Origin: a virus | Lineage: Duplodnaviria > Caudoviricetes | DNA length: 64,000 nucleotides | IMG/VR virus record: IMGVR_UViG_2974638963_000001 | Coordinates: 32,001-96,000 of that record | Strand: one strand, 5' to 3' | Shown here: positions 1 to 64,000 of the stretch, piece after piece | Numbering within the stretch: the stretch's first letter is position 1 | How the letters are laid out: every line of letters starts with the position of its first letter | Notes under the pieces: generated by a model | Told to the model about the DNA's origin: nothing | Seen by the model: only the letters and a program-made list of their open reading frames with translations | Databases searched by the model: none | Program-made: the position numbers and the translations under genes

Positions 1-71
1 TTTTAGTAGTAGATCCTTATCTCTCTTTATCTTATCAAAATCGATATTATCCATGTCTACTCCCATATGTT

Positions 72-148
72 TGGTATCGAGGGCGGGGATCGAACCCGCA
101 GAACCAGCATTTTAAGTGCTGTACGTTTGCCAATTACGTCACCTCGAC
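72..148 (-). tRNA. tRNA-Leu(TAA), short variable arm
   Basis: Cloverleaf: acceptor GTCGAGG/CCTCGAT, anticodon arm CAGCA-CT TAA AA-TGCTG, T-loop GGTTCGATCC, encoded CCA. Confidence 0.85.
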
Positions 149-149
149 A

Positions 150-317
150 TTAAATTATTAAATGTAAAGCTCCATGCATTGCACCACCAAGTAATCCTAC
201 CGAGGTTGCCGCAATAACTAAGCTAGGCATACCTTTAGGCTTCTTAAATGCTGAGTATAGCCCACCTGCACCCAGGCAGGTCATTAATAAAACTAACACT
301 AGCATTGGAGATATCAT
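150..317 (-). CDS. small hydrophobic (membrane) protein, 55 aa
   Basis: Read by hand: MISPMLVLVLLMTCLGAGGLYSAF...; AGGA SD upstream; fills the gap between two tRNAs. Confidence 0.6.
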   Translation of the reverse strand: MISPMLVLVLLMTCLGAGGLYSAFKKPKGMPSLVIAATSVGLLGGAMHGALHLII

Positions 318-333
318 TGTTTGTTCCTAAAAT

Positions 334-407
334 TGGAGCACCTTACTGGATTTTAACCAGTCTACGGAAGTTTGCAATTTCCTACCTAGTCACTCGGTCA
401 AAGGCGC
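334..407 (-). tRNA. tRNA-Cys(GCA), atypical T-loop
   Basis: Anticodon arm GGAAA-TT GCA AA-CTTCC, U73 discriminator, CCA; T-loop reads TTAAAAT. Confidence 0.8.
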
Positions 408-414
408 ATTGAAT

Positions 415-726
415 TTATTTTTGAGCAACGAATACTTCGATGCCTTTATCTAGCAGTTGGTCAAGTTCTACGTCAACTTTAATATCTAAGCCCTCTACAC
501 GAGCTTTAATACCTAATGCTGTACCCGTCCACGGATATTCGTGACCATGATCGTAGTCAACGCCACCGTATTCCCAAATCATTAACTTAAACTTGATACC
601 ATTGATCTTAACAGTATATTTCTTTTTGTCTTTGTAGTGAATATATACTGTCTCACCAGCTCCGTTAATAAAGAAGTAGCGGCGAGGTCCCCAATCTTGT
701 TCGAACTGCATTTTAAAAAAGTTCAT
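415..726 (-). CDS. hypothetical protein
   Basis: ORF track 415..813; start moved to ATG 726 (MNFFKMQ) behind AAGGAG SD. Confidence 0.7.
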   Translation of the reverse strand: MNFFKMQFEQDWGPRRYFFINGAGETVYIHYKDKKKYTVKINGIKFKLMIWEYGGVDYDHGHEYPWTGTALGIKARVEGLDIKVDVELDQLLDKGIEVFVAQK

Positions 727-765
727 AGTAAACTCCTTATAGAGTTGATTAAAGCTATATGTATA

Positions 766-924
766 TGGTCTCGTTGAAGCCCCTTCGGTATATTCCACGG
801 AGCAACCGAACAACCTAGACCCTTAAGATACTGACTCGCCAAAGCCAGGTGAGAAAACCACCTCTCACATCTCTGCATACTCAGTGTATCGCAGTCTTTT
901 TGTTGGCAGCTGGTTCTGGTCATT
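766..924 (-). ncRNA. candidate structured small RNA ending in CCA, enclosed by a 23-bp inverted repeat
   Basis: IR 742-765/925-947; internal stems GGTCT/AGACC, GTTG/CAAC, GCTCC/GGGGC, GTGAGA/TCTCAC; 3' end GAGACCA. Confidence 0.5.
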
Positions 925-1113
925 TATACATATACTTTAATCAACTCAGTTGACTAAAGGTGAGCATAGCCGAGTACTCACGTTGAATTAGTTAGATTCA
1001 TTTGTTTACGGTGCGAGCCACTTAAGGCGTCGGTTGGCGGAGCGCATTCTCCGTTCCCAACCCGTCTATGTTAGTTTCCTATGATAACTAAGCATTCTCT
1101 GCTAACATAAATT

Positions 1114-1503
1114 CTAAAATTTCCCTTCAAGAAGTAATAAGGAGAACTGCTCATTATGTCGCATAATCATCTCTTCTACTGCACTAGCCAATTCATTCTT
1201 GAAGTCAGGAGTCTGGTACAGGTCATATGCACCTAGTTGACTAGAGGCACCCTGTACCGCCTTATCCACAGCCTTTTCTAATATTGCATTTAATTGGGCA
1301 TCTGAATAACTAAAGTTGAAATGGGAGCGTGGGAAGTGAAGCTCATACTGTTTACCACAGTTGGTACATTTACCGTTCACCCAGATCTCACAGCAGCCGT
1401 CACAGCCATCACCCCCATCATAGAACGTAGTTCCGCCACAATCCTCACAAACGCATTGATACTTCTGGTCTGGTTTAGATTGTAATATCGCAGTTATTTT
1501 CAT
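1114..1503 (-). CDS. hypothetical protein with Cys-rich N-terminus (possible zinc ribbon)
   Basis: ORF track; CxCxxC...CxxCC...CxxC motifs. Confidence 0.7.
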   Translation of the reverse strand: MKITAILQSKPDQKYQCVCEDCGGTTFYDGGDGCDGCCEIWVNGKCTNCGKQYELHFPRSHFNFSYSDAQLNAILEKAVDKAVQGASSQLGAYDLYQTPDFKNELASAVEEMIMRHNEQFSLLLLEGKF

Positions 1504-1688
1504 TAGAACCTCGATGGATAAATTTCTTTCAGTTTAGACTTTACATAGCCAGTTTCATCACGAACAGCGTTTTCAAGTTGTAAAATGTAGTCATATACCG
1601 GTTTTGGTACAGCTATATGCTCGACAACACCATCACCTACTTGAACTGCTACATTACAATTACCATCTGAATACGGTCTAAAAGTCAT
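1503..1688 (-). CDS. hypothetical protein
   Basis: ORF track; GAGGA SD; directly downstream of promoter; stop/start overlap with next ORF. Confidence 0.7.
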   Translation of the reverse strand: MTFRPYSDGNCNVAVQVGDGVVEHIAVPKPVYDYILQLENAVRDETGYVKSKLKEIYPSRF

Positions 1689-1719
1689 TTCTTATTTCCT
1701 CATTTCAATTTATAAATAT

Positions 1720-1748
1720 ATTATAACTGAAATTTGTGTATTTGACAA
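1720..1748 (-). promoter_or_regulatory. sigma70-type T5 early promoter
   Basis: TTGTCA-17-TATAAT with A-rich UP element. Confidence 0.8.
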
Positions 1749-1756
1749 TTGATTTT

Positions 1757-1966
1757 TTAATTTAATATCCGTAAACTATCAAAGGACATTAGAGGTATTT
1801 CTTTAACAGGTACTTGTTCCATCACTGGAGTCTCTTCAAATACCTTTCGATCTACAAGAACTAACTGTTTACGAGTTGTTCTTTCAGGAATCTCCATAAC
1901 TAAAATACTTGGAGATTCTAGGATAATTGGCATTCGTAACAGTGAGATCTTTGCTCTACTACGCAT
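1757..1966 (-). CDS. hypothetical protein
   Basis: ORF track; AAGGA SD. Confidence 0.6.
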   Translation of the reverse strand: MRSRAKISLLRMPIILESPSILVMEIPERTTRKQLVLVDRKVFEETPVMEQVPVKEIPLMSFDSLRILN

Positions 1967-1984
1967 AGTAATTATCCTTAGAGT

Positions 1985-2060
1985 TGGCGCGGGCGAGGGG
2001 ACTCGAACCCCTGCTGTACGGGTTGGAAGCCCGACCGAATAGCCGCTATCTTACGCACGC
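1985..2060 (-). tRNA. tRNA-Gly(TCC)
   Basis: Anticodon arm TCGGG-CT TCC AA-CCCGT, T-arm GGGGTTCGAGTCCCC, CCA. Confidence 0.88.
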
Positions 2061-2374
2061 TTAAATAATTTTTTAAACAGAGTTTTTATCTCATCCCAAA
2101 GACTATTTATCTGAAAATCAGGTACAATTCTTTCTTTAGGAAACTCTGGCATCTTTGGTAACTTAATGCTCCGATTAAATTCCTGCTCGGCTTGATCTCT
2201 AGTTTTAGCTAGGCTAGAGAACAAAGTATAGGATTCACCAAGTTCATCCAGTTCCTGTAGTGTAATAGTTTGATTATCTTCTAAATAAACGAAATCAATA
2301 CCTTTCTTAGTAGTATAAACTTTACTTACTGGATACTTAAGGAGAATGTAATCCGACGCTAAGTATTTTTGCAT
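2051..2374 (-). CDS. hypothetical protein (stop codon inside tRNA-Gly)
   Basis: ORF track; coupled to upstream ORF. Confidence 0.7.
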   Translation of the reverse strand: MQKYLASDYILLKYPVSKVYTTKKGIDFVYLEDNQTITLQELDELGESYTLFSSLAKTRDQAEQEFNRSIKLPKMPEFPKERIVPDFQINSLWDEIKTLFKKLFKRA

Positions 2375-2742
2375 TAAAAATGTACCCTTGTTAATTTGAT
2401 TCCCATGTCAGCAAGAAACTGCTCTGCTGACATCATAGATGCTGCTGCCGATGGATTAGAAGTATGAATAAAGATCTCTTCTAATCTTGGCATATCTTCA
2501 AAGAAAATTAATGCTTCAATATGAGCAAAGATGTCTTTTCCTTCGATATCTTCACCAAGATCATTATCTAGGTGAATATGTGTAATTAAGTGCTTATCTC
2601 TTTCTATGAATCGATATGCTGAACCAGAATTAGTAGCTACCAGAATCTTACTATAATGATTATTGTCTGGTAAAAACTGCATAGGTAAACGTATGTCATC
2701 TACCCACAATAATAATTTATCTCTGACCACGAATAACCTCAC
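2374..2742 (-). CDS. cyclic-phosphate-processing receiver-like domain protein
   Basis: Motifs LWVDDIRxP, HLDNDLG..G, IHTSNP typical of the stand-alone phage REC-like family. Confidence 0.7.
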   Translation of the reverse strand: MRLFVVRDKLLLWVDDIRLPMQFLPDNNHYSKILVATNSGSAYRFIERDKHLITHIHLDNDLGEDIEGKDIFAHIEALIFFEDMPRLEEIFIHTSNPSAAASMMSAEQFLADMGIKLTRVHF

Positions 2743-2835
2743 TTGTAGTATCTAGCGCAGGTATTTTAACCATACCTACATCGTGGAACGTTGCCATAAT
2801 AATTATAACTACTAGAGTAATAACTGTTATATATT

Positions 2836-3018
2836 TCATTTAACTAACTCGATAGGTTGCTTACCATCCCAGTTAGAATCTGCTAGGACACGCTTGTAGA
2901 ATAAATAACCAATGTCACCTTGATCTTGTGGATTAGTAATGACTTTGCCTACATCCTTATCTGAAAAGTAAAATGCTTTTGCTGCGTCTGAACCTACGGA
3001 TAACTTGAAAGTTTCCAT
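2836..3018 (-). CDS. hypothetical protein
   Basis: ORF track; GGAGG SD. Confidence 0.65.
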   Translation of the reverse strand: METFKLSVGSDAAKAFYFSDKDVGKVITNPQDQGDIGYLFYKRVLADSNWDGKQPIELVK

Positions 3019-3037
3019 AAAACCTCCGTTTATAAAT

Positions 3038-3122
3038 TGGCGGGCGGTGTAGGATTTGAACCTACGTTGTCCTTTCGAACACGGATTAACAGTCCGTCGC
3101 TAAACCACTCAGCTAACCACCC
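3038..3122 (-). tRNA. tRNA-Asn(GTT) with long variable arm
   Basis: Anticodon arm ACGGA-CT GTT AA-TCCGT, extra arm GTTCGAAAGGAC, CCA. Confidence 0.88.
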
Positions 3123-3128
3123 TTAAAT

Positions 3129-3205
3129 TGGTACTGCGACCTGGGTTTGAACCAGGGAACCTCTCGATTATCAGTCAAGCGCTCTACCAACTGAGCTATC
3201 GCAGT
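3129..3205 (-). tRNA. tRNA-Ile(GAT)
   Basis: Acceptor ACTGCGA/TCGCAGT; anticodon loop CT GAT AA; CCA. Confidence 0.92.
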
Positions 3206-3311
3206 ATTAATTGTAAGAACACTCTTCGAATGCTCTTACAGTTAATTTTGTAAAACTAACTGGTGCACTCCTTTTCAAAGGATTTGGGTAAGCACGTACC
3301 CTCACGGTGTT

Positions 3312-3501
3312 TGGCGTTCTGGAACGGGGGTCGAACCCGCAAATACTAAGATCCTCATTCCTACTCACTGGTCTGCGTAGTCCAGCCCCTCGGTGCTATT
3401 GGATTCTTTTCTTCTGTACCCGAACCTAGTTACTATTTTAACCTCACAGCCTCAATCCACGCAGATGAAAGAGCTAAGCAACCTAGTTGTACAACCAGAC
3501 C
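3312..3501 (-). ncRNA. 190-nt tRNA-like RNA (acceptor stem, T-arm, CCA; large structured insert replacing the anticodon arm)
   Basis: 5' GGTCTGG pairs with 3' CCAGAAC-G-CCA; T-arm GCGGG TTCGACC CCCGT; nested stems TCTTTCAT/ATGAGGA, TCTGCGTGG/CTACGCAGA, GGATT/AATCC. Confidence 0.7.
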
Positions 3502-3507
3502 ATAATT

Positions 3508-3585
3508 TGGCACTGTAGAAGGGAGTCGAACCCTCAATGCTCCACCTTGAAAGGGTGGTGACTTTACCAGTTTGTCCACTACAGT
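3508..3585 (-). tRNA. tRNA-Glu(TTC)
   Basis: Anticodon arm CCACC-CT TTC AA-GGTGG; CCA. Confidence 0.92.
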
Positions 3586-3665
3586 ATAATCTAACTAAGA
3601 CTTGTAGGTCTGTTTCCACGGCTTAATTATCCGATTTGTCTCTACTCATTTACAAGTCTTAAAAT

Positions 3666-3750
3666 TGGTGCAGGATCGTGGACTCGAACCACGGAACCCC
3701 GAGGGGTGAAGATTTACAGTCTCCTGTCATTGCCGCTAGACTAATCCTGC
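3666..3750 (-). tRNA. tRNA-Tyr(GTA)
   Basis: Anticodon loop CT GTA AA, long variable arm ACCCCTCGGGGT, CCA. Confidence 0.92.
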
Positions 3751-3792
3751 TTAATTCATTTTATTAATTTCTTCTCTCAATTCAATATAAAT

Positions 3793-3821
3793 ATTATAAC
3801 AAATATTTTGGTATTTAACAA
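3793..3821 (-). promoter_or_regulatory. sigma70-type early promoter directly upstream of tRNA-Tyr
   Basis: TTGTTA-17-TATAAT, UP element. Confidence 0.8.
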
Positions 3822-3839
3822 TTGAATTTTTAAATAATT

Positions 3840-3915
3840 TGGAGCACACTACAGGATTCGAACCTGTGACCACTTCGTTCGTAGCGAAGAACTCTGTCCA
3901 CTGAGTTAAGCATGC
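3840..3915 (-). tRNA. tRNA-Arg(ACG)
   Basis: Anticodon arm CTTCG-CT ACG AA-CGAAG; CCA. Confidence 0.92.
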
Positions 3916-4082
3916 TTTTTATCTTTCCTTTGAGATCGTCTAAAACCTGTACCCTGGCAAGTCTCACATTCCCAAGTGTTATACTGAGTATCACCAGGCT
4001 CTGCATCATTTACTTCGCCCAAACCACGACATTCTGGACATTTACAGGCTTTTAACGCTTCTAGTAGTTCTAGGTATTTCAT
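3906..4082 (-). CDS. 58-aa DnaJ-type zinc-finger microprotein (not in ORF track)
   Basis: MKYLELLEALKACKCPECRGFG...WECETCQGTGF...; two CxxCxGxG motifs; AAGGA SD. Confidence 0.7.
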   Translation of the reverse strand: MKYLELLEALKACKCPECRGLGEVNDAEPGDTQYNTWECETCQGTGFRRSQRKDKKHA

Positions 4083-4097
4083 AGAATTTCCTTAAAT

Positions 4098-4173
4098 TGG
4101 TGCTGACGACAGGCATCGAACCTGCGACCTGATGCTTACAAGGCAACTGCTCTACCAACTGAGCTACGTCAAC
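4098..4173 (-). tRNA. tRNA-Thr(TGT)
   Basis: Anticodon loop CT TGT AA; canonical D and T arms; CCA. Confidence 0.92.
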
Positions 4174-4178
4174 GAATT

Positions 4179-4252
4179 TGGTACTCGCTGGAGGAATCGA
4201 ACCACCGCTTAGTCCGTGTAAAGGACTAGCACTACCGTTATACTAAGCGAGT
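4179..4252 (-). tRNA. tRNA-Val(TAC)
   Basis: Anticodon arm AGTCC-TT TAC AC-GGACT; CCA. Confidence 0.9.
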
Positions 4253-4253
4253 A

Positions 4254-4460
4254 TTAAATATGCCCTGCTTTCTTTAACTGTCTTTCCATATATTTCTGAC
4301 AGACTTTTTGCAGGTATCCGGATTTTGTATGTTCATACAGGACTCTCATTTTATTATGATATAGGGCAACCCCATCTTCACGAGTAGCTGTATAAACCAT
4401 AGTAACCATTCCGTATTTAGGCTCTGAGAGCCTGTAATTAAAACTTATTTTCTTAGACAT
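4254..4460 (-). CDS. hypothetical protein
   Basis: ORF track; AGGAG SD. Confidence 0.7.
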   Translation of the reverse strand: MSKKISFNYRLSEPKYGMVTMVYTATREDGVALYHNKMRVLYEHTKSGYLQKVCQKYMERQLKKAGHI

Positions 4461-4477
4461 GTAAGTCTCCTATAAAA

Positions 4478-4555
4478 TGGGGTGACGGACGGGACTTGAA
4501 CCCGCACATTCCCGAATCACAATCGGGGGCATTAAACCAATTCTGCTACCGCCAC
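4478..4555 (-). tRNA. tRNA-His(GTG)
   Basis: Anticodon arm CCCGA-TT GTG AT-TCGGG; C73; T (not G) at position -1. Confidence 0.92.
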
Positions 4556-4695
4556 ATCTAAGAGACCTCGTAAAGTGTCTTAGATGTAGGCGATAAAGCC
4601 TACACTAGATTTATGAATGCTCTTGTCAGTCACGAACATTGGAACATTACCGTTAATCTACAACGCCGCAAGCACCCCCTCACGGTGGAGACTTC

Positions 4696-4770
4696 TGGTG
4701 CACCATAGTGGTATCGAACCACTCTATCAGGCTCTTCAAACCTGCGCTAATCCATCTCAGCTAACGGTGC
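4696..4770 (-). tRNA. tRNA-Phe(GAA)
   Basis: Anticodon arm CAGGT-TT GAA GA-GCCTG; CCA. Confidence 0.9.
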
Positions 4771-4775
4771 GTATT

Positions 4776-4852
4776 TGGCAGGTATGACGGGGATCGAACC
4801 CGCTATCTCCGCAGTGACAGTGCGGTGTCTTGTCCATTTCGACCTCATACCT
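4776..4852 (-). tRNA. tRNA-Asp(GTC)
   Basis: Anticodon arm CCGCA-CT GTC AC-TGCGG; G73; CCA. Confidence 0.92.
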
Positions 4853-4858
4853 ATTGTT

Positions 4859-4934
4859 TGGTGGAGAAAAGGGGATTTGAACCCCTAACCGTCTGCTTGC
4901 AAAGCAGGTGCTCTACCAATTGAGCTACATCCCC
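4859..4934 (-). tRNA. tRNA-Ala(TGC)
   Basis: G3:U70 pair; anticodon loop TT TGC AA; CCA. Confidence 0.92.
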
Positions 4935-4941
4935 ATAAATT

Positions 4942-5018
4942 TGGTCTCGAATAAAGGATTTGAACCTTTGACCCCACCGCCCCAAACGGCGTACTCTACC
5001 AGACTGAGCTAATCCGAG
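4942..5018 (-). tRNA. tRNA-Pro(TGG)
   Basis: Anticodon loop TT TGG GG; C1-G72; CCA. Confidence 0.92.
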
Positions 5019-5230
5019 ATAATTTCACTACCTAGTTCGATATGAGCTATTTCTAGACGATCACCACGTTCCCAATCATCACACTGCATATCAACCTTTT
5101 CAAATATGAAGTCTTGACTTTCTTGACTAGTCATAGACTTCAAACTTTCAAATTCTTCATCAGTCAAAGATACTTCTGATGTTACTTCAATAACTTCTGT
5201 TGCATATACTTTATAAACACGTTTAGTCAT
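5009..5230 (-). CDS. hypothetical acidic protein (stop codon inside tRNA-Pro)
   Basis: ORF track 5009..5248; likely start MTKRVY behind AAGGA SD. Confidence 0.7.
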   Translation of the reverse strand: MTKRVYKVYATEVIEVTSEVSLTDEEFESLKSMTSQESQDFIFEKVDMQCDDWERGDRLEIAHIELGSEIISD

Positions 5231-5260
5231 TTTTATTTCCTTTCTCAAGTTTATAAATAT

Positions 5261-5289
5261 ATTATACAGTATATTTAAGCATTTAGCAA
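5261..5289 (-). promoter_or_regulatory. sigma70-type early promoter
   Basis: TTGCTA-17-TATAAT. Confidence 0.8.
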
Positions 5290-5311
5290 CTGATTTAATA
5301 AACTTTTTGCT

Positions 5312-5461
5312 CTACGCTAAGTTATAAATAAGTGAACTTATTTGGTCAGCACTTACTGAGAATAGTAAGGCATATACTGACTGGTCGTATCGCTCACCTA
5401 GTCTAACAAATATTAGTTTACCAGTGCCTTTATTTCTAGCAATGTATATTACATCATCCAT
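5312..5461 (-). CDS. hypothetical protein (49 aa)
   Basis: ORF track 5312..5506 trimmed to ATG after tRNA-Ser; GAGG SD. Confidence 0.55.
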   Translation of the reverse strand: MDDVIYIARNKGTGKLIFVRLGERYDQSVYALLFSVSADQISSLIYNLA

Positions 5462-5476
5462 AAAGACCTCAGAAAT

Positions 5477-5570
5477 TGGAGGAAGAAGCGGGGCTCGAAC
5501 CCGCACACCGTCTTTCGACAGCTACTAACTGTTTAGCAAACAGTTCCCTTACCATTAGGGTTACTCTTCC
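5477..5570 (-). tRNA. tRNA-Ser(GCT)
   Basis: Anticodon arm ACTGT-TT GCT AA-ACAGT, long variable arm, CCA. Confidence 0.9.
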
Positions 5571-5752
5571 TCTGTGTAAAACTTTAGTTCAGCTATTAAC
5601 TGCTGCATTTTAGCTTTTCGCTTATCATATCCAGCTTCCGGTTTTTCCGCATGTGCCTTATCTAATAGATCTAACATAACCTCAGCTAACGCTAGGGCGG
5701 CAAAACTCATTTTATTGATGCTTTCTTTAGCACCTAGTTTATCGTGTTCCAT
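5561..5752 (-). CDS. hypothetical protein (stop codon inside tRNA-Ser)
   Basis: ORF track; AGGA SD. Confidence 0.7.
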   Translation of the reverse strand: MEHDKLGAKESINKMSFAALALAEVMLDLLDKAHAEKPEAGYDKRKAKMQQLIAELKFYTEEE

Positions 5753-5796
5753 AATTTTATCCTATATTTTAATCCTGCGCCCCAGAGCTACAGTGT

Positions 5797-6270
5797 TTAG
5801 TAATCGTCGTCAAATTCGATTTCTTCGTTTAGGTTTTCGCTATTCGAGATAACGTGAACCCCAACATTAAATACCCTAGACAAATATTCTGCAATAAGCT
5901 GAGCCTCCTCAACTTTACAATTAACTTCATCGTAGAAGATGATCTCGCCTTTAGCATTGATATAACTTTGCTTAGTTATCTGGTACAGATCAGGCATTAA
6001 GTAATGGATAAAGTCCCACTCGTCAATCTGATCTTCAGTAAGGCTAGGTGCACCAGCAATTACGATACCTTTCTTAATCCATTCACGAAATACAGTTTCG
6101 ATATAGTCATAGTCTACGCTATCGTAGCAATGAGCAAATGGAACAAGATTAATATCTACTTCTGGGTGCTCTTCACACTCAATGCGCCAACCTGAGGCAT
6201 AACCGCCACCACAAGTCTCGCAGTCCATACTGTCGTGCAAACGAGTTACCCTAACATAAATCTGACCCAT
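5797..6270 (-). CDS. hypothetical acidic protein with CxxC
   Basis: ORF track 5797..6348 trimmed to MGQIYV (AGGAG SD) because the upstream part is tRNA-Lys. Confidence 0.7.
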   Translation of the reverse strand: MGQIYVRVTRLHDSMDCETCGGGYASGWRIECEEHPEVDINLVPFAHCYDSVDYDYIETVFREWIKKGIVIAGAPSLTEDQIDEWDFIHYLMPDLYQITKQSYINAKGEIIFYDEVNCKVEEAQLIAEYLSRVFNVGVHVISNSENLNEEIEFDDDY

Positions 6271-6287
6271 TGTATCTCCTAGAAAAG

Positions 6288-6363
6288 TGGTACGCCGTAT
6301 AGGAGTCGAACCTACAACCTCGGGATTAAAAATCCCTTGCTCTGCCAATTGAGCTAACGACGC
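6288..6363 (-). tRNA. tRNA-Lys(TTT)
   Basis: Anticodon arm AGGGA-TT TTT AA-TCCCG; CCA. Confidence 0.92.
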
Positions 6364-6367
6364 TGAA

Positions 6368-6677
6368 ATTAATTAAGGTTGATTTCCCTGTACCCTGGCA
6401 GAGGTAAACTAAGCCACCACAGCTTAGAACTTCTTTGAGACGGTCTTGCGAAGAAATTAGTCACCTAGTTATTCACACTCACCGTTTCAAGGAGTAAATG
6501 TTACTAGAACTGGTATGAGGTACGCTCTTTCTCACCACTCGAGCTGCTGTAGGGACTCGAACCCTACAGAGCATAGGTTTACCCTCTAAACTGTATCTTC
6601 GCCCGTTTCGTGCTTGCCACACGCTCGTATCGGACTCTGTAATAACTCAAAGATTTCAGGAAAATCACTTAATTAAT
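6368..6677 (-). ncRNA. candidate ~310-nt structured RNA with T-arm hairpin and kissing loop
   Basis: Terminal IR 6368-6390/6657-6677; stem 6400-6410/6576-6587; CTGTAGGG TTCGAGT CCCTACAG; loop-loop complement 6435-6444/6481-6490; promoter immediately upstream; no ORF. Confidence 0.65.
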
Positions 6678-6695
6678 CTCGATTTCATAAAATAT

Positions 6696-6724
6696 ATTAT
6701 ATCAATAAATTAAGCACTTGACAA
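6696..6724 (-). promoter_or_regulatory. sigma70-type early promoter driving the 310-nt RNA
   Basis: TTGTCA-17-TATAAT. Confidence 0.8.
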
Positions 6725-6774
6725 GTAATTTTTTAAAATATTTACTAGAGAGCTAATGACTAACTATCTAGTAA

Positions 6775-6798
6775 ATATCCCCTCTTTCGAGGGGATAT
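6775..6798 (-). terminator. hairpin terminator after the membrane-protein pair
   Basis: ATATCCCCTC-TTTC-GAGGGGATAT inverted repeat. Confidence 0.55.
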
Positions 6799-6804
6799 CA
6801 TTAA

Positions 6805-7374
6805 TTACTTAGTGAACTTTATAGATTCTTGAACACGAGTTTCAAAGATACCTTGAGTTCTAGCATCAGATACGATTGCACATAACGAATCAATATCTTT
6901 CTTAGGGAATCCAGCAAAGGCTAAGAATCGACCTTTCCAGAAGTATTCTAACTGATTACGATACGTAGCACACTGCTCTAACTTACGGTTCTGAGCAATA
7001 GCGAACTCATTACGACCTGCCGTTATTTCATGTTGTATATTCAAGTACAGAGCTGAATCTAGATTCAGGTTACGTTCTTGAATCCATTGAAAAACTGCTT
7101 TGGAGCCATCTGCACCATAACGACCTTGGAAAGTTTCTTTAATTACTTCCTTTAAATCGTCTTTGTACATTTCAGGGACTTGAATGATTTCCCCAATTTT
7201 CACGGTGTAGTTACTAAGTTTATTCTCAGATTCTTTATCTAACCGAACGATGTTGTTTTCCATTCGTGTAGCTTCGTTAGATGTCGATACGTACCCTGCA
7301 AAGATACCTAAGCCACCAACGATAAGAATAGTTAAGAATGTAAGAATAGCTACTAGACCTTTGGTCAATTTCAT
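6805..7374 (-). CDS. LemA-like membrane-anchored protein
   Basis: N-terminal TM helix; C-terminal 'LYxxIQxEIxxGRNEFAIAQ...YRNQLxxFW...FAGF' resembles LemA. Confidence 0.55.
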   Translation of the reverse strand: MKLTKGLVAILTFLTILIVGGLGIFAGYVSTSNEATRMENNIVRLDKESENKLSNYTVKIGEIIQVPEMYKDDLKEVIKETFQGRYGADGSKAVFQWIQERNLNLDSALYLNIQHEITAGRNEFAIAQNRKLEQCATYRNQLEYFWKGRFLAFAGFPKKDIDSLCAIVSDARTQGIFETRVQESIKFTK

Positions 7375-8420
7375 TATAAATCCTCTTTAATACAAAAGAT
7401 AGCAAAGCCGATATTGGCGATAAAGTTTAACACAATTACAAATATCAAAGCACCAGTCGGAATATCTACTACATCATCTAGGTACTTAAATGTATCATTT
7501 GGTAATCGCTTGTAGTGCTTAACAATTAAATCATACTGGGTCTGTACTAGACTTAGATTAAACTCTGGAGAACCAAGACCAGTAGCCGCTAATTTAGTCA
7601 GCAGTAACTGATTATCTTGTCCATTCCCAAGAGTGTTCGCTCTTAGCCATTTTACCTTGTTATCGTCATCTAAACTGTATACAATAACAACATCATTCTT
7701 TTTACCACCATGCCATTTATGCATAAGTGCGTCAAAGAAGTCTTCACCAGCTTGTGTAACCACTAAAGTTATATTGAGCTGGTAAGTAGAACCATCTAAC
7801 CTCAACTTTTCATTGAGAAAGTTGTTGATATCAGGTGCATACTTACCAACAATTCTATTTATTCTGTAGTAATCATATACTCGTGGATAGTCAGGTAAAC
7901 TATCAGCGTACTTTTCTAAAGTAGCATCTTCCACAACGTACATACCTTTATCTAACCTAGTGTAATTATTAACACTAAATGTTGCTGAGTACGGCTCATT
8001 TACTACAGCGGCTGACCATCTAGGGGGCTCTTTAAGCCCACGTCGATCAACTCGACTAATTTTTGAGTAGTCAATGGTAGACTCTACGATCCAGTCTACA
8101 TCATAAGAATGCTCGTCACAATAGATTGGTATACAGGTTCTATTGCCTTTTGAGTCTGTAGAACATGTTTCGCCACATTTATATTGATGTTCACAACTAA
8201 CACGTTCAGAATATTTTTTGGTTACATAACCATTTCGTATTTCAGTATCCCATTTACCGGAGCTTGCTGCAAAAACAGCCATTCCTAGCATTAATAGAGA
8301 ACTGAATGCTGCTACCCCTAACTGAATAAGTAGCTCTTTTCTAGAGATCTTATGTCTAAAGAAAATGTTAGAGGTAGCAACTACAAACAGGGAACAGGCA
8401 AATAAGATAATGAAATACAT
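7374..8420 (-). CDS. multi-pass membrane protein with Cys-rich and TPM-like extracytoplasmic region
   Basis: 2 N-terminal and 1 C-terminal TM helices; 'WHGGKKNDVVIV' resembles the TPM motif; translationally coupled to the LemA-like gene. Confidence 0.6.
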   Translation of the reverse strand: MYFIILFACSLFVVATSNIFFRHKISRKELLIQLGVAAFSSLLMLGMAVFAASSGKWDTEIRNGYVTKKYSERVSCEHQYKCGETCSTDSKGNRTCIPIYCDEHSYDVDWIVESTIDYSKISRVDRRGLKEPPRWSAAVVNEPYSATFSVNNYTRLDKGMYVVEDATLEKYADSLPDYPRVYDYYRINRIVGKYAPDINNFLNEKLRLDGSTYQLNITLVVTQAGEDFFDALMHKWHGGKKNDVVIVYSLDDDNKVKWLRANTLGNGQDNQLLLTKLAATGLGSPEFNLSLVQTQYDLIVKHYKRLPNDTFKYLDDVVDIPTGALIFVIVLNFIANIGFAIFCIKEDL

Positions 8421-8455
8421 CTGGTTTCCTTAGATTGTAGTTGCTTTATTAAAAT

Positions 8456-8531
8456 TGGTGCACCTAGGAGGGACTCGAACCCACAACCAAGCCCTTATGA
8501 GGGGCACGCTCTACCATTAAGCTACTGGTGC
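8456..8531 (-). tRNA. tRNA-Met/Ile2(CAT)
   Basis: Anticodon arm TGCCC-CT CAT AA-GGGCT; C4-G/C5-G acceptor pairs favour Ile2 (lysidine). Confidence 0.85.
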
Positions 8532-8539
8532 GATAAAAC

Positions 8540-8920
8540 TTAACCCGCTAACGCGTATAAATCACCTGCTAACAGCTCATGGGATTCACCAGTCTGACCG
8601 TGCGTTACGCCCATGATAACAACATCTTCATCTTCGCCACCCTGTTTAACTTGTTCAGCCATAACAGTGAATACATGGATTGCGTTATCATTTAAATCGC
8701 CATTCTCGATTGCGAAGATAACATCTTCCATCATCAGAGTTGCTTCGCCATCTTCGCTTGGAACTACGATGAACCAATCTTCTAGCATACCCTCTGCGAT
8801 TGCAAAACGCATAAATTCAACAACGTCTTGTGGAGTCTCAATATTGATACCTTGATTTTCAAGCTCAGCGGTCATAACAGCAGAGATAACGCCAGCGATT
8901 TTAACAGTTACTTTAGACAT
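8540..8920 (-). CDS. hypothetical acidic protein
   Basis: ORF track; AAGGA SD; own promoter. Confidence 0.8.
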   Translation of the reverse strand: MSKVTVKIAGVISAVMTAELENQGINIETPQDVVEFMRFAIAEGMLEDWFIVVPSEDGEATLMMEDVIFAIENGDLNDNAIHVFTVMAEQVKQGGEDEDVVIMGVTHGQTGESHELLAGDLYALAG

Positions 8921-8958
8921 ATTTTATTTCCTTTTGGATTGATTAATTTATAAGATAT

Positions 8959-8987
8959 ATTATACAGAATAATTCAGTATTTGGCAA
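8959..8987 (-). promoter_or_regulatory. sigma70-type early promoter
   Basis: TTGCCA-17-TATAAT. Confidence 0.8.
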
Positions 8988-8995
8988 TTGAATTT

Positions 8996-9373
8996 TTAAT
9001 TATTAAACCCTGAGTCTACTAAATCGTATACCATATAGGCTGTTAGACTAACGCTAGTATCTTTATATGAGGATGAGAATACTACTTCATTATCAGATAC
9101 GGCGTGCACTTTTAGTAAAGTGTATAGTTGTAAAAAGAAAGTCACAGCTTCCGGAGTATAGTTGTTGTTCCTAGCAATTTCTACAGCTGATGGCATTAAC
9201 ATAGATACTGCCAGTGGTTCTCTCAATTTATATACAACTACATTATCTAATGACTCTACAAAGTCATACACAGTGGTTTCTTGTTCATCCCAGCCATATT
9301 CAGTCGCTAGTTCTTGTATAACTATATCAAAGTATTCGGGAATTGCTTCTTTTCCTGACATCAGTACCCTCAC
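8996..9373 (-). CDS. hypothetical protein
   Basis: ORF track. Confidence 0.7.
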   Translation of the reverse strand: MRVLMSGKEAIPEYFDIVIQELATEYGWDEQETTVYDFVESLDNVVVYKLREPLAVSMLMPSAVEIARNNNYTPEAVTFFLQLYTLLKVHAVSDNEVVFSSSYKDTSVSLTAYMVYDLVDSGFNN

Positions 9374-9389
9374 TAATAAATATAAAAAT

Positions 9390-9464
9390 TGGCGTCCCCT
9401 ATAGGATTCGAACCTATGTATATCGGTTTAGAAGACCGATGCCTATCCTCTAGACTAAGGGGAC
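9390..9464 (-). tRNA. tRNA-Arg(TCT)
   Basis: Anticodon arm TCGGT-CT TCT AA-ACCGA; acceptor GTCCCCT/AGGGGAC; CCA. Confidence 0.92.
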
Positions 9465-9471
9465 TTGAAAA

Positions 9472-9720
9472 TTAATCTTCAGGATCTAAATCTGTCTCTA
9501 CCATGGTGATAGTTACTTCTTCTGTGTCACCACTATCGGTTTGGCGCGAACCTTTACCCGTATCAGTAATAATCAGATTGAACAGTTCTTCGTCTGTAAG
9601 TGTGATAGCGTAGTCCGCTAGCAAAATTACTTGGATATCCCCAGGGGTTGCAAGTTCACCATCTACGATAAAGTGCTCAGGTGATTTATCTTTGCTAGTG
9701 ATATTAAATAGTAAATTCAT
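9472..9720 (-). CDS. hypothetical acidic protein
   Basis: ORF track; AAGGA SD. Confidence 0.75.
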   Translation of the reverse strand: MNLLFNITSKDKSPEHFIVDGELATPGDIQVILLADYAITLTDEELFNLIITDTGKGSRQTDSGDTEEVTITMVETDLDPED

Positions 9721-9798
9721 TTGTTGTTCCTTTTAAGTTAAAATTAGTGAGCAGTTTTGGAGATGCTCAGCTCCACGGTTTCCCAAGGTAGTAGGGAA

Positions 9799-10197
9799 TT
9801 AAGTTAATTCGATCCAATTTTCATTGGAAATGTTCTGACCGTACACACCGCCATAGAAGTAGGTATCTTCCCCAGGAAGTACGATATTACCACCGTAGTA
9901 CCCGTTATGTTCTGTACGACATTCCATATCCATGATACCGGTAGAGGTTAGTAATTTACAACCATAACGGTCTGTAACGTCACCGTATTCTGCATGGATA
10001 GAATCTAGAGTATAGTCCTCAATGCCTTGAATAACAAACGGCATTTTTACAGGTAATTCAACGTGTTGGAAGAAGCTACTAGCGCAACAATCTCCGTCTA
10101 CACGAATAATTAAATCTTCACCAGTATCTGTTACTAACTTGACAGCTAGATCATCGGATGCTAGAAATACCTGTACAATACATTTTCCGATTAACAT
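9799..10197 (-). CDS. hypothetical protein (DCC...NGYYGG phage family)
   Basis: ORF track; GAGGA SD; conserved-looking DCC and NGYYGG motifs. Confidence 0.75.
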   Translation of the reverse strand: MLIGKCIVQVFLASDDLAVKLVTDTGEDLIIRVDGDCCASSFFQHVELPVKMPFVIQGIEDYTLDSIHAEYGDVTDRYGCKLLTSTGIMDMECRTEHNGYYGGNIVLPGEDTYFYGGVYGQNISNENWIELT

Positions 10198-10221
10198 TTT
10201 ATGTTCCTCTTAAAGTTGAAT

Positions 10222-10889
10222 TGGTAATGGGTTTAGGCTTTCTTCGTCTATATACAGTACGGTTACTAGTATTGTATGCATATTAAGTAGTGCCAGCGAA
10301 TGCTTAGCTTATAAGCCTCAGTTATCCTATTCTTTAACCACCTAGATGAACTAGACAGCCCAGTGTTATAACATAAGCGAGTTCGACACACCCATTTCGG
10401 GAAATACTCTACACTTTTTCCAGATACCCATCTTAGGTATTCCACCTAGGTCGGAGGTAGCCTCTCCTTTTATCCGGTGTGCTACGAGCAAAGTAGATCC
10501 CGAAATGGGGAGTGATCAATTCCTCATTTCCAAGTTAAGTACTTGGGACTCAATAGCCTAGTTCGCGACCTAGACTACTTATTCGTTGTTTTCACACATC
10601 ATGCTCCACGGGTGGAGGAATCGAACCTCTCTAGAGCGCTATTTCCCAGAATCCCGTATCTTCGCAGTTTTTGTGTTACTTACTTATTTTAGTCACTACT
10701 CCTTGAACCACATATACCACCCAGGTATACGTGGCGGGGCAGTAACAAAGGCAGAGTTTAGTGGTAGATTTAACTTACCAACATATTCTCTCAGATCTTG
10801 TACAGTGTGCGTTAGACCTCAGCGTAGTATGCCCGCTGTGCCTCTTATTAAATCGTACTTTTAGACTTAATTGCCGTGTTCCGATTCAA
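10222..10889 (-). ncRNA. candidate ~670-nt large ornate ncRNA (GOLLD/ROOL-like in size and context)
   Basis: Non-coding gap directly downstream of a promoter; many helices (e.g. 12-bp 10391-10402/10498-10509, 10708-10734, 10554-10577), internal T-arm GAGGTTCGATTCCTC, paired ends, 3' ACCA. Confidence 0.7.
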
Positions 10890-10896
10890 TATAAAT

Positions 10897-10925
10897 ATTA
10901 TATCAAATAATAAATCAAATGGCAA
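10897..10925 (-). promoter_or_regulatory. sigma70-type early promoter driving the large ncRNA
   Basis: TTGCCA-17-TATAAT, UP element. Confidence 0.8.
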
Positions 10926-10937
10926 TTGATTTTTTAA

Positions 10938-11222
10938 TTATTTTATTTCGAACCCTGCAACTAGAGAATCTAGAGTTTCTAGAAACTTTAACGTTTCATT
11001 ACGTTCTGCATACAAGCGCTGGCGTTCTGCATCAAGTATATCAGTTATAGCCTGTAGCACCTCAGGGCGTAAATCCCCATGCCTAAACTCAGTTCCGAAT
11101 ATGTATGGACTTACTCCTACTCCGGAATTAATTTTATGGGCTGTTACTAACGCTTTGCCTACCCTATCTAGGACTCTCTCAAGAAACTCCTGGTGTAGTT
11201 GAACTTCTTTAACTGTTTTCAT
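10938..11222 (-). CDS. hypothetical protein
   Basis: ORF track. Confidence 0.75.
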   Translation of the reverse strand: MKTVKEVQLHQEFLERVLDRVGKALVTAHKINSGVGVSPYIFGTEFRHGDLRPEVLQAITDILDAERQRLYAERNETLKFLETLDSLVAGFEIK

Positions 11223-11229
11223 TAAACAC

Positions 11230-11664
11230 CTACTTAGTGATTAGTGGTAAAACTGAACGAGCTACAGAGCTAGCTAACTTACCGTCGTATTGACCTAAGC
11301 GACGTGCTTTTAGAGTAGCCATAAGCTCACCTAAGTTTTCAGCACCTGCACACTCTTTTGTGAAGAAGTCATACAGATCATCCTCAGTCATTTGTACTGG
11401 TAACATACTTGTCAAAAGTTTTACGTACAGAGGGTCAGCTTCATATACTTGACCACTTAAAGCTGCCTTAGATCTAGTATCTTCTATAGCTTTTAACTGA
11501 GATTTAGCCCAAGTAATCATTTGATCACGAGAAACAAAATCTTTGCCAAATTTGTATTCTAAGTCACTGATGGCTGTAGAAACCACTTTAACCCATGCAG
11601 TGTCTTTACGTAAACGTGCTTGAAGCATTTCAGCTCGCAGGAAGTCTAACATTGACTCTTCCAT
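11230..11664 (-). CDS. GatB/YqeY domain protein
   Basis: 'LRAEMLQARLRKD', 'LPVQMTEDDL', 'GELMATLK...GQYDGKLAS' YqeY motifs; conserved in T5-like phages. Confidence 0.85.
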   Translation of the reverse strand: MEESMLDFLRAEMLQARLRKDTAWVKVVSTAISDLEYKFGKDFVSRDQMITWAKSQLKAIEDTRSKAALSGQVYEADPLYVKLLTSMLPVQMTEDDLYDFFTKECAGAENLGELMATLKARRLGQYDGKLASSVARSVLPLITK

Positions 11665-11665
11665 T

Positions 11666-12103
11666 TTATTTTCCTTTTAGTGAATAGAAACGGTGTCCAC
11701 CAATCTTCTCAATGAAATCCAACCTAGAATGATAAGCTAAAGGTTTTCCACTATGGAAGAATAGTGCATCGGGTACTGTCTCAGTAATATTACCAAAGTG
11801 GTAAGATACCATTGCTACTGCCTTAGATCTTATCCACATTTTAGGTTCTCTAATCGGGTATTTATGTGCCGTCCAAGAGAACTGGTACTTTTGGTATATT
11901 ACTCCGCAGTGTGTCGTAGGCTTAAATACTTTACTGTCTACTCGGTTATTTGTAACCTCAGCAACAGCAAATAATCCTCTAAGCGGCTCAGCTCTAGCCT
12001 CGTAGTAAATGTTCTCAGTAAGGCAAGTAACTTGAGGATTATCAGCTAGGCTAGGGACATTAGCCATTAACATCCCTAGTGTAAATGCTAGTTCAGGAGC
12101 CAT
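11666..12103 (-). CDS. cell wall hydrolase (SleB / Hydrolase_2 family)
   Basis: 'CLTENIYYEARAE', 'VAEVTNNRV', 'YQFSW', 'IGGHRFY'. Confidence 0.92.
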   Translation of the reverse strand: MAPELAFTLGMLMANVPSLADNPQVTCLTENIYYEARAEPLRGLFAVAEVTNNRVDSKVFKPTTHCGVIYQKYQFSWTAHKYPIREPKMWIRSKAVAMVSYHFGNITETVPDALFFHSGKPLAYHSRLDFIEKIGGHRFYSLKGK

Positions 12104-12480
12104 TAAAGACCCTTTTGCTCCATCAGACGTAACGCAGCATCGTTATCAGAGGCTACTCGTCCACCTGTGGCGCGGTCTAAAATACGCAGTATCTTACGAA
12201 TACCTGCTTCACGAACCTGAGCACGTTCTACAAGACGTTCCATTTTGCGATGAATCAATTTAGGACTTACCATACGACCACCAGCGTATTTAGACGCACG
12301 ACCCGCCTCATCGCGCATACGAATCATTTTCGCATAGTTAAATACGTTTTGTGCTTGTTCCGCTGTTAAGCCGTATCCAGTCATTAATCCAGCAATACTA
12401 GAAGTGTCTACACCATCTAATTCATCATAGGTGATTAGGTCAGCTTTAGTACCTGCTAATTGAGTTTCTTGTTTAGTCAT
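12103..12480 (-). CDS. hypothetical protein
   Basis: ORF track; AAGGA SD; coupled to next gene. Confidence 0.8.
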   Translation of the reverse strand: MTKQETQLAGTKADLITYDELDGVDTSSIAGLMTGYGLTAEQAQNVFNYAKMIRMRDEAGRASKYAGGRMVSPKLIHRKMERLVERAQVREAGIRKILRILDRATGGRVASDNDAALRLMEQKGL

Positions 12481-12491
12481 TTTTGTTATCC

Positions 12492-13220
12492 TTAGTTAAT
12501 TGCGTCAGTTAAAATTGCATGGCTTAAGTGAGCTTCTGCTAATGCGTCGAATAATGCATCATGATAATTCGGTACTAGGTCAAAGTGTTCAATCAAAGAC
12601 TTAGGAAGATTTGAGAATACCCATTTAGCATATTCTTCAGCATTCTTCACTAAATACCCGTAGGTTTCTGGACTGAAACGCTGTCTTGCCAGCCATTTAA
12701 GCGTTCTTGCAGATCCCACTTCTGTAAACCTGTACACCTTATGGTCAGGAAAGTGCAGATCGAAGATACCCATGTCAAACTCTGGTCCATTTCCTAGTAC
12801 GTGAGGTTCTTTACCTAGGTGTCTACGGAAAATTTGTGATACATCTTCGAACTGCCTGCTTCCGATAAACGACATAGTGCTGCCAGTATTAAATACATCA
12901 TTAAGCACAGGACCTACCATCGCGTATAAAGGTTCTGCGTTATTCCAGGTACGCAACTGAGACTCTCGTACAGCCTGAGCTATACGTTCAGATGTAAGCC
13001 ACCAGTTCTCTGTATCTGGGTCTGAGTGAAAATTCCCACTATCAACCTGAGACATAACACCCATCTTACCAATAAATAAGTACGGAAGTTCATGCTCTGG
13101 TACTATTGCGGCAAACGCAAATGTAGTCATGATAGGAATCAGTCCTGCAAATGCTGCTTCTTTAGGTCGAGATCTGGTCTCGATATCTAGAGCAGCCACT
13201 GTTTTGGTTAGAGCTTTCAT
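12492..13220 (-). CDS. DEDDh 3'-5' exonuclease family protein
   Basis: ExoI 'LDIET', ExoII 'GNGPEFD', ExoIII 'HDALFDA'. Confidence 0.75.
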   Translation of the reverse strand: MKALTKTVAALDIETRSRPKEAAFAGLIPIMTTFAFAAIVPEHELPYLFIGKMGVMSQVDSGNFHSDPDTENWWLTSERIAQAVRESQLRTWNNAEPLYAMVGPVLNDVFNTGSTMSFIGSRQFEDVSQIFRRHLGKEPHVLGNGPEFDMGIFDLHFPDHKVYRFTEVGSARTLKWLARQRFSPETYGYLVKNAEEYAKWVFSNLPKSLIEHFDLVPNYHDALFDALAEAHLSHAILTDAIN

Positions 13221-13455
13221 GTTTGTCCTCTTGGTTAAAGAAATCTATCAAAGTCGTGCTTTGGTAGACATCCTCGTAAGGATTGTCTAATTCATAGTGG
13301 TATTGCTCGTCTAACATATCTTCATACTCAGACAAGCAATCACCCAGATTTAGTCTATCACGAACATAGTCCTTGGCGGAGCGATGTGCTCCACCTCGGT
13401 TAAAGTCATGCTTTGCGACTAGGTTTCTGGCGGCGACGGGTTTGGCGTTTCTCAT
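13162..13455 (-). CDS. hypothetical protein
   Basis: ORF track; 'NLVAKHDFNRGGAH' motif typical of T5-like small proteins. Confidence 0.65.
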   Translation of the reverse strand: MRNAKPVAARNLVAKHDFNRGGAHRSAKDYVRDRLNLGDCLSEYEDMLDEQYHYELDNPYEDVYQSTTLIDFFNQEDKHESSNQNSGCSRYRDQIST

Positions 13456-13783
13456 TGTCCTTTTCCTTTAGTGCCTTAGCACGTTTTTCTTCGTCGCGAA
13501 TACGACGTGTAGTTTCCCACACCTCTTCATGCTTCGCAAACTTAGATTCAGACACAAACAACTCTTTGTTGCCTGCTTCGTCTACAATCCAGACTTTAGC
13601 ATCTGGAAAGTTCCCCTTGCTCTTAGGCTTAGAGCGTGCAGTACCTTTAAAACCATCCTTAGACTGTACGTCATTTGGATGAGCTTTCAGGTGGCGAGCC
13701 AGACGACGCTCACGATTCTTCTGAGTCGTGATAGCCTTAGTATCAACCTTAACTTCAACTGCTTTCTTAGGTGCTTTAGCCAT
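13406..13783 (-). CDS. basic hypothetical protein
   Basis: ORF track; AAGGA SD; 'RLARHLKAHPND' motif. Confidence 0.8.
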   Translation of the reverse strand: MAKAPKKAVEVKVDTKAITTQKNRERRLARHLKAHPNDVQSKDGFKGTARSKPKSKGNFPDAKVWIVDEAGNKELFVSESKFAKHEEVWETTRRIRDEEKRAKALKEKDNEKRQTRRRQKPSRKA

Positions 13784-13820
13784 AATTTGATTTCCTTTTA
13801 TTAATTAATTTATGAGATAT

Positions 13821-13849
13821 ATTATACGTTAAATTCTAGTATTTGACAA
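13821..13849 (-). promoter_or_regulatory. sigma70-type early promoter
   Basis: TTGTCA-17-TATAAT. Confidence 0.8.
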
Positions 13850-13870
13850 GTAATTTTTTAATTTATTTAA

Positions 13871-14149
13871 TTACCGCCCAATATCCTTAGCTTGTTCTTC
13901 TGAGGCTATATACTGGTACGCACCTTTGTTGTACGCTGGGGCAGTACATAACTTCTTACGTTCTATTTCTTCTTGAGCCAAACGCTCACGTTCCTGCATT
14001 TCAGGGTCATCATAAACTGTATTTACCACCTCTGTTGGTTTAAACTCAGGTTTTCCAATCTTTACATTTGATTGTCTGCCACGAGGTGGTGAATATGTAG
14101 GCTTTCTATCAACTGCAAAAGTTGGAGGAGTATTATATGGCTTTTTCAT
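13871..14149 (-). CDS. hypothetical protein (APAYNKGAYQY family)
   Basis: ORF track; likely start MKKPY; conserved phage motif APAYNKGxYQY. Confidence 0.8.
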   Translation of the reverse strand: MKKPYNTPPTFAVDRKPTYSPPRGRQSNVKIGKPEFKPTEVVNTVYDDPEMQERERLAQEEIERKKLCTAPAYNKGAYQYIASEEQAKDIGR

Positions 14150-14179
14150 ATTTTCCTCTTTTCTCAAATTTATGAGACT

Positions 14180-14208
14180 ATTATACAGATATTTGAGATA
14201 TTTTGCAA
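14180..14208 (-). promoter_or_regulatory. sigma70-type early promoter
   Basis: TTGCAA-17-TATAAT. Confidence 0.75.
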
Positions 14209-14216
14209 ATGATTTT

Positions 14217-14714
14217 TTAGAAATTTTCCAATTCGATATCTGCGATAGCTGATTGGTTTAACGCATCTACAAATAAGTTACCCTTAGAAGTATCGTGAGC
14301 CTTAACCCACTCAATTCTAGGAGGATTAGGTAGTGCGTGGTACGCCGTGTAAATCTCTTGCCAAAGCCCAGCATTTTCTAACTTCTTATTGCCCGCTTTC
14401 TTCCAGCCACGACCTTTCCAGCCTTCCATCCATTCCATAATACCACGCTTTACTAACATAGAGTCAGTATAAATAACATCTAAGATAAGCGGTAGCGTAC
14501 GTAGAACTTTCAGTAGTTCTAGCATTGCCGTCATTTCCATAATGTTATTAGTTGTCCACTTATCATTTCCCCAACCCTTACACTCTGTGCCTAGGGGGCT
14601 AGTTAATATGTTGTCACCATTAAATACAGCCCATGCCCAACCACCAGGTCCAGGGTTTCCGTGGCAACCACCGTCGGTGTATCCCTGATATGTTGGAGTT
14701 TCCCAAGTTTTCAT
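14217..14714 (-). CDS. rnh: ribonuclease HI
   Basis: 'YTDGGCHGNPGPGGW', 'TTNNIME', 'YTDS', 'WVKAH', 'GNLFVD'. Confidence 0.96.
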   Translation of the reverse strand: MKTWETPTYQGYTDGGCHGNPGPGGWAWAVFNGDNILTSPLGTECKGWGNDKWTTNNIMEMTAMLELLKVLRTLPLILDVIYTDSMLVKRGIMEWMEGWKGRGWKKAGNKKLENAGLWQEIYTAYHALPNPPRIEWVKAHDTSKGNLFVDALNQSAIADIELENF

Positions 14715-15010
14715 TACTGCACCTCAATAAGTTTGAATTCTTGAATAGTTCCTGAGAACTTACCATCAATGATGTCAATCTCGTATGCAATGCGATAACC
14801 TGTTCCTGTTAAAAGGGCGTTCATCATGCCTACTACACCCGTTTCTACTTCGGAATGTTTATTTAACGCACCAACAAAGATCATATCATTGGCGTAATCC
14901 AGTGGGACATCTAGAACGAAAGCTGAAGTAACCATTTTTGTAACCCCAATAGGGTCTCTATCTAATAGTTGGTTAAGCTCATTTACTACATCTTGTGGTA
15001 GGATTTGCAT
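14714..15010 (-). CDS. hypothetical protein
   Basis: ORF track; GAGGA SD. Confidence 0.8.
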   Translation of the reverse strand: MQILPQDVVNELNQLLDRDPIGVTKMVTSAFVLDVPLDYANDMIFVGALNKHSEVETGVVGMMNALLTGTGYRIAYEIDIIDGKFSGTIQEFKLIEVQ

Positions 15011-15114
15011 TTAGTTTTCCTCTGATAATTAACAATACAAATATTATATAATAAAACTGTGCAAATAAGCAAGTAATTTTATTATGTAATAGCCCCCGTA
15101 GGGGCTGTATTATA

Positions 15115-15960
15115 TTAAACAGTAAATGGATGTTTAATTGGCGGATGGGACTCATAGCTTTCCAGAACGAAATCGCCTGGTGTTACCCAGGTCAATACGT
15201 CTTCTAACGTTTTAATAGCTGGGTTGATATGTAACTTAGGAAGATCAAATGGCTCTCTCCAGATCTGCTCATTCATAGTTTCTAACTGATTCTCATAAAT
15301 GTGAGCATTTACAATCTTATGATACGCCTTCCCTGCTTTATGCCCAGTTATTTGTGCCATTAATGCACATAGAACAAAGCACTGAATCTGATTAAACACT
15401 AGACCAAGCGGCACATCACAACTACGCTGATAAGATGTCAGGTATAGTACCCCATCCAGTAAAGAGAAAGTATGAGTATGCATACATGGTCTTAAGCATC
15501 CCAGCTCAAATTCACCTGGGTTCCAAAACGTTACAATTTCACCTCTATCATCTTTTCCCTTTAATAGATCATCATAGACTTTCTGAAGCTGGTCAACACT
15601 ACCATTTGGAGAAGCCCACTGGCGCCCCTGGACACCATACACTCTTCCCATGTCTCCATGACCTTTACGGTTTGGATTTGCTAGCCACGCAGCGTTATCA
15701 TTAGCGTTTGCATGCCATGTGTTGCAACCAATAGAGGCAAACTGATCGGCGTTGTCATACCCACGTAAGTAACCTAAGAGTTCAGCTACAGCAGCTTTAA
15801 AGTTTACCTTACGAGTTGTTAGCATTGGGAATTTGTTGTTGGCTACATCGTATTCTAAATCAGCATTAATTACTGTAAGACAGCCAACACCTGTGCGTTC
15901 ATTAGGGACCATAGTCCCTTCTTTCATTATTCGTTTTGCTAGATCTAGATATTGTTTCAT
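15115..15960 (-). CDS. thyA: thymidylate synthase
   Basis: 'GRVYGVQ', 'LRPCMH', '[10 protein letters not shown]', 'NAHIYENQ'. Confidence 0.97.
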
Positions 15961-16484
15961 TGCGGTTTCCTATAGACGTAGTGAGTCCCAGAGGCTTGAG
16001 TAAACTTAGATGGAGGTAGTTCTTGTGCTGACATTATTTCTAAATCAGATAATACGTCTGCTACTAAATCCATATCAAGCCATACATCTGCGTTTAAGGG
16101 TACGCTACTACCAATTAGAGAAGTATATACTGAGTCTACCTCTTCTGTTTGCATGATAGTTTCTAGTAAGAAAGCTCCACCAATACAGGCATACTTTACA
16201 CCCTCAGGTAATGATGTTAACAAATGTGTTAGTGTGTTTTCTCCGGCTATTACTTGCAGGTTTCCACCGAACATAGTGTCTAATCTACGTTTAACTGCTG
16301 CTGGTAGAGAATTCCAAGTATTTTTGCCAACTACTACTATTCTACCCTCTTCTTTGATATATTGCAAAGACTCCCAAAATAGAGCCAGTTCTTCGGGATA
16401 ACTGCCCCACGGCAGCTTCCCTTCATTTCCAAATTCACCTGCTACCCCTACAGCAAAGTGTAGAGAAAAGGTTGCATCTCTCAT
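15957..16484 (-). CDS. frd: dihydrofolate reductase
   Basis: 'FGNEGKLPW', '[11 protein letters not shown]', 'IGGA'; adjacent to thyA. Confidence 0.9.
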
Positions 16485-17587
16485 TACATTAATCCTTCTA
16501 AATCAGCCCAGTCTGAAGAAGACCCTTGAGTAGTCTGTCCTACACGATAGGAGGTTACTGAGGTTTCTTGTGGAGCTACTTGGAAACGATCTGGATCTAG
16601 GTAGTTATCCATAAATAGTAATGGGTTTTGACGCACAATCTCCATACCATTAGGCATTTCAATACCTAGGAAATTAAATGATACGAATCCAATGTGGAAT
16701 AGGTAGTATTTTAATTCTTCAGCACTTTGCAATTTACTTAATGAACGACCGTCACGGAGGATATAGTTGCCCCAAGCAATTTCACGCTGAACCACATTCC
16801 ATAAGATGGATGGAGCTTTCTCCATAACTTCTTCAACTAGATGTGGTCTCATCTGAGACATATGGATCAGGATAACTTCTTTACTCATGTGAGTATGAAG
16901 AGCTTCATCTTTGGCGATTAGTTGCAGGTTATTAGCAATACCAGTAAATACATCTTCTTCTGCTAATGCGAATGTACATGCAAATGATGCGTAGAACTGA
17001 ATAGATTCTAATGCATAAATATGCAAGTACGCTTCTAAGATCATTTGCTGCATCTGCTCGAAGTGAGACTTAGATGGGTTTTCTGTATCTTCCCAATTAC
17101 GGGAGGCTCTGTATAGTTCATCAAAGAACCCTACTGCACCAGCGATACGAGCAAATGCTTCTTGGTTATCCACGATTGAACGAATAAATAATGCTGGATC
17201 AGGAAGAACAGTTTGGATAATGTTTGAGTAAGCACGACTATGAATATTTTCGAAGTAACCCCATTCTTTGATCATGCCCTCTAGTTCTGGTCTACTGACT
17301 AACGGCTGAATAGACTGCTCTGGTGCGCGTGCGATGAAGCTATCAGTCATTGTTTGCCATGCTAGATTTTCTAGCGTAATAAGTCGGTAGCTCTCTGGTA
17401 CTAGGGGCCACATTTTAGTATCATCAGCCATCTTGACTTCAGTCTCAATCCAATACTGAGAACGCTGTTTTAATGCTAGCTCTTCTAGACGTGGGTGTGC
17501 AATGTTGATAAAGTCAGCTAAGCCAACTTTCTGTGATAAGAATAAGGTAGGATCTGAGGCATCCCAACCTAGATTTAGTAAACTCAT
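16484..17587 (-). CDS. nrdB: class Ia ribonucleotide reductase beta subunit
   Basis: 'ENIHSRAY', 'LESIQFYASF', 'DEALH', 'APQE'; start MSLLNLG behind GGAG SD. Confidence 0.96.
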   Translation of the reverse strand: MSLLNLGWDASDPTLFLSQKVGLADFINIAHPRLEELALKQRSQYWIETEVKMADDTKMWPLVPESYRLITLENLAWQTMTDSFIARAPEQSIQPLVSRPELEGMIKEWGYFENIHSRAYSNIIQTVLPDPALFIRSIVDNQEAFARIAGAVGFFDELYRASRNWEDTENPSKSHFEQMQQMILEAYLHIYALESIQFYASFACTFALAEEDVFTGIANNLQLIAKDEALHTHMSKEVILIHMSQMRPHLVEEVMEKAPSILWNVVQREIAWGNYILRDGRSLSKLQSAEELKYYLFHIGFVSFNFLGIEMPNGMEIVRQNPLLFMDNYLDPDRFQVAPQETSVTSYRVGQTTQGSSSDWADLEGLM

Positions 17588-17660
17588 TGATTTTTCTCCA
17601 TTTTGAAAACATAAAAGCATTCTACACCAAATCGATGTAGAATGCAAGAAATATTTTTAA

Positions 17661-20045
17661 TTACAGGGTGCATCCACCGCTTGAACAGCTTTGTGATTCT
17701 GCTTCGTGAGAGGATCCACCATTGGCCGCATTAAACCAAGCATAGTACATAGATTTCCAACCATATTTATGTGCTAGGATCATATGTTTAACTACTTCAG
17801 TTACAGGAATCTTACCGTCTGGATAGTCATCATATACGTACCATTGGTCAGCACTTATGGACTGACTGAACCACTTCTGCACAACACCAACAAATTTAAT
17901 CCATTCAACCTTATCAATATCAAATGCGTATTTATACACAGCTTCATCTACCTCGCCAGTAGTCACACCGTAAGCTACTTGAGGAACCATGTTAACACCG
18001 CTTTTCTTGATAACTACTATATCACGGATTGGGTTGATGCTGTTTGATACTCCTAGAACGACAGAAGAAGATTCACCCGGCATTTGTGCAGTTAGTACTG
18101 AGTTTCTCATGCCATGCTCTAAAATTTCAGCACGTAAAGCTTCCCAGTCATGCTGTAAGCCAACAGAAACCAGCTCATCAACAGTTTTCTTATAGGTATC
18201 GATTACTAGGACACCTTTAGCTGGAGAAGTGTAGTCAAACCATTCAGCTTTACCACGCTCTTTAGCTAACTGTATAGAGGCTTTGTGCAAGTAATATGCG
18301 TGGTCTTCCATTTGTTTATGCATCCAGTTACGAGCTTCAATGCCCTCAAACTGTAAACCTTCTTTAGCCATAGCACCAGCAGCATTCATAACCCCGATAC
18401 CTACGTTTCTACGTGCCTTAGCAGAGAATTCCATGGCTGGGAATGTGTAGTCTTGGATTTCAATGATTGAGTCAACGAATTTCAATAAAATGTAATAAAC
18501 TCGTTCTTTTTCCCACGGCTGGCAACTTCCTAGGACAAATCCACCTAAGTTACAAAGAGATACTTCTCCGTTGTCCCCTGGTTTACTACCCTTTAATTGT
18601 TCAGCAGTTTTATATAGGTCTACTACATGTTCAAACGGATATGTTGGTTGGTTGATCTCAACGCATAAGTTGCTCATTTTAATAGCTTCTTCGAAGTTAC
18701 TGTGAGCATTTGTATTGTCCATAAACTGGAAGTATAGACGACCTGTTTCCATACGGACTGCAATGGCTGTGCTAAGCAATTCAGCGGCAGGTATTACTTC
18801 AACAACAGGAATCTGTGACCCACCTTTACCAACTTTAGTTTTGCCAGCTAGACGTTTCTCTGCGGCTTCATACACTTCACGGAAATGATTTAAATCACCA
18901 GAGCTATGAACAAAGGCATCAAACACCTCAGGTGCATAGAAGATACTCATTAGAGTAATGTTTTGACCTTTAATTGCTCGTTCTAATACTAAACCGTTAA
19001 ACTGAATTAAGAAGTCACTTTTATCTAGACGATCTTCTGCTGCTGAACGTTGTGACTTAGATGCTATGATTTTTAGTACTTCAGCATCAAAGAATGGGAT
19101 ATTAGCTGTCATACTACCACCACGAGACTGCTGTGTATTAGCCTGAGTGGAAGATAATGCGTGTCTTAAGTATGGCATTTTACCAGTACTTACGAATGAG
19201 CCATTACGAATAGGGTCCCCTGTTGCACGACTACGTAGTAAATACCCAATACCAGCGCGAGCTGCTACCATTTTAAATACGATGTGCTCCGCTGCATCAA
19301 TACTGTCTAGAGTATCTGCTGCTTCCATTAAGCAACAAGAGGCAAAACCTTTATCTGGTGTACGAAGTCCCACTAGAGGAGGGGTTGGTACGTTAATCTT
19401 ATGTAGACTAAATGCGTTGTACAGTTCGATAATTTCTGTTAATGACCAGTCACCAGTTCTAGCAATAGCCATTGCCATACCCATATAAGTGAACTGAGGT
19501 GTTTCATAGATTTCATCCGTGTGGATGTTACGACGAGCATATTTATCTGCGAACTGTTTCAAACCTGAATAACTAAACTTGTGGTCACGAGAGTGATCAA
19601 TAGCTTCTTCTAAATGTGTCCAGTAATGGTCTGGGATCCAAGGCATCTCTTCCCATACGCCTAAGTCCATCAAGTGTGAAGCCCATCCACGTAGAGATGG
19701 TGGCTCAAATGAGTCGTATACTGACTTACGTAGACGTGCTAGATATAATTCACGTGCTGCAATATCGAACTCTGGGTTCATCTTAACTAATGATTCTGCT
19801 GAACGAATCAACAGATCTTGTAAATCTTCTGAGTCAATCGTACTCTTAGATGTAAAACGCAGCGCACTACGTACAATCTGTTTCCAGTCTGCTGTAGCTG
19901 TCTTCTGGCAAGCCCACTCTGCCCAGCCATCTAGCTTTTCAATATCAAATGGCTCAATGAAGCCATCGCGTTTACGGACGAATTGAACGTTGCCCAGACG
20001 TGTAGTTGTTGCAGGTTTCTTTAAAAAATGTTCTACGCCAGCCAT
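17661..20045 (-). CDS. nrdA: class Ia ribonucleotide reductase alpha subunit
   Basis: ATP cone (KRDG), 'ETPQ', 'ASCC', 'SNLCVEI', C-terminal CSSGGC. Confidence 0.97.
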   Translation of the reverse strand: MAGVEHFLKKPATTTRLGNVQFVRKRDGFIEPFDIEKLDGWAEWACQKTATADWKQIVRSALRFTSKSTIDSEDLQDLLIRSAESLVKMNPEFDIAARELYLARLRKSVYDSFEPPSLRGWASHLMDLGVWEEMPWIPDHYWTHLEEAIDHSRDHKFSYSGLKQFADKYARRNIHTDEIYETPQFTYMGMAMAIARTGDWSLTEIIELYNAFSLHKINVPTPPLVGLRTPDKGFASCCLMEAADTLDSIDAAEHIVFKMVAARAGIGYLLRSRATGDPIRNGSFVSTGKMPYLRHALSSTQANTQQSRGGSMTANIPFFDAEVLKIIASKSQRSAAEDRLDKSDFLIQFNGLVLERAIKGQNITLMSIFYAPEVFDAFVHSSGDLNHFREVYEAAEKRLAGKTKVGKGGSQIPVVEVIPAAELLSTAIAVRMETGRLYFQFMDNTNAHSNFEEAIKMSNLCVEINQPTYPFEHVVDLYKTAEQLKGSKPGDNGEVSLCNLGGFVLGSCQPWEKERVYYILLKFVDSIIEIQDYTFPAMEFSAKARRNVGIGVMNAAGAMAKEGLQFEGIEARNWMHKQMEDHAYYLHKASIQLAKERGKAEWFDYTSPAKGVLVIDTYKKTVDELVSVGLQHDWEALRAEILEHGMRNSVLTAQMPGESSSVVLGVSNSINPIRDIVVIKKSGVNMVPQVAYGVTTGEVDEAVYKYAFDIDKVEWIKFVGVVQKWFSQSISADQWYVYDDYPDGKIPVTEVVKHMILAHKYGWKSMYYAWFNAANGGSSHEAESQSCSSGGCTL

Positions 20046-20063
20046 TCTCTTTTCCTTGTAGGT

Positions 20064-20095
20064 TAAAAAAGCCAGACCTATTACAGTCTGGCTTG
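20064..20095 (-). terminator. intrinsic terminator-like hairpin between phoH and nrdA
   Basis: AAGCCAGAC...GTCTGGCTT followed by T-run on the minus strand. Confidence 0.6.
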
Positions 20096-20172
20096 AGTTA
20101 AATTCCTGCGCCCTCCGAGGGTACAGTCTAGGTTGTTAAAGTGTTACGTGTGACTAAAAGCCTGGATGTTCA

Positions 20173-20892
20173 TCAAACATTGATTAATCCTTCTGAGTAG
20201 AATATATCATAGAATGCTGATGATTCACGAGATCTAACGTTCTCTTCCAGCTCAATATGCCTGAATGGAGTAAACTCGTACTTATCTTTAATGTCCATTA
20301 GCATCTTGAGTCCAGACTTACCGTGTAGGTCTTTCTGAGCAATATCACCACAGATAATCATACGACAATCTTCCCCGATACGGGTTAGGATAGCGATCAT
20401 AGCTTCTGGTGTGATATTCTGTGCTTCATCAACAATTACGAAACAGTTATTAAAGGTACGTCCTCTTACGTGTTCGACAGCGACAAATTGAATTCGTTCG
20501 TCTTTGAAAAGACCTTCGTATCCGTATTTACCGATTGCCCACACAATCCCATCTTTGATAGGCACTAACCAAGGCTCTAGCTTTTCCTTGAGGTCTCCAG
20601 GCAACATACCCAGTGACTTACCAAGTGGTTCATTTGGTCTAATTAAAACAACGCGTTCAAACGGAGATTTATGCTTGTATAATTCTTGTGCCGCTAGGGC
20701 AGCAGGAATAAAGGTTTTACCAGTACCAGGCTTACCTGTACAAACTACTACGGTTGAGTTCTTAATAGCATTGATGTAAGATTTCTGTTCAGAGTTCTTT
20801 GGTACTAAAGTCTTATCCGAACCTAATCTTCCACAGGATGTTGATTGATCAACGTCCTTTTGCTTTTTACGTTCTTTCTTTGGTTTTGCCAT
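20173..20892 (-). CDS. phoH: PhoH family ATPase
   Basis: 'GKPGTGKT', 'RGRTF', 'DEAQN', 'GDIAQ'; start MAKPKK behind AAGGAG SD. Confidence 0.95.
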   Translation of the reverse strand: MAKPKKERKKQKDVDQSTSCGRLGSDKTLVPKNSEQKSYINAIKNSTVVVCTGKPGTGKTFIPAALAAQELYKHKSPFERVVLIRPNEPLGKSLGMLPGDLKEKLEPWLVPIKDGIVWAIGKYGYEGLFKDERIQFVAVEHVRGRTFNNCFVIVDEAQNITPEAMIAILTRIGEDCRMIICGDIAQKDLHGKSGLKMLMDIKDKYEFTPFRHIELEENVRSRESSAFYDIFYSEGLINV

Positions 20893-20957
20893 TTGCACTC
20901 CTTTATGCACGCAGAGGAATATGAGATATATTCTTGCTTTTTCCACTTTACCTATAT

Positions 20958-20986
20958 ATTATAGCTTAAATCGTGGCAGATTGCAA
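20958..20986 (-). promoter_or_regulatory. sigma70-type promoter (leftward operon)
   Basis: TTGCAA-17-TATAAT. Confidence 0.75.
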
Positions 20987-21130
20987 GTAGAATTTTTAAT
21001 TCCGACTGTTGGCTTGGATTCTTTCCTTTATTATAACGTGCGCGCGTACGTATATCATAAGTTTCAAGGACTTGTCAAGAAAAGTTTTTGTTAATAAAAT
21101 GTTACCACCTGTAACAATTAAAAACTTCAT

Positions 21131-21159
21131 TTGACCTTTACGGAGAAATGTAGTATAAT
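21131..21159 (+). promoter_or_regulatory. sigma70-type promoter (rightward, nrdD)
   Basis: TTGACC-17-TATAAT. Confidence 0.8.
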
Positions 21160-21185
21160 GGTAGGATTAATTGGAGGAAAGTATA

Positions 21186-23057
21186 ATGAATGATAAATTA
21201 AAGAAAATGCTAGAGAACGTTCGTGGTATCTTATCTAGTTCGGCTAGCGATGAATTACTATTTAATAATGCTAACAAGCCTTCCGAGCGATTCCCTACTC
21301 AAAGGGATATGATTGCTGGTGAGGTTAGTAAGTATTTGCTATATGAAATGTTACCACAGAACATTTGGAACGCCCATGAACGTGGTGAGATTCACTTCCA
21401 TGATGCTGACTACTCAGCAATGGGTATGACTAATTGTTGTTTAGTAGATCTGGAAGGAATGTTGAAGGATGGTTTACGTGTTGGGAATGCTAATATTGAG
21501 ACACCTAAGTCAATCGGAACAGCAGTTGCTATCACTGCACAGATTATTGCACAGGTTTCTAGCCATCAATATGGTGGTACTTCTATAGATAGATTTGACG
21601 AAGTATTGGCTACCTATGTTCGTAAGTCTTATGATAAGAACCATGCATTTGCTAGACGATGGACTAAAGATGAGGCTAAGGCTTCTGTTATGGCAACTGA
21701 AATGACTGAAAAGAACGTTGAAGATGCTATGCAAGGTTTTGAATATGAGGTTAACACTTTATTTAACAGTAATGGGCAGTCTCCATTTATCACTATTGGG
21801 TTCGGATTAGGAACTAGTTGGGAAGCTAGGATGGTGCAGAAACACTTACTACTTACACGCATGCGTGGATTAGGAGCTGGCAAGCATACCGCTATATTTC
21901 CTAAGCTGGTATTTGTTCTTAAACAAGGCCTGAATATGAAGCCTGGTGATGTTAACTACGATATTAAACAGCTAGCAATGAAATGTACTTCTGAGCGTAT
22001 GTACCCTGACTACATCAGCTATGAGAAGCTCGTGGAAGTAACTGGTGACTACAAGGTTAGTATGGGTTGTAGATCCTTTCTTTCAGCTATTGAGTCTGGT
22101 GAGACATCAGGACGTAACAACCTAGGAGTTGTATCGATAAACCTACCTAGGATAGCTATGGAGTCTGACGGTGACTTTGACGAATTCTTTGTTATCTTAG
22201 GTGAACGTCTTAGACTAGCTGCTCTAGCTCAAAAGTGGCGTATTGCGCATCTAGCAAATGTACAGGCTAAATCAGCACCTATCTTATATATGTATGGTGG
22301 TTTTGGTTTACGTCTAGACCCTGAAGAGTATGTGCTTGAGCATTTACGTGGTCGTGCTTCTATATCTATGGGTTATATAGGTTGCCATGAAATGTTGCAG
22401 GTTATGTATGGTGAGGATGTAGATACATTAGCACCTGAATGTGTTAGTTTTGTTCAAGATGTTCTTGAAGTAATGTCAACATATTGTGAAGAACTCAGGA
22501 ACGAAACTGGATTTGGGTTTAGTCTTTATGCTACCCCATCTGAGTCTCTGTGTGATAGGTTTAACCGTATAGACAGAGAAGTTTTCCCCGAATACCATTG
22601 GTTGTTTGAAAAAGGATATTATACCAATAGTCACCACTTAAGTGTGGATAGAAAGGTAGCTCCTGATGTCAAATTTGATTTTGAATCTAACTTTACTAGT
22701 ATTGCTAGTGGCGGCTGCATTTCTTACGTAGAACTTCCTGATATGAAGAAGTTTCCTCAAGGTCTAGAATGGGTGATTGATTACGCTGCAAGCAAGGTGC
22801 ACTACTTCGGTATTAATACCCCAGTGGACTCATGTGATGATTGTGGGTTCATGGGTGAGACAGTACCTACTGAAAATGGGTTCACATGCCCGTCTTGTGG
22901 TAACCATGACCCTGACAAGCTAGAAATTACTAGACGTGTCTGTGGGTACTTAGGTAATCCTGGTAGTCGTCCATTTAATCCTGGTAAGCAGCACGAGGTT
23001 ATGGATAGGGTTAAACATGCCGATGTTCGCAAAGGAAAGGTGCAAGTAAAGAAATAA
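21186..23057 (+). CDS. nrdD: class III anaerobic ribonucleoside-triphosphate reductase
   Basis: 'TNCCL', 'MGCRS', 'YYTNS', C-terminal CxxC..CxxC and glycyl-radical 'RVCGYL'. Confidence 0.97.
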   Translation: MNDKLKKMLENVRGILSSSASDELLFNNANKPSERFPTQRDMIAGEVSKYLLYEMLPQNIWNAHERGEIHFHDADYSAMGMTNCCLVDLEGMLKDGLRVGNANIETPKSIGTAVAITAQIIAQVSSHQYGGTSIDRFDEVLATYVRKSYDKNHAFARRWTKDEAKASVMATEMTEKNVEDAMQGFEYEVNTLFNSNGQSPFITIGFGLGTSWEARMVQKHLLLTRMRGLGAGKHTAIFPKLVFVLKQGLNMKPGDVNYDIKQLAMKCTSERMYPDYISYEKLVEVTGDYKVSMGCRSFLSAIESGETSGRNNLGVVSINLPRIAMESDGDFDEFFVILGERLRLAALAQKWRIAHLANVQAKSAPILYMYGGFGLRLDPEEYVLEHLRGRASISMGYIGCHEMLQVMYGEDVDTLAPECVSFVQDVLEVMSTYCEELRNETGFGFSLYATPSESLCDRFNRIDREVFPEYHWLFEKGYYTNSHHLSVDRKVAPDVKFDFESNFTSIASGGCISYVELPDMKKFPQGLEWVIDYAASKVHYFGINTPVDSCDDCGFMGETVPTENGFTCPSCGNHDPDKLEITRRVCGYLGNPGSRPFNPGKQHEVMDRVKHADVRKGKVQVKK

Positions 23058-23062
23058 ATTTC

Positions 23063-23091
23063 TTGCTTAATAGCTCTCGTTTTGGTATAAT
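23063..23091 (+). promoter_or_regulatory. sigma70-type early promoter
   Basis: TTGCTT-17-TATAAT. Confidence 0.8.
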
Positions 23092-23122
23092 ATCTATAAA
23101 TTAACTAAAGCGAGGGTTTATT

Positions 23123-23476
23123 ATGTTACAAGAGTCGGTTAACGCAATTATAGAAGAATCACTAGGTGATAGAGTTAAAGAATTGGTAGGTATTGTTCAT
23201 AATGGTATCATCCAATCTGCAAAGAAAAGGAGCTTCTGTAGCACTATTCAAATTAATAATGCTACCAAACAATTTAGCCTTAATAAACAAGAACTAGTTT
23301 CATTACTACAAATTGTTTCAGCTATTTTTGAAGCAGAGGGCGGAATACTAATGACTTACGCTATCTCTGGTAGTAACAATGACCTATCTATTGGGGTAGA
23401 TGTATTAGTATCACCTACTGATACACTTGCATCTTATCTTGTAAAAATTTATGATTCGGAGAATGATAATGGCTGA
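23123..23476 (+). CDS. hypothetical protein
   Basis: ORF track; GAGG SD. Confidence 0.75.
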   Translation: MLQESVNAIIEESLGDRVKELVGIVHNGIIQSAKKRSFCSTIQINNATKQFSLNKQELVSLLQIVSAIFEAEGGILMTYAISGSNNDLSIGVDVLVSPTDTLASYLVKIYDSENDNG

Positions 23477-23681
23477 TTTCTGTAGGGATTGTGCAATTGA
23501 TATTTTGGGTTTCGACACCAAAGATCTTGCAGGTTTAATTACTAAAGAAGATATGTATAACGGAATCCGTGCCCACGTGATATGTGAGGGCTGTGGGTGG
23601 ATTCTAGTAGACCATAATGGTGTTCGTGTTGCTCCTGATGACAATGTTCAAGAGGTAGATAAGAATGAAGAAGATCACTAG
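23469..23681 (+). CDS. small zinc-binding hypothetical protein
   Basis: MADFCRDC...CEGCG motif. Confidence 0.75.
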   Translation: MADFCRDCAIDILGFDTKDLAGLITKEDMYNGIRAHVICEGCGWILVDHNGVRVAPDDNVQEVDKNEEDH

Positions 23682-23961
23682 ATGGTGGGTAGCTAGAACA
23701 AGCCCTAATGATGTTGCCTTAGATCTAGCCACTGTGTGCACTCGTGTTATAAATAGGTCTAGAGTGGGCAATGCAGTAGCTTCCCAACTAACTCAAGTTA
23801 CAGAGACTGAAATAGAGCGTGTTAAAAAATTAAATGTTAATGCTACTGATATTAACATGTTAGTCCAGATATTATGTGGGTTAGGTGTACAACTAGATTG
23901 TAGCGCAGCTAATATTCCTGATATTATCAAGCGTGAATGGGACCTAGAGGAAGAGCAGTAA
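23665..23961 (+). CDS. hypothetical protein (possible HTH)
   Basis: ORF track; GAGG SD. Confidence 0.7.
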   Translation: MKKITRWWVARTSPNDVALDLATVCTRVINRSRVGNAVASQLTQVTETEIERVKKLNVNATDINMLVQILCGLGVQLDCSAANIPDIIKREWDLEEEQ

Positions 23962-24260
23962 TGAATATTATTGTACCACGCCCAGAACATATGCCACGTA
24001 GTCAGAATGATCTGCCAGATGAAGTATACTATAATATATGGGCAGCAGATCAGCTAGCTAGTATTGTAGGTTACATGTTATCCTATACCAACGAGTTCCA
24101 TAAAGAAGGCAAGTTTGATATCACACTTACAAATACTGGAGGCTCAGAGGTACGTAGGCGCGTAACTGAGGCATTGGCTGAACAAGGCTGGGAAGCTACA
24201 TATGAGCTTGAGAAGTACCAGCAACCTTTACTGACGTTACGTCCGCTTGACGACCTGTAA
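23961..24260 (+). CDS. hypothetical protein
   Basis: ORF track 23937..24260; start MNIIVP coupled to upstream stop. Confidence 0.7.
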   Translation: MNIIVPRPEHMPRSQNDLPDEVYYNIWAADQLASIVGYMLSYTNEFHKEGKFDITLTNTGGSEVRRRVTEALAEQGWEATYELEKYQQPLLTLRPLDDL

Positions 24261-24327
24261 AATTTAGAAAGTGGTGGGAAATTTGGCTGTTCAAATAGGA
24301 ACCACCACCCCGATTTATAAAAATTTC

Positions 24328-24356
24328 TTGCAATCGTCGAAAACTTTTGTTATAAT
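24328..24356 (+). promoter_or_regulatory. sigma70-type promoter upstream of structured leader and obp
   Basis: TTGCAA-17-TATAAT. Confidence 0.8.
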
Positions 24357-24364
24357 ATATTCAT

Positions 24365-24945
24365 AGTTTGGAAATTCTTAGGCGTTTAAGAAAAGCGCCT
24401 AACGATTTGTAAACTCTAGATTGATTTACATTTGTCACTCAGTATGTATCCGGTTCGTGGGGCAACCCCAACGTAGATAACGCTGATTATCTCTAACCAC
24501 ATAAATTCTTAACTAGTTCGACAGCTATAAAGCTGGCTTTGCTACCTGAAATCCGACCTGTTGTGCGGTGTAGTCTTATGAAGTCTCTTCGGAGAAAACC
24601 ATGTTGTCATAGGGCTAGGGTAACGATAAGAACGCGGTCAATTAAACTTCTCAGAGGATGTAGGTTCGCCCTGTCTTCGGAGCACACCTGCTTAGCGGCG
24701 AATCATGAGGTGGCGTGCGAAGTTTATGTAGACTAGCAATAGCAGTCCGGCGGAGTGAGACCAAAGGCGTATAGTGAGAATAAGAAGAGAGTGTATGTGG
24801 TTAGGATGTTTTCTTTTTCGAAAGAACTCGAACAAAAAGTAAGTTGATTGTATTTGCTAGGTGAACCCTCGGGCAACTGACATAGTAACTGAACAAATCT
24901 TAGAGCATAACTGTTCCCTGGCTAAACAGGATGGACAGGATAATT
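24365..24945 (+). ncRNA. candidate ~550-nt highly structured RNA / 5' leader of the origin-binding protein gene
   Basis: Nested helices 24493-24503/24794-24804, 24571-24581/24607-24617, 24643-24650/24719-24726, 24665-24670/24697-24702; cUUCGg and GCAA tetraloops in + sense. Confidence 0.65.
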
Positions 24946-24975
24946 GTAACCTTTTAACTATAGGAGTAACTCTAC

Positions 24976-27756
24976 GTGTTCACGATTTTAGAGGGACATG
25001 AGGGGTGGACAAGAGATCAAGCAACCGGTAACTGGGTTCCGTCTAACGAGGACTTCGTGTTTGCTAAAGAATTCTCTGAACAGTTTCCAATGGGTAAACC
25101 TCACTCACTTCCAACCAAGTTTAATGTTGTGAATGAATATGACCCAAAGACACTCCCTGAAATGATGGATTTATTAAAGTTAATTACAGCTAACCCTCAA
25201 TGGATGGTTATTCGTGCAAAACCGAAGGCAGCTCGACGTGCAATTTATAGACGTAAAGTGAATTTCGAAACTTCTAATAAATCTAATATAATCGCTATCG
25301 ACGTGGATGATTTTCCACTTCCTGACGATATATCTCCGTTTGATATTGCCGCCCAAGGACGTTACGTTCTAGGCATCCTTAATTCAATTAGCGAGGAGAT
25401 GTTCCCATTAGATGCAGGTTTTATTGCACATGCATCGTCTTCTGCTGGTATTAAGTCTGGTATTCGTCTGCATATGTTCTTTCAGACTAATATTCCAGTA
25501 ACTCAAGGACAATTGAAATTCACGTTCTCATCTATTAATGAATCTTCACGAGAAAAATATAATGGAGTTAACGTAATTGACTTGGCTTATTACTCAGCTG
25601 TTCAGGCACATTATTTTGCCGACCCAATTTTCAAAGCCCCATTTAAAGATCCTTTCAAACAGGAGAAAGTCGCACGTCTGAGATTTGTTTCCGGTGGAAC
25701 AATAAATATGCCAGACAATGTGCCAGACTTTGAGTCTACTAAGGGGGAGTTTAAAGAGGAATTTTACTCTTTGTTAGATCAAATTAAAGGAAAACGTTCA
25801 ACATCAGATAAGGTTGAGCGAATCATTGGAGAACTGGAAGATGCAGAAGATGGTGTTTATCTTCGTATAATTCCCAAGTTATATCACAATGCACTAGAAG
25901 AGGGTATAGATCTAGCATGGCTAGAAAAGGAAATTACTCCAGCATTGTCTCTATATGTAGCACATAAAGACAACAGAAGAACTATTCAGGAATACTTTAC
26001 CAACGGTCGTAAGCAGGCTTTGAAAGCTTTTGTAAACAACTCTAAACGAGAGATACCGTTAAACTTAAAAGGCGTTCCAATTAAGCAGTTAGAAACTAAC
26101 TCTGCTGAACAGGATAGATTCTTAAAGTTAGATAAATTACCACCCGAAGGATCAATGACATTTGTTAAGTCTAGCCTGGGAACTGGTAAAACAACAGCTA
26201 TTATTAAATGGCTAGATTCTGGTATGATTGATGGGGGATTCCTAGCAATCACAAACACTCGTGCCTTAGTTTCATCAAACGCAAAGAAATTCACGTCTGG
26301 TCAATATAACAAATCTATTGATATGTTAGACTTTAAGAGAGGTGGATTAACTAGAATGTCCTCAACGATTCACTCTATTCATAAATTCAAGGGTTTAGTT
26401 GATAAGGTTGACTTTGTATTTATAGATGAGGCAGATGCGGTAATGAATGATTTATTATTTGCACCTGTTGTTAAGAATCGCAGACAGTGTATCGAAACGT
26501 TACGTGACCTTTTATTAAATGCGAAACATGTAATTTTATCTGATGGTGATATCAGTGCAGAAACCGTAGAAGCCTATGGTAGTCTTATAGATTTTGATAA
26601 ACCAATTAATTTCTTTAATCATCATCGTCGAATGTTACAAGGTGCTCAAGCATATGAATTCTCAGATGCAGAGTCGGTCTGGGTCGCTTTTCAAACTTCA
26701 TTAGAAATGGGTGAGAAGTCAATCATAGTAACAGACTGTGGGCCTGCAGAATTAGGTGAACGTGGTATTGCTTTACGAGAAGCCACTGGTTGTATAGTTA
26801 AAGAGATCCATTCCAACTCAACCGAAGACCCTGACATTCGCAAAATACTAGACTATACTAATGAAGAACTTATCAATCAAAATGTTCACGGATTATTATG
26901 TAGTCCATCAGTAACTAATGGAGTTGACTGGAACTATTTTGATAACGTATTCTTATTGACTTTAACGCCTAATCAAGCCCCAAACATGCGATTCCAGGCA
27001 TTACGACGAGATCGTGGAGCACAGACTTTCTATTTCTATACAGATAAGTCAACAAGTGGTTTCGATGCAGGTTCTACTCAGTATAATGCTGAGGAAGGGT
27101 GGCTAGATGCTAGTCAACAATCTTATGCAAGACGTAGGGAAACTGAAAGTCGAAACTATGCCTCAACTTTAAGATATTATTTATTAGACCAAGGCGCTAC
27201 TATTGATATCTTTACAGAAAGTTGGGGTAAAATGGAATCGGCGGCGGATGTCTATAAAGAAGAAAGGGTTAACGCTATCTTATCATCTCTACCAGATTAT
27301 ACTCCTTTACGTCACAATGATGCTTATGATGCTAAACTATTACTGATGTCTTATTATCATATTGATAAACTATCAGAAGTAACCAGAGAACTAGCGGAGT
27401 CATTTGTAGAACAGAAGCCCAACGAGAGAGCAGAGTTCTTTCATAAGGTAGTAGATTTACTGTGGCCGGCAATAAAGAAATGTACTAGCGTTTCGGTAAC
27501 TCCACTAGCAGAGGCATTAAAGAAACATAAACGAGAGTTCTTCTTATTAACTGGTCAATCGGCTCAGGCTAAATATACTCGTAAATATCTAGGAATGATG
27601 GGAATTGGTAAAGATCTTGACCTTGAGAACATCAAAGACTGGTATAGAACCTATTGTAAAATAGAGGGTATACAGTTGCATCCCGATTTTATGACAGATA
27701 AAGAGCGTTCTCTATATGAAGAGGCTAGTATGGATTTGAGGTTCGATGATGAGTAA
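24976..27756 (+). CDS. obp: replication origin-binding protein (AEP primase-like N-terminus + SF2 helicase)
   Basis: 'IAIDVDD' and 'RLHMFF' AEP-like motifs; Walker A 'SLGTGKT', 'FIDEAD'; GTG start with AGGAG SD; T5 synteny. Confidence 0.9.
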   Translation: MFTILEGHEGWTRDQATGNWVPSNEDFVFAKEFSEQFPMGKPHSLPTKFNVVNEYDPKTLPEMMDLLKLITANPQWMVIRAKPKAARRAIYRRKVNFETSNKSNIIAIDVDDFPLPDDISPFDIAAQGRYVLGILNSISEEMFPLDAGFIAHASSSAGIKSGIRLHMFFQTNIPVTQGQLKFTFSSINESSREKYNGVNVIDLAYYSAVQAHYFADPIFKAPFKDPFKQEKVARLRFVSGGTINMPDNVPDFESTKGEFKEEFYSLLDQIKGKRSTSDKVERIIGELEDAEDGVYLRIIPKLYHNALEEGIDLAWLEKEITPALSLYVAHKDNRRTIQEYFTNGRKQALKAFVNNSKREIPLNLKGVPIKQLETNSAEQDRFLKLDKLPPEGSMTFVKSSLGTGKTTAIIKWLDSGMIDGGFLAITNTRALVSSNAKKFTSGQYNKSIDMLDFKRGGLTRMSSTIHSIHKFKGLVDKVDFVFIDEADAVMNDLLFAPVVKNRRQCIETLRDLLLNAKHVILSDGDISAETVEAYGSLIDFDKPINFFNHHRRMLQGAQAYEFSDAESVWVAFQTSLEMGEKSIIVTDCGPAELGERGIALREATGCIVKEIHSNSTEDPDIRKILDYTNEELINQNVHGLLCSPSVTNGVDWNYFDNVFLLTLTPNQAPNMRFQALRRDRGAQTFYFYTDKSTSGFDAGSTQYNAEEGWLDASQQSYARRRETESRNYASTLRYYLLDQGATIDIFTESWGKMESAADVYKEERVNAILSSLPDYTPLRHNDAYDAKLLLMSYYHIDKLSEVTRELAESFVEQKPNERAEFFHKVVDLLWPAIKKCTSVSVTPLAEALKKHKREFFLLTGQSAQAKYTRKYLGMMGIGKDLDLENIKDWYRTYCKIEGIQLHPDFMTDKERSLYEEASMDLRFDDE

Positions 27757-27988
27757 GTGGGATTTACAGCCTAGATACAGGCAAAAACCTGCCAAAGCTA
27801 AACCTACCAAACCTCGGGGAGAGCTATGTAGAGTTCTCCCACCTCGTTTGGCAAGGACTCCAGGTATTTATGAGTTCTTGATGTCTAAGATAGATAGTGC
27901 TAGACTAGAAAGGTATCACCTCGTTATGGCGTATCGTCGTAAATGCTCCGAAATAGCTGACCTACTATTAAATGAAAAATTTGATTGA
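27746..27988 (+). CDS. hypothetical protein
   Basis: ORF track; T5 synteny after obp. Confidence 0.75.
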   Translation: MMSKWDLQPRYRQKPAKAKPTKPRGELCRVLPPRLARTPGIYEFLMSKIDSARLERYHLVMAYRRKCSEIADLLLNEKFD

Positions 27989-28013
27989 TTAATAGCTAAA
28001 TTTGATTTATAAT
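27985..28013 (+). promoter_or_regulatory. sigma70-type early promoter
   Basis: TTGATT-17-TATAAT. Confidence 0.75.
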
Positions 28014-28045
28014 AGTTTCATAAATTTGGAAAAGAGGAATTAGAT

Positions 28046-28765
28046 ATGGCAGGCGGAAAACGCAGACGTGTAGCTGCCCATGACATTCCAGATGCTTTAT
28101 TTATAGAAGCAAAAGAATGGCTTGAAAAGGGTGGTACAAAGAAAGGTGCATGTGACATCTTAAGCAAAAGTGGAGTCAATGTAGGCTCTAATAAAAAGAT
28201 GGAAGAGCTAATCCAAGAATGGGAAGACCGTAAAGTTTACGATGCAGAAATGAGAAAGCGTAAACGTGGTACGAGCATAGAAGGAGTTGAAGCCGCTTCC
28301 ATTATTGAAGATTACTTTGCTGGTATTAGTATCGCAGATATTGCAGACCAAAATCATCGTTCTCAGATGAAGATTAAATCATTCCTAGAAGAGAATGGTG
28401 CTTTGTTACGTGCTACTGAACCAGAAGATCCTAATCGTCCTTGGGAACTTTTCCCACCATTGCTAGATGAAAGTACATTTAGTGATGAATATAAGATTGG
28501 GGATATTGTTTGGGTAGCTGGTCGTCAGTGTTTTGGCGAAGTAACCCATAAATTATCTGATGATGTATATCGTGTGTGGCTTTTAAGCGGCAAACAGATG
28601 TATATTCCAGTTGAAGTATGGAACTTAGCCAACGTAGAACGCTTCAGAGAGTTTGGTGTAGATCCTAAGCGATTTGGAGAACGTTGGGAACGTGATGATG
28701 TGATAGTGACCTTGAATGAGGCACTTAAGAAAGCTAAATTAAATGCGGCTAAGGATGCAAAATAA
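28046..28765 (+). CDS. D2: T5 D2-like DNA-binding protein
   Basis: 'GGTKKGACDIL' and HTH-like region; T5 gene order. Confidence 0.75.
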   Translation: MAGGKRRRVAAHDIPDALFIEAKEWLEKGGTKKGACDILSKSGVNVGSNKKMEELIQEWEDRKVYDAEMRKRKRGTSIEGVEAASIIEDYFAGISIADIADQNHRSQMKIKSFLEENGALLRATEPEDPNRPWELFPPLLDESTFSDEYKIGDIVWVAGRQCFGEVTHKLSDDVYRVWLLSGKQMYIPVEVWNLANVERFREFGVDPKRFGERWERDDVIVTLNEALKKAKLNAAKDAK

Positions 28766-29019
28766 TGGTAAAAATGACTTTAGCAGAGATCTTTTCTAGG
28801 TCTCTATTGACCTCTCGTGTAGAATTTGCACGAAAAGAAGATAACTTGGAAGAAGGGCTTGAAAAGTTTTATGCTATTTCAAGTAATGATCCAGAAATGA
28901 AAAACGTTATAGAATTAAATACTATCAATACTGCAACAGGTGAAACCAAAGTAGAGCATAAATCTCTAGGGGAATTCATCCAACGGTATGGTATGCAGAG
29001 TCGTTGGTACTTGATCTAA
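28765..29019 (+). CDS. hypothetical protein
   Basis: ORF track; coupled to upstream gene. Confidence 0.7.
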   Translation: MVKMTLAEIFSRSLLTSRVEFARKEDNLEEGLEKFYAISSNDPEMKNVIELNTINTATGETKVEHKSLGEFIQRYGMQSRWYLI

Positions 29020-29027
29020 AAATTCAC

Positions 29028-29056
29028 TTGCTTAGTATTAGCAAAATTGTTATAAT
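29028..29056 (+). promoter_or_regulatory. sigma70-type early promoter
   Basis: TTGCTT-17-TATAAT. Confidence 0.8.
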
Positions 29057-29095
29057 ATTTATATAAATTAATCAACAACAAAAGGAAATAAATTT

Positions 29096-29494
29096 ATGTC
29101 AGAACTAGATAAAGTTGCACTTGCCGATCGTTACGTAGAAGTCATTTCTGCTTACCCAGAAGACGAGCGTCCATCAATTACAACTGAAGTTGTTAAGCAA
29201 GTAGCAGAAGAATTTGGTATCCCTGCCAACTCAGCACGTCTGCATATCAGTCGTGACCCACGTGGCGTTTATATTAAGAAAGATTCTGCCAAGAAATCAA
29301 CATCTGCTGATGGTGAAAAGAAAACTGGTGGAACTCGCACATCTAAAGCCGCAGCACAAGCTGAGCTAAAAGCAGCTCTGATGGATGCAGGTGCACCAGA
29401 AGATAAAGTTGCCGAAGGCGAAGAAATCATCGAGAAAATGACAGGTAAAGCTGCTCTGTTCTTAGCTGAATTAATTCGTTCAATCACTAAGTAA
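29096..29494 (+). CDS. D3: T5 D3-like protein
   Basis: 'GVYIKK', 'RTSKAAAQAEL', 'KMTGKAA' motifs; T5 gene order. Confidence 0.8.
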   Translation: MSELDKVALADRYVEVISAYPEDERPSITTEVVKQVAEEFGIPANSARLHISRDPRGVYIKKDSAKKSTSADGEKKTGGTRTSKAAAQAELKAALMDAGAPEDKVAEGEEIIEKMTGKAALFLAELIRSITK

Positions 29495-29506
29495 TAAGGA
29501 GCTGTT

Positions 29507-29836
29507 ATGACTAAGCGTTTTAGTGCAAACTTAAGTACACCTGTTAAAAAGGTCGAAGTTATTGCAGCGTGTGACGAGTATGGTGAAGTGTTTATTCACT
29601 ATCGCAAACAATCACGTAAGCCTGGTGAACCTTGGTCAACACAACTCCAAGGCACTATGGATTTCTCAGATAAGTATCTAGCTAAACGTTTTGAACAAGA
29701 ACAACCAGCACCAGCAGGTGAAGGTGAAATCTTAGTGTTTAGCAGAACCAACGATCGCTTCCGCTATCTGCCAGTGGATACAATCTTTAAGATTGAGCAT
29801 CTTGGCACAGTAGTTAACAAGGCTCGTGTCCTCTAA
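29507..29836 (+). CDS. hypothetical protein conserved in T5-like phages
   Basis: ORF track; AGGAG SD. Confidence 0.8.
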   Translation: MTKRFSANLSTPVKKVEVIAACDEYGEVFIHYRKQSRKPGEPWSTQLQGTMDFSDKYLAKRFEQEQPAPAGEGEILVFSRTNDRFRYLPVDTIFKIEHLGTVVNKARVL

Positions 29837-30170
29837 TATAGTTGAAGACGAAGGAATTGTTCGTCAGGAAAACGAAATGTATCCTGACGAATGCTCTGTT
29901 CCTTTGTGGGTTAAAAATGGGGAAGAAGTCCATTTCACAATCTCCGAATTTCGAGGCAACCTATATATGGGTATACGTCTATGGCTCCAAGATGCCACTG
30001 ACGAGAGTTGGTTCCCAACACGTGCTGGATTTTCTATCCCTTTTAACATCGACACATCTGCTAGATTATTCAAGGCACTTGCTCGAACACTGAGTAAGGC
30101 AGAAGTCCTTGATGAAGTCATACAGCATACACAAAACTGCGACACGCTTTCCGCGTTAAATAAATTATAA
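29826..30170 (+). CDS. PC4/p15-like ssDNA-binding protein
   Basis: 'TISEFRGNLYMGIRLW...WFPTRAGFSI' PC4 fold motif. Confidence 0.85.
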   Translation: MSSNIVEDEGIVRQENEMYPDECSVPLWVKNGEEVHFTISEFRGNLYMGIRLWLQDATDESWFPTRAGFSIPFNIDTSARLFKALARTLSKAEVLDEVIQHTQNCDTLSALNKL

Positions 30171-30199
30171 CCGTGCTTTTCAGTGCGGTTTTTATTTAC

Positions 30200-30228
30200 T
30201 TGCATTTTGCTTAAATTTTTGATATAAT
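30200..30228 (+). promoter_or_regulatory. sigma70-type early promoter
   Basis: TTGCAT-17-TATAAT. Confidence 0.75.
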
Positions 30229-30268
30229 ATTTATATTGAATAGGTAATATATCAAAGGGGATTAATAA

Positions 30269-31710
<1,442 letters not shown>

Positions 31711-31748
31711 TTGATTGGGGTGTTTCCACCTCGATTTTCAAACTCTAC

Positions 31749-31777
31749 TTGACGTCGCGACAAATTATATGTATAAT
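31749..31777 (+). promoter_or_regulatory. sigma70-type promoter between the ligase halves
   Basis: TTGACG-17-TATAAT. Confidence 0.7.
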
Positions 31778-31844
31778 AGTTATACTGATTTGGGGATGAG
31801 GTGTCATGGCTGATAAGCCTGACGGAAATGAGTAAAAAATTCAT

Positions 31845-32649
<805 letters not shown>

Positions 32650-32655
32650 ATAACT

Positions 32656-33444
32656 ATGAGTACTATCAAATTAGCGTGGAACGAAGAAACTACTAATGCA
32701 TTACGTGCGAAAGCTGAATCATTCGGTGGAGATGTAATCACTCAAGAACAAGTTGCCCAAATCGCTATTGAGCTTGGTAATGAATTCTCTGATGAAAAAG
32801 CAACTCGTGCTGCAACTGCTCGTTCAGTAGGTTCTAAACTGCGTAAAGAAGGTTTTGCTGTTCAACGTGCTGATGAAGTAGAAAAAGCTTCTGCATGGTC
32901 TGAAGATGAAACTGCTGAATTAGAAGCGTTCCTGAAAGCTTACGAGGGTGAGAAAACTTATGCTGAAATTGCTGCGGCGGTATGTGGTGGTAAATTCACA
33001 CGTGCTCAGGTTCAAGGTAAAGTTCTGCATCTTGAAATGACTGACAAAGTTAAGTTAACTCCGAAAGCTGCTGCTGTTCGTAAGTTTAGCCCTGAAGAAG
33101 AAAACAAGATCGTAAACTTGGTTGAAGCCGATGCATTCTTAGAGGATATCGCAGATGCATTAGATCGTACTTCTCGCCAGATTCATGGTAAATGCTTAAG
33201 TTTACTGCGTGAAAACCGTATTGCTAAATTACCAGAACAAAAAGTTCATAAAGAATCTGCTCGTGCTGATGCATTAGCTGGCTTAGACGTAGCGTCTATG
33301 ACTATCGCAGAAATCGCTGAAGCGACTGGTAAAAACGAAAAAGGCGTTAAATCAATGCTGACTCGTCGTGGTGTAGACTGTAAAGACTACAAAGGTGCTG
33401 CAAAACGCGCTAAATTAGACGAAAAAGCTGCTAAAGCTGAGTAA
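32656..33444 (+). CDS. D5: T5 D5-like DNA-binding protein
   Basis: Repeated HTH units ('RSVGSKLRK', 'VQGKVL', 'KGVKSMLTRRG'); T5 gene order. Confidence 0.85.
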   Translation: MSTIKLAWNEETTNALRAKAESFGGDVITQEQVAQIAIELGNEFSDEKATRAATARSVGSKLRKEGFAVQRADEVEKASAWSEDETAELEAFLKAYEGEKTYAEIAAAVCGGKFTRAQVQGKVLHLEMTDKVKLTPKAAAVRKFSPEEENKIVNLVEADAFLEDIADALDRTSRQIHGKCLSLLRENRIAKLPEQKVHKESARADALAGLDVASMTIAEIAEATGKNEKGVKSMLTRRGVDCKDYKGAAKRAKLDEKAAKAE

Positions 33445-33483
33445 TCGTTAAGTTACAAATCTTTCACAAGATTACCAACCTTT

Positions 33484-33518
33484 AGGGGAGAGGGATTAAT
33501 TTCCTCTCCCCTTTTCTG
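33484..33518 (+). terminator. intrinsic terminator
   Basis: GGGGAGAGG...CCTCTCCCC followed by TTTT. Confidence 0.8.
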
Positions 33519-33557
33519 TTTTTGGACAGCACGAAAGTGTAGTGAATGAGAGGAGTA

Positions 33558-35075
33558 ATGTTTAACGTTCAAGCGGTTGTATTAAAACAACTATTAACCA
33601 CGGATGATGCTGTACAAGTTACATTCGCACTAGCACGTCTACGAAAAGAACACTTTACTGATGCTTTTTCCTCAATCTACGTGGCTATCCAGAATTACTA
33701 TAAGACAAGTGGAAAGATACCTACACTAGACAGCTTACGATTATCGGCTAACAGAAATGTTAGGCTATCGCAAGCGTTAGCAGTTTTAGACATGCAAGAA
33801 GTGCCAGAGGTCGAGATTTCTGAATCTATAGACGTACTGGAAACTGAGTTCGCTCAAGACTTGACACTAAAGCTGCTGGAAAGTGAGGTGCTTAACGATC
33901 TATATGCACTAGACAAGGATGCGCTAGTAGACAGACTTAATAGTCTTGCTATGCAAGTTGAGAATGAGGTCGGACAGAGTGGTGCAATTACTCAAGCATA
34001 CGAAATCGAAATATTCAAAGAGAAAGGTGCTCCTAAGTTAGCAGTATCTCTAGGAATTAGTAATGAGTTCGAAATACATTCTGGCAGCTTACAGCGTACC
34101 GAAGTAATGTTTTTAGGTGGTTTTCGTGGTTCTGGTAAGTCTATTGTATGTTGTAACATGCAAGTGACCCAATATCAGCAGGGGAAAGTATCGCCATACT
34201 TCTCACTGGAGATGAAAGCACACGAGGTAATGGAGAGAAACCTAGCAATATTATCGGGAGTTTCAGCATCAAGCCTTAGACTTGGAAGATTAGCCCCTGA
34301 AGAAGTTCAGCAGCTATTGAAGACAAGAGCAAGCATGTTCCATGGTGGTCTTGACGAGTATCATAAATATGCAGCAAAATACACAATCAATGAGATGAGT
34401 GATGGATTCGAACTTGAGAAGCTACTAAGAACCGAGTTCGAGGAAATAACTCCAATGCCTATCATTCATGATCCTAAGTTGAGTATTGAACAACTGGGAG
34501 CAATAACTAGAGGATTAATTAGTGTTCATGGTGAAGAGAGTGTTGAGTTAGTAATTCTTGACTACTTAAACCAGGTTCGAGTTCATGGTACATCAGATAT
34601 TCAGATGTATGATTGGATCCCTCAGATGGTTGTTGCTAAGCAATTCAAGACAACGTGTGGAGAATTAAACGTTGCTGGTGTATCTCCTTACCAAATGGAT
34701 AAACATGGTAATGCTCGTATGTCACAAGGTATCCTAGATTCCTGTGATATGGCGCTGACCTTGAACCCTGCTAAGAAACCGAAAGGTGCAGATGGTAAGA
34801 GAGACCCTATGGGTGCAATTGTTTTTGAAACAACTAAAGTACGTAGCATGGATGATATGATTCTAGCTCCAGGTATTAGTTGGGAAACGTTGAGAATCGA
34901 CCCAGCAGTTAACTACACAAAAGAAGATTTATTAGTTAAGGGCTTAGAACTAGCGTTAGACTTTGACAAAAAGAGTGGCGACAAATCCGAAAGAAAAGGA
35001 AAGAAAACCCCTCCTAAGAAAGACCTAGATCCTAACACAGCAGGAGGCCCACCAGCCGGAGCAACTGACCTATGA
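33558..35075 (+). CDS. D6: DnaB-like replicative helicase (T5 D6)
   Basis: 'GFRGSGKS', 'FSLEM', 'ILDYLNQ'; precedes primase. Confidence 0.9.
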   Translation: MFNVQAVVLKQLLTTDDAVQVTFALARLRKEHFTDAFSSIYVAIQNYYKTSGKIPTLDSLRLSANRNVRLSQALAVLDMQEVPEVEISESIDVLETEFAQDLTLKLLESEVLNDLYALDKDALVDRLNSLAMQVENEVGQSGAITQAYEIEIFKEKGAPKLAVSLGISNEFEIHSGSLQRTEVMFLGGFRGSGKSIVCCNMQVTQYQQGKVSPYFSLEMKAHEVMERNLAILSGVSASSLRLGRLAPEEVQQLLKTRASMFHGGLDEYHKYAAKYTINEMSDGFELEKLLRTEFEEITPMPIIHDPKLSIEQLGAITRGLISVHGEESVELVILDYLNQVRVHGTSDIQMYDWIPQMVVAKQFKTTCGELNVAGVSPYQMDKHGNARMSQGILDSCDMALTLNPAKKPKGADGKRDPMGAIVFETTKVRSMDDMILAPGISWETLRIDPAVNYTKEDLLVKGLELALDFDKKSGDKSERKGKKTPPKKDLDPNTAGGPPAGATDL

Positions 35076-35950
35076 AAGTAGAAGATCTATTAACCGGTAA
35101 GGGAATTGAGTATACTAACGCAGGTGGTGATTTACTTATCACCTGCCTTAATCCCCAACATATTGATGCATCACCGTCTTTACGTGTTGATCGTGAGACG
35201 GGGGTTATGCACTGTTTAGCCTGTGGATTTGGTAAAGGTATACCAAGTATTTTCCATTACTTTAATAAAGAATTGCCGCGCTCTCACGGTCGTCTAGCTA
35301 AGATACGTGGAATGATACGCGACTTTAACACACTAAACCAAGATTTAGCAATACCAGAGAACTCTATTCCGTTTAAGGATGATTACCGAGGAATCTCTGG
35401 AGCCACATACGAGAAGTATTTTGCATTTCAACAACAATCAGACTGGGAGAATAGAATAGTATTTCCTATTACGGATGCGATGGGTAAAAACAAAGCGTTT
35501 TTAGGAAGAACTCAGTTAGGCGATGCAAAACCAAAATATCTCGTGCGCCCATCTAACGTTCCACTTCCCCTGTTCCCTAGCCGTTACGGAGAGTCTGTCA
35601 TAGTCCTCGTTGAGGGCTTGTTCGATATGCTCAACCTTGAAGATAAAGGTATGACTAATGTAGTCTGCTGTTTCGGTACACATCAGTTCTCGCCTAACAA
35701 CATCAAGGAAAAATTCACAGCATTAGAAGTATCTGGAGTTAATACGGTAGTAATATTATTTGACAACGATGACTCAGGAAATAAATCAGCGGACTTCCTA
35801 TTTAAGTTGATCCGCGATAAAACTGATATGACACCTATAGTTGGAAATTTCTTAGTTCCATCTTCTAAAGACCCAGGCGATCTAACTGCGGAAGAAGTTG
35901 AATCATTAAGCTGGAAAATAAATAAACTACTTGCGGAAAAGTTCCAATAG
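35072..35950 (+). CDS. DNA primase (DnaG-like)
   Basis: Zn finger 'CLNPQH..CLACG', TOPRIM 'VEGLFD', 'FDND', 'KDPG'. Confidence 0.93.
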   Translation: MKVEDLLTGKGIEYTNAGGDLLITCLNPQHIDASPSLRVDRETGVMHCLACGFGKGIPSIFHYFNKELPRSHGRLAKIRGMIRDFNTLNQDLAIPENSIPFKDDYRGISGATYEKYFAFQQQSDWENRIVFPITDAMGKNKAFLGRTQLGDAKPKYLVRPSNVPLPLFPSRYGESVIVLVEGLFDMLNLEDKGMTNVVCCFGTHQFSPNNIKEKFTALEVSGVNTVVILFDNDDSGNKSADFLFKLIRDKTDMTPIVGNFLVPSSKDPGDLTAEEVESLSWKINKLLAEKFQ

Positions 35951-35959
35951 TGATATAAT
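35931..35959 (+). promoter_or_regulatory. sigma70-type promoter for DNA polymerase
   Basis: TTGCGG-17-TATAAT. Confidence 0.7.
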
Positions 35960-36022
35960 ATATTTTGTAAGTTGCAGAAGTAATATTTGAAATTATACTT
36001 ACTTACCTAATAGGAGAAAACA

Positions 36023-37830
36023 TTGAGTTCACTAAAAATTGCGGTGGTCGATAAATCACCATCTAGAGCTAACTATCAGAAGTCCTTAAATTTATGGGAC
36101 TATGATGTTGAAGTATTTCATATGGCTCATGAAAGTTTTACCGGTCGTATGCTTAAGAAGCATATCACAATCGGTACACCAGATAATCCATTTAATCCAG
36201 ACGACTTTGATTATGTAATTCTGGTAGGTGCAGAGCCGTTTAAACAATTCACAGGTAGAACTGGAGTTGTAGATTACACCGGTAAACTAACTGAGGGTCT
36301 AGATGGTAAACTAAAATATTTAGTTTGTATTAATCCATCTCAAGTACACTTTAAGCCAGAAATGAAACCTGTTCTGGATAAAACTATAACTGACTTTGAA
36401 CGTATCCTCAATGGTACGGCTAAGCCACCGAAGCCTGGTAATTATAAACCAATACAAGATACTGATGAGGCATATGAGTATCTCTGTATGATTCGCTCTA
36501 TGTTACCTGCTGCTGTAGTTGCATTTGACTCCGAAACATCGGGTCTATATGCTAGAGATTGTTATGTATTAGGTTTGTCAATCTCACATCAAGAATATCA
36601 AGGTGTATACATTGATGCAGATAATATTGATGAACGTTGTGTTTATGTTCTTCAAGAAATCTTAGATCAGAAAGATCGTCCAATCGTATTCCATAACTTG
36701 AAGTTCGATATTCATATGTATGAGTATCACTTTGGGTTTAATTTTGAAAAAGCATTTGCAGAAGATCGTATGCACGATACAATGCTAATGCACTATGTAC
36801 TAGACGAACGTCGTGGTACTCATGGTTTGAAATCTTTGGCTATGCAATTTACTGATATGGGTGACTATGACTTTGAACTCGATCAGTTCAAGAGTGAGTA
36901 TTGCAGAGCACATGGTATTAAGAAAGAAGATTTCACATATGATCTGATCCCCTTCGAGATCATGTGGCCCTATGCTGCCAAAGATACCGATGCTACCATT
37001 CGTTTATTCAACTTCTTCTATCCGAAGATCCAAGCAAACGAAGCGTTTATGCGTTTATACCATGGTCTATTGATGCCAGGTTGTCGATTCTTGCAGCGTG
37101 TTGAAGATCGTGGAGTACCTATCAATAAAGATAGACTAGTAACAGCGCAAGAACTATTAACTGATAAGCTTAACGGCTTGACTCAAGAGTTGTACTCGTT
37201 CCCTGAAGTTATGGAGTATGAGGCAATTAAGGGGGCTAAATTCAACCCTAACTCTCCAGTTCAGTTACGTGAGTTACTATTTGATGTTCTAGGATTAGAA
37301 CCTACAGGTAAGTTGACAGATACAGGTGCTATATCTACAGATGCTGAGTCTCTAGAGAAGATTTCCTCACAACATCCAGTAGCTAAGATCCTACTTAATA
37401 TTCGTAAGACAACCAAACTCTTGTCTACGTACATTGAGAAGCTGTTAATCAGTATAGATACTGATGGCTGTGTAAGAACAGGATTTAACTTACACATGAC
37501 AACATCGGGTCGATTAAGTTCTTCTGGTAAGTTAAACTTACAACAGTTACCTCGTGATGAGTCTATAATTAAAGCATGTATTACTGCTCCAGTTGGCTAT
37601 AGGGTAGTTGCACATGACTTAACAACTGCTGAGATTTACTATGCTGCCGTGTTATCTGGAGACAGAAACATGCAACAAGTGTTTATTAACATGCAGAATG
37701 ACCCAGAACGTTATCCTGACTTCCACGCCAACATTGCCCACATGGTATTTGGTCTGGATTGTGAACCTAACCAAGTTAAGAATTTGTATCCTGCATTACG
37801 CCAGGCTGCTAAAGCAATCAGTTTCGGGAT
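36023..37830 (+). CDS. pol: family A DNA polymerase, exon 1
   Basis: 3'-5' exo 'FDSETSG', 'HNLKFD'; 'SGRLSSS...NLQQ', motif A 'DLTTAE', motif B 'RQAAKAISFGI' broken by the intron. Confidence 0.93.
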
Positions 37831-38941
37831 TAACCTATAAAGGTTCCGATCTAGAGTAATCTAGTCTCAACTGAATAAATAAAGAGAATAACTCGCTCAA
37901 TTGTCGGGGACGCTAAGTCTAGAAGTAGATATGCCAATCCGCAGCCAGAGTTCCTGGGGACAGGTTCAAATGGTTCAGAGACTGACAGAATATCTAGAAC
38001 AGATATTGCTGCGATGGAGAAATCCATAATACGGCGAGATACCTATTTACACGATTACCTGTCTTTTGAACCCTACGGGCAGGAGATGATCATGGAAATA
38101 AATAAAGAAAATTACGATAATTTAAAAGCACAGAAGTTAACAAGAGGTAAGATAGCCGAAGTTTTTGGTATCCCTGAATGGAGACTAAAGAAACTAATAG
38201 CCAGAGAGGGTTGGGGGAGAAAGATACCCAAATACGAATATAATAACTGCTTTATTCGTGACACTGCTGAAGCAGCTTACTGGTTAGGTTTCCTATTCGC
38301 AGATGGTTGTGTAGATCATAAAGGGCGAGTACGTCTAATGTTGCAGGATGCCGATGAACGTCATATAGAGAAGTTCAGGTCTTTCGTAGGAGCAGAAGAC
38401 TACACTATACAGCAGTGTTCAGGGTACACCAGAAAAGCCCTGGAGTTTACGTCTAAGGAAGCCTGCAAAGATCTCTCTATATTTGGTATCTTACCTAATA
38501 AGACTCTAAAGTCCATTATCCCAGACCAAGAAGTATTCGGGGAACACTTAAACTCCTTTTTACGGGGGCTATTTGACGGGGATGGTACTATATGTGAGTC
38601 GTTCTCTAATGCTAATTCCATAACTGCAACCCTGTATACAGGATTTGCTATAGCTAAGCAAAATATGGAATGGCTGGATAATGTGCTAACTAATATTGTA
38701 GGTGTATCGTATAAAGTATACGAAAAAGATAACATCTATACAGTAACCCTAAATACTAATAAATCTATACGACTACTAGAGTATATGTATACTAATTCTA
38801 CAGAAAGTACTCGTCTAGATAGAAAATACGAAATGTATAACAACATAGTGCTACAGGGTAATCGTAAGACTAGGTAGTAACTAGTCAGAATAAATAGGTA
38901 TAAGGTATAGTCCGCACCATATGAAAATATGGAATTATGTG
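37831..38941 (+). mobile_element. self-splicing group I intron (IA2-like) in DNA polymerase
   Basis: P1 TCGGGAT/GTTCCGA with U-G at the splice site; P AATTGTCGGGGA, Q AATCCGCAGC, R GTTCAGAGACT, S AAGGTATAGTCC; P8 ATACCTATTTA/TAAATAGGTAT; terminal G 38941; splicing restores GGG ATC TTA TAT GGG (GILYG). Confidence 0.93.
38092..38877 (+). CDS. intron-encoded LAGLIDADG homing endonuclease with N-terminal HTH
   Basis: Two motifs 'YWLGFLFADG' and 'FLRGLFDGDG'; AGGAG SD at 38081; lies in the P8 loop. Confidence 0.9.
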   Translation: MEINKENYDNLKAQKLTRGKIAEVFGIPEWRLKKLIAREGWGRKIPKYEYNNCFIRDTAEAAYWLGFLFADGCVDHKGRVRLMLQDADERHIEKFRSFVGAEDYTIQQCSGYTRKALEFTSKEACKDLSIFGILPNKTLKSIIPDQEVFGEHLNSFLRGLFDGDGTICESFSNANSITATLYTGFAIAKQNMEWLDNVLTNIVGVSYKVYEKDNIYTVTLNTNKSIRLLEYMYTNSTESTRLDRKYEMYNNIVLQGNRKTR

Positions 38942-39761
38942 CTTATATGGGTCAGGTCCAAGCAAGGTTGCTGAGTCTGTTAACATGGCTCTGTTAGAGC
39001 AATCAATCAAAACTGGCGAACCGTACACACCATGTACGAAAGATGATGCATTGGAGTATATCGAGACTTACTTCTCTAGCTTCCCACAATTACGTCGTTG
39101 GATTGAAGATTCTCACTCACAAATCGAACAGTTCGGTTTCATCTATTCTCACTTTGGTCGTAAACGTCGTTTACCTAACGTGACTTCTGATGATAAAGGT
39201 GTTCGTGCCGGTGAAGTTCGTTCAGGGTTTAACGCAATCATTCAGGGTGCGTCTTCTGATTCCCTGTTACTAGGGGCTATCGATGCAGATAACGAGATCG
39301 AAAAACTGGGATTATCTGACGAAATGAAAATCATTATGCTAGTACACGACTCTGTAGTTGCTATTGTGCGTGAAGATCTTGTTGATCAATATAACGAATT
39401 AATAGTTAGAAACATCCAGACAGACCGTGGTATTAGTATCAAAGGTTGCCCAATTGGAGTAGGTCAAGACTCTGAGGACGGGGGTTCTGTTGACTACTCT
39501 TGTGGTAAGGTTAAAGGTCAACACCCAATGATCGCAGTGATTCAGGATGAAGAATATCTAAACAATCTTGTAAAAGAGATTGAAGCTGATATCGATCTTC
39601 AATACACTATGCACGTGTTGAAAGATAAAAAACATGCCGAGTATGACGAGATCAAGGCTGAACGTAAGTTGTTGTCTAAAGTAGCTCTAGACTGTGGAAA
39701 TATTGAGGTTGAATTAAACTCAATTATTGAGAGCTTCTGCCCTCAAGTAGCGAGACTGTAG
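38942..39761 (+). CDS. pol: family A DNA polymerase, exon 2
   Basis: 'LYGSG', 'FGRKR', 'NAIIQG', motif C 'VHDS'; spliced product 875 aa. Confidence 0.93.
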
Positions 39762-39763
39762 AA

Positions 39764-40258
39764 ATGATATTAGACCTACCTCTTTATGAGGTTAGGTCTT
39801 TCTTTCGTAAGTCCAAGGAAGGGAACTACACAGTTATTCAGACTCACTACACAAAGTATGTGTTAGATGATGAGTCCTTACCTGGAAACTACTGGGAAAG
39901 ACGACTAGCCTTACGATGCAATGAGAAATCATTACCTTATAAATTGTACCCACTTAAGAAGCGTATTAATTCGTTGAGCCAGCTGGCTAAGTCTAAGGCT
40001 GAGTTCTATATTAATTCACAAGGTAAGTTAATACGTCACTCCAAAGAGAAATTCTATAATATTGAGGTACACAAAGTTTTAAGTTCGGTGCAGATATATA
40101 ATGGAAAGTGGCAAAACTATATTAGGGAAGCCCCTTTTCCTTTCATTACCGACAGCCCTGCTAGCTATCTTAGCGTTATCAAAGCTAGAGGCTCTTTCTG
40201 GTTATTCGATGTACACGACTTCAAGCCAGAAGAACGCAGGTACAGGGTTAAATTATGA
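39764..40258 (+). CDS. hypothetical protein conserved between pol and D10 in T5-like phages
   Basis: ORF track; synteny. Confidence 0.8.
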   Translation: MILDLPLYEVRSFFRKSKEGNYTVIQTHYTKYVLDDESLPGNYWERRLALRCNEKSLPYKLYPLKKRINSLSQLAKSKAEFYINSQGKLIRHSKEKFYNIEVHKVLSSVQIYNGKWQNYIREAPFPFITDSPASYLSVIKARGSFWLFDVHDFKPEERRYRVKL

Positions 40259-41631
40259 AAATTTCAATCGGAAATAAAGCATTCTTTATGCTGCGTGACC
40301 CCGATTTTTGGGATGAAATCCGTCCTAAGATGACGTATGAGATTATGGATAGAAATACCCAGTATCCTAAAATCTACCAAAACTGTGGTAAGATTCGTAC
40401 TGAAATGGTGTGGATTCCTATCACTCGTGTTGCTGACGTGTTAAAGGGTATTGATTTAGAAATCACAGATAGACGTGTAGCACCAGAAGTAGAATTCCCT
40501 GACCCTTCCTTTGTACTGCGGGAAGACCAGACAGAGATATTCGATAAGTTTATAGCTTCTACCGAAGACTGGTGCATTATAAATGGTAAGCCAGGATTTG
40601 GTAAAACTATCACTGCCTTAGCTATTGCACACTATCTAGGAGTGAAAACTTTGGTGGTAACTACTAATGTTAATATTAGAACACAATGGGAAGATGAGGT
40701 TCGTAAGTGGTTCGGTATTGAGCCTGGTGTTATAGGGTCTAGCAGATTTGAACTAGATTCTCCAATTGTTATTGGCAACATTCAGACATTGAGTAAGCAC
40801 GGAGAACGGTTAGCTAAGGAATTTGGTCTGGTAATTGTAGATGAGATGCACCACTGTGTTGCAACTACATTTACTAAATTTCTAGAGTTTTCCTACGCCA
40901 AGTATCGTATAGGTTTATCCGGTACCCTAAAGCGTAAAGACGGTCTTAATGTAATGTTTCCAGATTACTTTGGTTACACTGTATTTTCACCTGCGGTAGC
41001 TAATACTCTAGACCCAACAATCTATAAGTTCCACCTACCTGAAGTAGAACTATCTGGGAACAGGAATATACCTTGGGCACTTAGAGCCAACGACGTATAT
41101 GAAAATCCGTTGTATAGGGCACATATTATCTCAAAGACGTATATAATGTACAGAGAGGGACATAAGGTACTAGTAGTATCTGACCGAAGTGAGCTAATAG
41201 CACACATAGCCGAAAAGCTAGAAAGTGTTGGTACTAAGGTGCACCAAATCACGGGGCAAACTTCTATCGAGGATAGGAAGAGCATCTTACTAGAGATTGA
41301 AACTGACCCAACACCGTGCGTACTAGTAGCTGCTGTTGGTATATTCTCTGAGGGTGTTTCGTGCAACCCATTGTCATGCTTAGTGCATGCATGTATAATT
41401 GGAGATAATGAGTCTTTAATTGAGCAACTAGGTGGACGTATTCAACGTATTGCGGAAGGTAAACTACCTCCTGTGATTCTAGATACTAGATTAGGAGGTG
41501 ATGTTGCCCAAAGACAGGCTGCTACACGAACTCGTGTGTACAATCAGAACGGTTGGACATCCAGAGAAATGACTGAAAAGGTTTGGGACAAATACTTAAA
41601 AAAAGTACTTGATCAAAACCCGATTTCTTGA
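40255..41631 (+). CDS. D10: SF2 helicase (T5 D10, UvsW-like)
   Basis: 'LREDQ', 'PGFGKT', 'DEMHH', 'GLSGT', 'QLGGRIQR'. Confidence 0.92.
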   Translation: MKISIGNKAFFMLRDPDFWDEIRPKMTYEIMDRNTQYPKIYQNCGKIRTEMVWIPITRVADVLKGIDLEITDRRVAPEVEFPDPSFVLREDQTEIFDKFIASTEDWCIINGKPGFGKTITALAIAHYLGVKTLVVTTNVNIRTQWEDEVRKWFGIEPGVIGSSRFELDSPIVIGNIQTLSKHGERLAKEFGLVIVDEMHHCVATTFTKFLEFSYAKYRIGLSGTLKRKDGLNVMFPDYFGYTVFSPAVANTLDPTIYKFHLPEVELSGNRNIPWALRANDVYENPLYRAHIISKTYIMYREGHKVLVVSDRSELIAHIAEKLESVGTKVHQITGQTSIEDRKSILLEIETDPTPCVLVAAVGIFSEGVSCNPLSCLVHACIIGDNESLIEQLGGRIQRIAEGKLPPVILDTRLGGDVAQRQAATRTRVYNQNGWTSREMTEKVWDKYLKKVLDQNPIS

Positions 41632-41637
41632 TATAAT
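41609..41637 (+). promoter_or_regulatory. sigma70-type promoter
   Basis: TTGATC-17-TATAAT. Confidence 0.75.
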
Positions 41638-41662
41638 ATTTATATAAATTGATGAGGAAGAA

Positions 41663-41917
41663 ATGGAAAATCAAAATCAAAATCAAAACCAAATTATTAC
41701 AATAGATACTGCCGATATTCAGGTAGGTCTGTCAATGATCGAACAAGAACAATTGTTCATGTTTTTAGCCAAGTGTCGCGAGGCTAGACAGTATCGTGGT
41801 CAAACACCGTTACAAGGAATCTTTGTACGTGTTGAAGACCCATCATTCGATGAAGTTGTTAAAACATACCAAAAGTGGCATCCAATGCCCGAAGATACTC
41901 AGAACACAGACAATTAA
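41663..41917 (+). CDS. hypothetical protein
   Basis: ORF track; GAGGA SD; own promoter. Confidence 0.75.
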   Translation: MENQNQNQNQIITIDTADIQVGLSMIEQEQLFMFLAKCREARQYRGQTPLQGIFVRVEDPSFDEVVKTYQKWHPMPEDTQNTDN

Positions 41918-41930
41918 TTAAAAACTTTTC

Positions 41931-41959
41931 TTGCCTTGAGCTAGAATATTTGATATAAT
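41931..41959 (+). promoter_or_regulatory. sigma70-type promoter
   Basis: TTGCCT-17-TATAAT. Confidence 0.8.
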
Positions 41960-41984
41960 ATATCTTATGAAATCGAGGTAAGAA

Positions 41985-42359
41985 ATGTTACGATTTGATT
42001 ACGAAAAGATTTACATATTATCATATGGACGATCTGACCTAATAATTGAATATCTACGCAGATTGCGAGATGAACCAGAGGCTTGTGTAAGTCTATTAGG
42101 TAGTTCGTTCATTGTTAATTCATCAGTTATCCTAGATAACCCGATGAAATATAATGCAAGAATCTTAGCAGAATATGTTGGATTACTTAGCATTAGAAAC
42201 TACGCTGATTATCAATTGACCGGAGACACATCTTTGCCAATGATGTCAGTATACCCATGGATTCCACGAGAAATCGTAGAGTCAAACCCATTCGTTCAAA
42301 TATCTATAGATACGTTAAAATTCAATAAAGAAGAGGAAAAATCATATGTCAGGAACTAA
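41985..42359 (+). CDS. hypothetical protein conserved in T5-like phages
   Basis: ORF track; GAGG SD. Confidence 0.8.
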   Translation: MLRFDYEKIYILSYGRSDLIIEYLRRLRDEPEACVSLLGSSFIVNSSVILDNPMKYNARILAEYVGLLSIRNYADYQLTGDTSLPMMSVYPWIPREIVESNPFVQISIDTLKFNKEEEKSYVRN

Positions 42360-43164
42360 AGCTTGGGGTTCATTCAGCGGTAAAGCAGAAACTAGCAAAC
42401 ACGCATACTTATCATTAAATCAAAAAGGTGCTTTCAGCATCCGTATTGTCTCCGGTGTACTACCACGTTACGTTTACTGGATTGAGAATAAAAGTTTAGG
42501 TATTTCCGCATCTTTTGACTCATTCCGTTTCAATCGTTCTCAAGAGAAATTCAACAACAGCTTACCTGATCCAATTCAGGACATGCACATCACTCAGTTC
42601 AATAAGTTCTCCAAGAAAAGCGAAGAGATCAAATCTCGTCGTAACTACTTATGCTGGGTTTTAGACCGCCAAGACGGTAGCAAAATGAAGCTGATGGAAC
42701 TTAAATCATCTTTAAACGATTCAATCAACGAAATGATGGGTCAACTGTACGCAGATGGTCTAAAATCACCGATGATGATCGACCTAGAAATCACCCGTAT
42801 CGGGGAAGGTAAAGATACTCGTTATTCTGTCAACATTGTTAAAGCTATGAAAGACTTAGCTAAACTGCAAGATCCTGCTTCTGATATTGCTCGTGCGATG
42901 TTAAAAGATTACGAAGTAATTGGTGAGCCAGTATATGATGGTGATTCAATGGTTGCTTTTGAGAAAGTACCAGATTTAGCAACTGAATTCCCAGCTCCAT
43001 ACGACCCAACTCGTGATGATTCTATCGAAGCTGCTGCAGAAGCACAACGCCGTGAAGTTGAAGAGTTCTTAGCTAAAGTTAAGGACGACGGCAATCAAAA
43101 TAAACCTGAAGAGTCAGCTCGTGCTAACGATTTAGGTGCTGGTGAAGCGGCTGCTGATCTGTAA
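42346..43164 (+). CDS. D11: single-stranded DNA-binding protein (T5 D11)
   Basis: 'RIVSGVLPRYVYW', acidic C-terminal tail; T5 gene order. Confidence 0.8.
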   Translation: MSGTKAWGSFSGKAETSKHAYLSLNQKGAFSIRIVSGVLPRYVYWIENKSLGISASFDSFRFNRSQEKFNNSLPDPIQDMHITQFNKFSKKSEEIKSRRNYLCWVLDRQDGSKMKLMELKSSLNDSINEMMGQLYADGLKSPMMIDLEITRIGEGKDTRYSVNIVKAMKDLAKLQDPASDIARAMLKDYEVIGEPVYDGDSMVAFEKVPDLATEFPAPYDPTRDDSIEAAAEAQRREVEEFLAKVKDDGNQNKPEESARANDLGAGEAAADL

Positions 43165-43179
43165 TAGACAGCATAGAAA

Positions 43180-43205
43180 CGGGGCTTAATTGCCCCTTTC
43201 TTTTA
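43180..43205 (+). terminator. intrinsic terminator
   Basis: GGGGC-TTAATT-GCCCC followed by T-rich run. Confidence 0.65.
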
Positions 43206-43216
43206 TCTTGATAATA

Positions 43217-44194
43217 ATGAAAATACTTTTTACCGCAGATATACATATTAAATTAGGTCAAAAAGACGTGCCTGTAGACTGGCAGCGTAATAGATACCTG
43301 ATGTTAGCTCAAGAATTGAAAGAGTTGTACATTAAACACCAGTGCGATCTAATGATTATTGGTGGTGATATCTTTGACACTAATAAACCAACCTCAAAGG
43401 AAGTAGATCTTAACACTAGATTCTTTTCCACGCTAAAAGATTGTAATATCATCTTGTACACCGGTAATCACGAAATGCTAAGTAAGAAAGAATCTGCTTT
43501 AAGCAATTTTACTTCTACATACCTAGAAATTAGTGATACGTTCTACGTTGCTGATGATTGTTATAGATCTGCTGACTTCGATATTATAGACTATACAGAG
43601 TTGAAAGCTAAAACATGGAAACCTGCCAAGTCTAAACTTTGTTTCACACATGTTAGAGGAGAAATTCCACCACACGTAACTCCGGAAATTGACCTACAAA
43701 AATTTGTTGATCATGGCTATGAATTAGTTATAGCTGGAGACCTCCATTCCTTTCAAAATAGCCAACATATTGGTTCAGTTCCACTCATGTACCCTGGCTC
43801 ACCATTAAGTACTTCGTTTGCTAGATCAGAACCCAAAAATACGCATGGTGTATTTATTATTGATACAGATACTCTATCAGTAGATTGGGTAAGTACAGAT
43901 CATCTACCTCAGTTAATTACAAAAACAATATCTGTAGGAGAAGAGATGGTCGCTGGAACGTATCACCACCTCATGTATGAAATTGAGGGTAACATCTTAG
44001 AGCTTAAGTCTGTAGAGAATAGTGAACTTCTGAAAAAGAAATTGAATAACTCCGTATCTACAGAAGCTAAACTGCAACTTAAAGATAAAACAGTGGGTGA
44101 AGAACTAGATACATTATGGCAGGAAGTATATGGGTTAGATACTAAGACAAGAGTCAGGTTGCACAAGCGTCTAGGGGATTATAAAATTGTCTAA
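43217..44194 (+). CDS. D12: Mre11/SbcD-like nuclease (T5 D12)
   Basis: 'TADIH', 'GGDIFD', 'GNHE', 'GDLH', 'YPGS'. Confidence 0.92.
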   Translation: MKILFTADIHIKLGQKDVPVDWQRNRYLMLAQELKELYIKHQCDLMIIGGDIFDTNKPTSKEVDLNTRFFSTLKDCNIILYTGNHEMLSKKESALSNFTSTYLEISDTFYVADDCYRSADFDIIDYTELKAKTWKPAKSKLCFTHVRGEIPPHVTPEIDLQKFVDHGYELVIAGDLHSFQNSQHIGSVPLMYPGSPLSTSFARSEPKNTHGVFIIDTDTLSVDWVSTDHLPQLITKTISVGEEMVAGTYHHLMYEIEGNILELKSVENSELLKKKLNNSVSTEAKLQLKDKTVGEELDTLWQEVYGLDTKTRVRLHKRLGDYKIV

Positions 44195-46040
44195 AATTAC
44201 AATTAGAAAGATGCGATTTGACAACTTCTTATCTTATGGCGAAAGCAATGAGATAGACTTTGAAACAGGTCGCGTTGTACAACTTGTAGGTGCTAACGGT
44301 GCAGGTAAATCCTCAATCGCTACAGCACTAGAAGAATGCCTGTTCAATAAAAATAGTAAAGGACTATCAAAGTCTGAACTATTCAACTGGGAACAGGATA
44401 AAAAACATTACCATCTAGAAGTTGACTTTTCAAAAGATGGGAGCGAATACACTGTTATAAAGGACGTTAAGTCTACCACTAAACTTACACTTCTTCAAGA
44501 TGGTGAAGATATAAGTGGTCATACAGCAACTCAAACGTATAAACTAATCAGTGATATATTTGGTTGTGACTTTACTACGTTTACAAAGATTGTGTATCAG
44601 TCTGTGGGGTCAAGTCTAGACTTCTTAAAGACTACTGATGCAAAGCGTAAGGAGTTCTTAACATCTTTGTTTGATCAAGAGATATATAAAGCTCTTGAAG
44701 CAGATGTTAAGGCTGATATTAAAGTTGTAGAGAGTAGCGTAGCATCACTATCGGGGTCTATTAGCTCTACAAGCAAAATGTTAGAAATGGTTATCAAAGA
44801 CAGTAAACTAACTATTCCAGAACGTGTTGAAGTACCTGAGTTTGACGATTCACAGGTTAGCGAGCGTATCGGAGAGTTAAAAGCACAGGCTACCCTAGTC
44901 TCCCATCAGCAGACTATGATCAAGAAGAAAATTGAAGCGGACAGACGTGTACGAGAAGCCCAAGAAGCTGTTGACTTGTTAACAGAACAAGTTAAAGATA
45001 TTGATAACCCAAGTGAAGAAGAGCTGAATGAGAAGAAAACTAAATGGGCAGAATGTAATCATAAACTACGTGATGCAGAACTGCGTATAAAAACATTTAG
45101 TGCAGAGTCTTCTAATACTACATGCAAAACCTGTGGATCACATCTTGATGTGTCTGCTGCACTCAATGCTCTTAACATTGCTAGAACTGATAAAGCCGAA
45201 GTTGCCGATACTGTTATTGAATTAGCAGAATCTATCAAGATTATTGAAGAAAAGCGTCAGCGTTGGGGCAAGTTAGGTCTAGCTCAAATGACGTTAAGTG
45301 CTGCACTAGAAAGTGCATCAGACTATGGTGACGTTAGTGACAACTCTATTGATTTGGATATTGGTGATATTAATGCTGATATTATTCGACTACAAAATGA
45401 TGTCAAGCAAAGGAAACAAGAAGTAGAAACAGCTAAAAGTATCAATGCTGACTCAGATAAAAAGCAAGCTCTTAAAGATGCTGCACTTGATAGACTACAC
45501 GTTATTGAGAAAGAACTAGATTCACTAAACGCTGAACTAGCTGAGCAACAGGAACAATTAGCAGATCTACAACTTATAGCTAAATCACTGAAAGATATCG
45601 TTGGGTATAAGCTAGAATATAATGTTAAAGTATTTGAGGAACTTATTAATAAGTATCTATCAGATCTCACTGATGGTGTATTCGCTCTCAACTTTGAACT
45701 TAACGCAACTAAGTTAGACGTTATTATTTATAATAATGGTCGTCAGACAAGTATGGCGTCATGTTCAACAGGTCAACAGCAAAGAATACAAACGGCTACA
45801 TTATTAGCTATTCGTGCACTACTAAGCTCAGTTAATAAAGTTGATATAAATCTATTATTCTTAGATGAAGTTATCAGCTACATTGATACTCAAGGTATCG
45901 AAACATTAATAGAGGTTCTATTGAAGGAGCCAGAGCTTAATTCTTTTATAGTGTCACATGGACACTCTCATCCAATGGCAGAACAAATTGTTATTGTACA
46001 AGATGAGAATCAAGTCTCTAGACTTGTGGAATCAAAATAA
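44187..46040 (+). CDS. D13: Rad50/SbcC-like ATPase (T5 D13)
   Basis: 'GANGAGKS', coiled coil with CKTC hook, 'STGQ', 'LFLDE'. Confidence 0.93.
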   Translation: MSKITIRKMRFDNFLSYGESNEIDFETGRVVQLVGANGAGKSSIATALEECLFNKNSKGLSKSELFNWEQDKKHYHLEVDFSKDGSEYTVIKDVKSTTKLTLLQDGEDISGHTATQTYKLISDIFGCDFTTFTKIVYQSVGSSLDFLKTTDAKRKEFLTSLFDQEIYKALEADVKADIKVVESSVASLSGSISSTSKMLEMVIKDSKLTIPERVEVPEFDDSQVSERIGELKAQATLVSHQQTMIKKKIEADRRVREAQEAVDLLTEQVKDIDNPSEEELNEKKTKWAECNHKLRDAELRIKTFSAESSNTTCKTCGSHLDVSAALNALNIARTDKAEVADTVIELAESIKIIEEKRQRWGKLGLAQMTLSAALESASDYGDVSDNSIDLDIGDINADIIRLQNDVKQRKQEVETAKSINADSDKKQALKDAALDRLHVIEKELDSLNAELAEQQEQLADLQLIAKSLKDIVGYKLEYNVKVFEELINKYLSDLTDGVFALNFELNATKLDVIIYNNGRQTSMASCSTGQQQRIQTATLLAIRALLSSVNKVDINLLFLDEVISYIDTQGIETLIEVLLKEPELNSFIVSHGHSHPMAEQIVIVQDENQVSRLVESK

Positions 46041-46522
46041 TGGCAGTTGATAGTAGAGAAAAAGGTAAACGCGGAGAAATGCAAGTCCGTGATTTACTTC
46101 GTGAAAAGACAAAACTTCAATGGGAACGAGTTCCAGGTTCAGGAGCATTTGGTGCAAACCATGCCCTTAAGGGTGATGTATACTTACCTCCAGGCACTGC
46201 ACATATGAGCCTATTTTGTTTTGAGGTTAAATGGTATAAAGATGAGCAACTAACATCTAATATCCTTAATACTGGAACATCCCAAATGGAAAAGTGGTGG
46301 GAGCAAGCAGTACGAGAAGCAGGAGAAATGAATATGAGACCTGCCCTAGTATTCAAAAAGGACAGAGGCCCTTGGCTAATTGCTCTTAGCTTCGATGATC
46401 CATCAGCATTAGCTCTGGCGGATTACCATCACTTAATGATCTCGAAACGAGATACAGAGATTATTATAGGCGACTTCAAAACGTGGCTTGAGAACGTCTC
46501 TATCGAGGAACTAGTTAAGTAA
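46040..46522 (+). CDS. D14: Holliday-junction resolvase-like PD-(D/E)xK nuclease (T5 D14)
   Basis: 'SREKGKRGE', 'PGSGA', 'GD..', 'FEVK'. Confidence 0.85.
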   Translation: MAVDSREKGKRGEMQVRDLLREKTKLQWERVPGSGAFGANHALKGDVYLPPGTAHMSLFCFEVKWYKDEQLTSNILNTGTSQMEKWWEQAVREAGEMNMRPALVFKKDRGPWLIALSFDDPSALALADYHHLMISKRDTEIIIGDFKTWLENVSIEELVK

Positions 46523-47403
46523 TGAGTACAAAATCATGGAAACAAATAAGGGACGAAGAAGTAGCGGAGTTCGAGTCTAGGAATAACTTAGTAGTTATTG
46601 ACTTAGTTAACATCGCACATAGGGTATCTCAAAATATAAAAGATGGTAAAGCATTTGCCAGAAAACTTTTAGAGGATATCAAAAGATTTGAAAAAGAATA
46701 TCATGGAAGAAAAGTTATAGTCCTAACGGATAAAGGTAAATCTTCCTACCGTGTAGCTCTTTTTCCGGAATACAAAGACAACCGAAGAAAAGCACGTGAG
46801 AAGCGCAGTGAGGCTGAGCAAAGAGCACAGCGTGAGTGGTTTTCAAAATTGAAGGAAGGTATTCGTATTGTCGAAGAAACCATTAAGATATTTGGTTATG
46901 AAGGTGTTGAGGCAGATGATATGGCTGCGGTAATAGTAGACCAATACTCAGGCACTCAACTATTCGACCATATTTGGCTAATATCAACTGATGGAGACTG
47001 GGATCTTCTTCTTAAAGACGATGTATCTAGATATTCTTTCTACACCCAGCGGGAATATAAGCTTAAGGATATGTATGAAAATTCAGGAGTAGACACTCCA
47101 GAACAGCTAGCATCTCTCAAGGCTTTACAGGGAGATAGGAAGGATAATATTGATGGAGTTGAGGGAGTAGGAACTAAGCGTGGGTACGGTCTAATACGAG
47201 AATTTGGTTCAGCACTGGATATTGTAGAGGCAATCCCGCTCCCAGGAAAGCAAGCATTCATTCGTAAAGTGAATGAAAGTGCAGAACTAATCGAAAGAAA
47301 CGTTCAACTCGTGGACTTAGTAAGTTTCTCTGCTGAAGCATTAGCTCATGCAGGTGTTTATAATAAATTCGTAGAAGAACTAGAGGAAATCATTAATGCG
47401 TAA
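46522..47403 (+). CDS. D15: flap endonuclease / 5'-3' exonuclease (T5 D15)
   Basis: 'YKDNR', 'GVEADD', 'STDGDW', 'GDRKDNIDGVEGVG'. Confidence 0.95.
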   Translation: MSTKSWKQIRDEEVAEFESRNNLVVIDLVNIAHRVSQNIKDGKAFARKLLEDIKRFEKEYHGRKVIVLTDKGKSSYRVALFPEYKDNRRKAREKRSEAEQRAQREWFSKLKEGIRIVEETIKIFGYEGVEADDMAAVIVDQYSGTQLFDHIWLISTDGDWDLLLKDDVSRYSFYTQREYKLKDMYENSGVDTPEQLASLKALQGDRKDNIDGVEGVGTKRGYGLIREFGSALDIVEAIPLPGKQAFIRKVNESAELIERNVQLVDLVSFSAEALAHAGVYNKFVEELEEIINA

Positions 47404-47860
47404 TAGTATTCATCCAGTAAAAGTATTTGCAATTCGTGACGAAGTGCGTCCAGTAACAGGCTCCGCTGATGCAGCAGCTATTGATCTTCGTGTTAACTTA
47501 TCAGAACGTGAACCTTATATGGTGTTACAGCCAGGCGAATCTCGTCTGGTAGGTTCCGGGTTACATATGGAAATTCCAGTAGGTTGGTGTGGAATTATCA
47601 TTCCTCGTAGCGGTATGGGATCTAAAGGTTTACATATTAAAAACGTAACAGGTCTTATTGATGCAGACTATCGTGGAGAGATCCAACTAGGCTTAGTTAA
47701 CAATGGTACTGAGGAAATTATCATTGAACGTTTTGAGCGCGTATGCCAAATGGTAATTGTACCACACTACCCTCATGTAGTTGAGTTTGTAGATTCTGTT
47801 GATCAGTTATCTGAAACTGACCGGGGAACAGGTGGTTTTGGTCATAGCGGTAAGCAGTAA
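47396..47860 (+). CDS. dut: dUTPase
   Basis: 'AAIDL', 'PRSG', 'GLIDADYRGE', 'RGTGGFGHSG'. Confidence 0.97.
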   Translation: MRNSIHPVKVFAIRDEVRPVTGSADAAAIDLRVNLSEREPYMVLQPGESRLVGSGLHMEIPVGWCGIIIPRSGMGSKGLHIKNVTGLIDADYRGEIQLGLVNNGTEEIIIERFERVCQMVIVPHYPHVVEFVDSVDQLSETDRGTGGFGHSGKQ

Positions 47861-47861
47861 T

Positions 47862-47900
47862 AAAAAAACCCCAGTGGATTTTGTCCACTGGGGTTTATTT
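47862..47900. terminator. bidirectional terminator between converging early and late units
   Basis: A-run, CCCCAGTGGA-loop-TCCACTGGGG, T-run. Confidence 0.85.
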
Positions 47901-50180
47901 TTACTTATGAAGTTCAAAAGTATCGTTAGTCAGCCAATAGTTCTGTGTATTAACTATTGAGCCTAGCGCTTCCTCCCTCCTACCTCTTCTGATTTGCTCC
48001 TCCATAGCTGATTCCTCCTTCTCCCTTTTCAGGTTGTAGATAGAATCAATAGGCATTTCAACACGTAAGTCTATCCAAGTGTTATCCGGAATATCCACAA
48101 CTTCTCCATCTTCGTAATATACAGGCTTATTATCTAGTACTTCTTTGATTCGGTAGTTCTGGAAGAGTGCAGGAGAATCTTGGTGCTGTCTATGGAAGGT
48201 TCTAACTTCGATATTACCACCTTTCAGAACTTTGGTTTTCACCCACATGATAGGTTGGTCATTCTCATCCTTAGGAACAACAACACCACCATTGATACCC
48301 CAAGCCCCATCAGAGTTAAATCCTAAGACACCCTCTATGATGTAGTGGCCAGTACCGACCTTATTTAAGGTTACTCCTTGAGACTCCTCATTCAACTCTA
48401 GTCGGTCAGAGTACAGTTTGACGATAGGGGATGCTTTTTTAATAAAACCGTTAGCGTCCTCAGTTGTGTTTGCTGTAGTGTAAAATTCTTGCCAATCTCT
48501 CACTACATTATTAATTATTGCTCTGAATCCAACTTTTTCACTACCCGCGCCGAATCCGACTTGATACCCATACGCACTGCTCGAAGCTCCGAAAATGTTG
48601 AGTAAATGATGATTTAATCCAAAAAACGAGTCTGTTTTCGAATTTGGAGCATACATGATTGAATTTACTCTATAATCTGAGACTTTTTCCGTTGGAACAT
48701 TTGTTGATGAATTTCTCCCAAAGCCAAAATCACCAACTTGCATTAGCGTGCCAGGCGAATTCGGAATAATATGTGTTTGCCACGCACCACCCATTTCTCT
48801 ACTTTTAATTACAGCTTCATTTCCACTGCCGCTTATTTGCACACCAGATCCGTTATTTCTATAGGCTGTTATTTCACCTTGATTTGTTTGTATTGAACCT
48901 GTTGCTTTTAAATTTCCACTTAATTCCCCGCCTGTTTTATCGAATTTACCATTCAACGCTGTATTAGTTGCATAGTCGCCTTTAGGTTGGAATCTACCAT
49001 CCGCCTCATCCCGAGTCCACACTTCATCACTGAATGGATAAGTTCTTGAAGGGGTAGTAGTACCACTAGCAGAACTACCAGCACGAGTTCTCAGTCTACC
49101 ACTGGTATAATCTATAGATAAGTTAGCCCAGGTATCACCAGTTTTGAATAAAAACGAAGGTGCGTATCTACTTACACCAGCTATTCCAGTGGGTTGGTCA
49201 TTTCTGAAAATTGTTGATGATATTTTTCGATCACTAGTGGCATTTAAAAATTCTTGTTCATTGTTAATTCTAACAGTACTAGTACCGCCATGAAAACCAT
49301 CTTGTCCTTCAACTACAGCAGGAGTACCTTTAATAGTTACACGTCCTGAACCTACTGTTGTTAAATTTAGATCACCATCGGTTTTTTCATTCCTAAATTC
49401 AAAAACCTTAGAGCCATTAGAAGTAAATCCAATATATGCTTGCCTAGTTCCTCCTTCCATCCATGTAAAATACCCATGATTACCTGTTGCGTATTTAAAT
49501 GCAGGGTTAGCACCGCCAGTACCTATAGGAATATACTTAGATAACGCCCCTAATGTAGTAGTTTCAGAGGTCTTTGCAGCAGTTTGGCTAGCTAGTGCAG
49601 CATCCTGAGACTTCTTAGCCTCAGTTTGGCTAATCTTAGCATTGGTCTCAGAAGTCTTAGCATTGGTCTCAGAAGTCTTAGCAGCAGATTGACTGGAAGC
49701 TGCAGCTGTTTGGCTAGATTTAGCCGCATTCTCAGAGTTCTTAGCATTAGTCTCGGAGGTTTTAGCCGCATCCTGACTTGCTTTGGCAGCATCCTGAGAA
49801 GTCTTAGCAGCAGTAGCCGATCCTGCTGCTGCTGTTTGACTTGAGGCTGCTGCTGTTTGACTTGAGGCTGCTGCTGTTTGACTAGCTTTAGCAGCGTTTT
49901 CTGAATTCTTAGCGTTTGTTTCAGAAGTTTTAGAAGCTGTCTGACTAGCTTTAGCCGCACTTTCAGAAGTCTTAGCATTTGCTTCAGAAGTCTTGGCAGC
50001 TTTAGCAGCATTTTCTGTGCGAGTGATTGCTTCACCTAATTCTTCCGCAGTTACTCCCTGAATAGATTTGGATAAGTTTACCACAAACTTAGGGTATTGT
50101 CCTGCTACTAACGGAATTGAGGAGTCTAACTCTGCAGCCTTCTGTAAGGTTATTCTTGTGAAAACATTATCTGTAGTCAT
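47901..50180 (-). CDS. ltf: L-shaped (lateral) tail fibre protein
   Basis: N-terminal AKTSETNAK heptad repeats; C-terminal 'NGFIKKASPIVKL...DIPDNTWIDLRVEMP' prophage-type fibre domain; position after p132. Confidence 0.85.
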   Translation of the reverse strand: MTTDNVFTRITLQKAAELDSSIPLVAGQYPKFVVNLSKSIQGVTAEELGEAITRTENAAKAAKTSEANAKTSESAAKASQTASKTSETNAKNSENAAKASQTAAASSQTAAASSQTAAAGSATAAKTSQDAAKASQDAAKTSETNAKNSENAAKSSQTAAASSQSAAKTSETNAKTSETNAKISQTEAKKSQDAALASQTAAKTSETTTLGALSKYIPIGTGGANPAFKYATGNHGYFTWMEGGTRQAYIGFTSNGSKVFEFRNEKTDGDLNLTTVGSGRVTIKGTPAVVEGQDGFHGGTSTVRINNEQEFLNATSDRKISSTIFRNDQPTGIAGVSRYAPSFLFKTGDTWANLSIDYTSGRLRTRAGSSASGTTTPSRTYPFSDEVWTRDEADGRFQPKGDYATNTALNGKFDKTGGELSGNLKATGSIQTNQGEITAYRNNGSGVQISGSGNEAVIKSREMGGAWQTHIIPNSPGTLMQVGDFGFGRNSSTNVPTEKVSDYRVNSIMYAPNSKTDSFFGLNHHLLNIFGASSSAYGYQVGFGAGSEKVGFRAIINNVVRDWQEFYTTANTTEDANGFIKKASPIVKLYSDRLELNEESQGVTLNKVGTGHYIIEGVLGFNSDGAWGINGGVVVPKDENDQPIMWVKTKVLKGGNIEVRTFHRQHQDSPALFQNYRIKEVLDNKPVYYEDGEVVDIPDNTWIDLRVEMPIDSIYNLKREKEESAMEEQIRRGRREEALGSIVNTQNYWLTNDTFELHK
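49565..50010 (-). repeat. 21-nt periodic repeats encoding the Ala/Ser/Lys coiled-coil shaft
   Basis: e.g. GCTGCTGTTTGACTTGAGGCT tandem and AGAAGTCTTAGCATTGGTCTC tandem. Confidence 0.85.
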
Positions 50181-50593
50181 TATATTGTTACCCCATCATT
50201 TATGTAAACTTTACCCTCCAAAATTCTAACAGGTTGTTTATTTGGCATGGTCATTAGTATATCATAGAAGCCTACAAATCGTAGGCGCTGATTATATTTA
50301 TCTCTATCTGTACTAGCAGCCTTTTCTAACAGGCTTACTTTTTCTTTAGAAAGAGATACCGAAGCGATACCTAATTTAGGGGTTACCACTTTAGCATCAA
50401 AGTCTGTTATCTTTGTAGAAGAAGCATCTAGACCAGTCTTAATAGACCCTTTAAACGTCGCTCCAGTAATATCTATATCTACTTCTTCTGCAACCTCTCC
50501 ATTAAAGCCCAAGGTTACGTCCTGAAATTTCAGGACGTAAGCAAATGGTATGTTACTATCTACTACTAAATCTAAGACTCTATTTTCAATCAT
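50180..50593 (-). CDS. tail collar protein (T5 p132-like)
   Basis: Ig-like 'DITGATFKGSIK', 'RILEGKVYI'; synteny. Confidence 0.8.
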   Translation of the reverse strand: MIENRVLDLVVDSNIPFAYVLKFQDVTLGFNGEVAEEVDIDITGATFKGSIKTGLDASSTKITDFDAKVVTPKLGIASVSLSKEKVSLLEKAASTDRDKYNQRLRFVGFYDILMTMPNKQPVRILEGKVYINDGVTI

Positions 50594-50597
50594 TATC

Positions 50598-53500
50598 TTA
50601 CCTTATATGAATAGACCCATTTTGTAAGTCTATCTTCATCTTATATGTACCCTCTGGATTAGATGATAATGCAGCAGCACGGTCATATATAACGTTAATA
50701 CCAGTTTGTGCAAAGAATGCCTGATCGGCAACAATTTTCTTAGATGTAATTGTACCGTCTAGAACCATGTCTCCATGTACCATAAGTGCTGGATTAGTCC
50801 ATGAACTACCATTCCACTGTCTAGTGATACCTGCTTTAGGGTTAGCCGTATGATATTGGGTTAATACGTCATACTGAACAGGGGTAGAGCTAAATGTGGA
50901 TTTAAAGAACGCAGTAGCATCAGCATCTGACCAGCCAGCCGCCCCTCTACCCTGTCTGTAAAACCCAGGACCACGCTGCCCGTTTGCACCCGGAGTACCA
51001 TTGGTACCGTTAGCTCCAGGCTTACCATCTGCTCCAGGCTTACCATTCTTACCTGCATCTACCCAAGCGGTAGCTACATCTCCCTCCTCTAGTTTAACTT
51101 GTGATACCTTACCAAAAGTAGTTTTACCTTGGATGTGCACACCCATTGCAGCTACAGATTTAACTTCCTTATTCTGAATAGTTATAGTAGCCTTGGATAC
51201 CGCAGAAGTAGCAGTACCTCTATCGTACCAAGTACCAATATGTTGGGTTTGACCGTCTACATAAGTAATACTCATCTCACAACCAATCCTATGTCTACCG
51301 CCAGCAGTACCCTCTACAATACCGTTAGTTTCTATAAAACAGGATACAGTTACTTTCTTACCTTTAAGTAGGTTAAAGGATTCTACTGTTGGCATAAACT
51401 CAGTAGATAGCATTGAAGACTTACTTACACTAGTGTTACTAGAGTCCACAATAACTAGATCTGTAGTACCCGTAAGCAAGTTATTATTAACGGGGTTAGC
51501 TGGTATACCACTCCACTGAATCGGAGTTGACCAACCTGTTCCTGCAACTAGTTTATTAGTTCTAGGATCTAGTGTACCCATAGAGGCATATACAGCTTCT
51601 ACTGTTGGGTTATAGTTAGCTGGTGGTGTTTTAGACCAGTTAGTTGGTGGGTACTCGATACCTCCAGGAATAACTGGTTGTGTTCTAGATACTTGATAAA
51701 CGTATGTAAGACCAAAACCGTCTTTACCCGGTAACCCATTAGTACCATTAGAGCCAGGTTTACCATCCGCACCAGGCTTACCGTCTTGCCCATTATTACC
51801 ATTGTTGCCTGTAAACTGTACTGGAGTTGCCCATTTAGTTCCTGAAACTAGTTTATTAGTCTTAGGATCTAGTTGACCAATCGATACATACACACACTGG
51901 GTCAATGGATTTGGTATAGCAGGAGGAGTTGTGCTCCAACCATTCGGAGGATAATCTGGTAATGTAGAAGCCACAGGTACTGTACCTTTATTACCTAGCT
52001 GGTAAATTGATACAGTACCTTTACCATCTAGACCATTACTACCGTTACTACCAGGCTTACCATCAGACCCCGTAGTACCACTCCATTGAACTGGTTGAGA
52101 ATAGTTAGTCCCAGAAACTAGCTTATCAGTAACAGGATCTAACTGACCAGTACTTGCATAGATCTTTTGTTTAAAAGGATCTTGAATGCTAGGAGGAGTT
52201 TTACTCCATCCTGGAGGCGGATACTCTTGAGAAACGGGTATACTAGGAGCTGCGGTGTTTAGCTGGTAAATAGTAACTTGTCTGATACCAGTAATACCAT
52301 CACCTATGGTAATATCCCCATTAGGTGTACCAATAGTTACTCCAGCAGACATCCAGATCTTTTCACCGTCAAACCGGATAAAACTATCTTTATTACCAAC
52401 GTCAAATCTTGCAAGACCGTCCTTACCCATACCCATCCAAACACCCGATGTATCACCACCATAAGTCTTACCAGTAGAGTATATCTTAGGGTTATCTTGT
52501 CCAGTAAGGTTAGATAGAACAACACTAGCAGCGTATATCTCATTAGAGATGATTCTACCATCAACGTTTACTGTACCAGTAACTGGGTCCATAGATATTG
52601 GAGCAACCCCTTTATCATTTAACATACCAAGACTAAAAGACCCATCCGACGCATTTAATAGGAAAGTCTGTTCCCATTTACCATTTACCTGTTTCTGACC
52701 TTTGATATGGGAATAAGTTATCTCAATACCTGTAGTCTTAGTAAATGAAGAGTCTAATGGTATGCTTGCGTTTAATGTAAAGTTAGCATTATCACTTGCG
52801 GTAGTATTCTTATCAGAAGGGCCCCACGAGATGGCTTCTACCTTAAATACTGTTGGAATTTCCCAAGGGAATCCAGTAATAATTGCTGCTTGAGTAGCAC
52901 CGGTATTAACACGTGCTGCTTTAGCCCAACCAGTTTTATCAAACTCTGCCTTAGATACATAGTACATAACGAATTCCCGGATGTTTGCACCACTACCTGC
53001 CGACCAATTCCACTTAACTTGGACGTCGTATCTTTCGTTACCGTCTAAAATTCTAGCAGCAGTAAAAGTTAGGTTAGTAGGTTTACTTGGCGGAGTAAAT
53101 GCATAATTAACAACCAGGTCTGCTGGATACTGAGTCCAATCAGAGATATCAGTAGTGAAGCCGTCTGGTAGTGCAACACGTCCCCTACAACGAGCCTTGT
53201 ATGTACCAGCAGGAATGTTAGCTAGTCGTACCCCTTCTTTAATCTCTCCGGAATAGATAGTTTCCCACGTTTTACCATCTTTAGATAATTGTAGTTCAAC
53301 TATTTGTCCTGCCCCTTCAAAATCAACAATTAAATAAGATGTACCTACCCCAACAACTGCCGCTTCCATCTCTGCTTTATAAGATTTTATTCGTGGAGCT
53401 AGAAGAGTTGTTATATTACTAGAGTCGGATATTAAGATACTTAGCTTATTAGCTAATAATTCAGAATCTACCATAGAATCCCAATATGCTCCTGTGACAC

Positions 53501-53714
53501 TATATTTAGTATTAGGAGTTAATTTTTCTAGGATCATGTAGAAAGTATTTAGGTCTTGTGAAGTTTGTGCTACTTCTTTATTACCTGTGGTAATCCAGAA
53601 TGTCTTACCGATAGTATCTGGGTCTGTAAAAGGGGAGTGGTACACTAAAGCCTTAGTGTACCCTACCGCTATTGAACTCAGAACCATCTTTGCTGGAGAT
53701 GGGTTTTTAATCAT
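50598..53714 (-). CDS. pb4: central tail fibre/spike protein (T5 pb4-like) with repeat insertion
   Basis: FNIII-like N-terminal domains, beta-rich spike, collagen-like GKPGADG segments, C-terminal 'MKIDLQNGSIHIR'. Confidence 0.8.
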   Translation of the reverse strand: MIKNPSPAKMVLSSIAVGYTKALVYHSPFTDPDTIGKTFWITTGNKEVAQTSQDLNTFYMILEKLTPNTKYSVTGAYWDSMVDSELLANKLSILISDSSNITTLLAPRIKSYKAEMEAAVVGVGTSYLIVDFEGAGQIVELQLSKDGKTWETIYSGEIKEGVRLANIPAGTYKARCRGRVALPDGFTTDISDWTQYPADLVVNYAFTPPSKPTNLTFTAARILDGNERYDVQVKWNWSAGSGANIREFVMYYVSKAEFDKTGWAKAARVNTGATQAAIITGFPWEIPTVFKVEAISWGPSDKNTTASDNANFTLNASIPLDSSFTKTTGIEITYSHIKGQKQVNGKWEQTFLLNASDGSFSLGMLNDKGVAPISMDPVTGTVNVDGRIISNEIYAASVVLSNLTGQDNPKIYSTGKTYGGDTSGVWMGMGKDGLARFDVGNKDSFIRFDGEKIWMSAGVTIGTPNGDITIGDGITGIRQVTIYQLNTAAPSIPVSQEYPPPGWSKTPPSIQDPFKQKIYASTGQLDPVTDKLVSGTNYSQPVQWSGTTGSDGKPGSNGSNGLDGKGTVSIYQLGNKGTVPVASTLPDYPPNGWSTTPPAIPNPLTQCVYVSIGQLDPKTNKLVSGTKWATPVQFTGNNGNNGQDGKPGADGKPGSNGTNGLPGKDGFGLTYVYQVSRTQPVIPGGIEYPPTNWSKTPPANYNPTVEAVYASMGTLDPRTNKLVAGTGWSTPIQWSGIPANPVNNNLLTGTTDLVIVDSSNTSVSKSSMLSTEFMPTVESFNLLKGKKVTVSCFIETNGIVEGTAGGRHRIGCEMSITYVDGQTQHIGTWYDRGTATSAVSKATITIQNKEVKSVAAMGVHIQGKTTFGKVSQVKLEEGDVATAWVDAGKNGKPGADGKPGANGTNGTPGANGQRGPGFYRQGRGAAGWSDADATAFFKSTFSSTPVQYDVLTQYHTANPKAGITRQWNGSSWTNPALMVHGDMVLDGTITSKKIVADQAFFAQTGINVIYDRAAALSSNPEGTYKMKIDLQNGSIHIR

Positions 53715-56550
53715 TTAAGTATGTCCATGCGACTGAGGCTTCCCCGTTAGGTCCCTCTGCTCGAACCCTAATTACGCCCTCACGGAAAACTCCCAGAGCA
53801 TTATTAAGTTTCATGTAGTCTGATTTATTTTGTGCGTACTGGTAAATGCTACGGTGACCGTTGGTTGTTGCAGACGAGTAGATAATACTCAGTGATTGAG
53901 GATGTAGAAATTGGAACACATATCTTAGCCCAGTTATTTCTTTTTCCTCTTTTATGCCATCCCACTCAGTGATAACATCAGGACCGATCCAATCAGTAAA
54001 AGAACCAGGAGCTCTGTTAACTAATTTAAAATTAGTTACTACACTAAGGTTTCTAGCTGCATCTATGTTCAAGGTTAGAACTACTGGTGAACTTCGTCTA
54101 CCAGTAACATCTACTGCTCTTACTTCAAAAGTATATGTGCCCTCAGTTAACCCAAATAAATCTAGCTCTAATCTAGAGTTAAGGCTAGTTACGTTACTTG
54201 TTACTACATAAGGATCCAACCTATCTGTTTGATACACTGTGTAGTAGGCTATTCCAGGTGTTATACTAGGTAACCAGCTTAGTGTTCCATTCTTACCTAT
54301 ACTAGTATTATCTTTATACGGGGTGTATTGAAGATCTCTAGGCGGAGTTACTAACGCCTCAATAATAGGTGGTACTTCAGGGTTTTCTACCTGTTGGGAG
54401 TTAATAAATACATCTTCCCCATACTCCCTCAAGGATACCTTTATCTTACCGGAAGAGGAAACCTCTACTTCGTCTACTAAGAAGTACTTATCCTTCCACT
54501 TATATCTATCATACGTAAAGCTAACAGCATCATTAACCTCTATACCAAGATGTGATATAGGTAACTCAAGTTTTAATACCCTGTTATATCGTGACTTTTT
54601 AAGTTCCCTAGCCGCCATAGATCTTGCCGTGTAGTAGTTGGTGATATTAGCAAAAGATAAATTAAGTCTCTTATCAACATCGTTATCTGCACGTTTAAAC
54701 TCAGAGTTGTAGAAAGTAACAGTGCTAGACTTCCAAGCAAGGGCAGGATCTATTATAGACGCCTGTACTGAGTTAAATTTGTTTCTACCAGTTATATCTT
54801 CAAGCTCTACGGAGCCGTTAGTTTCAAGGTAGTGTATCTTTCTTGGGTTAGGGTCATACTTCTCTACGGTTATACCATATACCCCTAGCATATTGTTTAA
54901 CGAGCCACTGTACCCGTCAAGTAGTACCTCTACGTTCTTAAATACAGACTCTGCCGTATCTATTACTGTATTCATCTGAATCATCTGCCTATTGGAGTCA
55001 GACATGTTATTCCAGCCTAAATATCTCCAATAGTTTACCCAAGCACCATCATATGATTCATCTATAGTATCTATAATCTCAGCAGAATCAATAGCTCTCT
55101 CCATATTGATTAATTCAAGACTAACGTTAGCACCGAAAGTAGTAGAGGTTAAATAGTCTACAGTTTGCCATATCCCATTTAACGTAGTTCTATCAGCCTT
55201 AATAGTTCCATCCCTAGAATAGGTTCTTACCTTCCTTCCAAGGACAGTTGCGTCCACTTGTGGTATTTCTGTTCTATTTTCAGTTAGCTTAAATCTTACA
55301 ACAGCATACGCAGTATCAAGAAGCTTATAGTTCTCATCCCAGTACTCAGGTCCCATACCCTGGTTTCTCTGTAACAAGAAACCTCTAGCCTTAGCCTTAT
55401 CAACCAGTACTCTAGAAGCCTCTTGGTCACTCAGCCCATGATATGTCCATACTCGGATGTCCCCGTTACCATCGTTATACTTATACTCTTGACCATGCAC
55501 GGATGGAGAAGATGTTGCTACACCAGAGGCCAGACGATGCATAGTGTCCCCAGCGTATCTTTTACGACCAAAACAAGTTCTGTCTTTACTGTCTGCATCA
55601 TCGTAACAGATCATAGGCACATCATTAAACGAAAAGTCTAAGAAGCCTTCTATCTCTCCCTCAGCAAAGGCATACACAACCCATACTGTCTCTGGGTCAC
55701 TAGCATCTGTATCTGCGAATACTGGTATACCCGGAACTTGCCTAACTCCATATACTACAGGAATAAATTTTGCTGTTAAGTTAAAGTCTATATCAATGGA
55801 TCTAGTTACGTTCTCATAGTATTCGACTAAGCTATACTTTTTAGACAGCCCGAAGAAAGAACTCTTAGATTTTAGTTTATAACGTTTTTCTTTTGCTTGG
55901 TACTTGGCAAGAATAGTAATAGACTTGTTAGAGTGGAAAAACCCTAGATCATCCATATACTCAATCTTTTTGGCACTTTTAGTAGGTACTAGTTTACCGT
56001 CAATAACTTCAAGACCCCTATGAGACGCATCGTCGGTTATGCGCCCATTCACCCTTTCAAAATCGTAGAACATATTATTACATGTCCATGTGATTACTGA
56101 GCTACGAGTATTACCATTATTGCTTTCTCTAACATTGCCGGAAGATATCTTACCCGAAAAATATTTATATGCCCCTTTAGTATCAGAGTCTGTTGGTACA
56201 ATTTCACCATTAGAGTCTAGAAAGGCTTGATATATGATTACAGTTCTATCTATAAAAGATACTCCCGACGCAACTAGCCTTCCTAGCTCTACGTTGTCTA
56301 CCCCACTCATTGTAATGCTAAGAGAACCTACGGTAAGTTTTCTATTTTGTTTATGAGAAGAAATGCTCTTTATTTTACCGCTTATATATGTGGTTCCATT
56401 GTACACTATATCTCTACCGTAATCAGTATAGTAGGCATACTGTGGGCTACCACCATTGCTAGGCAGCTCAATTACCACTAGGTTAGCTATACGTAGAGGA
56501 TTAGCAGAATTGGATATAAAGTCAATTGCTGACGGAAGTAAGTGTTTCAT
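53707..56550 (-). CDS. pb3: baseplate hub protein (T5 pb3-like)
   Basis: 947 aa, 'IPVVYG', C-terminal FNIII; between Dit and pb4. Confidence 0.85.
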   Translation of the reverse strand: MKHLLPSAIDFISNSANPLRIANLVVIELPSNGGSPQYAYYTDYGRDIVYNGTTYISGKIKSISSHKQNRKLTVGSLSITMSGVDNVELGRLVASGVSFIDRTVIIYQAFLDSNGEIVPTDSDTKGAYKYFSGKISSGNVRESNNGNTRSSVITWTCNNMFYDFERVNGRITDDASHRGLEVIDGKLVPTKSAKKIEYMDDLGFFHSNKSITILAKYQAKEKRYKLKSKSSFFGLSKKYSLVEYYENVTRSIDIDFNLTAKFIPVVYGVRQVPGIPVFADTDASDPETVWVVYAFAEGEIEGFLDFSFNDVPMICYDDADSKDRTCFGRKRYAGDTMHRLASGVATSSPSVHGQEYKYNDGNGDIRVWTYHGLSDQEASRVLVDKAKARGFLLQRNQGMGPEYWDENYKLLDTAYAVVRFKLTENRTEIPQVDATVLGRKVRTYSRDGTIKADRTTLNGIWQTVDYLTSTTFGANVSLELINMERAIDSAEIIDTIDESYDGAWVNYWRYLGWNNMSDSNRQMIQMNTVIDTAESVFKNVEVLLDGYSGSLNNMLGVYGITVEKYDPNPRKIHYLETNGSVELEDITGRNKFNSVQASIIDPALAWKSSTVTFYNSEFKRADNDVDKRLNLSFANITNYYTARSMAARELKKSRYNRVLKLELPISHLGIEVNDAVSFTYDRYKWKDKYFLVDEVEVSSSGKIKVSLREYGEDVFINSQQVENPEVPPIIEALVTPPRDLQYTPYKDNTSIGKNGTLSWLPSITPGIAYYTVYQTDRLDPYVVTSNVTSLNSRLELDLFGLTEGTYTFEVRAVDVTGRRSSPVVLTLNIDAARNLSVVTNFKLVNRAPGSFTDWIGPDVITEWDGIKEEKEITGLRYVFQFLHPQSLSIIYSSATTNGHRSIYQYAQNKSDYMKLNNALGVFREGVIRVRAEGPNGEASVAWTYLND

Positions 56551-57159
56551 TTATCGACTCTCCTCGAAATTAAGAGTAAACGACTCGTACATACCATCAG
56601 AAGTTAGTGTAGATTTCCATGTCTCTAACTGTAATGGTTTAGTTTGAAATAGTATCCCGTTAAACACAGGTTTTTCAGCACCATTAGTAGTTGTAGCAAG
56701 ATCAGGATAAAGACCTAACGTGAGGTTGTTACCATTAGCCGTTACTGATGTAATCTTATATACTTTATAATGGGAGGATAGTTTAAATAGTCCCCCTACT
56801 TTTGGTAAGCCAGTTAAATTAGGAATAGTCATTGTTAGACTATTGCCCTTCTGACCCCCAGGAATTTTTGCATTCGCCAAGTCTCCTTGGATACCGAATG
56901 TCTCATATTGTGGAAGAAGAATTTCTATAAATCCCCCTTTCCTCTTGTACTCACCAATAAATGCGTCCATTAAGAAAAATTCTTTTGGGAACAAGTCAGG
57001 GAACGGGATAGAGATACCCCAATACTGAGATACTGTTCTCACTTCGAATACTTGGTTATTAGCCATTCTATCTTTAGTTACTGGATCATTATCGATAAGA
57101 GTAACAGATTCAAACCCAGGGACTAAACCTGGATGCGTATATGGGTCTGGCAGTCTCAT
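56551..57159 (-). CDS. pb9: distal tail protein (T5 pb9-like)
   Basis: 'MRLPDPYT' start, 202 aa, follows TMP. Confidence 0.88.
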   Translation of the reverse strand: MRLPDPYTHPGLVPGFESVTLIDNDPVTKDRMANNQVFEVRTVSQYWGISIPFPDLFPKEFFLMDAFIGEYKRKGGFIEILLPQYETFGIQGDLANAKIPGGQKGNSLTMTIPNLTGLPKVGGLFKLSSHYKVYKITSVTANGNNLTLGLYPDLATTTNGAEKPVFNGILFQTKPLQLETWKSTLTSDGMYESFTLNFEESR

Positions 57160-57192
57160 TATTTTCTCCTATGAATCAAAACATATATTCCA

Positions 57193-57221
57193 ATTATACA
57201 CTCGATAATTACAAATGTCAA
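57193..57221 (-). promoter_or_regulatory. sigma70 consensus promoter inside the tail module
   Basis: TTGACA-17-TATAAT upstream of pb9. Confidence 0.75.
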
Positions 57222-57275
57222 GAATAATTTATATTGTGGATACAAATAAGGGGACTGAATAGTCCCCTACATTGT

Positions 57276-60200
57276 TTATCGTACTAGTGTTGCACCCTCT
57301 TCATTCAGTGACCATTCTACTGCATCTCTGAAAGTCTCCTTGTTTCTAGAAGCAAACTCGGCGAATGAAGCTGCGTCAATAGTGTTAATATGTACAACAG
57401 TAGTGTTACTCTCACTACCACCACTTCCAATATTATCATTAGAAGTAACACGTCCAGGTACTCCGGAAGAAGCGATCTCAACTCCATGCTCTCCGTAGAT
57501 ATATCCAACTCCTGGAAGGGTGGTACCACCCTCAGCACGCGGGATAAAGTTTTGAGCTGACCCAATACCCTTTTCTCCGCGAGTATACGCCAACTCACCA
57601 GCAGTACCATTCTGTGATACGTCGAACTTGTTTTCACGTTCTCCAAGTTTTAAGTACCCAGACTCTCCTCCTCCCACATCCATAGACGGGGAAGTAGGGG
57701 TAGACGCCTGAGCATATGCCATAGCACCAGATGCAGCAGCTGCAATCATAAGAGGAATAGACCATGGGTACGGAACTGCGTTAGCAGCTTGCATAACCGC
57801 TACTGCTGTTTGAATTAAGATCTGTTTCTTTGCAGAATCTTGTTGAATCTTAATCTTCTCAGCTTCCATCTTCTTGATCTTAGCTTTAGACTCTTCTGAC
57901 TTACCATCACGTTGCTGTTCCGCTTTGATAGCCATATCTATTGCTGACGTTTGTTGCTTAGCAGACATATTAAATACGCTACTAAGTAATTGCATACCGG
58001 CTGCTGCTGTTGAGGTTGCGTCTAAGGCACCATCCGCATATAGCATAACCGCATTCATTACGTTACCTAGGTTAGTACCAACTGCTGTTGCTTCTGAGTT
58101 GATAGCTTGCAGATTACTTAATGCTTCTGCGTACCCTTGTTGGTTATTAACGTAATCTTGTTGCTGTTTAGCGTCCTCTCCCATACCTAGAGTAGACTGA
58201 CCAGTTCCGCCTAAAAGACCTGTAGTAGCATTAGCGTACATACGTTGTCTTTCATTTTCTAGCTCAACTAACTTAGTTTCAGCAACTACGATCTCCTGCT
58301 TAAGCTCTAAGATTTTCTGTTGATCAACCGCAGTTCTAGTAGCTTCTGAAGATGCAAGTTCTGCATTCAACTTCTCATTAAAATCTGCAATATCACGTAA
58401 CAAACTATCTTTAGCAGTCTTAGTAGAATCCGTGTCAAACATAGATCTACCAAAGTTTATACTATTCTCTGCTTGCCTATTAAGTTCAGCCTTTTCCATG
58501 AATGCCATATCACGTCTAATTTGCGATTCTGTCAGGAGTGATTGGTTATACTCATTTTGCTTATCGGCTTTACCTTTGTAATGAGCCATGTTCTGCTCGT
58601 TAATACGCAGCTCTTCTTTCTTCATGGCATTCTGGTATTCATAGTCAGATAGCATATGGTTATTTACTAGTGCTATTTTACCAGATAGATCAAGAATTGT
58701 CTTCTCAGTTTTAACTTGAACAGTTTTCTCTTTAGTTAGTGCAGAGATCTGGTTGTTCATCATCTGAACTTCTAACTCATTGATACGCCTACGTGTTGCA
58801 GCAGCACTACCCTCTGATAAAAGACCAGAGTCTAACTGTTTGTTAAGTAACGCAATTTCTGACTTGGCTTCATTAGCCTGTTGTCTAGCATTAAGTGCAG
58901 CGACCTTGGTTGCTGATCCAGCTTGTCCAGATAATTTCTGAGCAAGTGCTAATCGTTCTTTAGCTAAAGCTACACTATTAGCTCCATACTCATCATATAC
59001 CTCTAATGCTTCGGTAAGAATACGCTCTTGTGCCTTAAGTCTTTGCATTTCGTTAGCAGCAAGTCCAATAGACTGGGCTATATTTTCCCATGCACCCTTA
59101 AAGGCATTGGATCCTGACTCTAAGGCGTTAATGGTATTACGAACTTGCTCTAGACCTGCGCGAGCTTTAGAAGTATCAGACAAGTTATTCATTGATTCTG
59201 AAATACTAGCCTTACCTTCCTTAGCGTAGTTACGTAATTCATCTACTGTCTTTAATGATTCCCTAAACTCTTCCTTGATAGCAACAGACTCTATCATCAT
59301 ATCGCCCATAGGGATCTTAATAGTTTGGAAAGCATTTTCCAGTGCAGTACCTTGAGACATATCACGCATAGCTGTAATAGTAGTTTGCAGCTCTTTCACA
59401 GCCCCATCATAAGAACGGACTTTCTGTTCTGCATCTTTAACAGCCTGTTCCTCAGCTTTCCATTTACCAATACTAGAATCTTGCATATTGATAAGATCGC
59501 CAAACATAGTTAGGCTAACTAAAGAGTGGGAAGTTTTAGCAAGTGCAGCATCAGTCCCGTTATCAAACTGTAGAGTCTTATTTAGGTCAGCTAAGTTCTT
59601 GATAGCTATAGCACGTTCTTTTTCTGCTTTAGAATACTCGTCCATGAGCTTACCTTCCTGCTCAAGTACAGTTTCCATAGAAGAAACAAATCCACCACTC
59701 TGAACATCTGTAACCTTTAGACCATCACGCACCAGTTTAAGGTTATCTCCGATATCACCTACTTTATCACTAATTTCTAGTAATCTGTTAAGGATATCTA
59801 TTAACGGTGTTAGCCTACTAGCCAATAACGACGCTAATTTTGAGGAGCTAGAGGAAATATTTGCGCCAAATTTATCCCAAGCAGAAGAAGCTAACGCAGC
59901 GTCCAGTTTACCTAGAGCATTATTAGATTGTTCAACAACTGCATTCAGTAATGCTTGTTGTTTCTGAACCTTGGATAAATTTTGAGAATTATAATTTAGA
60001 CCTGCACCAGCAGCGTTTAGCTGATCTGCGTACTTCTTATACGCGGAAGACAAGTCTATTGCTAGACCAGCACCACTAAGAGAAGCTGCATCAAGTTTAT
60101 AAACACCATTGATAACACGTTCAACCGCATCAGCCATAGAGGTAAATCCAGCAGCGGATGCACGTTGTGCTACTTTACCTAGTTTCTCCAGGTCAGCTGC

Positions 60201-60989
60201 TGAAGCACCTAATTGGGTAGCCTTAGTAGCTTTAGCCATAGCTTCTTCAAAACTAATTGCATTACCAGTTGCTTCTTGTAGGCTTTGAGCTAGTAGCTGA
60301 GTTGGGGTACCACTTATAGACGTCATAGCAATACCAAGCTTATTAAGAGTATTTACTTGGTCACCTGCTTGTAAGACCCTGAATGCTTGTTGAAGTGCGA
60401 ATACGTTAGCTGCAATCTGACCATACAACATAGGGATTGGTCCTGCAATACGTGCTAGTGCTGCGAAGTCACGTGTTGCCCCTCTAGCTGCTCCGGAGGT
60501 ATCACCAACTGCACGTGTGAATTTTCCTGAACGTCTAGCTGCATCATCCGCCGCTTGACCATACCCTCTGGTGTGTCTGGTAACAGTGTTCATTGAATCC
60601 CCAACGTCTTCGATAGCTCTAACAACGTTGTTCTCCATCCTATCAGCAAACTTAGTAATATTATTCATACCAACTACAAAGTTAGAGCTGAATTGTTGGA
60701 ACTCTTGAGTAAGGAAACGGATTTCGGAAGCTACTTCCTTGATGCTCCTATCCAGCATCTTAAGCCCTTTACTATTACCGACTTTATCAAAGCTTCCTGC
60801 CATAGAGTCAGCATACTGTTGAACTTTCTGCATCTCCTTTGCCATACTCTTTAAAGAGTCAGTAGTTAGTTCAGAACCAGCAGCAGCGTCTTCTAAGGCT
60901 TGAGATAGGTTTTTGATGGAGGTTGTGGTTTTCGAAACACCTTTCTGTGTTACGTCTATCTCAACTTCCCTAATCATTTTATCTGCCAT
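57276..60989 (-). CDS. pb2: tape measure protein (T5 pb2-like)
   Basis: 1237 aa helical/coiled coil, hydrophobic C-terminal segment; synteny. Confidence 0.9.
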   Translation of the reverse strand: MADKMIREVEIDVTQKGVSKTTTSIKNLSQALEDAAAGSELTTDSLKSMAKEMQKVQQYADSMAGSFDKVGNSKGLKMLDRSIKEVASEIRFLTQEFQQFSSNFVVGMNNITKFADRMENNVVRAIEDVGDSMNTVTRHTRGYGQAADDAARRSGKFTRAVGDTSGAARGATRDFAALARIAGPIPMLYGQIAANVFALQQAFRVLQAGDQVNTLNKLGIAMTSISGTPTQLLAQSLQEATGNAISFEEAMAKATKATQLGASAADLEKLGKVAQRASAAGFTSMADAVERVINGVYKLDAASLSGAGLAIDLSSAYKKYADQLNAAGAGLNYNSQNLSKVQKQQALLNAVVEQSNNALGKLDAALASSAWDKFGANISSSSSKLASLLASRLTPLIDILNRLLEISDKVGDIGDNLKLVRDGLKVTDVQSGGFVSSMETVLEQEGKLMDEYSKAEKERAIAIKNLADLNKTLQFDNGTDAALAKTSHSLVSLTMFGDLINMQDSSIGKWKAEEQAVKDAEQKVRSYDGAVKELQTTITAMRDMSQGTALENAFQTIKIPMGDMMIESVAIKEEFRESLKTVDELRNYAKEGKASISESMNNLSDTSKARAGLEQVRNTINALESGSNAFKGAWENIAQSIGLAANEMQRLKAQERILTEALEVYDEYGANSVALAKERLALAQKLSGQAGSATKVAALNARQQANEAKSEIALLNKQLDSGLLSEGSAAATRRRINELEVQMMNNQISALTKEKTVQVKTEKTILDLSGKIALVNNHMLSDYEYQNAMKKEELRINEQNMAHYKGKADKQNEYNQSLLTESQIRRDMAFMEKAELNRQAENSINFGRSMFDTDSTKTAKDSLLRDIADFNEKLNAELASSEATRTAVDQQKILELKQEIVVAETKLVELENERQRMYANATTGLLGGTGQSTLGMGEDAKQQQDYVNNQQGYAEALSNLQAINSEATAVGTNLGNVMNAVMLYADGALDATSTAAAGMQLLSSVFNMSAKQQTSAIDMAIKAEQQRDGKSEESKAKIKKMEAEKIKIQQDSAKKQILIQTAVAVMQAANAVPYPWSIPLMIAAAASGAMAYAQASTPTSPSMDVGGGESGYLKLGERENKFDVSQNGTAGELAYTRGEKGIGSAQNFIPRAEGGTTLPGVGYIYGEHGVEIASSGVPGRVTSNDNIGSGGSESNTTVVHINTIDAASFAEFASRNKETFRDAVEWSLNEEGATLVR

Positions 60990-61003
60990 TATATTTTTCC
61001 AAT

Positions 61004-61036
61004 AAAAAAGGCTCTAGGCATTTACGCCCAGAGCCA
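61004..61036 (-). terminator. intrinsic terminator-like hairpin upstream of TMP
   Basis: GGCTCT...AGAGCC followed by T6 on the minus strand. Confidence 0.6.
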
Positions 61037-61068
61037 AGCCCTCTCGTGGAACGCCCAGTGGAGGAAAT

Positions 61069-61500
61069 TTACGCACGCTTGTTGGTAACATTAGACTTGT
61101 TACCTACTTTTGTTGCTTTCTTGTACTCTGCGATAGCGGACTTCTTAGCTTCACTATCTAGAACCCTAATGAATTCTAGCATTTGTAGTTTAGCCTCTCT
61201 GTCAGATATATCAAACAGTTCGAAAGCAAGTGAAAGACCAGATAGGTCTTTACCGTTATACATAGGATACGTTCCAGGTACGAACGTATCATTTAGAATA
61301 TTAAATATTGCTACTGCTTCTTGGCACAGCGTATCTAGGCTGTGAATGTCCATTGGCATTTGTGCAGGATCTGGAGTCATTCCTAGCTGTTCGCACATTG
61401 CAAGGTATGCTTCTTTGGTCATTCTAGAACCAGAGGGGACATTCACTTGCTTAGCAAATTTCTCCAGATCAGCTATTCGTCGTCTATGATCTTTTTGTAC
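61069..61500 (-). CDS. tail assembly chaperone, frameshift extension (GT-like)
   Basis: ORF track 61069..61446; frame stays open back into the upstream gene; no obvious SD. Confidence 0.7.
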   Translation of the reverse strand, partial: VQKDHRRRIADLEKFAKQVNVPSGSRMTKEAYLAMCEQLGMTPDPAQMPMDIHSLDTLCQEAVAIFNILNDTFVPGTYPMYNGKDLSGLSLAFELFDISDREAKLQMLEFIRVLDSEAKKSAIAEYKKATKVGNKSNVTNKRA

Positions 61501-61894
61501 GAAAAGAATCGATACGGAATACAGTCTCGTTGATAAACGTTAAGAACGAACGGCTAGATTTCAATAGTTGCTCTGCGTTATCAGGAGAGTATTCAACAAT
61601 AGTATCAGGATCTTGATCCACTAAGTCAACTAACATTAGTTTTTCAACCCCCTCTACTGTCAGACCCTTCCAGCCTACTACAGCAGCAGATGCCAGTTCT
61701 TTTACAAATTTAGCATCATCTTGTTCGTAGCCTACAATCATACCGTTTTCCATCTGTGGAACTTGGCACTTCTCTAGGATTTCCTGAGAGCGAGTACGGC
61801 TAACGTGGCGAACACGAATAATAAAACCAGGGATACCCAAGTATTCAACTTCGGCTTCTTTAGTTTCTAATGCAACCTTTTTTAAATCAATCAT
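61484..61894 (-). CDS. tail assembly chaperone (G-like)
   Basis: 'VVGWKGL...YSPDNA' TAC motif; between tail tube genes and TMP. Confidence 0.85.
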   Translation of the reverse strand: MIDLKKVALETKEAEVEYLGIPGFIIRVRHVSRTRSQEILEKCQVPQMENGMIVGYEQDDAKFVKELASAAVVGWKGLTVEGVEKLMLVDLVDQDPDTIVEYSPDNAEQLLKSSRSFLTFINETVFRIDSFRTKRS

Positions 61895-61901
61895 TATTTC
61901 C

Positions 61902-62795
61902 TCACTTAAATGTTATACTTACGGGAGCTGGTGAGTTATACATTGGAATTATATCCAAGCTCATAGAGAGAGTCTCATCAGCAGTTAGGCGTTTAGTCAC
62001 CCTAGCACTAGGGATGTCCACTAATATTTTACTTGTGTAAATCTGGAGATGATAACCGTATAAAGGTTCATCTATCTTCAGGAAGTTACTTTCAGGCTTA
62101 CCATGTACTTCTCGTTTGTACATATTTATATTAGCTGAGAAATTCATTTCGTTTATTACAGCCTTTTTCGGATAACTCATTTGACCAATCTCGTAGATTG
62201 ATTTCTCCTCCCTCCATGTACACTGCTGTTGGAAAGATAGACCAGATCCCCTAATAGATGGCAGGTCAATTCCGTTCATTGTACAGAATAAAGGACTAGG
62301 AATACTAACTTCAGATTGATCCAGTGATGGATGTGGAAGTAGTTCCCTTAATTGAGTAACATTGGAGGCTATAATACCGACACTTAGTTCAGGGATACCT
62401 TTCTCTAGAGAGAAGTCAGCATTTGAAACATATGCAGGGGTTAGCTCGAAAATCGCTCCACTTTGGTATTGAATATATACTTTTAGGTAAGTAGGTTCAA
62501 GTTTGGAATTAAAAGGCAAGTATAATGTATTGCCATCTCTCTCCATCCCTAACCACTCAAAAAACATAGACTCAAGACTATTATTGGAGAAGTTTACTAT
62601 TAAAGAAAGAGTAACTGGGTTAAACCCAGTTACTATAGATACAGGATAGTTACTCTTTCCATGAACAGTCCGTCTATTTACTTTATATTCAGCCATAGTC
62701 GTGTCATAATTCATTGTTGATAGAGCAGAAAACGTATAGCGCCTCCCCTCATATTCTATGATTATTTTCGACTCTCTAAGAAAAGAGTAACTCAT
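61902..62795 (-). CDS. baseplate tube protein (T5 p140-like)
   Basis: N-terminus 'YSFLRESK' paralogous to the TTP; synteny. Confidence 0.8.
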   Translation of the reverse strand: MSYSFLRESKIIIEYEGRRYTFSALSTMNYDTTMAEYKVNRRTVHGKSNYPVSIVTGFNPVTLSLIVNFSNNSLESMFFEWLGMERDGNTLYLPFNSKLEPTYLKVYIQYQSGAIFELTPAYVSNADFSLEKGIPELSVGIIASNVTQLRELLPHPSLDQSEVSIPSPLFCTMNGIDLPSIRGSGLSFQQQCTWREEKSIYEIGQMSYPKKAVINEMNFSANINMYKREVHGKPESNFLKIDEPLYGYHLQIYTSKILVDIPSARVTKRLTADETLSMSLDIIPMYNSPAPVSITFK

Positions 62796-62798
62796 TTA

Positions 62799-63944
62799 TT
62801 AGCCTCCAGTCCCTGGGTCAGCAGGATTTGCATCTCCCTTCTCAATAAACGTTTTAACTAACGCCTTAGTGAAGATTGGGGAGAACCCAAAGAATGCTTG
62901 GTCACCAGAATCTAGCTCCGTAGGCTGAGCACTAAATTCAATCTGCGTACTTAATACATCATCAACTTCTAGTGATGGGGTGGATAGAATTGCATTAGGA
63001 GCAACTAGAACAGCCGCTGGACGAGCATCATCATATTCACCACCAAGTACAAATGAAACACTGTAGCTATTTACTGTACTTAAGTTAGTAAGTAGGTCTT
63101 TATAGATCTCAGCAGTACCCAACGGGTTGGTGTTTAAGTATGCAGTTAAGTTACCTGTGATAGTGATACCACCAGTAAATGAACTGATTGGGCGGTCAAC
63201 ACGACTTAACGTATTTGGAGTTAAGTAGGTGATGTTGTTATTAATAGAGAATGACGCACCGGTAATAGGAACGTTATACTCTTTCTTAGCGCCTAGATTG
63301 TCTTTAACATGAAGAATAGTCAACTTGTTAACTAGGTAGGACTGCTGCAGCTGTACGAATAATTCGTCACTAACTTCAACTGTCTTGATATCGAAAGGCT
63401 CTTTATCTAATGGAATTAGTTCAGTACCATTACCAGACCATGTTACCATTGCTATGTTGTCGATATCAATATTAATTTCAGCTTGGTTTACTTGAACTTT
63501 CTTAACCTGATACCAAACTTCACCTGTACGGATATATATGTTTAGTCCAGCTAGTTCGTGGTAGGCAGATGCCTTGAAGTCAACCATAGCATTTGTTTCG
63601 TTTGTGTGGAACCCGTCCTCTCCAGCAAGATCCATGGGTTTACCACTTGTCAGTGCATGCCATAACATATAGTCCGGCAACATTACTTGCTTACTAGTGC
63701 TATCTATGTAAGGAAGAATGTATGTTGAGAAGCTCCAGTTTGCAGGGTTTAAAGAGTCATTATAACGCTTACTACCACGAGTAGGTATCGGTCCTGCCTC
63801 ATTTACTGTGATGTCTGTAGAGTTCCCGTCTACACCGAAACTAAGGTCGTCTTGAATCAAGATTTCCATAGTATTAGATTTATTGAAACCCTTGTCTACC
63901 GTTGAGACGAATAGTCGGGATTCCCTTAGTAATTGAATAGCCAT
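62799..63944 (-). CDS. pb6: major tail tube protein (T5 pb6-like, no C-terminal Ig domain)
   Basis: 'MAIQLLRESRLFVST', 'PTRGSKRYNDSLNPANWSFSTY'. Confidence 0.9.
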   Translation of the reverse strand: MAIQLLRESRLFVSTVDKGFNKSNTMEILIQDDLSFGVDGNSTDITVNEAGPIPTRGSKRYNDSLNPANWSFSTYILPYIDSTSKQVMLPDYMLWHALTSGKPMDLAGEDGFHTNETNAMVDFKASAYHELAGLNIYIRTGEVWYQVKKVQVNQAEINIDIDNIAMVTWSGNGTELIPLDKEPFDIKTVEVSDELFVQLQQSYLVNKLTILHVKDNLGAKKEYNVPITGASFSINNNITYLTPNTLSRVDRPISSFTGGITITGNLTAYLNTNPLGTAEIYKDLLTNLSTVNSYSVSFVLGGEYDDARPAAVLVAPNAILSTPSLEVDDVLSTQIEFSAQPTELDSGDQAFFGFSPIFTKALVKTFIEKGDANPADPGTGG

Positions 63945-64000
63945 TTATAGTTTTCTCCTTTAAAATGCACTATAATAGTCGTGTGTCCGTTAGGTATCTC

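What the first reader, a model, noticed from the sequence alone, without database searches (positions are those of the whole stretch)
3312..3501. 190-nt tRNA-mimic with tmRNA-like architecture but no Ala identity or tag ORF
Seen: acceptor stem GGTCTGG/CCAGAAC with G discriminator and CCA, a canonical T-arm, and a short D-like segment. In place of the anticodon arm is a ~140-nt nested domain (TGCTTAG/CTTAGTA, TCTTTCAT/ATGAGGA, TCTGCGTGG/CTACGCAGA, GGATT/AATCC). It starts 7 nt downstream of the tRNA-Glu CCA end, so it is probably matured by RNase P. It has no G3:U70 pair and is about half the size of tmRNA. Established: T4 encodes CCA-ended non-tRNA stable RNAs (RNA C and D) in its tRNA cluster. 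Inference: a decoy for tRNA-targeting defences or a ribosome-interacting RNA. tRNA finders would probably miss it.
Basis: partly seen in the sequence, partly recalled or inferred. Interest (0 to 1): 0.75.

Follow-up and report, generated by a model that had tools for sequence, protein, structure and literature searches.

The report
Phage tRNA-Glu-derived kissing-arm RNA
A 190-nt RNA gene in this T5-like phage's tRNA cluster keeps the two ends of a tRNA (probably tRNA-Glu) but replaces the middle with two long arms whose loops pair with each other; the same gene, with the same boundaries, is found in unrelated Ackermannviridae phages and in no RNA catalogue, and its function is unknown.

Summary
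The element is real. It lies on the minus strand at 3501->3312 and has an acceptor stem, a canonical T-arm and an encoded RCCA end. ARAGORN and Rfam both miss it.

It is a discrete RNA gene of 189-190 nt. Copies exist in Providencia phage PSTCR5, in 29 Ackermannviridae records (Limestonevirus, Agtrevirus, Taipeivirus, two Kuttervirus) and on one metagenome contig. Homology starts at G1 and stops at CCA.

Across 9 copies, 93% of modelled pairs form, against 34-51% in slid controls, and 14 pairs show compensatory changes. A 17-bp 5' arm and a 3' arm join through an 8-bp loop-loop helix, so the RNA is pseudoknotted.

- It is not a tmRNA: pair 3:70 is U:A and no tag frame is conserved.
- It is not an intron-bearing tRNA: no shared splice points give a tRNA.
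- It is not a detectable homologue of T4 rnaC.

Both ends most resemble tRNA-Glu, and an invariant 10-mer holds the tRNA-Glu anticodon-loop sequence CUUUCA at tRNA positions 32-37.

My best guess, which is inference only, is a stable tRNA(Glu) mimic that engages a tRNA-binding host factor. An earlier first-reader note on another genome (e1-4037869, unchecked) shares 21 of 58 sampled words with this element and mentions an unassigned ~220-nt stretch.

The parts
3312..3501 (-). Whole RNA gene, 190 nt (RNA nt n = 3502 - window coordinate)
   Evidence: Homology with PSTCR5 and with Ackermannviridae copies begins at G1 and ends at CCA. The covariance model R1 scores it 167.5 bits.
3495..3501 (-). 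P1 acceptor stem, 5' strand (nt 1-7)
   Evidence: Pairs with nt 180-186. Pairs 5:68 and 6:67 change on both sides between the clades.
3312..3322 (-). P1 3' strand (nt 180-186), discriminator (nt 187, G or A) and CCA (nt 188-190)
   Evidence: The discriminator is A/G polymorphic in both clades.
3324..3340 (-). T-arm (nt 162-178): 5-bp stem and loop UUCGACC
   Evidence: Weak tmRNA/tRNA T-arm hit. Contigs from related phages carry C163:G177 -> U:A. A loop position varies C/U.
3477..3494 (-). 5' arm, 5' strand: P2 (nt 8-13), P3a (nt 14-16), P3 (nt 17-25, G20 bulged)
   Evidence: P2 pairs in 100% of cells, with 3 pair types at 13:83. P3a pair 15:78 is A:U in one clade and G:C in the other. P3 forms in both clades from different sequences. 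The arm is present in the unconstrained MFE.
3414..3434 (-). 5' arm, 3' strand (nt 68-88), with bulges G76 and C80-G82
3466..3475 (-). Invariant 10-mer AGCUCUUUCA (nt 27-36). It contains CUUUCA, the anticodon-loop sequence of tRNA-Glu(UUC).
   Evidence: Invariant in all 9 copies. It matches the anticodon loops of E. coli gltT, the T5-like tRNA-Glu and the phage's own tRNA-Glu. In the Ackermannviridae copies it falls at nt 32-37.
3457..3464 (-). P4b 5' strand (nt 38-45), the loop-loop (kissing) helix
   Evidence: 8 pairs, 100% of cells paired, 3 compensatory pairs.
3373..3380 (-). P4b 3' strand (nt 122-129), which lies in the apical loop of the 3' arm
   Evidence: One relative (X8) loses the last pair.
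3440..3451 (-). P5 hairpin (nt 51-62) with GNRA tetraloop GUGA
   Evidence: The loop is GUGA, GUAA or GCAA. The closing pair changes U.G -> G:C.
3368..3385 (-). P6 stem (nt 117-120 / 131-134), which encloses the 10-nt loop carrying the P4b 3' strand
   Evidence: 97% of cells paired, 2 compensatory pairs.
3347..3363 (-). Unresolved 3' segment (nt 139-155): a local hairpin UAGGA/UCUUA whose loop carries GAG
   Evidence: 75-88% of cells paired. U154C in relatives breaks one pair. In Ackermannviridae copies the 5' side pairs better with upstream nt (cols 108-112 / 140-144). The loop triplet is GAG, GAA or UAG.

Best explanation
This is a free-standing gene for a stable, structured, non-decoding RNA of 190 nt.

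Maturation (inferred): it is transcribed inside the polycistronic tRNA precursor and trimmed at both ends like a tRNA, by RNase P at G1 and with an encoded RCCA 3' end.

Fold: it keeps the acceptor/T-arm minihelix of a tRNA. In place of the D-arm and anticodon arm it carries two long arms:
- a 17-bp 5' arm that ends in a 42-nt loop;
- a shorter 3' arm that ends in a 10-nt loop.
The two arms are locked together by an 8-bp loop-loop helix. The large loop also carries a GNRA-capped hairpin.

Origin (inferred): the RNA appears to derive from, or be kept similar to, tRNA-Glu. Its ends resemble tRNA-Glu, and the tRNA-Glu anticodon-loop sequence CUUUCA is invariant and sits at the tRNA distance from the 5' end.

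Most likely function (inference, about 35%): a molecular mimic of tRNA(Glu). It would bind, and so titrate or block, a host protein that recognises tRNA(Glu), such as a tRNA-directed defence nuclease or modifier, or GluRS. It cannot enter translation.

What is shown: the gene boundaries, the conservation and the helices. What is inferred: processing, stability, origin from tRNA-Glu and function.
For: Boundaries and selection
- The PSTCR5 copy differs at 3 of 190 nt, while the spacer just 3' of CCA is heavily diverged with indels.
- Related contigs keep nt 1-79 unchanged but scramble 3262-3311.
- Ackermannviridae copies are also 189 nt and align end to end. Their flanks share nothing with this genome.
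- LIMEstone1 keeps the RNA although its whole genome has one canonical tRNA.

Structure
- 92.8% of 432 cells pair, against 33.6-50.7% when partners are slid. 14 pairs change on both sides, against 0-3 in the slid controls.
- P2, P4b and P5 pair in 100% of cells.
- P2 and P4b cross each other, so the RNA is pseudoknotted.
- An independent compensatory change in the T-stem is seen in relatives.

tRNA-Glu likeness
- Every listed blastn hit for nt 154-190 that carries an annotation lies under tRNA-Glu in a T5-like phage; the best four rows are unannotated.
- End-similarity scores put T5-like tRNA-Glu first for this clade (28, next non-Glu 16) and E. coli gltT first for the other clade (23 vs 21).
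- The 5' 38 nt of the LIMEstone1 copy align best to gltT.
- Among the covariance model's weak non-family matches (17-25 bits), some fall on tRNA-Glu (W01 22.7, W02 17.5 bits), but the highest ones in this window fall on tRNA-Arg and tRNA-Lys.
- AGCUCUUUCA is invariant.

Context: phage tRNAs are known to counter tRNA-targeting defences (PMC10264068, PMC11555353).
Against: - No experiment or read-level data show a discrete transcript, its ends, its stability or any binding partner. The one RNA-library contig that covers it may be DNA.
- tRNA-Glu likeness is moderate. For this clade's 5' half tRNA-Glu is not the top scorer. The 2:71 pair, a GluRS identity element in E. coli, is mismatched here.
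- CUUUCA is not in a 7-nt loop closed by a 5-bp stem, so a protein that reads a normal anticodon stem-loop might not accept it.
- Its invariance could equally reflect intramolecular pairing (cols 31-35/134-138 or 33-37/146-150) or some other ligand.
- Only two deep clades exist, so many of the 'compensatory' cells trace back to one split.
- The structure of nt 89-161 is unresolved in this clade.
Confidence: 0.4

Rival explanations
1. tRNA ends as handles only. The acceptor/T module serves for RNase P processing, CCA maintenance and stability, like a natural tRNA scaffold. The active part is the kissing-arm domain, which would bind a protein or small ligand, or act as an RNA switch or catalyst, with no link to tRNA-Glu.
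For: The invariant blocks lie in the inserted domain (AGCUCUUUCA, GAUUGAG, GUUAAA, GGACU..GAC), while acceptor pairs covary freely. A GNRA tetraloop and a pseudoknot are typical of compact tertiary folds. Single-sequence folds alternate between two nested conformations of similar energy, which is compatible with a switch.
Against: It does not explain why both clades' ends are closest to tRNA-Glu, nor why the Glu anticodon-loop hexamer sits at tRNA position 32-37. No ribozyme or riboswitch family matches.
Confidence: 0.3
2. A chargeable tRNA(Glu)-like molecule. It would be aminoacylated (by GluRS or another synthetase) and used outside normal decoding, for example as an amino-acid donor, a regulator or a ribosome-binding factor.
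For: It has an intact acceptor/T minihelix with an encoded CCA. The Ackermannviridae copies have G1:C72 and U2:A71, as tRNA-Glu does.
Against: The discriminator is A/G polymorphic within both clades. Pair 2:71 is G.A or G.G in this clade. There is no canonical anticodon stem-loop. The bulky arms would not fit ribosomal tRNA sites (inference).
Confidence: 0.12
3. An interrupted tRNA gene. The insert(s) would be spliced out to give an ordinary tRNA.
For: The 5' 37 nt have the length of a tRNA 5' half ending in CUUUCA. Deleting nt 22-139 from the LIMEstone1 copy gives an ARAGORN 'tRNA-Leu(GAG)'.
Against: No deletion boundaries give a tRNA for this window's copy or for SJ2, and those that work give different 'anticodons' in different copies. 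No group I intron model matches, and the insert is about 115-125 nt, below the size of known group I introns (the size limit is from my own knowledge). P2 pairs 'exon' with 'insert' and covaries. The genome already has 25 tRNAs, including tRNA-Glu and two tRNA-Leu, and lacks only Cys.
Confidence: 0.05
4. A miniature tmRNA or ribosome-rescue RNA.
For: It has a tRNA-like module plus a pseudoknot. There is a weak tmRNA-model hit on the T-arm. This copy has a short frame GCA..UAG.
Against: Pair 3:70 is U:A in all copies. The frame is not conserved: by eye from the alignment, the LIMEstone1 and P46FS4 copies reach UGA within three codons. ARAGORN's tmRNA search is negative. It is about half the size of tmRNA.
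Confidence: 0.03
5. Not an RNA gene: a small protein gene on the opposite strand, or a decaying tRNA pseudogene or spacer.
For: Antisense ORFs exist here (3307-3429) and are annotated over the Ackermannviridae copies.
Against: The antisense translations are not conserved, and their starts and lengths differ. The annotated CDSs lie on different strands in different phages. Substitutions follow base-pairing rather than codons. The element is far better conserved than its flanks.
Confidence: 0.03

Closest known systems
Phage T4 species 1 and 2 RNAs (rnaC, rnaD)
   Same: They are non-tRNA stable RNAs encoded inside a phage tRNA cluster. rnaC also has a terminal stem and a canonical T-arm around a large internal domain. 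Their function is unknown.
   Different: There is no detectable homology: the covariance model finds nothing at rnaC or rnaD in the whole T4 record. They are 139 and 119 nt, and they have neither the kissing-arm fold nor the Glu-like hexamer.
tRNA-Glu(UUC) of E. coli and of T5-like phages
   Same: The acceptor stem, T-arm, discriminator and CCA are the most similar among the tRNAs compared. CUUUCA sits at the anticodon-loop distance from the 5' end.
   Different: It has no D-arm and no 5-bp/7-nt anticodon arm. It carries about 115 extra nt that form two arms and a pseudoknot. tRNA models do not detect it.
tmRNA (SsrA)
   Same: A tRNA-like acceptor/T module without a normal anticodon arm, joined to a pseudoknotted body.
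   Different: Pair 3:70 is U:A, not G:U. No tag reading frame is conserved. There is one pseudoknot, not four. It is 190 nt and matches no model.
YrlA / bacterial and phage Y RNAs
   Same: A non-coding RNA that embeds tRNA-like elements (T-arm, elbow), found in enterobacteria and some phages.
   Different: From my own knowledge, Y RNAs close with a long Ro-binding stem and lack a mature acceptor-CCA end. Here the tRNA-like part is the terminus. No Rfam family matched.

Membership tests
tRNA (Rfam RF00005) | 7-bp acceptor stem, discriminator and CCA | tested here: met
   nt 1-7/180-186 with one mismatch, then G and CCA. The stem covaries.
tRNA (Rfam RF00005) | T-arm with UUCRANY loop | tested here: met
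   GCGGG-UUCGACC-CCCGU, with a compensatory change in relatives.
tRNA (Rfam RF00005) | D-arm (3-4 bp, 7-11-nt loop) and anticodon arm (5 bp, 7-nt loop), total length 70-95 nt | tested here: not met
   nt 8-25 pair with nt 68-88 as a 17-bp arm. No conserved canonical anticodon arm exists. The RNA is 190 nt.
tRNA (Rfam RF00005) | Detected by a tRNA model | tested here: not met
   ARAGORN with and without introns. Rfam at gathering score and at E<=10.
tmRNA (RF00023 and clan) | G3:U70 alanine identity pair | tested here: not met
   U3:A70 in all 8 distinct copies.
tmRNA (RF00023 and clan) | Conserved tag reading frame with resume codon and stop | tested here: not met
   The frame present in this copy is interrupted at once in the Ackermannviridae copies (read by eye from the alignment). 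ARAGORN reports no tmRNA.
tmRNA (RF00023 and clan) | Match to a tmRNA covariance model | tested here: not met
   Only 15-17 nt of the T-arm match, at 8.6-11.3 bits against a gathering score of 47.
T4 rnaC-type stable RNA | Lies in a phage tRNA cluster, next to tRNAs | tested here: met
   It starts 6 nt after tRNA-Glu. The T4 arrangement is shown.
T4 rnaC-type stable RNA | Sequence or structure homology to rnaC/rnaD | tested here: not met
   Model R1 finds no match at rnaC or rnaD.
tRNA gene with group I intron | Removing one insert restores a canonical tRNA; the intron core matches a group I model | tested here: not met
   A scan of 52 x 65 deletion boundaries in 5 copies found no shared solution, and none at all for this copy. 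No Intron_gpI hit.
Y RNA / YrlA | Ro-binding terminal helix and association with rsr | not tested
   No Rfam match of any kind. Neighbouring genes were not screened for rsr.

The most novel reading that the evidence does not exclude
The RNA is a dedicated mimic of tRNA(Glu). Its Glu anticodon-loop sequence is presented on a rigid kissing-arm scaffold. It may be held by an internal codon-like triplet (GAG or GAA in the 3' segment, complementary to UUC). In this form it traps or inhibits a tRNA(Glu)-specific host nuclease, modifier or synthetase. That would make it an RNA-only anti-defence or host-takeover factor that moves horizontally between unrelated phage families as a self-contained gene.
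Probability: 0.2. Interest if true: 0.85.

Novelty: new variant of a known kind. Interest (0 to 1): 0.64.

Why it matters
Phage tRNA clusters have been known since the T4 work to hold CCA-ended RNAs that are not tRNAs, and their function is still unknown. This element gives a second, better-defined case.

- Its gene boundaries are exact.
- Its pseudoknotted fold is supported by comparison between copies.
- It points to one specific tRNA.
- It occurs in two unrelated phage families that infect enterobacteria, with a patchy distribution typical of accessory or counter-defence genes.

tRNA-targeting immunity and phage tRNA counter-measures are an active field. A non-decoding tRNA mimic would be a new type of player in that field, and it is directly testable in cultivable phages (PSTCR5, LIMEstone1, May).

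It also shows that annotated 'hypothetical proteins' over this locus in several GenBank records are probably spurious.

Tried and rejected
Searches for further members
- Exact or degenerate DNA patterns in viral contigs returned only records of PSTCR5, LIMEstone1, P46FS4 and May.
- L007 was an unrelated tRNA.
- The metagenome scan gave one true member (L012) and three chance hits, L013-L015.
- The genome-contig scans gave nothing or chance hits, L023-L027; L022 came from the viral scan. The model rejected all of these.
- The neighbouring 60-aa protein led only to PSTCR5.
- blastn against E. coli genomes found nothing.
- The model found nothing in whole records of T5, two other T5-like phages, a Sugarlandvirus, a Thalassavirus, T4, CBA120 and ViI.

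Structures considered and dropped or left open
- P4a (cols 31-35/134-138), which competes with P6.
- The anticodon-like hairpin at nt 139-155, which is ambiguous.
- A direct repeat AACUAGGUU that I first read as a target-site duplication. It is simply the two strands of P3.

Other points
- The covariance-model realignment did not re-register P3 for this clade.
- Read laying: a metatranscriptome contig (X19) covers nt 1-86, but this does not show transcription. Parts without cover mean nothing.
- Literature searches found no description of this RNA.
- The antisense ORFs were rejected.

Full report
**Where it lies.** The window comes from a 118,537-bp T5-like phage record with terminal repeats. 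Its closest relative in the public collections searched is Providencia phage PSTCR5, genus Priunavirus, family Demerecviridae. All 18 tRNA genes in the window are on the minus strand. The whole genome has 25 tRNAs and lacks only tRNA-Cys. The finding lies in the 302-nt gap between tRNA-Glu (3508-3585) and tRNA-Ile (3129-3205). In RNA sense it runs 3501->3312, so RNA nt n equals 3502 minus the window coordinate.

**Check of the observation.**
- The sequence has GGUCUGG at nt 1-7. This pairs with CCAGAAC at nt 180-186, with one G.A mismatch at 2:71.
- The T-arm is GCGGG/UUCGACC/CCCGU at nt 162-178, followed by one extra U (nt 179).
- The discriminator is G, followed by CCA.
- The RNA starts 6 nt after the CCA of tRNA-Glu.
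- ARAGORN misses it, also with introns allowed. Rfam gives nothing at gathering score. At E<=10 it gives only a 15-nt tmRNA-model hit on the T-arm.
- The single-sequence fold energy is no better than shuffles (z = 0.67). Thermodynamics alone therefore says nothing.

**It is a discrete, selected gene.**
- In PSTCR5 the 190 nt differ at three positions: one in the T-loop, position 71, and the discriminator. The sequence immediately 3' of CCA is heavily diverged, with indels.
- Contigs of related phages from public runs show the same pattern. nt 1-79 are unchanged, a few changes lie in the 3' part, and 3262-3311 is scrambled.
- A marginal blastn hit (E = 0.01) of nt 27-88 led to Ackermannviridae.
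- Full-length copies of 189 nt are present in 29 records. These are Limestonevirus, Agtrevirus and Taipeivirus phages and two Kuttervirus phages. A 190-nt copy lies on one metagenome contig.
- The two clades align from G1 to CCA. Their flanks are unrelated.
- A covariance model built from 9 copies (R1) scores them 167-228 bits.
- R1 finds nothing else in T4 (including rnaC and rnaD), T5, two other T5-like phages, a Sugarlandvirus, a Thalassavirus, CBA120 or ViI.
- The distribution is therefore narrow and patchy.
- LIMEstone1 keeps the RNA although its genome has one canonical tRNA.

**Structure.** Pairs were counted on the 9-copy alignment A4.
- 92.8% of 432 cells pair, against 33.6-50.7% when partners are slid by 1-3 columns.
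- 14 pairs change on both sides, against 0-3 in the slid controls.
- None of 500 column shuffles reaches the observed covariation score.

The helices with good support, in this copy's numbering, are:
- P1, the acceptor stem, with 2 compensatory pairs.
- P2, nt 8-13/83-88. All cells pair, and there are three pair types at 13:83.
- P3a, nt 14-16/77-79.
- P3, nt 17-25/68-75. It forms in both clades from unrelated sequences, and its duplex energy is in the best 1-5% of shuffles.
- P5, nt 51-54/59-62, capped by a GNRA loop.
- P6, nt 117-120/131-134.
- P4b, nt 38-45/122-129. All cells pair, and 3 pairs are compensatory.
- The T-stem. Relatives add an independent C163:G177 -> U:A change.

P2, P3a and P3 together make a 17-bp arm, which also appears in the unconstrained MFE. 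P4b joins the large loop of that arm to the 10-nt loop closed by P6. It therefore crosses P2 and P3, and the RNA is pseudoknotted. MFE programs flip between two nested alternatives for this reason.

The helix GGATT/AATCC competes with P4b and has only a loose counterpart in the other clade.

The segment nt 89-161 is unresolved in this clade. In Ackermannviridae copies, cols 108-112 pair with cols 140-144, with an A:U <-> U:A exchange. The local hairpin at nt 139-155 loses a pair in relatives.

A caveat applies to all of this. There are only two deep clades plus minor variants, so many compensatory cells go back to one split.

**What it is not.**
- tmRNA: pair 3:70 is U:A everywhere. The short frame in this copy is not conserved (read by eye). 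No tmRNA was called.
- Intron-bearing tRNA: 52 x 65 deletion boundaries in five copies gave no tRNA for this copy or for SJ2. They gave inconsistent 'anticodons' elsewhere. P2 also pairs the would-be exon with the would-be intron.
- Protein gene: the antisense ORFs are not conserved. The CDSs annotated over the locus lie on different strands in different phages.

**The tRNA-Glu connection.**
- Every listed blastn hit of nt 154-190 that carries an annotation lies under tRNA-Glu in a T5-like phage. The best four rows are unannotated.
- In a comparison with 60 tRNAs, this clade's ends score 28 against T5-like tRNA-Glu, and the next non-Glu tRNA scores 16.
- The LIMEstone1-type ends score highest against E. 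coli gltT, by a narrow margin of 23 to 21.
- The 5' 38 nt of the LIMEstone1 copy also align best to gltT. For this clade's 5' half, tRNA-Glu is near the top but not first.
- The only long invariant single-stranded block, AGCUCUUUCA, contains CUUUCA. That is the anticodon-loop sequence of all three tRNA-Glu genes examined. It sits at nt 32-37 in the Ackermannviridae copies and at nt 31-36 here.
- The 3' segment carries a triplet complementary to UUC: GAG in most copies, GAA in the metagenome copy and UAG in SJ2 and SeF3a. A contact between cols 33-37 and 146-150 is possible, since 90% of cells pair. It has no two-sided changes and is broken in two copies.
- I take tRNA-Glu ancestry or mimicry as moderately supported, at about 60%.

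**Mechanism.** What is shown is a gene with tRNA-type ends and a conserved kissing-arm fold.

What is inferred is the following:
- The RNA is released from the tRNA precursor by RNase P and 3' trimming.
- It accumulates as a stable RNA.
- It cannot decode.
- It works by being recognised as tRNA(Glu) by some tRNA-binding factor.

tRNA-targeting defences, and phage tRNAs that counter them, are documented (PMC10264068, PMC11555353; titles of PMC12409363 and PMC12851939). No tRNA(Glu)-specific system was tied to this RNA.

The main rival is that the tRNA ends are only processing and stability handles for an unrelated functional domain.

**Novelty and verdict.** No catalogue or paper I could search describes this RNA. 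It belongs to the known kind 'non-tRNA stable RNAs of phage tRNA clusters'. It is a new family with a distinct, comparison-supported architecture, a specific tRNA likeness and a cross-family distribution. An earlier first-reader note on another genome (e1-4037869, unchecked) shares 21 of 58 sampled words with this element and mentions an unassigned ~220-nt stretch.

Noticed in passing
window 3206-3261 (minus strand, just upstream of tRNA-Ile): This block stays about 90% identical to PSTCR5, while the adjacent spacer 3262-3311 is scrambled. It contains a hairpin (GUAAGAGCA..UGUUCUUAC) and TTTACA. It may be a promoter or processing signal for the Ile-Asn unit.
   Followed up: partly
The spacer is poorly conserved: PSTCR5 and the related contigs carry many substitutions and indels.
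   Followed up: partly
window 3586-3665: The 80-nt spacer between tRNA-Tyr and tRNA-Glu carries a 10-bp inverted repeat (AAGACTTGTA / TACAAGTCTT). It is absent from PSTCR5, where Tyr and Glu are 6 nt apart.
   Followed up: no
L008 about 1066-1168 (LIMEstone1); also P46FS4 and May: Directly upstream of the Ackermannviridae copies lies another RNA-like unit of about 103 nt. It starts GGGGCGAUAGUUUAAGGG and ends ..ACCCCGCCA, and ARAGORN misses it. It is not found in this window's genome.
   Followed up: partly
L008 1235-1384 (-), L009 1235-1471 (-), L017 1290-1487 (+): GenBank 'hypothetical protein' CDSs overlap the RNA gene on different strands in different phages. They are probably mis-annotations.
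   Followed up: partly
Run X19 contig laid on window 3416-3589: A relative in a metatranscriptome library has 94 extra letters between tRNA-Glu and the RNA. Its sequence diverges after RNA nt 86. It may represent a third, more distant variant.
   Followed up: no
Whole genome: The genome has 25 tRNAs covering 19 amino acids; only tRNA-Cys is missing. In T5-like relatives tRNA-Cys sits between the Glu group and tRNA-Asn.
   Followed up: partly

Follow-up and report, generated by a model that had tools for sequence, protein, structure and literature searches.

What is encoded in the ~670-nt gap beside the tRNA cluster of this lytic T5-like phage? The first-pass annotation of the stretch of DNA analyzed here (the window, 64,000 nt) had read the gap as a large, promoter-driven, ornate noncoding RNA, belonging either to the GOLLD/ROOL class or to a new class. 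The description of the RNA and its setting stands, while both class assignments fall. We conclude that the element is very probably a genuine structured noncoding RNA and a member of the RNAX family, of which it would represent the Priunavirus form. Homology to T5 RNAX itself is demonstrable for the core only, about a quarter of the sequence.

Locus, strand, and promoter

The candidate RNA lies on the minus strand of the window, from ~10889 down to ~10225 (~665 nt), the strand that also carries 18 tRNAs and all genes around the element. The promoter, the "ATTACCA" end, and the T-arm that had been pointed out earlier read correctly on the minus strand only. The virus record is complete (118.5 kb, with direct terminal repeats), and the element is present in one copy. 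The order in this phage is endolysin, YqeY-like gene, promoter, RNA, two CDSs, and tRNA-Arg(tct) at 9390-9464. Among the neighboring genes, those for the YqeY-like and DEDD exonuclease-like proteins carry RNA- or tRNA-related annotations, and a DUF7448 gene is also near. The promoter and the modules of the RNA are, in 5'-to-3' order:

10897 to 10925, minus strand: sigma-70 promoter, TTGCCA-17-TATAAT with a TG extension (near-consensus extended -10), matching 11 of 12 consensus positions
10850 to 10887, minus strand: 5' hairpin P1, AAUCG/CGAUU, invariant and hence without covariation evidence either way
10781 to 10838, minus strand: pseudoknot module, a CAGCG/CGCUG hairpin whose loop GCAUA (10828-10832) pairs with UAUGU (10781-10785)
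10793 to 10819, minus strand: second hairpin, between the pseudoknot strands, with four compensated pairs
10667 to 10782, minus strand: variable 5' region, 61 to 76% identical to Providencia phage PSTCR5
10596 to 10667, minus strand: tRNA-like cassette, with outer stem UGC/GCA, acceptor-like stem UACGGG/CCCGUG, a GG-containing junction, and a T-arm
10615 to 10629, minus strand: T-arm GAGG-UUCGAUU-CCUC, identical at 15/15 positions to the tRNA-Val of the phage; the rest of the cassette is not tRNA
10530 to 10595, minus strand: A-rich linker GAAAACAACGAAUA and twin hairpins, with two compensated pairs per hairpin
10385 to 10517, minus strand: long hairpin domain, with invariant closing stem GAUCAC..CCCAUUUCGGGA / UCCCGAAAUGGG..GUGUC and variable inner helices
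10228 to 10397, minus strand: RNAX core, with closing helix UGGG/CCCA, helix CUCGCUUAUGUUAU/AUAGGAUAACUGAG bearing a plain apical hairpin, hairpin GCUUA/UAAGC, a GGC/GCC helix around an optional hairpin (10246-10289), and the 3' block GAAGAAAGCCUAAACCCAU

The promoter had been correctly placed ~7 nt ahead of the element. It is kept in all homologues, and transcription would be expected to start near 10889, ~7 nt past it. Because this strong promoter is conserved, we infer that the element is transcribed as the first part of the tRNA operon. In Klebsiella phages, a promoter of this type drives transcription from a few bases ahead of tRNA-Gln. Neither a terminator nor a defined 3' end was found at the element. 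The "...ATTACCA" end proposed earlier is not conserved, and the 3' end that homologues do share reads GAAGAAAGCC(W)AAACCCAU.

Coding potential and folding energy

Comparison with homologues bore out the reading of the gap as free of credible ORFs. No conserved ORF was found in the element, and its longest frames are not conserved. Relative to PSTCR5, eight of nine indels are not multiples of three, and substitutions are spread evenly over the codon positions (21/20/25). These patterns show, at the level of sequence comparison, that the element does not code for protein. A protein gene on the antisense strand, where PSTCR5 has a 174-codon open frame, was also considered and was rejected on three grounds: there is no codon-position bias, stops occur throughout in the Proteus phages, and the translation is not protein-like.

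The folding energy is only modestly unusual, with z = -3.6 on either strand (20 shuffles), and since the value is equal on both strands, thermodynamics neither proves an RNA nor picks the strand. The consensus fold reaches -114.8 kcal/mol on the minus strand versus -98.7 kcal/mol on the plus strand, and many of the compensatory pairs are G-U pairs, which correspond to A-C on the opposite strand.

Conservation of the fold among close relatives

The first-pass annotation had proposed a BLASTN survey combined with a covariation test, and both were productive. A full-length match was retrieved from PSTCR5 (82% identity), along with matches in eight Proteus Novosibvirus records (~71% identity), and the homologues carry compensatory changes. 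In these relatives, the element is either unannotated or overlain by stray short ORFs, and in all of them it sits between the YqeY-like gene and the first tRNA. An alignment of eight sequences (A2) consists of invariant blocks alternating with variable blocks of differing length. The RNAalifold consensus on this alignment has 163 pairs, with 94.9% of cells paired, compared to 36 to 41% when partners are slid. In this structure, which was derived from the same sequences used for scoring and which draws on effectively three lineages for the 5' two-thirds, double (both-side) compensatory changes occur at 27 of the 163 pairs, against 3 to 5 with slid partners and 10.6 +/- 2.6 in shuffled alignments (0 of 500 shuffles reach 27). 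These counts show the fold of the element to be kept by compensatory changes, as far as the aligned sequences report on it.

All of the helices that had been called from the single sequence are present at their coordinates. The 12-bp stem 10391-10402/10498-10509 is invariant in 8/8 sequences, the hairpins at 10528-10548 and 10554-10577 each carry two compensatory pairs, and the internal T-arm at 10615-10629 is retained in shape. The helices at 10708-10734 and 10675-10680/10741-10746 exist but lie in the variable 5' half and are lineage specific. The proposed pairing of the two ends of the RNA (10246-10250/10862-10866 and 10256-10261/10854-10859) did not hold up: PSTCR5 retains nothing of it beyond GUCU/AGAC, and the hairpin that contains the 3' partners is cleanly absent from the Proteus phages Stubb, PL1, Ph1, and VTCC.

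The genes upstream of the element are 99 to 100% identical to those of PSTCR5. Identity falls exactly at the start of the RNA, to 61 to 95% in patches (high in the core and low in the variable blocks), and the downstream DUF7448 gene is 65 to 76% identical. This break indicates that the recombination history of the RNA differs from that of its upstream neighbors. Wider searches for relatives added nothing further: exact-word scans of IMG/VR recovered only three already-known phages, with the remaining matches rejected by nhmmer or by the model; an exact-word metagenome scan gave chance matches only; scans of GTDB genomes gave nothing or chance matches only; and an IMG/VR search via the flanking hydrolase gave no new relatives.

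Modules of the 5' two-thirds

P1 is specific to Priunavirus and Novosibvirus; the RNAs of Klebsiella phage Shiner and of Epseptimavirus begin directly with the pseudoknot module. The pseudoknot itself occurs as GCAUA/UAUGU in this phage, as GCAGA/UCUGU in the Proteus phages, and as GCCGA/UCGGU in Shiner and TrudiRoth, such that the Sugarlandvirus and Epseptimavirus forms supply a third covarying state. Across four genera, 96.7% of the pseudoknot cells are paired, and two of the five pairs are fully compensated (AU<->CG and GC<->UA). In the poorly aligned 5' half that follows, each lineage forms a local hairpin in the corresponding position but with its own sequence; within the variable region, it is UGGUA/UACCA here, GAGAG/CUCUC in PSTCR5, and CACUA/UAGUG in the Proteus phages.

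Neither ARAGORN nor the Rfam tRNA model makes a call on the tRNA-like cassette. It occurs in three sequence versions that retain the stems, with the T-arm shape kept in PL1, PM135, and VTCC, and the stems covary (GAGG/CCUC, UACGG/CCGUA, CUGGG/CCCAG, and CUAGG/CCUAG). At least two types can be distinguished, one shared by the window, PSTCR5, and PL1 and a larger one found in PM135. Because PL1, otherwise a typical Novosibvirus, carries the window/PSTCR5 type, the cassette must be swapped by recombination. There are exactly two occurrences in the window of the composite pattern GCGAAGAT-N(15-40)-GTTCGANTCC (0.00 expected by chance), one in the cassette and one at 6553-6602, which falls in another gene-free stretch; this repetition indicates that the cassette module is reused within the phage. 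The shared 10-mer GCGAAGAUAC taken alone was rejected as a signal, as it is at chance level (E = 32) and the composite pattern alone is significant.

In the twin-hairpin block, the loop of the first hairpin, GUCGCGAA, is invariant and includes the palindrome UCGCGA, and the second hairpin is closed by CCAAGU/ACUUGG. A model of the twin hairpins (R1) finds matches in Priunavirus and Novosibvirus only. Together with a model of the long hairpin (R2), it gave no match in the genomes of Eps7, BF23, a Sugarlandvirus phage, DU_PP_V, and phiA019, nor in the RNAX loci when both models were run with filters off. The 3' half of the long hairpin can nevertheless be aligned to its counterpart in Klebsiella phages Shiner and K7rec1, and the long hairpin of Shiner is closed by AUGGUGG/CCGCCAU in the position of the CCCAUUUCGGGA/UCCCGAAAUGGG stem.

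The long hairpin and the core overlap at UGGG (10391-10394). These four bases terminate the invariant 12-bp stem and also serve as the 5' strand of the helix that closes the core, and two CCCA blocks, both invariant, compete for them (10506-10509 and 10228-10231). The sharing may reflect either a switch or merely a shorter stem. Of the two pairings, it is the closing helix that shows compensation between genera, being GUGG/CCAC in RNAX and UGGG/CCCA here.

Membership in the RNAX family

The T5 record (NC_005859) holds a misc_RNA, rnaX (locus tag T5s08, 40848-41566, 719 nt), described as "RNAX, stable RNA with unknown functions"; its status as a stable RNA rests on this annotation only. T5 rnaX lies behind promoter P16-17, past the endolysin gene and a "tRNA amidotransferase" (YqeY-like) gene, and abuts tRNA-Arg, whose 5' end, an RNase P site, coincides exactly with the 3' end of RNAX. 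Seven smaller stable RNAs are listed in the tRNA region of the same record, three of which are described as tRNA-like. The element occupies the same genomic slot as T5 rnaX, with its own promoter after the YqeY-like gene and upstream of tRNA-Arg(UCU).

A profile of the element family matches T5 RNAX with an E value of 4e-9 and matches seven of the seven RNAX loci fetched (E values of 1.6e-11 to 6e-5), always via the same segment. The blocks held in common with Epseptimavirus RNAX read GGGUGU(GU)CGAAC..CUUAUGU.AUAACACUG, then an insert, then AAAGAAU..GAUAACU..GGCUUAUA..UAAGCAUUCGCUG ... GCC(W)AAACC. The matching features of the RNAX core comprise the closing helix, a CACUUAUGU.../...GAUAACUGG helix with an apical insert, a GCUU-loop-AAGC hairpin, and the terminal ...GCC(W)AAACC.

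A covariance model of the core (R3) was built from T5, SE20, Seafire, K7rec1, Shiner, and Eos only, with no Priunavirus or Novosibvirus sequence. This model matches positions 10228-10397 of the minus strand of the window end to end (74.3 bits, E value of 7e-18) and five homologues at 69 to 72 bits; its next-best matches are real tRNAs, at 14 to 21 bits, which fall on the tRNA-like insert of the model. In the joint core alignment (A7), itself fitted to the model, pairing extends to 99.4% of cells, compared to 26 to 46% when slid, and 20 of 34 pairs are compensated, against 0 to 3 when slid and 14.0 +/- 1.6 in shuffled alignments (0 of 500 shuffles reach 20). Single copies were retrieved by R3 from Eps7 (131 bits), Pectobacterium phage DU_PP_V (126 bits), BF23 (85 bits), and this genome, and no match was found in two phages outside Demerecviridae, an Aeromonas Plateaulakevirus and a Vibrio phage without an assigned family. 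The covariation-supported core thus defined spans at least six Demerecviridae genera. With T5 RNAX as the BLASTN query, relatives were found in ~525 phage records, which cover anywhere from 18% to 100% of the T5 RNA; its 3' extension is thus itself variable within the family.

The suggestion of a new RNA class was rejected on this basis, as the 3' ~170 nt of the element are the RNAX core, already annotated as a stable RNA in T5. A literature search found no papers on RNAX, on PSTCR5, or on this locus in Novosibvirus.

Modular architecture across genera

The element and T5 RNAX are similar in size (~665 versus 719 nt), share a homologous core of ~170 to 200 nt with the same covarying helices, and both contain a tRNA-like element. 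They differ in how these parts are arranged. In T5, the core lies at the 5' end and is followed by an extension of ~490 nt (positions 230-719) that is absent here; a BLAST-level search with the T5/Sugarlandvirus 3' extension found no match anywhere in the 118.5-kb genome. Conversely, T5 has neither the pseudoknot module nor the long hairpin, and the twin-hairpin block is unique to Priunavirus and Novosibvirus. T5 RNAX has the appearance of a shortened version, with very little between AAAUUAGAGAG and the following CUCUUCUCUAAUUU and core.

The RNAX-type RNAs of Klebsiella Sugarlandvirus (Shiner) and Epseptimavirus (Seafire and TrudiRoth), which are unannotated, combine parts of the two arrangements. 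In Shiner (PQ283208, 39.9-41.2 kb), a TTGCCT-17-TATAAT promoter is followed by the pseudoknot module, the long hairpin, and the core. The promoter, pseudoknot module, and core are collinear with those of the present phage in both genera, as is the long hairpin in Sugarlandvirus and Eos; Epseptimavirus has the pseudoknot module without the long hairpin. These forms differ from the element in having a T5-like 3' extension (past the core, T5 and Shiner run on for ~490 to 640 nt), in carrying a tRNA-like insert inside the core, and in lacking the P1 hairpin, T-arm cassette, and twin hairpins of this lineage. A circular permutation relative to T5 was considered for the element and rejected, as its module order matches that of the Sugarlandvirus and Epseptimavirus forms.

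The family is modular: this lineage combines a ~490-nt 5' part with the core, T5 combines the core with a 3' part and has next to no 5' part, and Sugarlandvirus has all three. As far as the models see, P1, the T-arm cassette, and the twin hairpins are specific to Priunavirus and Novosibvirus. In most genera, a nearly complete tRNA-like domain occupies the apex of the core helix, as it does in T5, and some annotators label this domain tRNA-OTHER or tRNA-Sec. In this phage, the apex is a plain hairpin (10331-10367), and the T-arm cassette lies upstream instead. Across the members compared, the tRNA-like element is constant and its location varies.

Possible functions

Every functional statement on the element is something we infer, as its sequence names no partner. 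The neighbor on the 3' side of the RNA varies between phages: this phage and PSTCR5 have the DUF7448 CDS there, PM135/RP7 have another ORF, and in Stubb, PL1, Ph1, and VTCC the RNA is followed immediately by tRNA-Arg. This variation argues against a cis-regulator of one gene and would favor a trans-acting RNA cut from the early tRNA-operon transcript.

Three features point to tRNA biology: a tRNA mimic that is always present, transcription from a tRNA-operon promoter, and neighbors with RNA- or tRNA-related annotations. In the scheme that we tentatively favor, the RNA would be cut from a long early transcript by host RNA- or tRNA-processing nucleases, as suggested by the lack of a terminator. 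The released RNA would accumulate in stable form, in keeping with what the T5 record states of RNAX, and would act in trans as a scaffold that displays a tRNA-like elbow. As a decoy or sponge, it might bind or divert host factors that handle or attack tRNAs, thereby protecting or tuning the tRNA supply of the phage. This role is possible rather than probable in our estimate, and we place it first because T5 tRNAs are reported to counter and neutralize a tRNA-cleaving defense (PMC11464382).

Alternatively, the element could be a processing leader, that is, a structured 5' part of the tRNA-operon transcript that organizes cleavage or protects the precursor and has no role after release. The constant position between the tRNA-operon promoter and tRNA-Arg(UCU), without a terminator, agrees with a leader, as do the T5 RNAX 3' end at the RNase P site of tRNA-Arg and the use of the same promoter type to drive a tRNA directly in Klebsiella phages. 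However, 670 to 1,300 nt of covariation-supported structure with invariant loops far exceeds what a leader needs, two protein genes separate the RNA from tRNA-Arg in this phage, the T5 record labels RNAX stable, and the remaining tRNA promoters in these phages function with no leader of this kind. We consider a leader unlikely.

Our second choice as a function, rated below the leader in probability, is a self-assembling RNA-only particle of the GOLLD/ROOL kind, in which loop-loop and A-minor contacts would build a multimer or cage that works with the phage tRNAs. The setting and layout fit those of GOLLD and ROOL (PMC12286853), with a tRNA-like cassette between variable and conserved parts and with invariant loops and junctions, including the self-complementary UCGCGA hairpin loop. 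Against this, none of the GOLLD, ROOL, and OLE models matches the element at E <= 10, one 6-nt palindrome in ~15 loops is near chance (~0.7 expected by our estimate), and no covariation requires an intermolecular contact. The whole-domain differences among family members would also be hard to square with one fixed cage geometry.

More doubtful again is a ribonucleoprotein in which the RNA is a subunit alongside a phage protein encoded nearby (YqeY-like, DEDD exonuclease-like, or DUF7448). The annotations of these neighbors are RNA or tRNA related, the YqeY-like gene lies directly ahead of the promoter in T5 and in the Proteus and Providencia phages, and the long invariant stem suggests sequence-specific recognition. 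However, the YqeY-like gene is general in T5-like phages, which makes its co-occurrence uninformative; DUF7448 is not downstream in the Proteus phages; and the RNA and the upstream genes have had different recombination histories (61 to 95% versus 99 to 100% identity to PSTCR5). Finally, a DNA-level element (a replication origin, a cluster of packaging or nick sites, or decayed tRNA genes) is highly improbable: the two strands fold equally well by energy and the T-arm is identical to that of tRNA-Val, but a strong conserved promoter stands exactly at the start, the compensatory G-U pairs and the better consensus fold single out the minus strand, the pseudoknot covaries, the T5 homologue is annotated as RNA, and the resemblance to tRNA is limited to the T-arm.

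Annotation and wider relevance

Although T5 is among the oldest model phages, its RNAX has no Rfam entry and does not appear in the searchable literature. It is annotated in almost no genome record; its relatives receive short hypothetical proteins or calls of tRNA-OTHER or tRNA-Sec. Around its core, whole domains have been gained, lost, and swapped. The region merits annotation as a noncoding RNA in genomes of Priunavirus and Novosibvirus, which are phage therapy candidates for Providencia and Proteus. T5 and Escherichia coli genetics offer a tractable system in which to address the role of giant phage RNAs beside tRNA clusters.

Comparison with known RNA classes

Membership in GOLLD (RF01998) or ROOL (RF03087) was rejected for want of a match to any Rfam 15 covariance model. 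Scans with Rfam 15 found nothing inside the element, neither in the window (gathering score and E <= 10) nor in four homologues (E <= 5), while recovering all of the nearby genuine tRNAs. The Rfam check proposed by the first-pass annotation (GOLLD, ROOL, OLE, and RNase P) therefore came back empty at E <= 10. Neither Rfam nor ARAGORN reported an OLE, tRNA, transfer-messenger RNA, RNase P RNA, or group I-II intron in the element, and no Rfam match to YrlA or Y RNA was obtained in it. A divergent or permuted RNase P RNA, hinted at by GAAGAAAGCC and GGCUUAU, was rejected as well, since no RNase P model matches at E <= 10 and the RNAX core explains these blocks.

GOLLD and ROOL are phage-encoded RNAs located beside tRNA islands that have a conserved and a less conserved part, and tRNAs are sometimes found inside the GOLLD linker (PMC12286853). 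The likeness of the element to these RNAs is one of setting and layout only: it is large and tRNA adjacent, is divided into conserved and variable parts, and holds a tRNA-like insert. It differs in belonging to a lytic T5-like phage of a Gram-negative Enterobacterales host. Speculatively, RNAX-type RNAs could form a third, Gram-negative class of giant phage RNA beside GOLLD and ROOL, consisting of modular tRNA-mimic scaffolds in more than 500 sequenced T5-like phages, T5 included, that would serve as decoys against host tRNA-targeting immunity or as self-assembling particles that handle phage tRNAs. If so, the swappable tRNA-like cassette would be a specificity module exchanged between phages under pressure from their hosts.

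A second point of comparison is provided by T5 RNA1, RNA2, and RNA3 and by the bacterial and phage Y-like RNA YrlA, in which a tRNA-like module is likewise placed on a non-tRNA RNA among phage tRNA genes. These RNAs measure 70 to 170 nt, whereas the element measures 670 nt, and the part of it that is comparable to them is the T-arm cassette of ~70 nt only.

Reuse of the tRNA-like module and alternative pairings

The tRNA-like module embedded in the RNAX-type RNA recurs elsewhere in the window:

6553-6602, minus strand: the module's second copy (GCGAAGAUAC ... GCUCU ... T-arm), lying within the gene-free stretch 6368-6677

The composite module pattern matches only two sites in the 64 kb of the window, with a chance expectation of 0.00; the module is thus used by the phage in at least two non-coding RNAs.

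Within the RNAX-type RNA itself, several invariant elements offer alternative or candidate contacts:

10391-10394: UGGG
10506-10509 and 10228-10231: CCCA blocks, both invariant, either able to pair with UGGG
10552-10579: invariant hairpin loop GUCGCGAA, including the self-complementary hexamer UCGCGA

With one CCCA block as its partner, UGGG lengthens the long hairpin to 12 bp; with the other, it forms the closing helix of the RNAX core. Such a choice of partners may represent a conformational switch or a co-transcriptional folding intermediate. UCGCGA is a candidate kissing-loop dimerisation site; a single palindrome of this kind in ∼15 loops is near chance expectation.

Genomic context and annotation

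In a comparison of window 9728-13799 with the related Providencia phage PSTCR5, a sharp mosaic boundary falls at the RNA promoter: genes upstream of the promoter are 99 to 100% identical, and the RNA and downstream DUF7448 gene (9799-10197) only 61 to 95%. In two Proteus phages, an ORF has been inserted between the RNA and tRNA-Arg:

PM135, 3246-3680, and RP7, 1599-2033: regions with the 110-aa ORF

This ORF has no Pfam or PHROG match. The ∼54-nt spacer normally found just ahead of tRNA-Arg is present in duplicate, flanking the ORF, an arrangement resembling the trace left by a mobile insertion.

Public records place short "hypothetical protein" coding sequences on RNAX-type RNAs:

Seafire, 190-351: one
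TrudiRoth, 360-530: one
K7rec1, between 185 and 1231: four
Stubb, 2645-2743: one
RP7, 980-1282: one

Further records carry overlapping tRNA-OTHER or tRNA-Sec calls. All of these overlapping annotations are probably spurious.

Comparison with the stable RNAs of T5

An Rfam search of the window's tRNA region returned tRNAs and no other match. The tRNA region of the T5 record (NC_005859, 28000-39500) lists seven more "stable RNAs with unknown functions" of 73 to 172 nt (RNAI, RNAIII, RNAIV, RNA1, RNA2, RNA2H, and RNA3), three of them labeled tRNA-like. These seven may be the counterparts of the window's other gene-free stretches.

Follow-up and report, generated by a model that had tools for sequence, protein, structure and literature searches.

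The question raised by this locus is what a T5-like phage keeps in the approximately 0.7 kb of DNA that separate the gene of its replication initiator from the preceding operon. T5 is a classic model phage, and to our knowledge neither its origin nor the loading of its initiator-helicase has ever been defined at the sequence level; Bourguignon et al. reportedly mapped the first-round origin near the centre of the molecule by electron microscopy in 1976. In the window, that is, the whole stretch of 64,000 nucleotides that was analysed, the gap (24261-24975) extends from an upstream ORF ending at 24260 to obp (24976..27756, + strand), which starts with GTG and encodes 926 amino acids. The product is an SF2 helicase with a Herpes_ori_bp domain (Pfam PF02399, residues 393-533) and a primase-like N-terminal part. 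Since it is 64% identical to T5.108, the AEP-primase-like/SF2-helicase gene that had been recognized here in a previous sequence-only reading is the orthologue of T5 D2/Obp, and the domain position agrees with that in T5 D2 (PMC3632103). The same reading was right about an RNase H, for which a phage gene matches PF00075 with 89 bits. Window positions 24.4-25.0 kb correspond to 56.4-57.0 kb of the genome; on its total of 118.5 kb this places the RNA at 47.6%, with the divergence point of the coding strands 3.4 kb away. The minimum of the cumulative GC skew, at ~53 kb, coincides with the coding-strand switch and is explained by gene orientation, so that it is no independent locator of an origin. 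A repeat search of the region returned only short two-copy matches, with neither iterons nor any other repeated box of the kind expected in an origin; the several binding-box repeats beside an AT-rich segment that mark an iteron-type origin are absent from it.

The gap is non-coding, as had been proposed, with no ORF matching Pfam. Its sole ORF of at least 60 amino acids (24539-24736, 65 amino acids, TTG start) lacks a Pfam match, and its frame is broken in relatives by indels not divisible by three; a 10-codon ATG ORF at 24445 is missing from the relative L053. At the upstream end, a terminator-like hairpin followed by a U/A-rich run (24271..24327, + strand) can be read from the sequence and would close the upstream operon. 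It is formed by GUGGUGG (24271-77) and CCACCAC (24302-08) and was not called by the terminator scan, its loop being longer than 8 nt; in T5, a terminator is annotated at the corresponding position. Directly adjacent is the predicted early sigma-70 promoter (24328..24356, + strand), composed of TTGCAA (24328-24333), a 17-nt spacer and TATAAT (24351-24356) with the TG of an extended -10 element. It fits 10 of 12 consensus positions, is the sole + strand site of such strength before obp, and has counterparts at the equivalent position in T5, where it is annotated, and in the remaining lineages. Transcription would start near 24363. Only two promoter-like sites were found on the - strand of the region or next to it, 24876-24847 in the variable tail and 25012-24985 at the obp start (9/12 each); the former is not kept in Providencia phage PSTCR5, and no conserved antisense promoter was found.

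That a functional unit lies between promoter and obp is indicated by comparison with PSTCR5, which is its sole blastn match among phage records. Segments 24363-24650 and 24686-24812 are 99% identical in the two phages and the flanking genes 92%. Over these 415 nt the phages show 3 differences, against the ~33 predicted if the RNA had diverged by 8%, as nrdD and obp have. A unit bounded at about 24363-24820 follows from this contrast. Within it, only the hairpin H15 departs from the rule (65.7% identity, against 99% for the rest of the RNA to 24812), while the tail 24813-24975 (84.8%) falls below the coding flanks.

The structure of this unit was derived from an alignment, termed A5, of six sequences, namely, the window and five relatives whose Obp proteins are 80-97% identical. 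The consensus comprises 137 base pairs in 19 helices. Of its cells, 92% are paired, versus 39-48% with the partners slid, and 36 pairs show compensatory changes, versus 2-8 in the slid controls; none of 500 shuffles reached the observed values. As G.U pairs make up 13.8% of the cells and A.C only 1.2%, it is the + strand that folds. Taken alone, the window sequence is no more than mildly exceptional in its folding (z = -2.4 for the + strand, z = -1.2 for the - strand), and the decisive evidence for the predicted fold is comparative. A highly structured RNA had been suspected from the window letters, with a lack of compensatory changes in homologues named as the outcome that would speak against it; such changes are present, and together with the excess of G.U over A.C and the near-identity of the RNA between less conserved genes they strongly support selection at the RNA level. 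The comparison among relatives shows that a structured RNA of ~450 nt (~24363-24820), driven by the promoter, is encoded in the gap. It would begin with a 5' hairpin and a three-tier hairpin, continue with a rod closing two three-way junctions, one of which bears an invariant CUUAGCGG hairpin, and end in a U-rich tract.

The 5' terminal hairpin (24367..24413; consensus helix 2) was obtained from the MFE fold, its core being 24378-87 paired with 24392-402. GGCG/CGCC changes to GGCA/UGCC in L053, and the same hairpin is made of other sequence in L055. The three-tier hairpin domain (24439..24486; helices 3-5) has 7 pairs changed on both sides and is stacked from 24439-43/24482-86, UAUC/GAUA (24447-50/24476-79) and CGUGGG/CCCAACG (24456-61/24467-73); the GGGG-CAA-CCCC loop foreseen at its tip is supported by CCC...GGG in L053. 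The stalk (helix 6) joins 24488..24519 with 24778..24808 in 30 pairs, 8 of them compensatory, with 94% of cells paired; it includes the previously noticed CTAACCACATA/TATGTGGTTAG helix, and its 3' strand is purine-rich (GAGAAUAAGAAGAGAG..., GC skew +0.5). Two inner helices add 16 coaxial pairs to give a rod of ~46 bp. Their 5' strands (24524..24542) are H7 24524-34 and H8 24536-42, and their 3' strands lie within 24736..24775 (H8 24736-43; H7 24766-75, GGCGUAUAGU), with the hairpin H18 (24745-61) between them. In H8, GCUUUGC pairs with GCAAUAGC, including a UA-to-CG covariation, so that the local CTA-GCAA-TAG loop envisaged earlier gives way to a long-range pairing.

The first three-way-junction domain (24543..24622; helices 9-12) contains H9 (UACCU/GGGUA), the conserved joiner J9/10 UGAAAU, H10 (CCG...CGG, 24553-68) and the H11/H12 hairpin (24571-24617) with a conserved internal loop GUUGUC. 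The latter hairpin holds the TAGTCTTATGA/TCATAGGGCTA helix, which was correctly identified from the single sequence (24571-81/24607-17, 4 compensatory pairs). Of the two cTTCGg tetraloops reported there, the tip CUC-UUCG-GAG (24586-95; UUCC-UUUU-GGAA in L055) stands, and the second copy at 24674-82 finds no support. A single-stranded joiner, ACGAUAAGAACGC (24623..24635), follows, in which GAUAAGAAC is invariant in all six sequences. The second three-way junction (24636..24734; helices 13-17), for which folds were made per lineage, is enclosed by H13 (24636-39/24731-34) and H14 (24643-53/24716-26). H14 includes TAAACTTC/GAAGTTTA (24643-50/24719-26), another of the proposed helices, which is replaced by UGAAAAUC/GAUUUUCA in L053. 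The junction bears the hypervariable hairpin H15 (~24654-24682), whose tip GGUUCGCC (GG-UUCG-CC, 24663-70) is of the GG-UNCG-CC form, with UACG in PSTCR5 and c-UUCG-g in L053, and the conserved H16/H17 motif (24683-24713). The TTCGCC/GGCGAA helix that had been drawn here finds no support; GGCG (24697-700) closes the invariant hairpin UGCU-UAGC-GGCG (24689..24700), which contains CUUAGCGG (24691-98). A variable outer stem carries this hairpin, and a bulge of 6-10 nt lies on its 3' side; the outermost pair of the hairpin covaries (U-G, U-A, A-U, G-C). For the outer stem, shuffle tests made lineage by lineage were not significant (p 0.05-0.45), and the support comes from covariation within each clade.

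Directly 3' of the stalk is the U-rich tract UUUUCUUUUUC (24809..24819), of which GGUUAGGAUGUUUUCUUU is invariant in six of six sequences. It is possibly a 3' end, a pause or an attenuation site; the terminator scan found no canonical terminator at it. The variable linker to obp (24820..24975) contains a conserved hairpin (24911-24938) and the Shine-Dalgarno sequence AGGAG (24962-66). A putative closing stem, once suggested between 24414-22 and 24896-905, falls in part within this tail, where conservation is poor, and neither L053 nor L055 retains it.

Corresponding RNAs are found upstream of obp in phages of the T5, EPS7, My1 and Klebsiella types, at the equivalent place and with the same layout. 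Those of the T5 group covary as well (97% paired, compensatory changes in 31 of 64 pairs). The link to the primase-helicase gene seen in the window is thereby borne out, because all enterobacterial T5-like lineages examined have the RNA immediately before obp, with Obp identities down to about 62% and differing upstream neighbours. In each of these lineages, TTAGCGG occurs upstream of obp on the + strand, and when the lineage's own 52-nt segment is folded, the same CUUAGCGG hairpin motif emerges in most. Three features recur, namely, a location between an early promoter and D2/Obp on the same strand, a covariation-backed long-range stalk around a multi-helix core (in this clade and the T5 group), and the CUUAGCGG hairpin with variable stem and 3' bulge (window 24683-24713). 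T5-type RNAs further share with that of the window the promoter arrangement, a 5' hairpin, a tiered hairpin, a long stalk, a junction domain with a UGAAAU-type joiner (the T5 junction being assigned by eye), a second junction with the CUUAGCGG hairpin and its bulge, and, 3' of the stalk, a pyrimidine tract; the GUAUAGUGA motif of the 24736..24775 part is common to the window, T5 and EPS7 types. The window leader is, however, ~120 nt longer from start site to start codon (616 nt versus about 494 nt in T5), its first conserved motif is different (UAUCCGGUUCG... versus AUACGGAACAGUUAGGCUGCC), and the helix H14 around the motif domain is additional.

Sequence similarity between the window RNA and T5-type loci was not detected by blastn, nhmmer or the covariance model R1 of one domain (24540-24633). 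Since the clade-profile nhmmer and R1 match only the Priunavirus-type clade and neither T5-type loci nor Vibrio-type loci, whose leaders measure 0.6-1.0 kb, homology across types is not demonstrable statistically; in cross-type MAFFT motif alignments the outer stems are out of register. Common descent of the two types would rest on motifs, architecture and synteny. On these grounds, the window RNA is regarded as a divergent, larger Priunavirus-type member of an undescribed family upstream of D2/Obp, which has at least two sequence-unrelated types with a small invariant core in common. An Rfam 15 search of the window, of 11 related loci and of L053 gave nothing relevant, either with the gathering threshold or with E allowed to rise to 10. 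This search, which had been recommended with the original proposal, covered ROOL, GOLLD, HEARO, OLE, raiA and group I/II introns as well as RNase P, T-box and riboswitch models, and full-text literature searches retrieved no description of the RNA. Resemblances of two motifs to RNase P CR-I and CR-V and of the hairpin to 23S rRNA H43 were dropped, as there is no covariance-model match and the motif order is reversed.

The RNA is probably tied to the starting of DNA replication. The reading that we tentatively prefer, at somewhat short of even chances, is that of an origin- or initiator-linked RNA which forms a self-contained unit of a replication-initiation cassette and is not merely the leader of obp. 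Early transcription from the strong promoter, close to the genome centre, would yield the RNA, which would fold into a protein-binding scaffold with the invariant hairpin and the conserved junctions as likely contact sites. In the window, read-through from this promoter (24328-24356) would probably serve to express obp as well. It would work in cis with the Obp made beside it, either as a structured origin transcript that marks or primes the origin region, as for ColE1 RNA II or pSYSA ssr7036, or as the RNA partner of the initiator. Against this reading stands the fact that in the window and in T5 the RNA is physically the 5' UTR of obp, with no strong intervening promoter; the U-rich tract after the stalk would also disfavour a stable RNA-DNA hybrid there. 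When T5 is compared with an EPS7-type phage, identity drops to 44-57% in the RNA core and to 65-95% over the first ~1.6 kb of obp, and the two make up one divergent tract between flanks of 90-100% identity. Such joint divergence would speak for a tie of the RNA to the initiator, but it may reflect linkage only. A stronger version is rather doubtful, in which the RNA would be an essential partner of D2/Obp, with the initiator recognising it in folded form, for instance by the CUUAGCGG hairpin, as it emerges at the gene of that protein, and using it to open or prime the central origin. If it were true, the starting point of T5-type replication would be a complex of RNA and protein that is specified by exchangeable cassettes of RNA plus N-terminal domain, an origin specification of a sort undescribed for tailed phages.

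Possible, though on the unlikely side, is a cis-regulatory leader, by which the RNA as obp 5' UTR would set the amount of initiator through an RNase III cut in the stalk, attenuation at stalk and U-tract, and/or self-repression by Obp via the conserved hairpin. RNase III acts in this manner at the lambda N leader and the T7 R sites, and T4 gp32 and gp43 repress themselves. Scans of the window and T5 found neither a strong promoter nor a canonical terminator between RNA and obp. The 30-bp stalk, which is of sufficient length for RNase III, the invariant U-tract 3' of it, and the GUG or UUG start codon of obp in the window, L053 and T5-type phages are in keeping with such control. In the T5-type alignment, a 7-bp pairing of a segment beside the 5' hairpin with the Shine-Dalgarno sequence is predicted, with one covarying pair, and fits translational control, but no such pairing is evident in the window. 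Strong obp promoters are, moreover, situated downstream of the intact, fully conserved RNA in L053/L054 (at -60, 11/12 consensus positions) and L016/L018 (at -66, 12/12). The poorly conserved linker between RNA and Shine-Dalgarno sequence varies from ~80 to 290 nt by unrelated insertions, even among phages with identical Obp (L055-L058). A pure translational regulator is weakened by these promoters and the freely varying linker, and it is on account of the promoters that an RNA linked to the origin or initiator is preferred to a plain translational leader. The 19 helices also far exceed the needs of known operators or RNase III sites.

It is less probable still that the RNA is an ornate trans-acting RNA with a job other than replication initiation, for instance, that of diverting or inhibiting a host enzyme or defence, or that of a scaffold like ROOL, GOLLD or raiA, and that its adjacency to obp is merely historical. 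Its size, its many junctions, the UNCG tips and the one hypervariable peripheral hairpin would suit such an RNA, as would the possession by obp of its own promoter in some lineages and the exchange of deeply diverged, discrete core types between near-identical phages, which resembles arms-race loci. This is countered by the place kept upstream of obp while the neighbours change, and by the want of a clear terminator for a discrete RNA. Nor were copies found elsewhere: the T5 RNA had no match in E. coli genomes and the window RNA none in plasmids, the related loci contain no further copies at other sites, and the 140 loci returned by a 16-mer scan of IMG/VR and JGI metagenomes with CCTGAAATCCGACCTG were all chance matches except PSTCR5. 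That the region is DNA only, as an origin or spacer without functional RNA fold or as the remnant of a decayed gene or intron, is highly improbable in spite of its central position beside the initiator gene and the missing annotation in PSTCR5, given the pairing kept by compensatory changes, the excess of G.U over A.C specific to the transcribed strand, the interchange of stable UNCG tips (UUCG to UACG), and the failure to find repeats, an intron or ribozyme match, or ORF conservation.

An origin- or initiator-linked RNA would offer a concrete, testable handle on T5-type replication initiation, and the RNA is under stronger constraint than the neighbouring enzymes and fixed beside the initiator gene. 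Large RNAs with many covariation-backed helices are rare, and several of them later proved unusual in structure or function; the present one would be a new family for the databases. Phage therapy and biocontrol collections make wide use of T5-like phages, in whose genomes the region is now blank or mis-annotated with tiny ORFs.

Among known systems, ColE1 RNA II and ssr7036 of pSYSA resemble the window RNA in being promoter-driven, highly structured RNAs of ~0.5 kb at a replication locus. In pSYSA, the abundant ssr7036 RNA lies directly upstream of the primase-helicase Rep (CyRepA1) and has been proposed as a replication primer (PMC9978351). The RNase H of the window phage is a further link to ColE1. 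Unlike ColE1, the region lacks both an RNA I-like antisense partner and a conserved antisense promoter, and the Rfam models of that system, such as RNAI, did not match it, whether the gathering threshold or a limit of E 10 was applied; it differs from both systems in the absence of an internal ORF from the RNA and in the U-tract located where a hybrid would be needed. With RNase III-processed leaders (lambda N, T7 early R sites, rRNA stalks) it shares a long, near-perfect duplex of distant segments, which exceeds the about 20 bp characteristic of these leaders and surrounds a folded domain that precedes a gene. RNase III sites are simple stems, however, whereas the window stalk, at which cleavage is hypothetical, encloses ~260 nt of conserved multi-junction RNA. 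ROOL, GOLLD, raiA and OLE are comparable in size, in the number of covarying helices and in their occurrence in phages. ROOL and GOLLD are associated with tRNA clusters; ARAGORN detected no tRNA in six related loci. In contrast to these RNAs, none of whose covariance models is matched up to E 10, the window RNA is tied to one gene, obp, of whose transcript it is probably a part.

The source genome is that of a T5-like phage (118,537 bp, with direct terminal repeats of 10,461 bp), of which the window covers bases 32001-96000. Among public records, Providencia phage PSTCR5 (Demerecviridae, Priunavirus) comes closest, with 94.4% identity in this region and no annotation upstream of obp. The gene obp (24976-27756; 926 codons, GTG start) encodes the D2/Obp primase-helicase with a Herpes_ori_bp domain at residues 393-533; the protein is 64% identical to T5.108, which has this domain at the same position and has been characterised as D2, the bipolar SF2 helicase of T5 (PMC3632103). 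Between an upstream ORF of 107 codons ending at 24260 and obp lies a gap of 715 nt, in which no ORF with a family match was found. It opens with a hairpin, GUGGUGG...CCACCAC, and a U/A-rich run, at a spot equivalent to that of an annotated terminator in T5, and the sole strong + strand promoter ahead of obp is located at 24328-24356 (TTGCAA-17-TATAAT, extended -10 TG). Farther upstream, a 98-codon ORF at 23665-23961 has practically no PSTCR5 counterpart (14.5% alignment identity), while the adjoining ORFs are 82-98% identical; it would be a small gene replaced relative to PSTCR5.

Single-sequence folding of the gap RNA was only mildly better than that of shuffles (z = -2.4 for the + strand, z = -1.2 for the - strand), so that the sequence alone proves little about the fold. 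An Obp protein search of Logan assemblies returned relatives at 97, 83, 80, and 73% identity, and their contigs included the obp loci L053/L054 (Obp 83%) and L055-L058 (80%), with gaps of 0.7-0.9 kb ahead of obp that are readily alignable to the window between the start site and ~24830. RNAalifold on this clade alignment yielded 19 helices with 137 pairs, 35 of which show compensatory changes. Standard pairs occupy 92.0% of the consensus cells, as against 39-48% in slid controls, in which the 3' partners were moved by 1-3 columns; a direct count on the alignment gave 36 pairs changed on both sides (controls, 2-8), the covariation score was 0.306 (controls, 0.04-0.09), and none of 500 shuffles matched the observed values. 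Examples are the replacement of GGGG-CAA-CCCC by CCC...GGG, of UAAACUUC/GAAGUUUA by UGAAAAUC/GAUUUUCA, of CUC-UUCG-GAG by UUCC-UUUU-GGAA, and of CCACAU/AUGUGG by CCAAAU/AUUUGG. G.U accounts for 13.8% of the consensus cells and A.C for only 1.2%; therefore, the fold belongs to the transcribed + strand. From the promoter and the strand-specific covariation we infer that the gap is transcribed. The structured non-coding RNA proposed in the sequence-only reading is borne out with corrections: helix TTCGCC/GGCGAA, a second cTTCGg tetraloop, and a CTA-GCAA-TAG loop find no support in the clade model, and the remaining helices and loops, apart from an outer closing stem, recur in the consensus.

In this model, a 5' hairpin (24367-24413) and a three-tier hairpin (24439-24486) precede a 30-bp stalk (24488-24519 with 24778-24808), which is extended by H7 (24524-34 with 24766-75) and H8 (24536-42 with 24736-43). 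The junction domain H9-H12 (24543-24622) contains the conserved segments UGAAAU and GUUGUC. A conserved joiner, ACGAUAAGAACGC (24623-24635), leads to a second junction, H13/H14 (24636-53 with 24716-34), within which lie the variable H15 and, at 24683-24713, the H16/H17 motif with the invariant CUUAGCGG (24691-98); H18 is located at 24745-61.

The boundaries of the RNA emerge from its constraint. Between the window and PSTCR5, nrdD and obp are 92.2% and 91.8% identical, respectively, and RNA segments 24363-24650 and 24686-24812 reach 99.2-99.4% and 99.2%, with 3 differences in 415 nt versus ~33 expected from the divergence of the flanking genes. Identity is 65.7% in the intervening peripheral hairpin (24651-24685), at whose hypervariable tip GG-UUCG-CC is exchanged for GG-UACG-CC, one UNCG loop for another, and 84.8% in the tail (24813-24975). 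In L055-L058, which share an identical Obp, the linker between RNA and obp is ~80-290 nt long, its unrelated insertions being flanked by short direct repeats. Given the near-invariant segments and the plastic tail, the functional unit therefore comprises ~24363-24820, ending with the invariant stalk and UUUUCUUUUU.

Several features of the linkers deserve mention. The insertions in L055-L058 (~2220-2500; none in L056) differ despite the identical Obp, each being bounded by a ~30-nt repeat (GAGACCAACTTTTTGCAC...), and an ORF of 56 codons lies in that of L055; the site resembles a hot spot of insertion or recombination. At L053:2330-2445, and also in L054, a ~130-nt insertion flanked by repeated GAGATGGACAAT brings a strong promoter 60 nt ahead of obp along with a piece resembling a tRNA (GGTTCAACTCC T-arm, ...GGCACCA end); for this piece, Rfam gave only a weak tRNA-Sec-like match (15 bits, E = 7), and ARAGORN called nothing in it. 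The contigs of L059 and L060, sister samples with 73% Obp identity, both stop 235-243 nt upstream of obp, at the expected RNA start, and have a TTGACA...TATAAT-like site ~130 nt ahead of obp; either the assembly breaks within the RNA or the lineage would be devoid of it.

For the wider comparison, 47 IMG/VR loci were collected. In T5, an annotated terminator and promoter are followed by ~470 untranslated nt up to T5.108, and the corresponding gap ahead of obp measures 0.6-1.1 kb in Klebsiella and Vibrio relatives. A second alignment of 30 leaders of the T5, EPS7, My1, and Klebsiella types, alignable at their ends, gave a consensus of 64 pairs, 31 of them compensatory, with 97.3% of cells paired versus 35-49% in slid controls, and no shuffle reached the observed values; compensatory changes, which the sequence-only reading had asked to be sought upstream of obp, are thus found in both groups. 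The T5-type RNAs are laid out like the window RNA: the 5' hairpin is followed by a tiered hairpin bearing a conserved motif, then a stalk in three parts, the core, and, past the stalk, a pyrimidine tract. TTAGCGG occurs on the + strand upstream of obp in all enterobacterial lineages examined, and, when each lineage's own 52-nt segment was folded, most gave the same motif, namely a variable outer stem, hairpin NNCU-UAGC-GGNN, and a 6-10-nt 3' bulge. Sequence methods found no link between the window-type and T5-type groups; it is on motif, architecture, and synteny, not on a statistical match, that the window RNA would be a divergent variant of the T5-type family. The Vibrio phages (L044-L048, L004) have longer promoter-fed leaders of ~0.6-1.0 kb (the tblastn obp start lies ~130 nt too far downstream), with conserved blocks common to divergent members (e.g., GTAAGAGTG, GTCGGTAYTAG) and without the CUUAGCGG motif; they may constitute a further large RNA type.

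No Rfam 15 family, where the sequence-only reading had suggested searching, matches the RNA of the window or related loci, its profile shows no similarity to several promoter-driven, ORF-free candidate RNAs of the tRNA region within 766-10889 (e.g., 10222-10889, 6368-6677), and a full-text literature search returned no description of an obp-upstream RNA. The structured RNA of ~450 nt is thus genuine and under strong constraint; it is a distinct variant of a family so far undescribed, from a group of model phages. New are the Priunavirus-type variant, its structure model, the constraint-based boundaries, and the evidence from obp-proximal promoters.

Regarding function, the suggested replication-initiation module or translational regulator is supported only in part. 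Our tentative preference, held at somewhat short of even chances, is that the RNA would serve replication initiation. That it would be a leader controlling obp is somewhat less likely. In favour of a leader, nothing separates RNA and obp in the window and T5, the stalk is a duplex of RNase III size directly followed by a U-tract, and in the alignment of T5-type leaders a 7-bp helix with the SD is predicted, one of whose pairs covaries. However, promoters lie downstream of the fully conserved RNA in L053/L054 (TTGACC-17-TATAAT, 60 nt ahead of obp) and L016/L018 (perfect consensus, at -66), and the linker is the least constrained part; therefore, the RNA must have a function not dependent on being the obp 5' UTR. 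Still less probable is a trans-acting ornate RNA without a replication role.

For replication initiation speaks that the RNA adjoins obp in every enterobacterial lineage examined although upstream neighbours change. Its position, 47.6% along the genome, is close to where the coding strands diverge, and the first T5 origin was reportedly seen by electron microscopy near the centre of the molecule. As claimed in the sequence-only reading, the phage encodes an RNase H (14247-14681, - strand; PF00075, 89 bits). Against it, neither repeats nor an antisense partner were found in the region. Also in its favour, T5 (L029) and an EPS7-type phage (L007) differ in a single divergent tract from -400 to +1650 around the obp start, in which identity drops to 44-57% in the RNA core and to 65-95% over the initial ~1.6 kb of obp, against 90-100% in both flanks; in a more distant phage of the same core type, the core is still 95-96% identical. 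The tract would be a mosaic exchange of a cassette of RNA and Obp N-terminal domain, and the RNA cores would represent discrete, exchangeable types, as in replicon specificity modules. A further parallel is pSYSA, where the primer of replication is proposed to be an abundant RNA encoded, likewise, directly upstream of a primase-helicase gene (Rep; PMC9978351).
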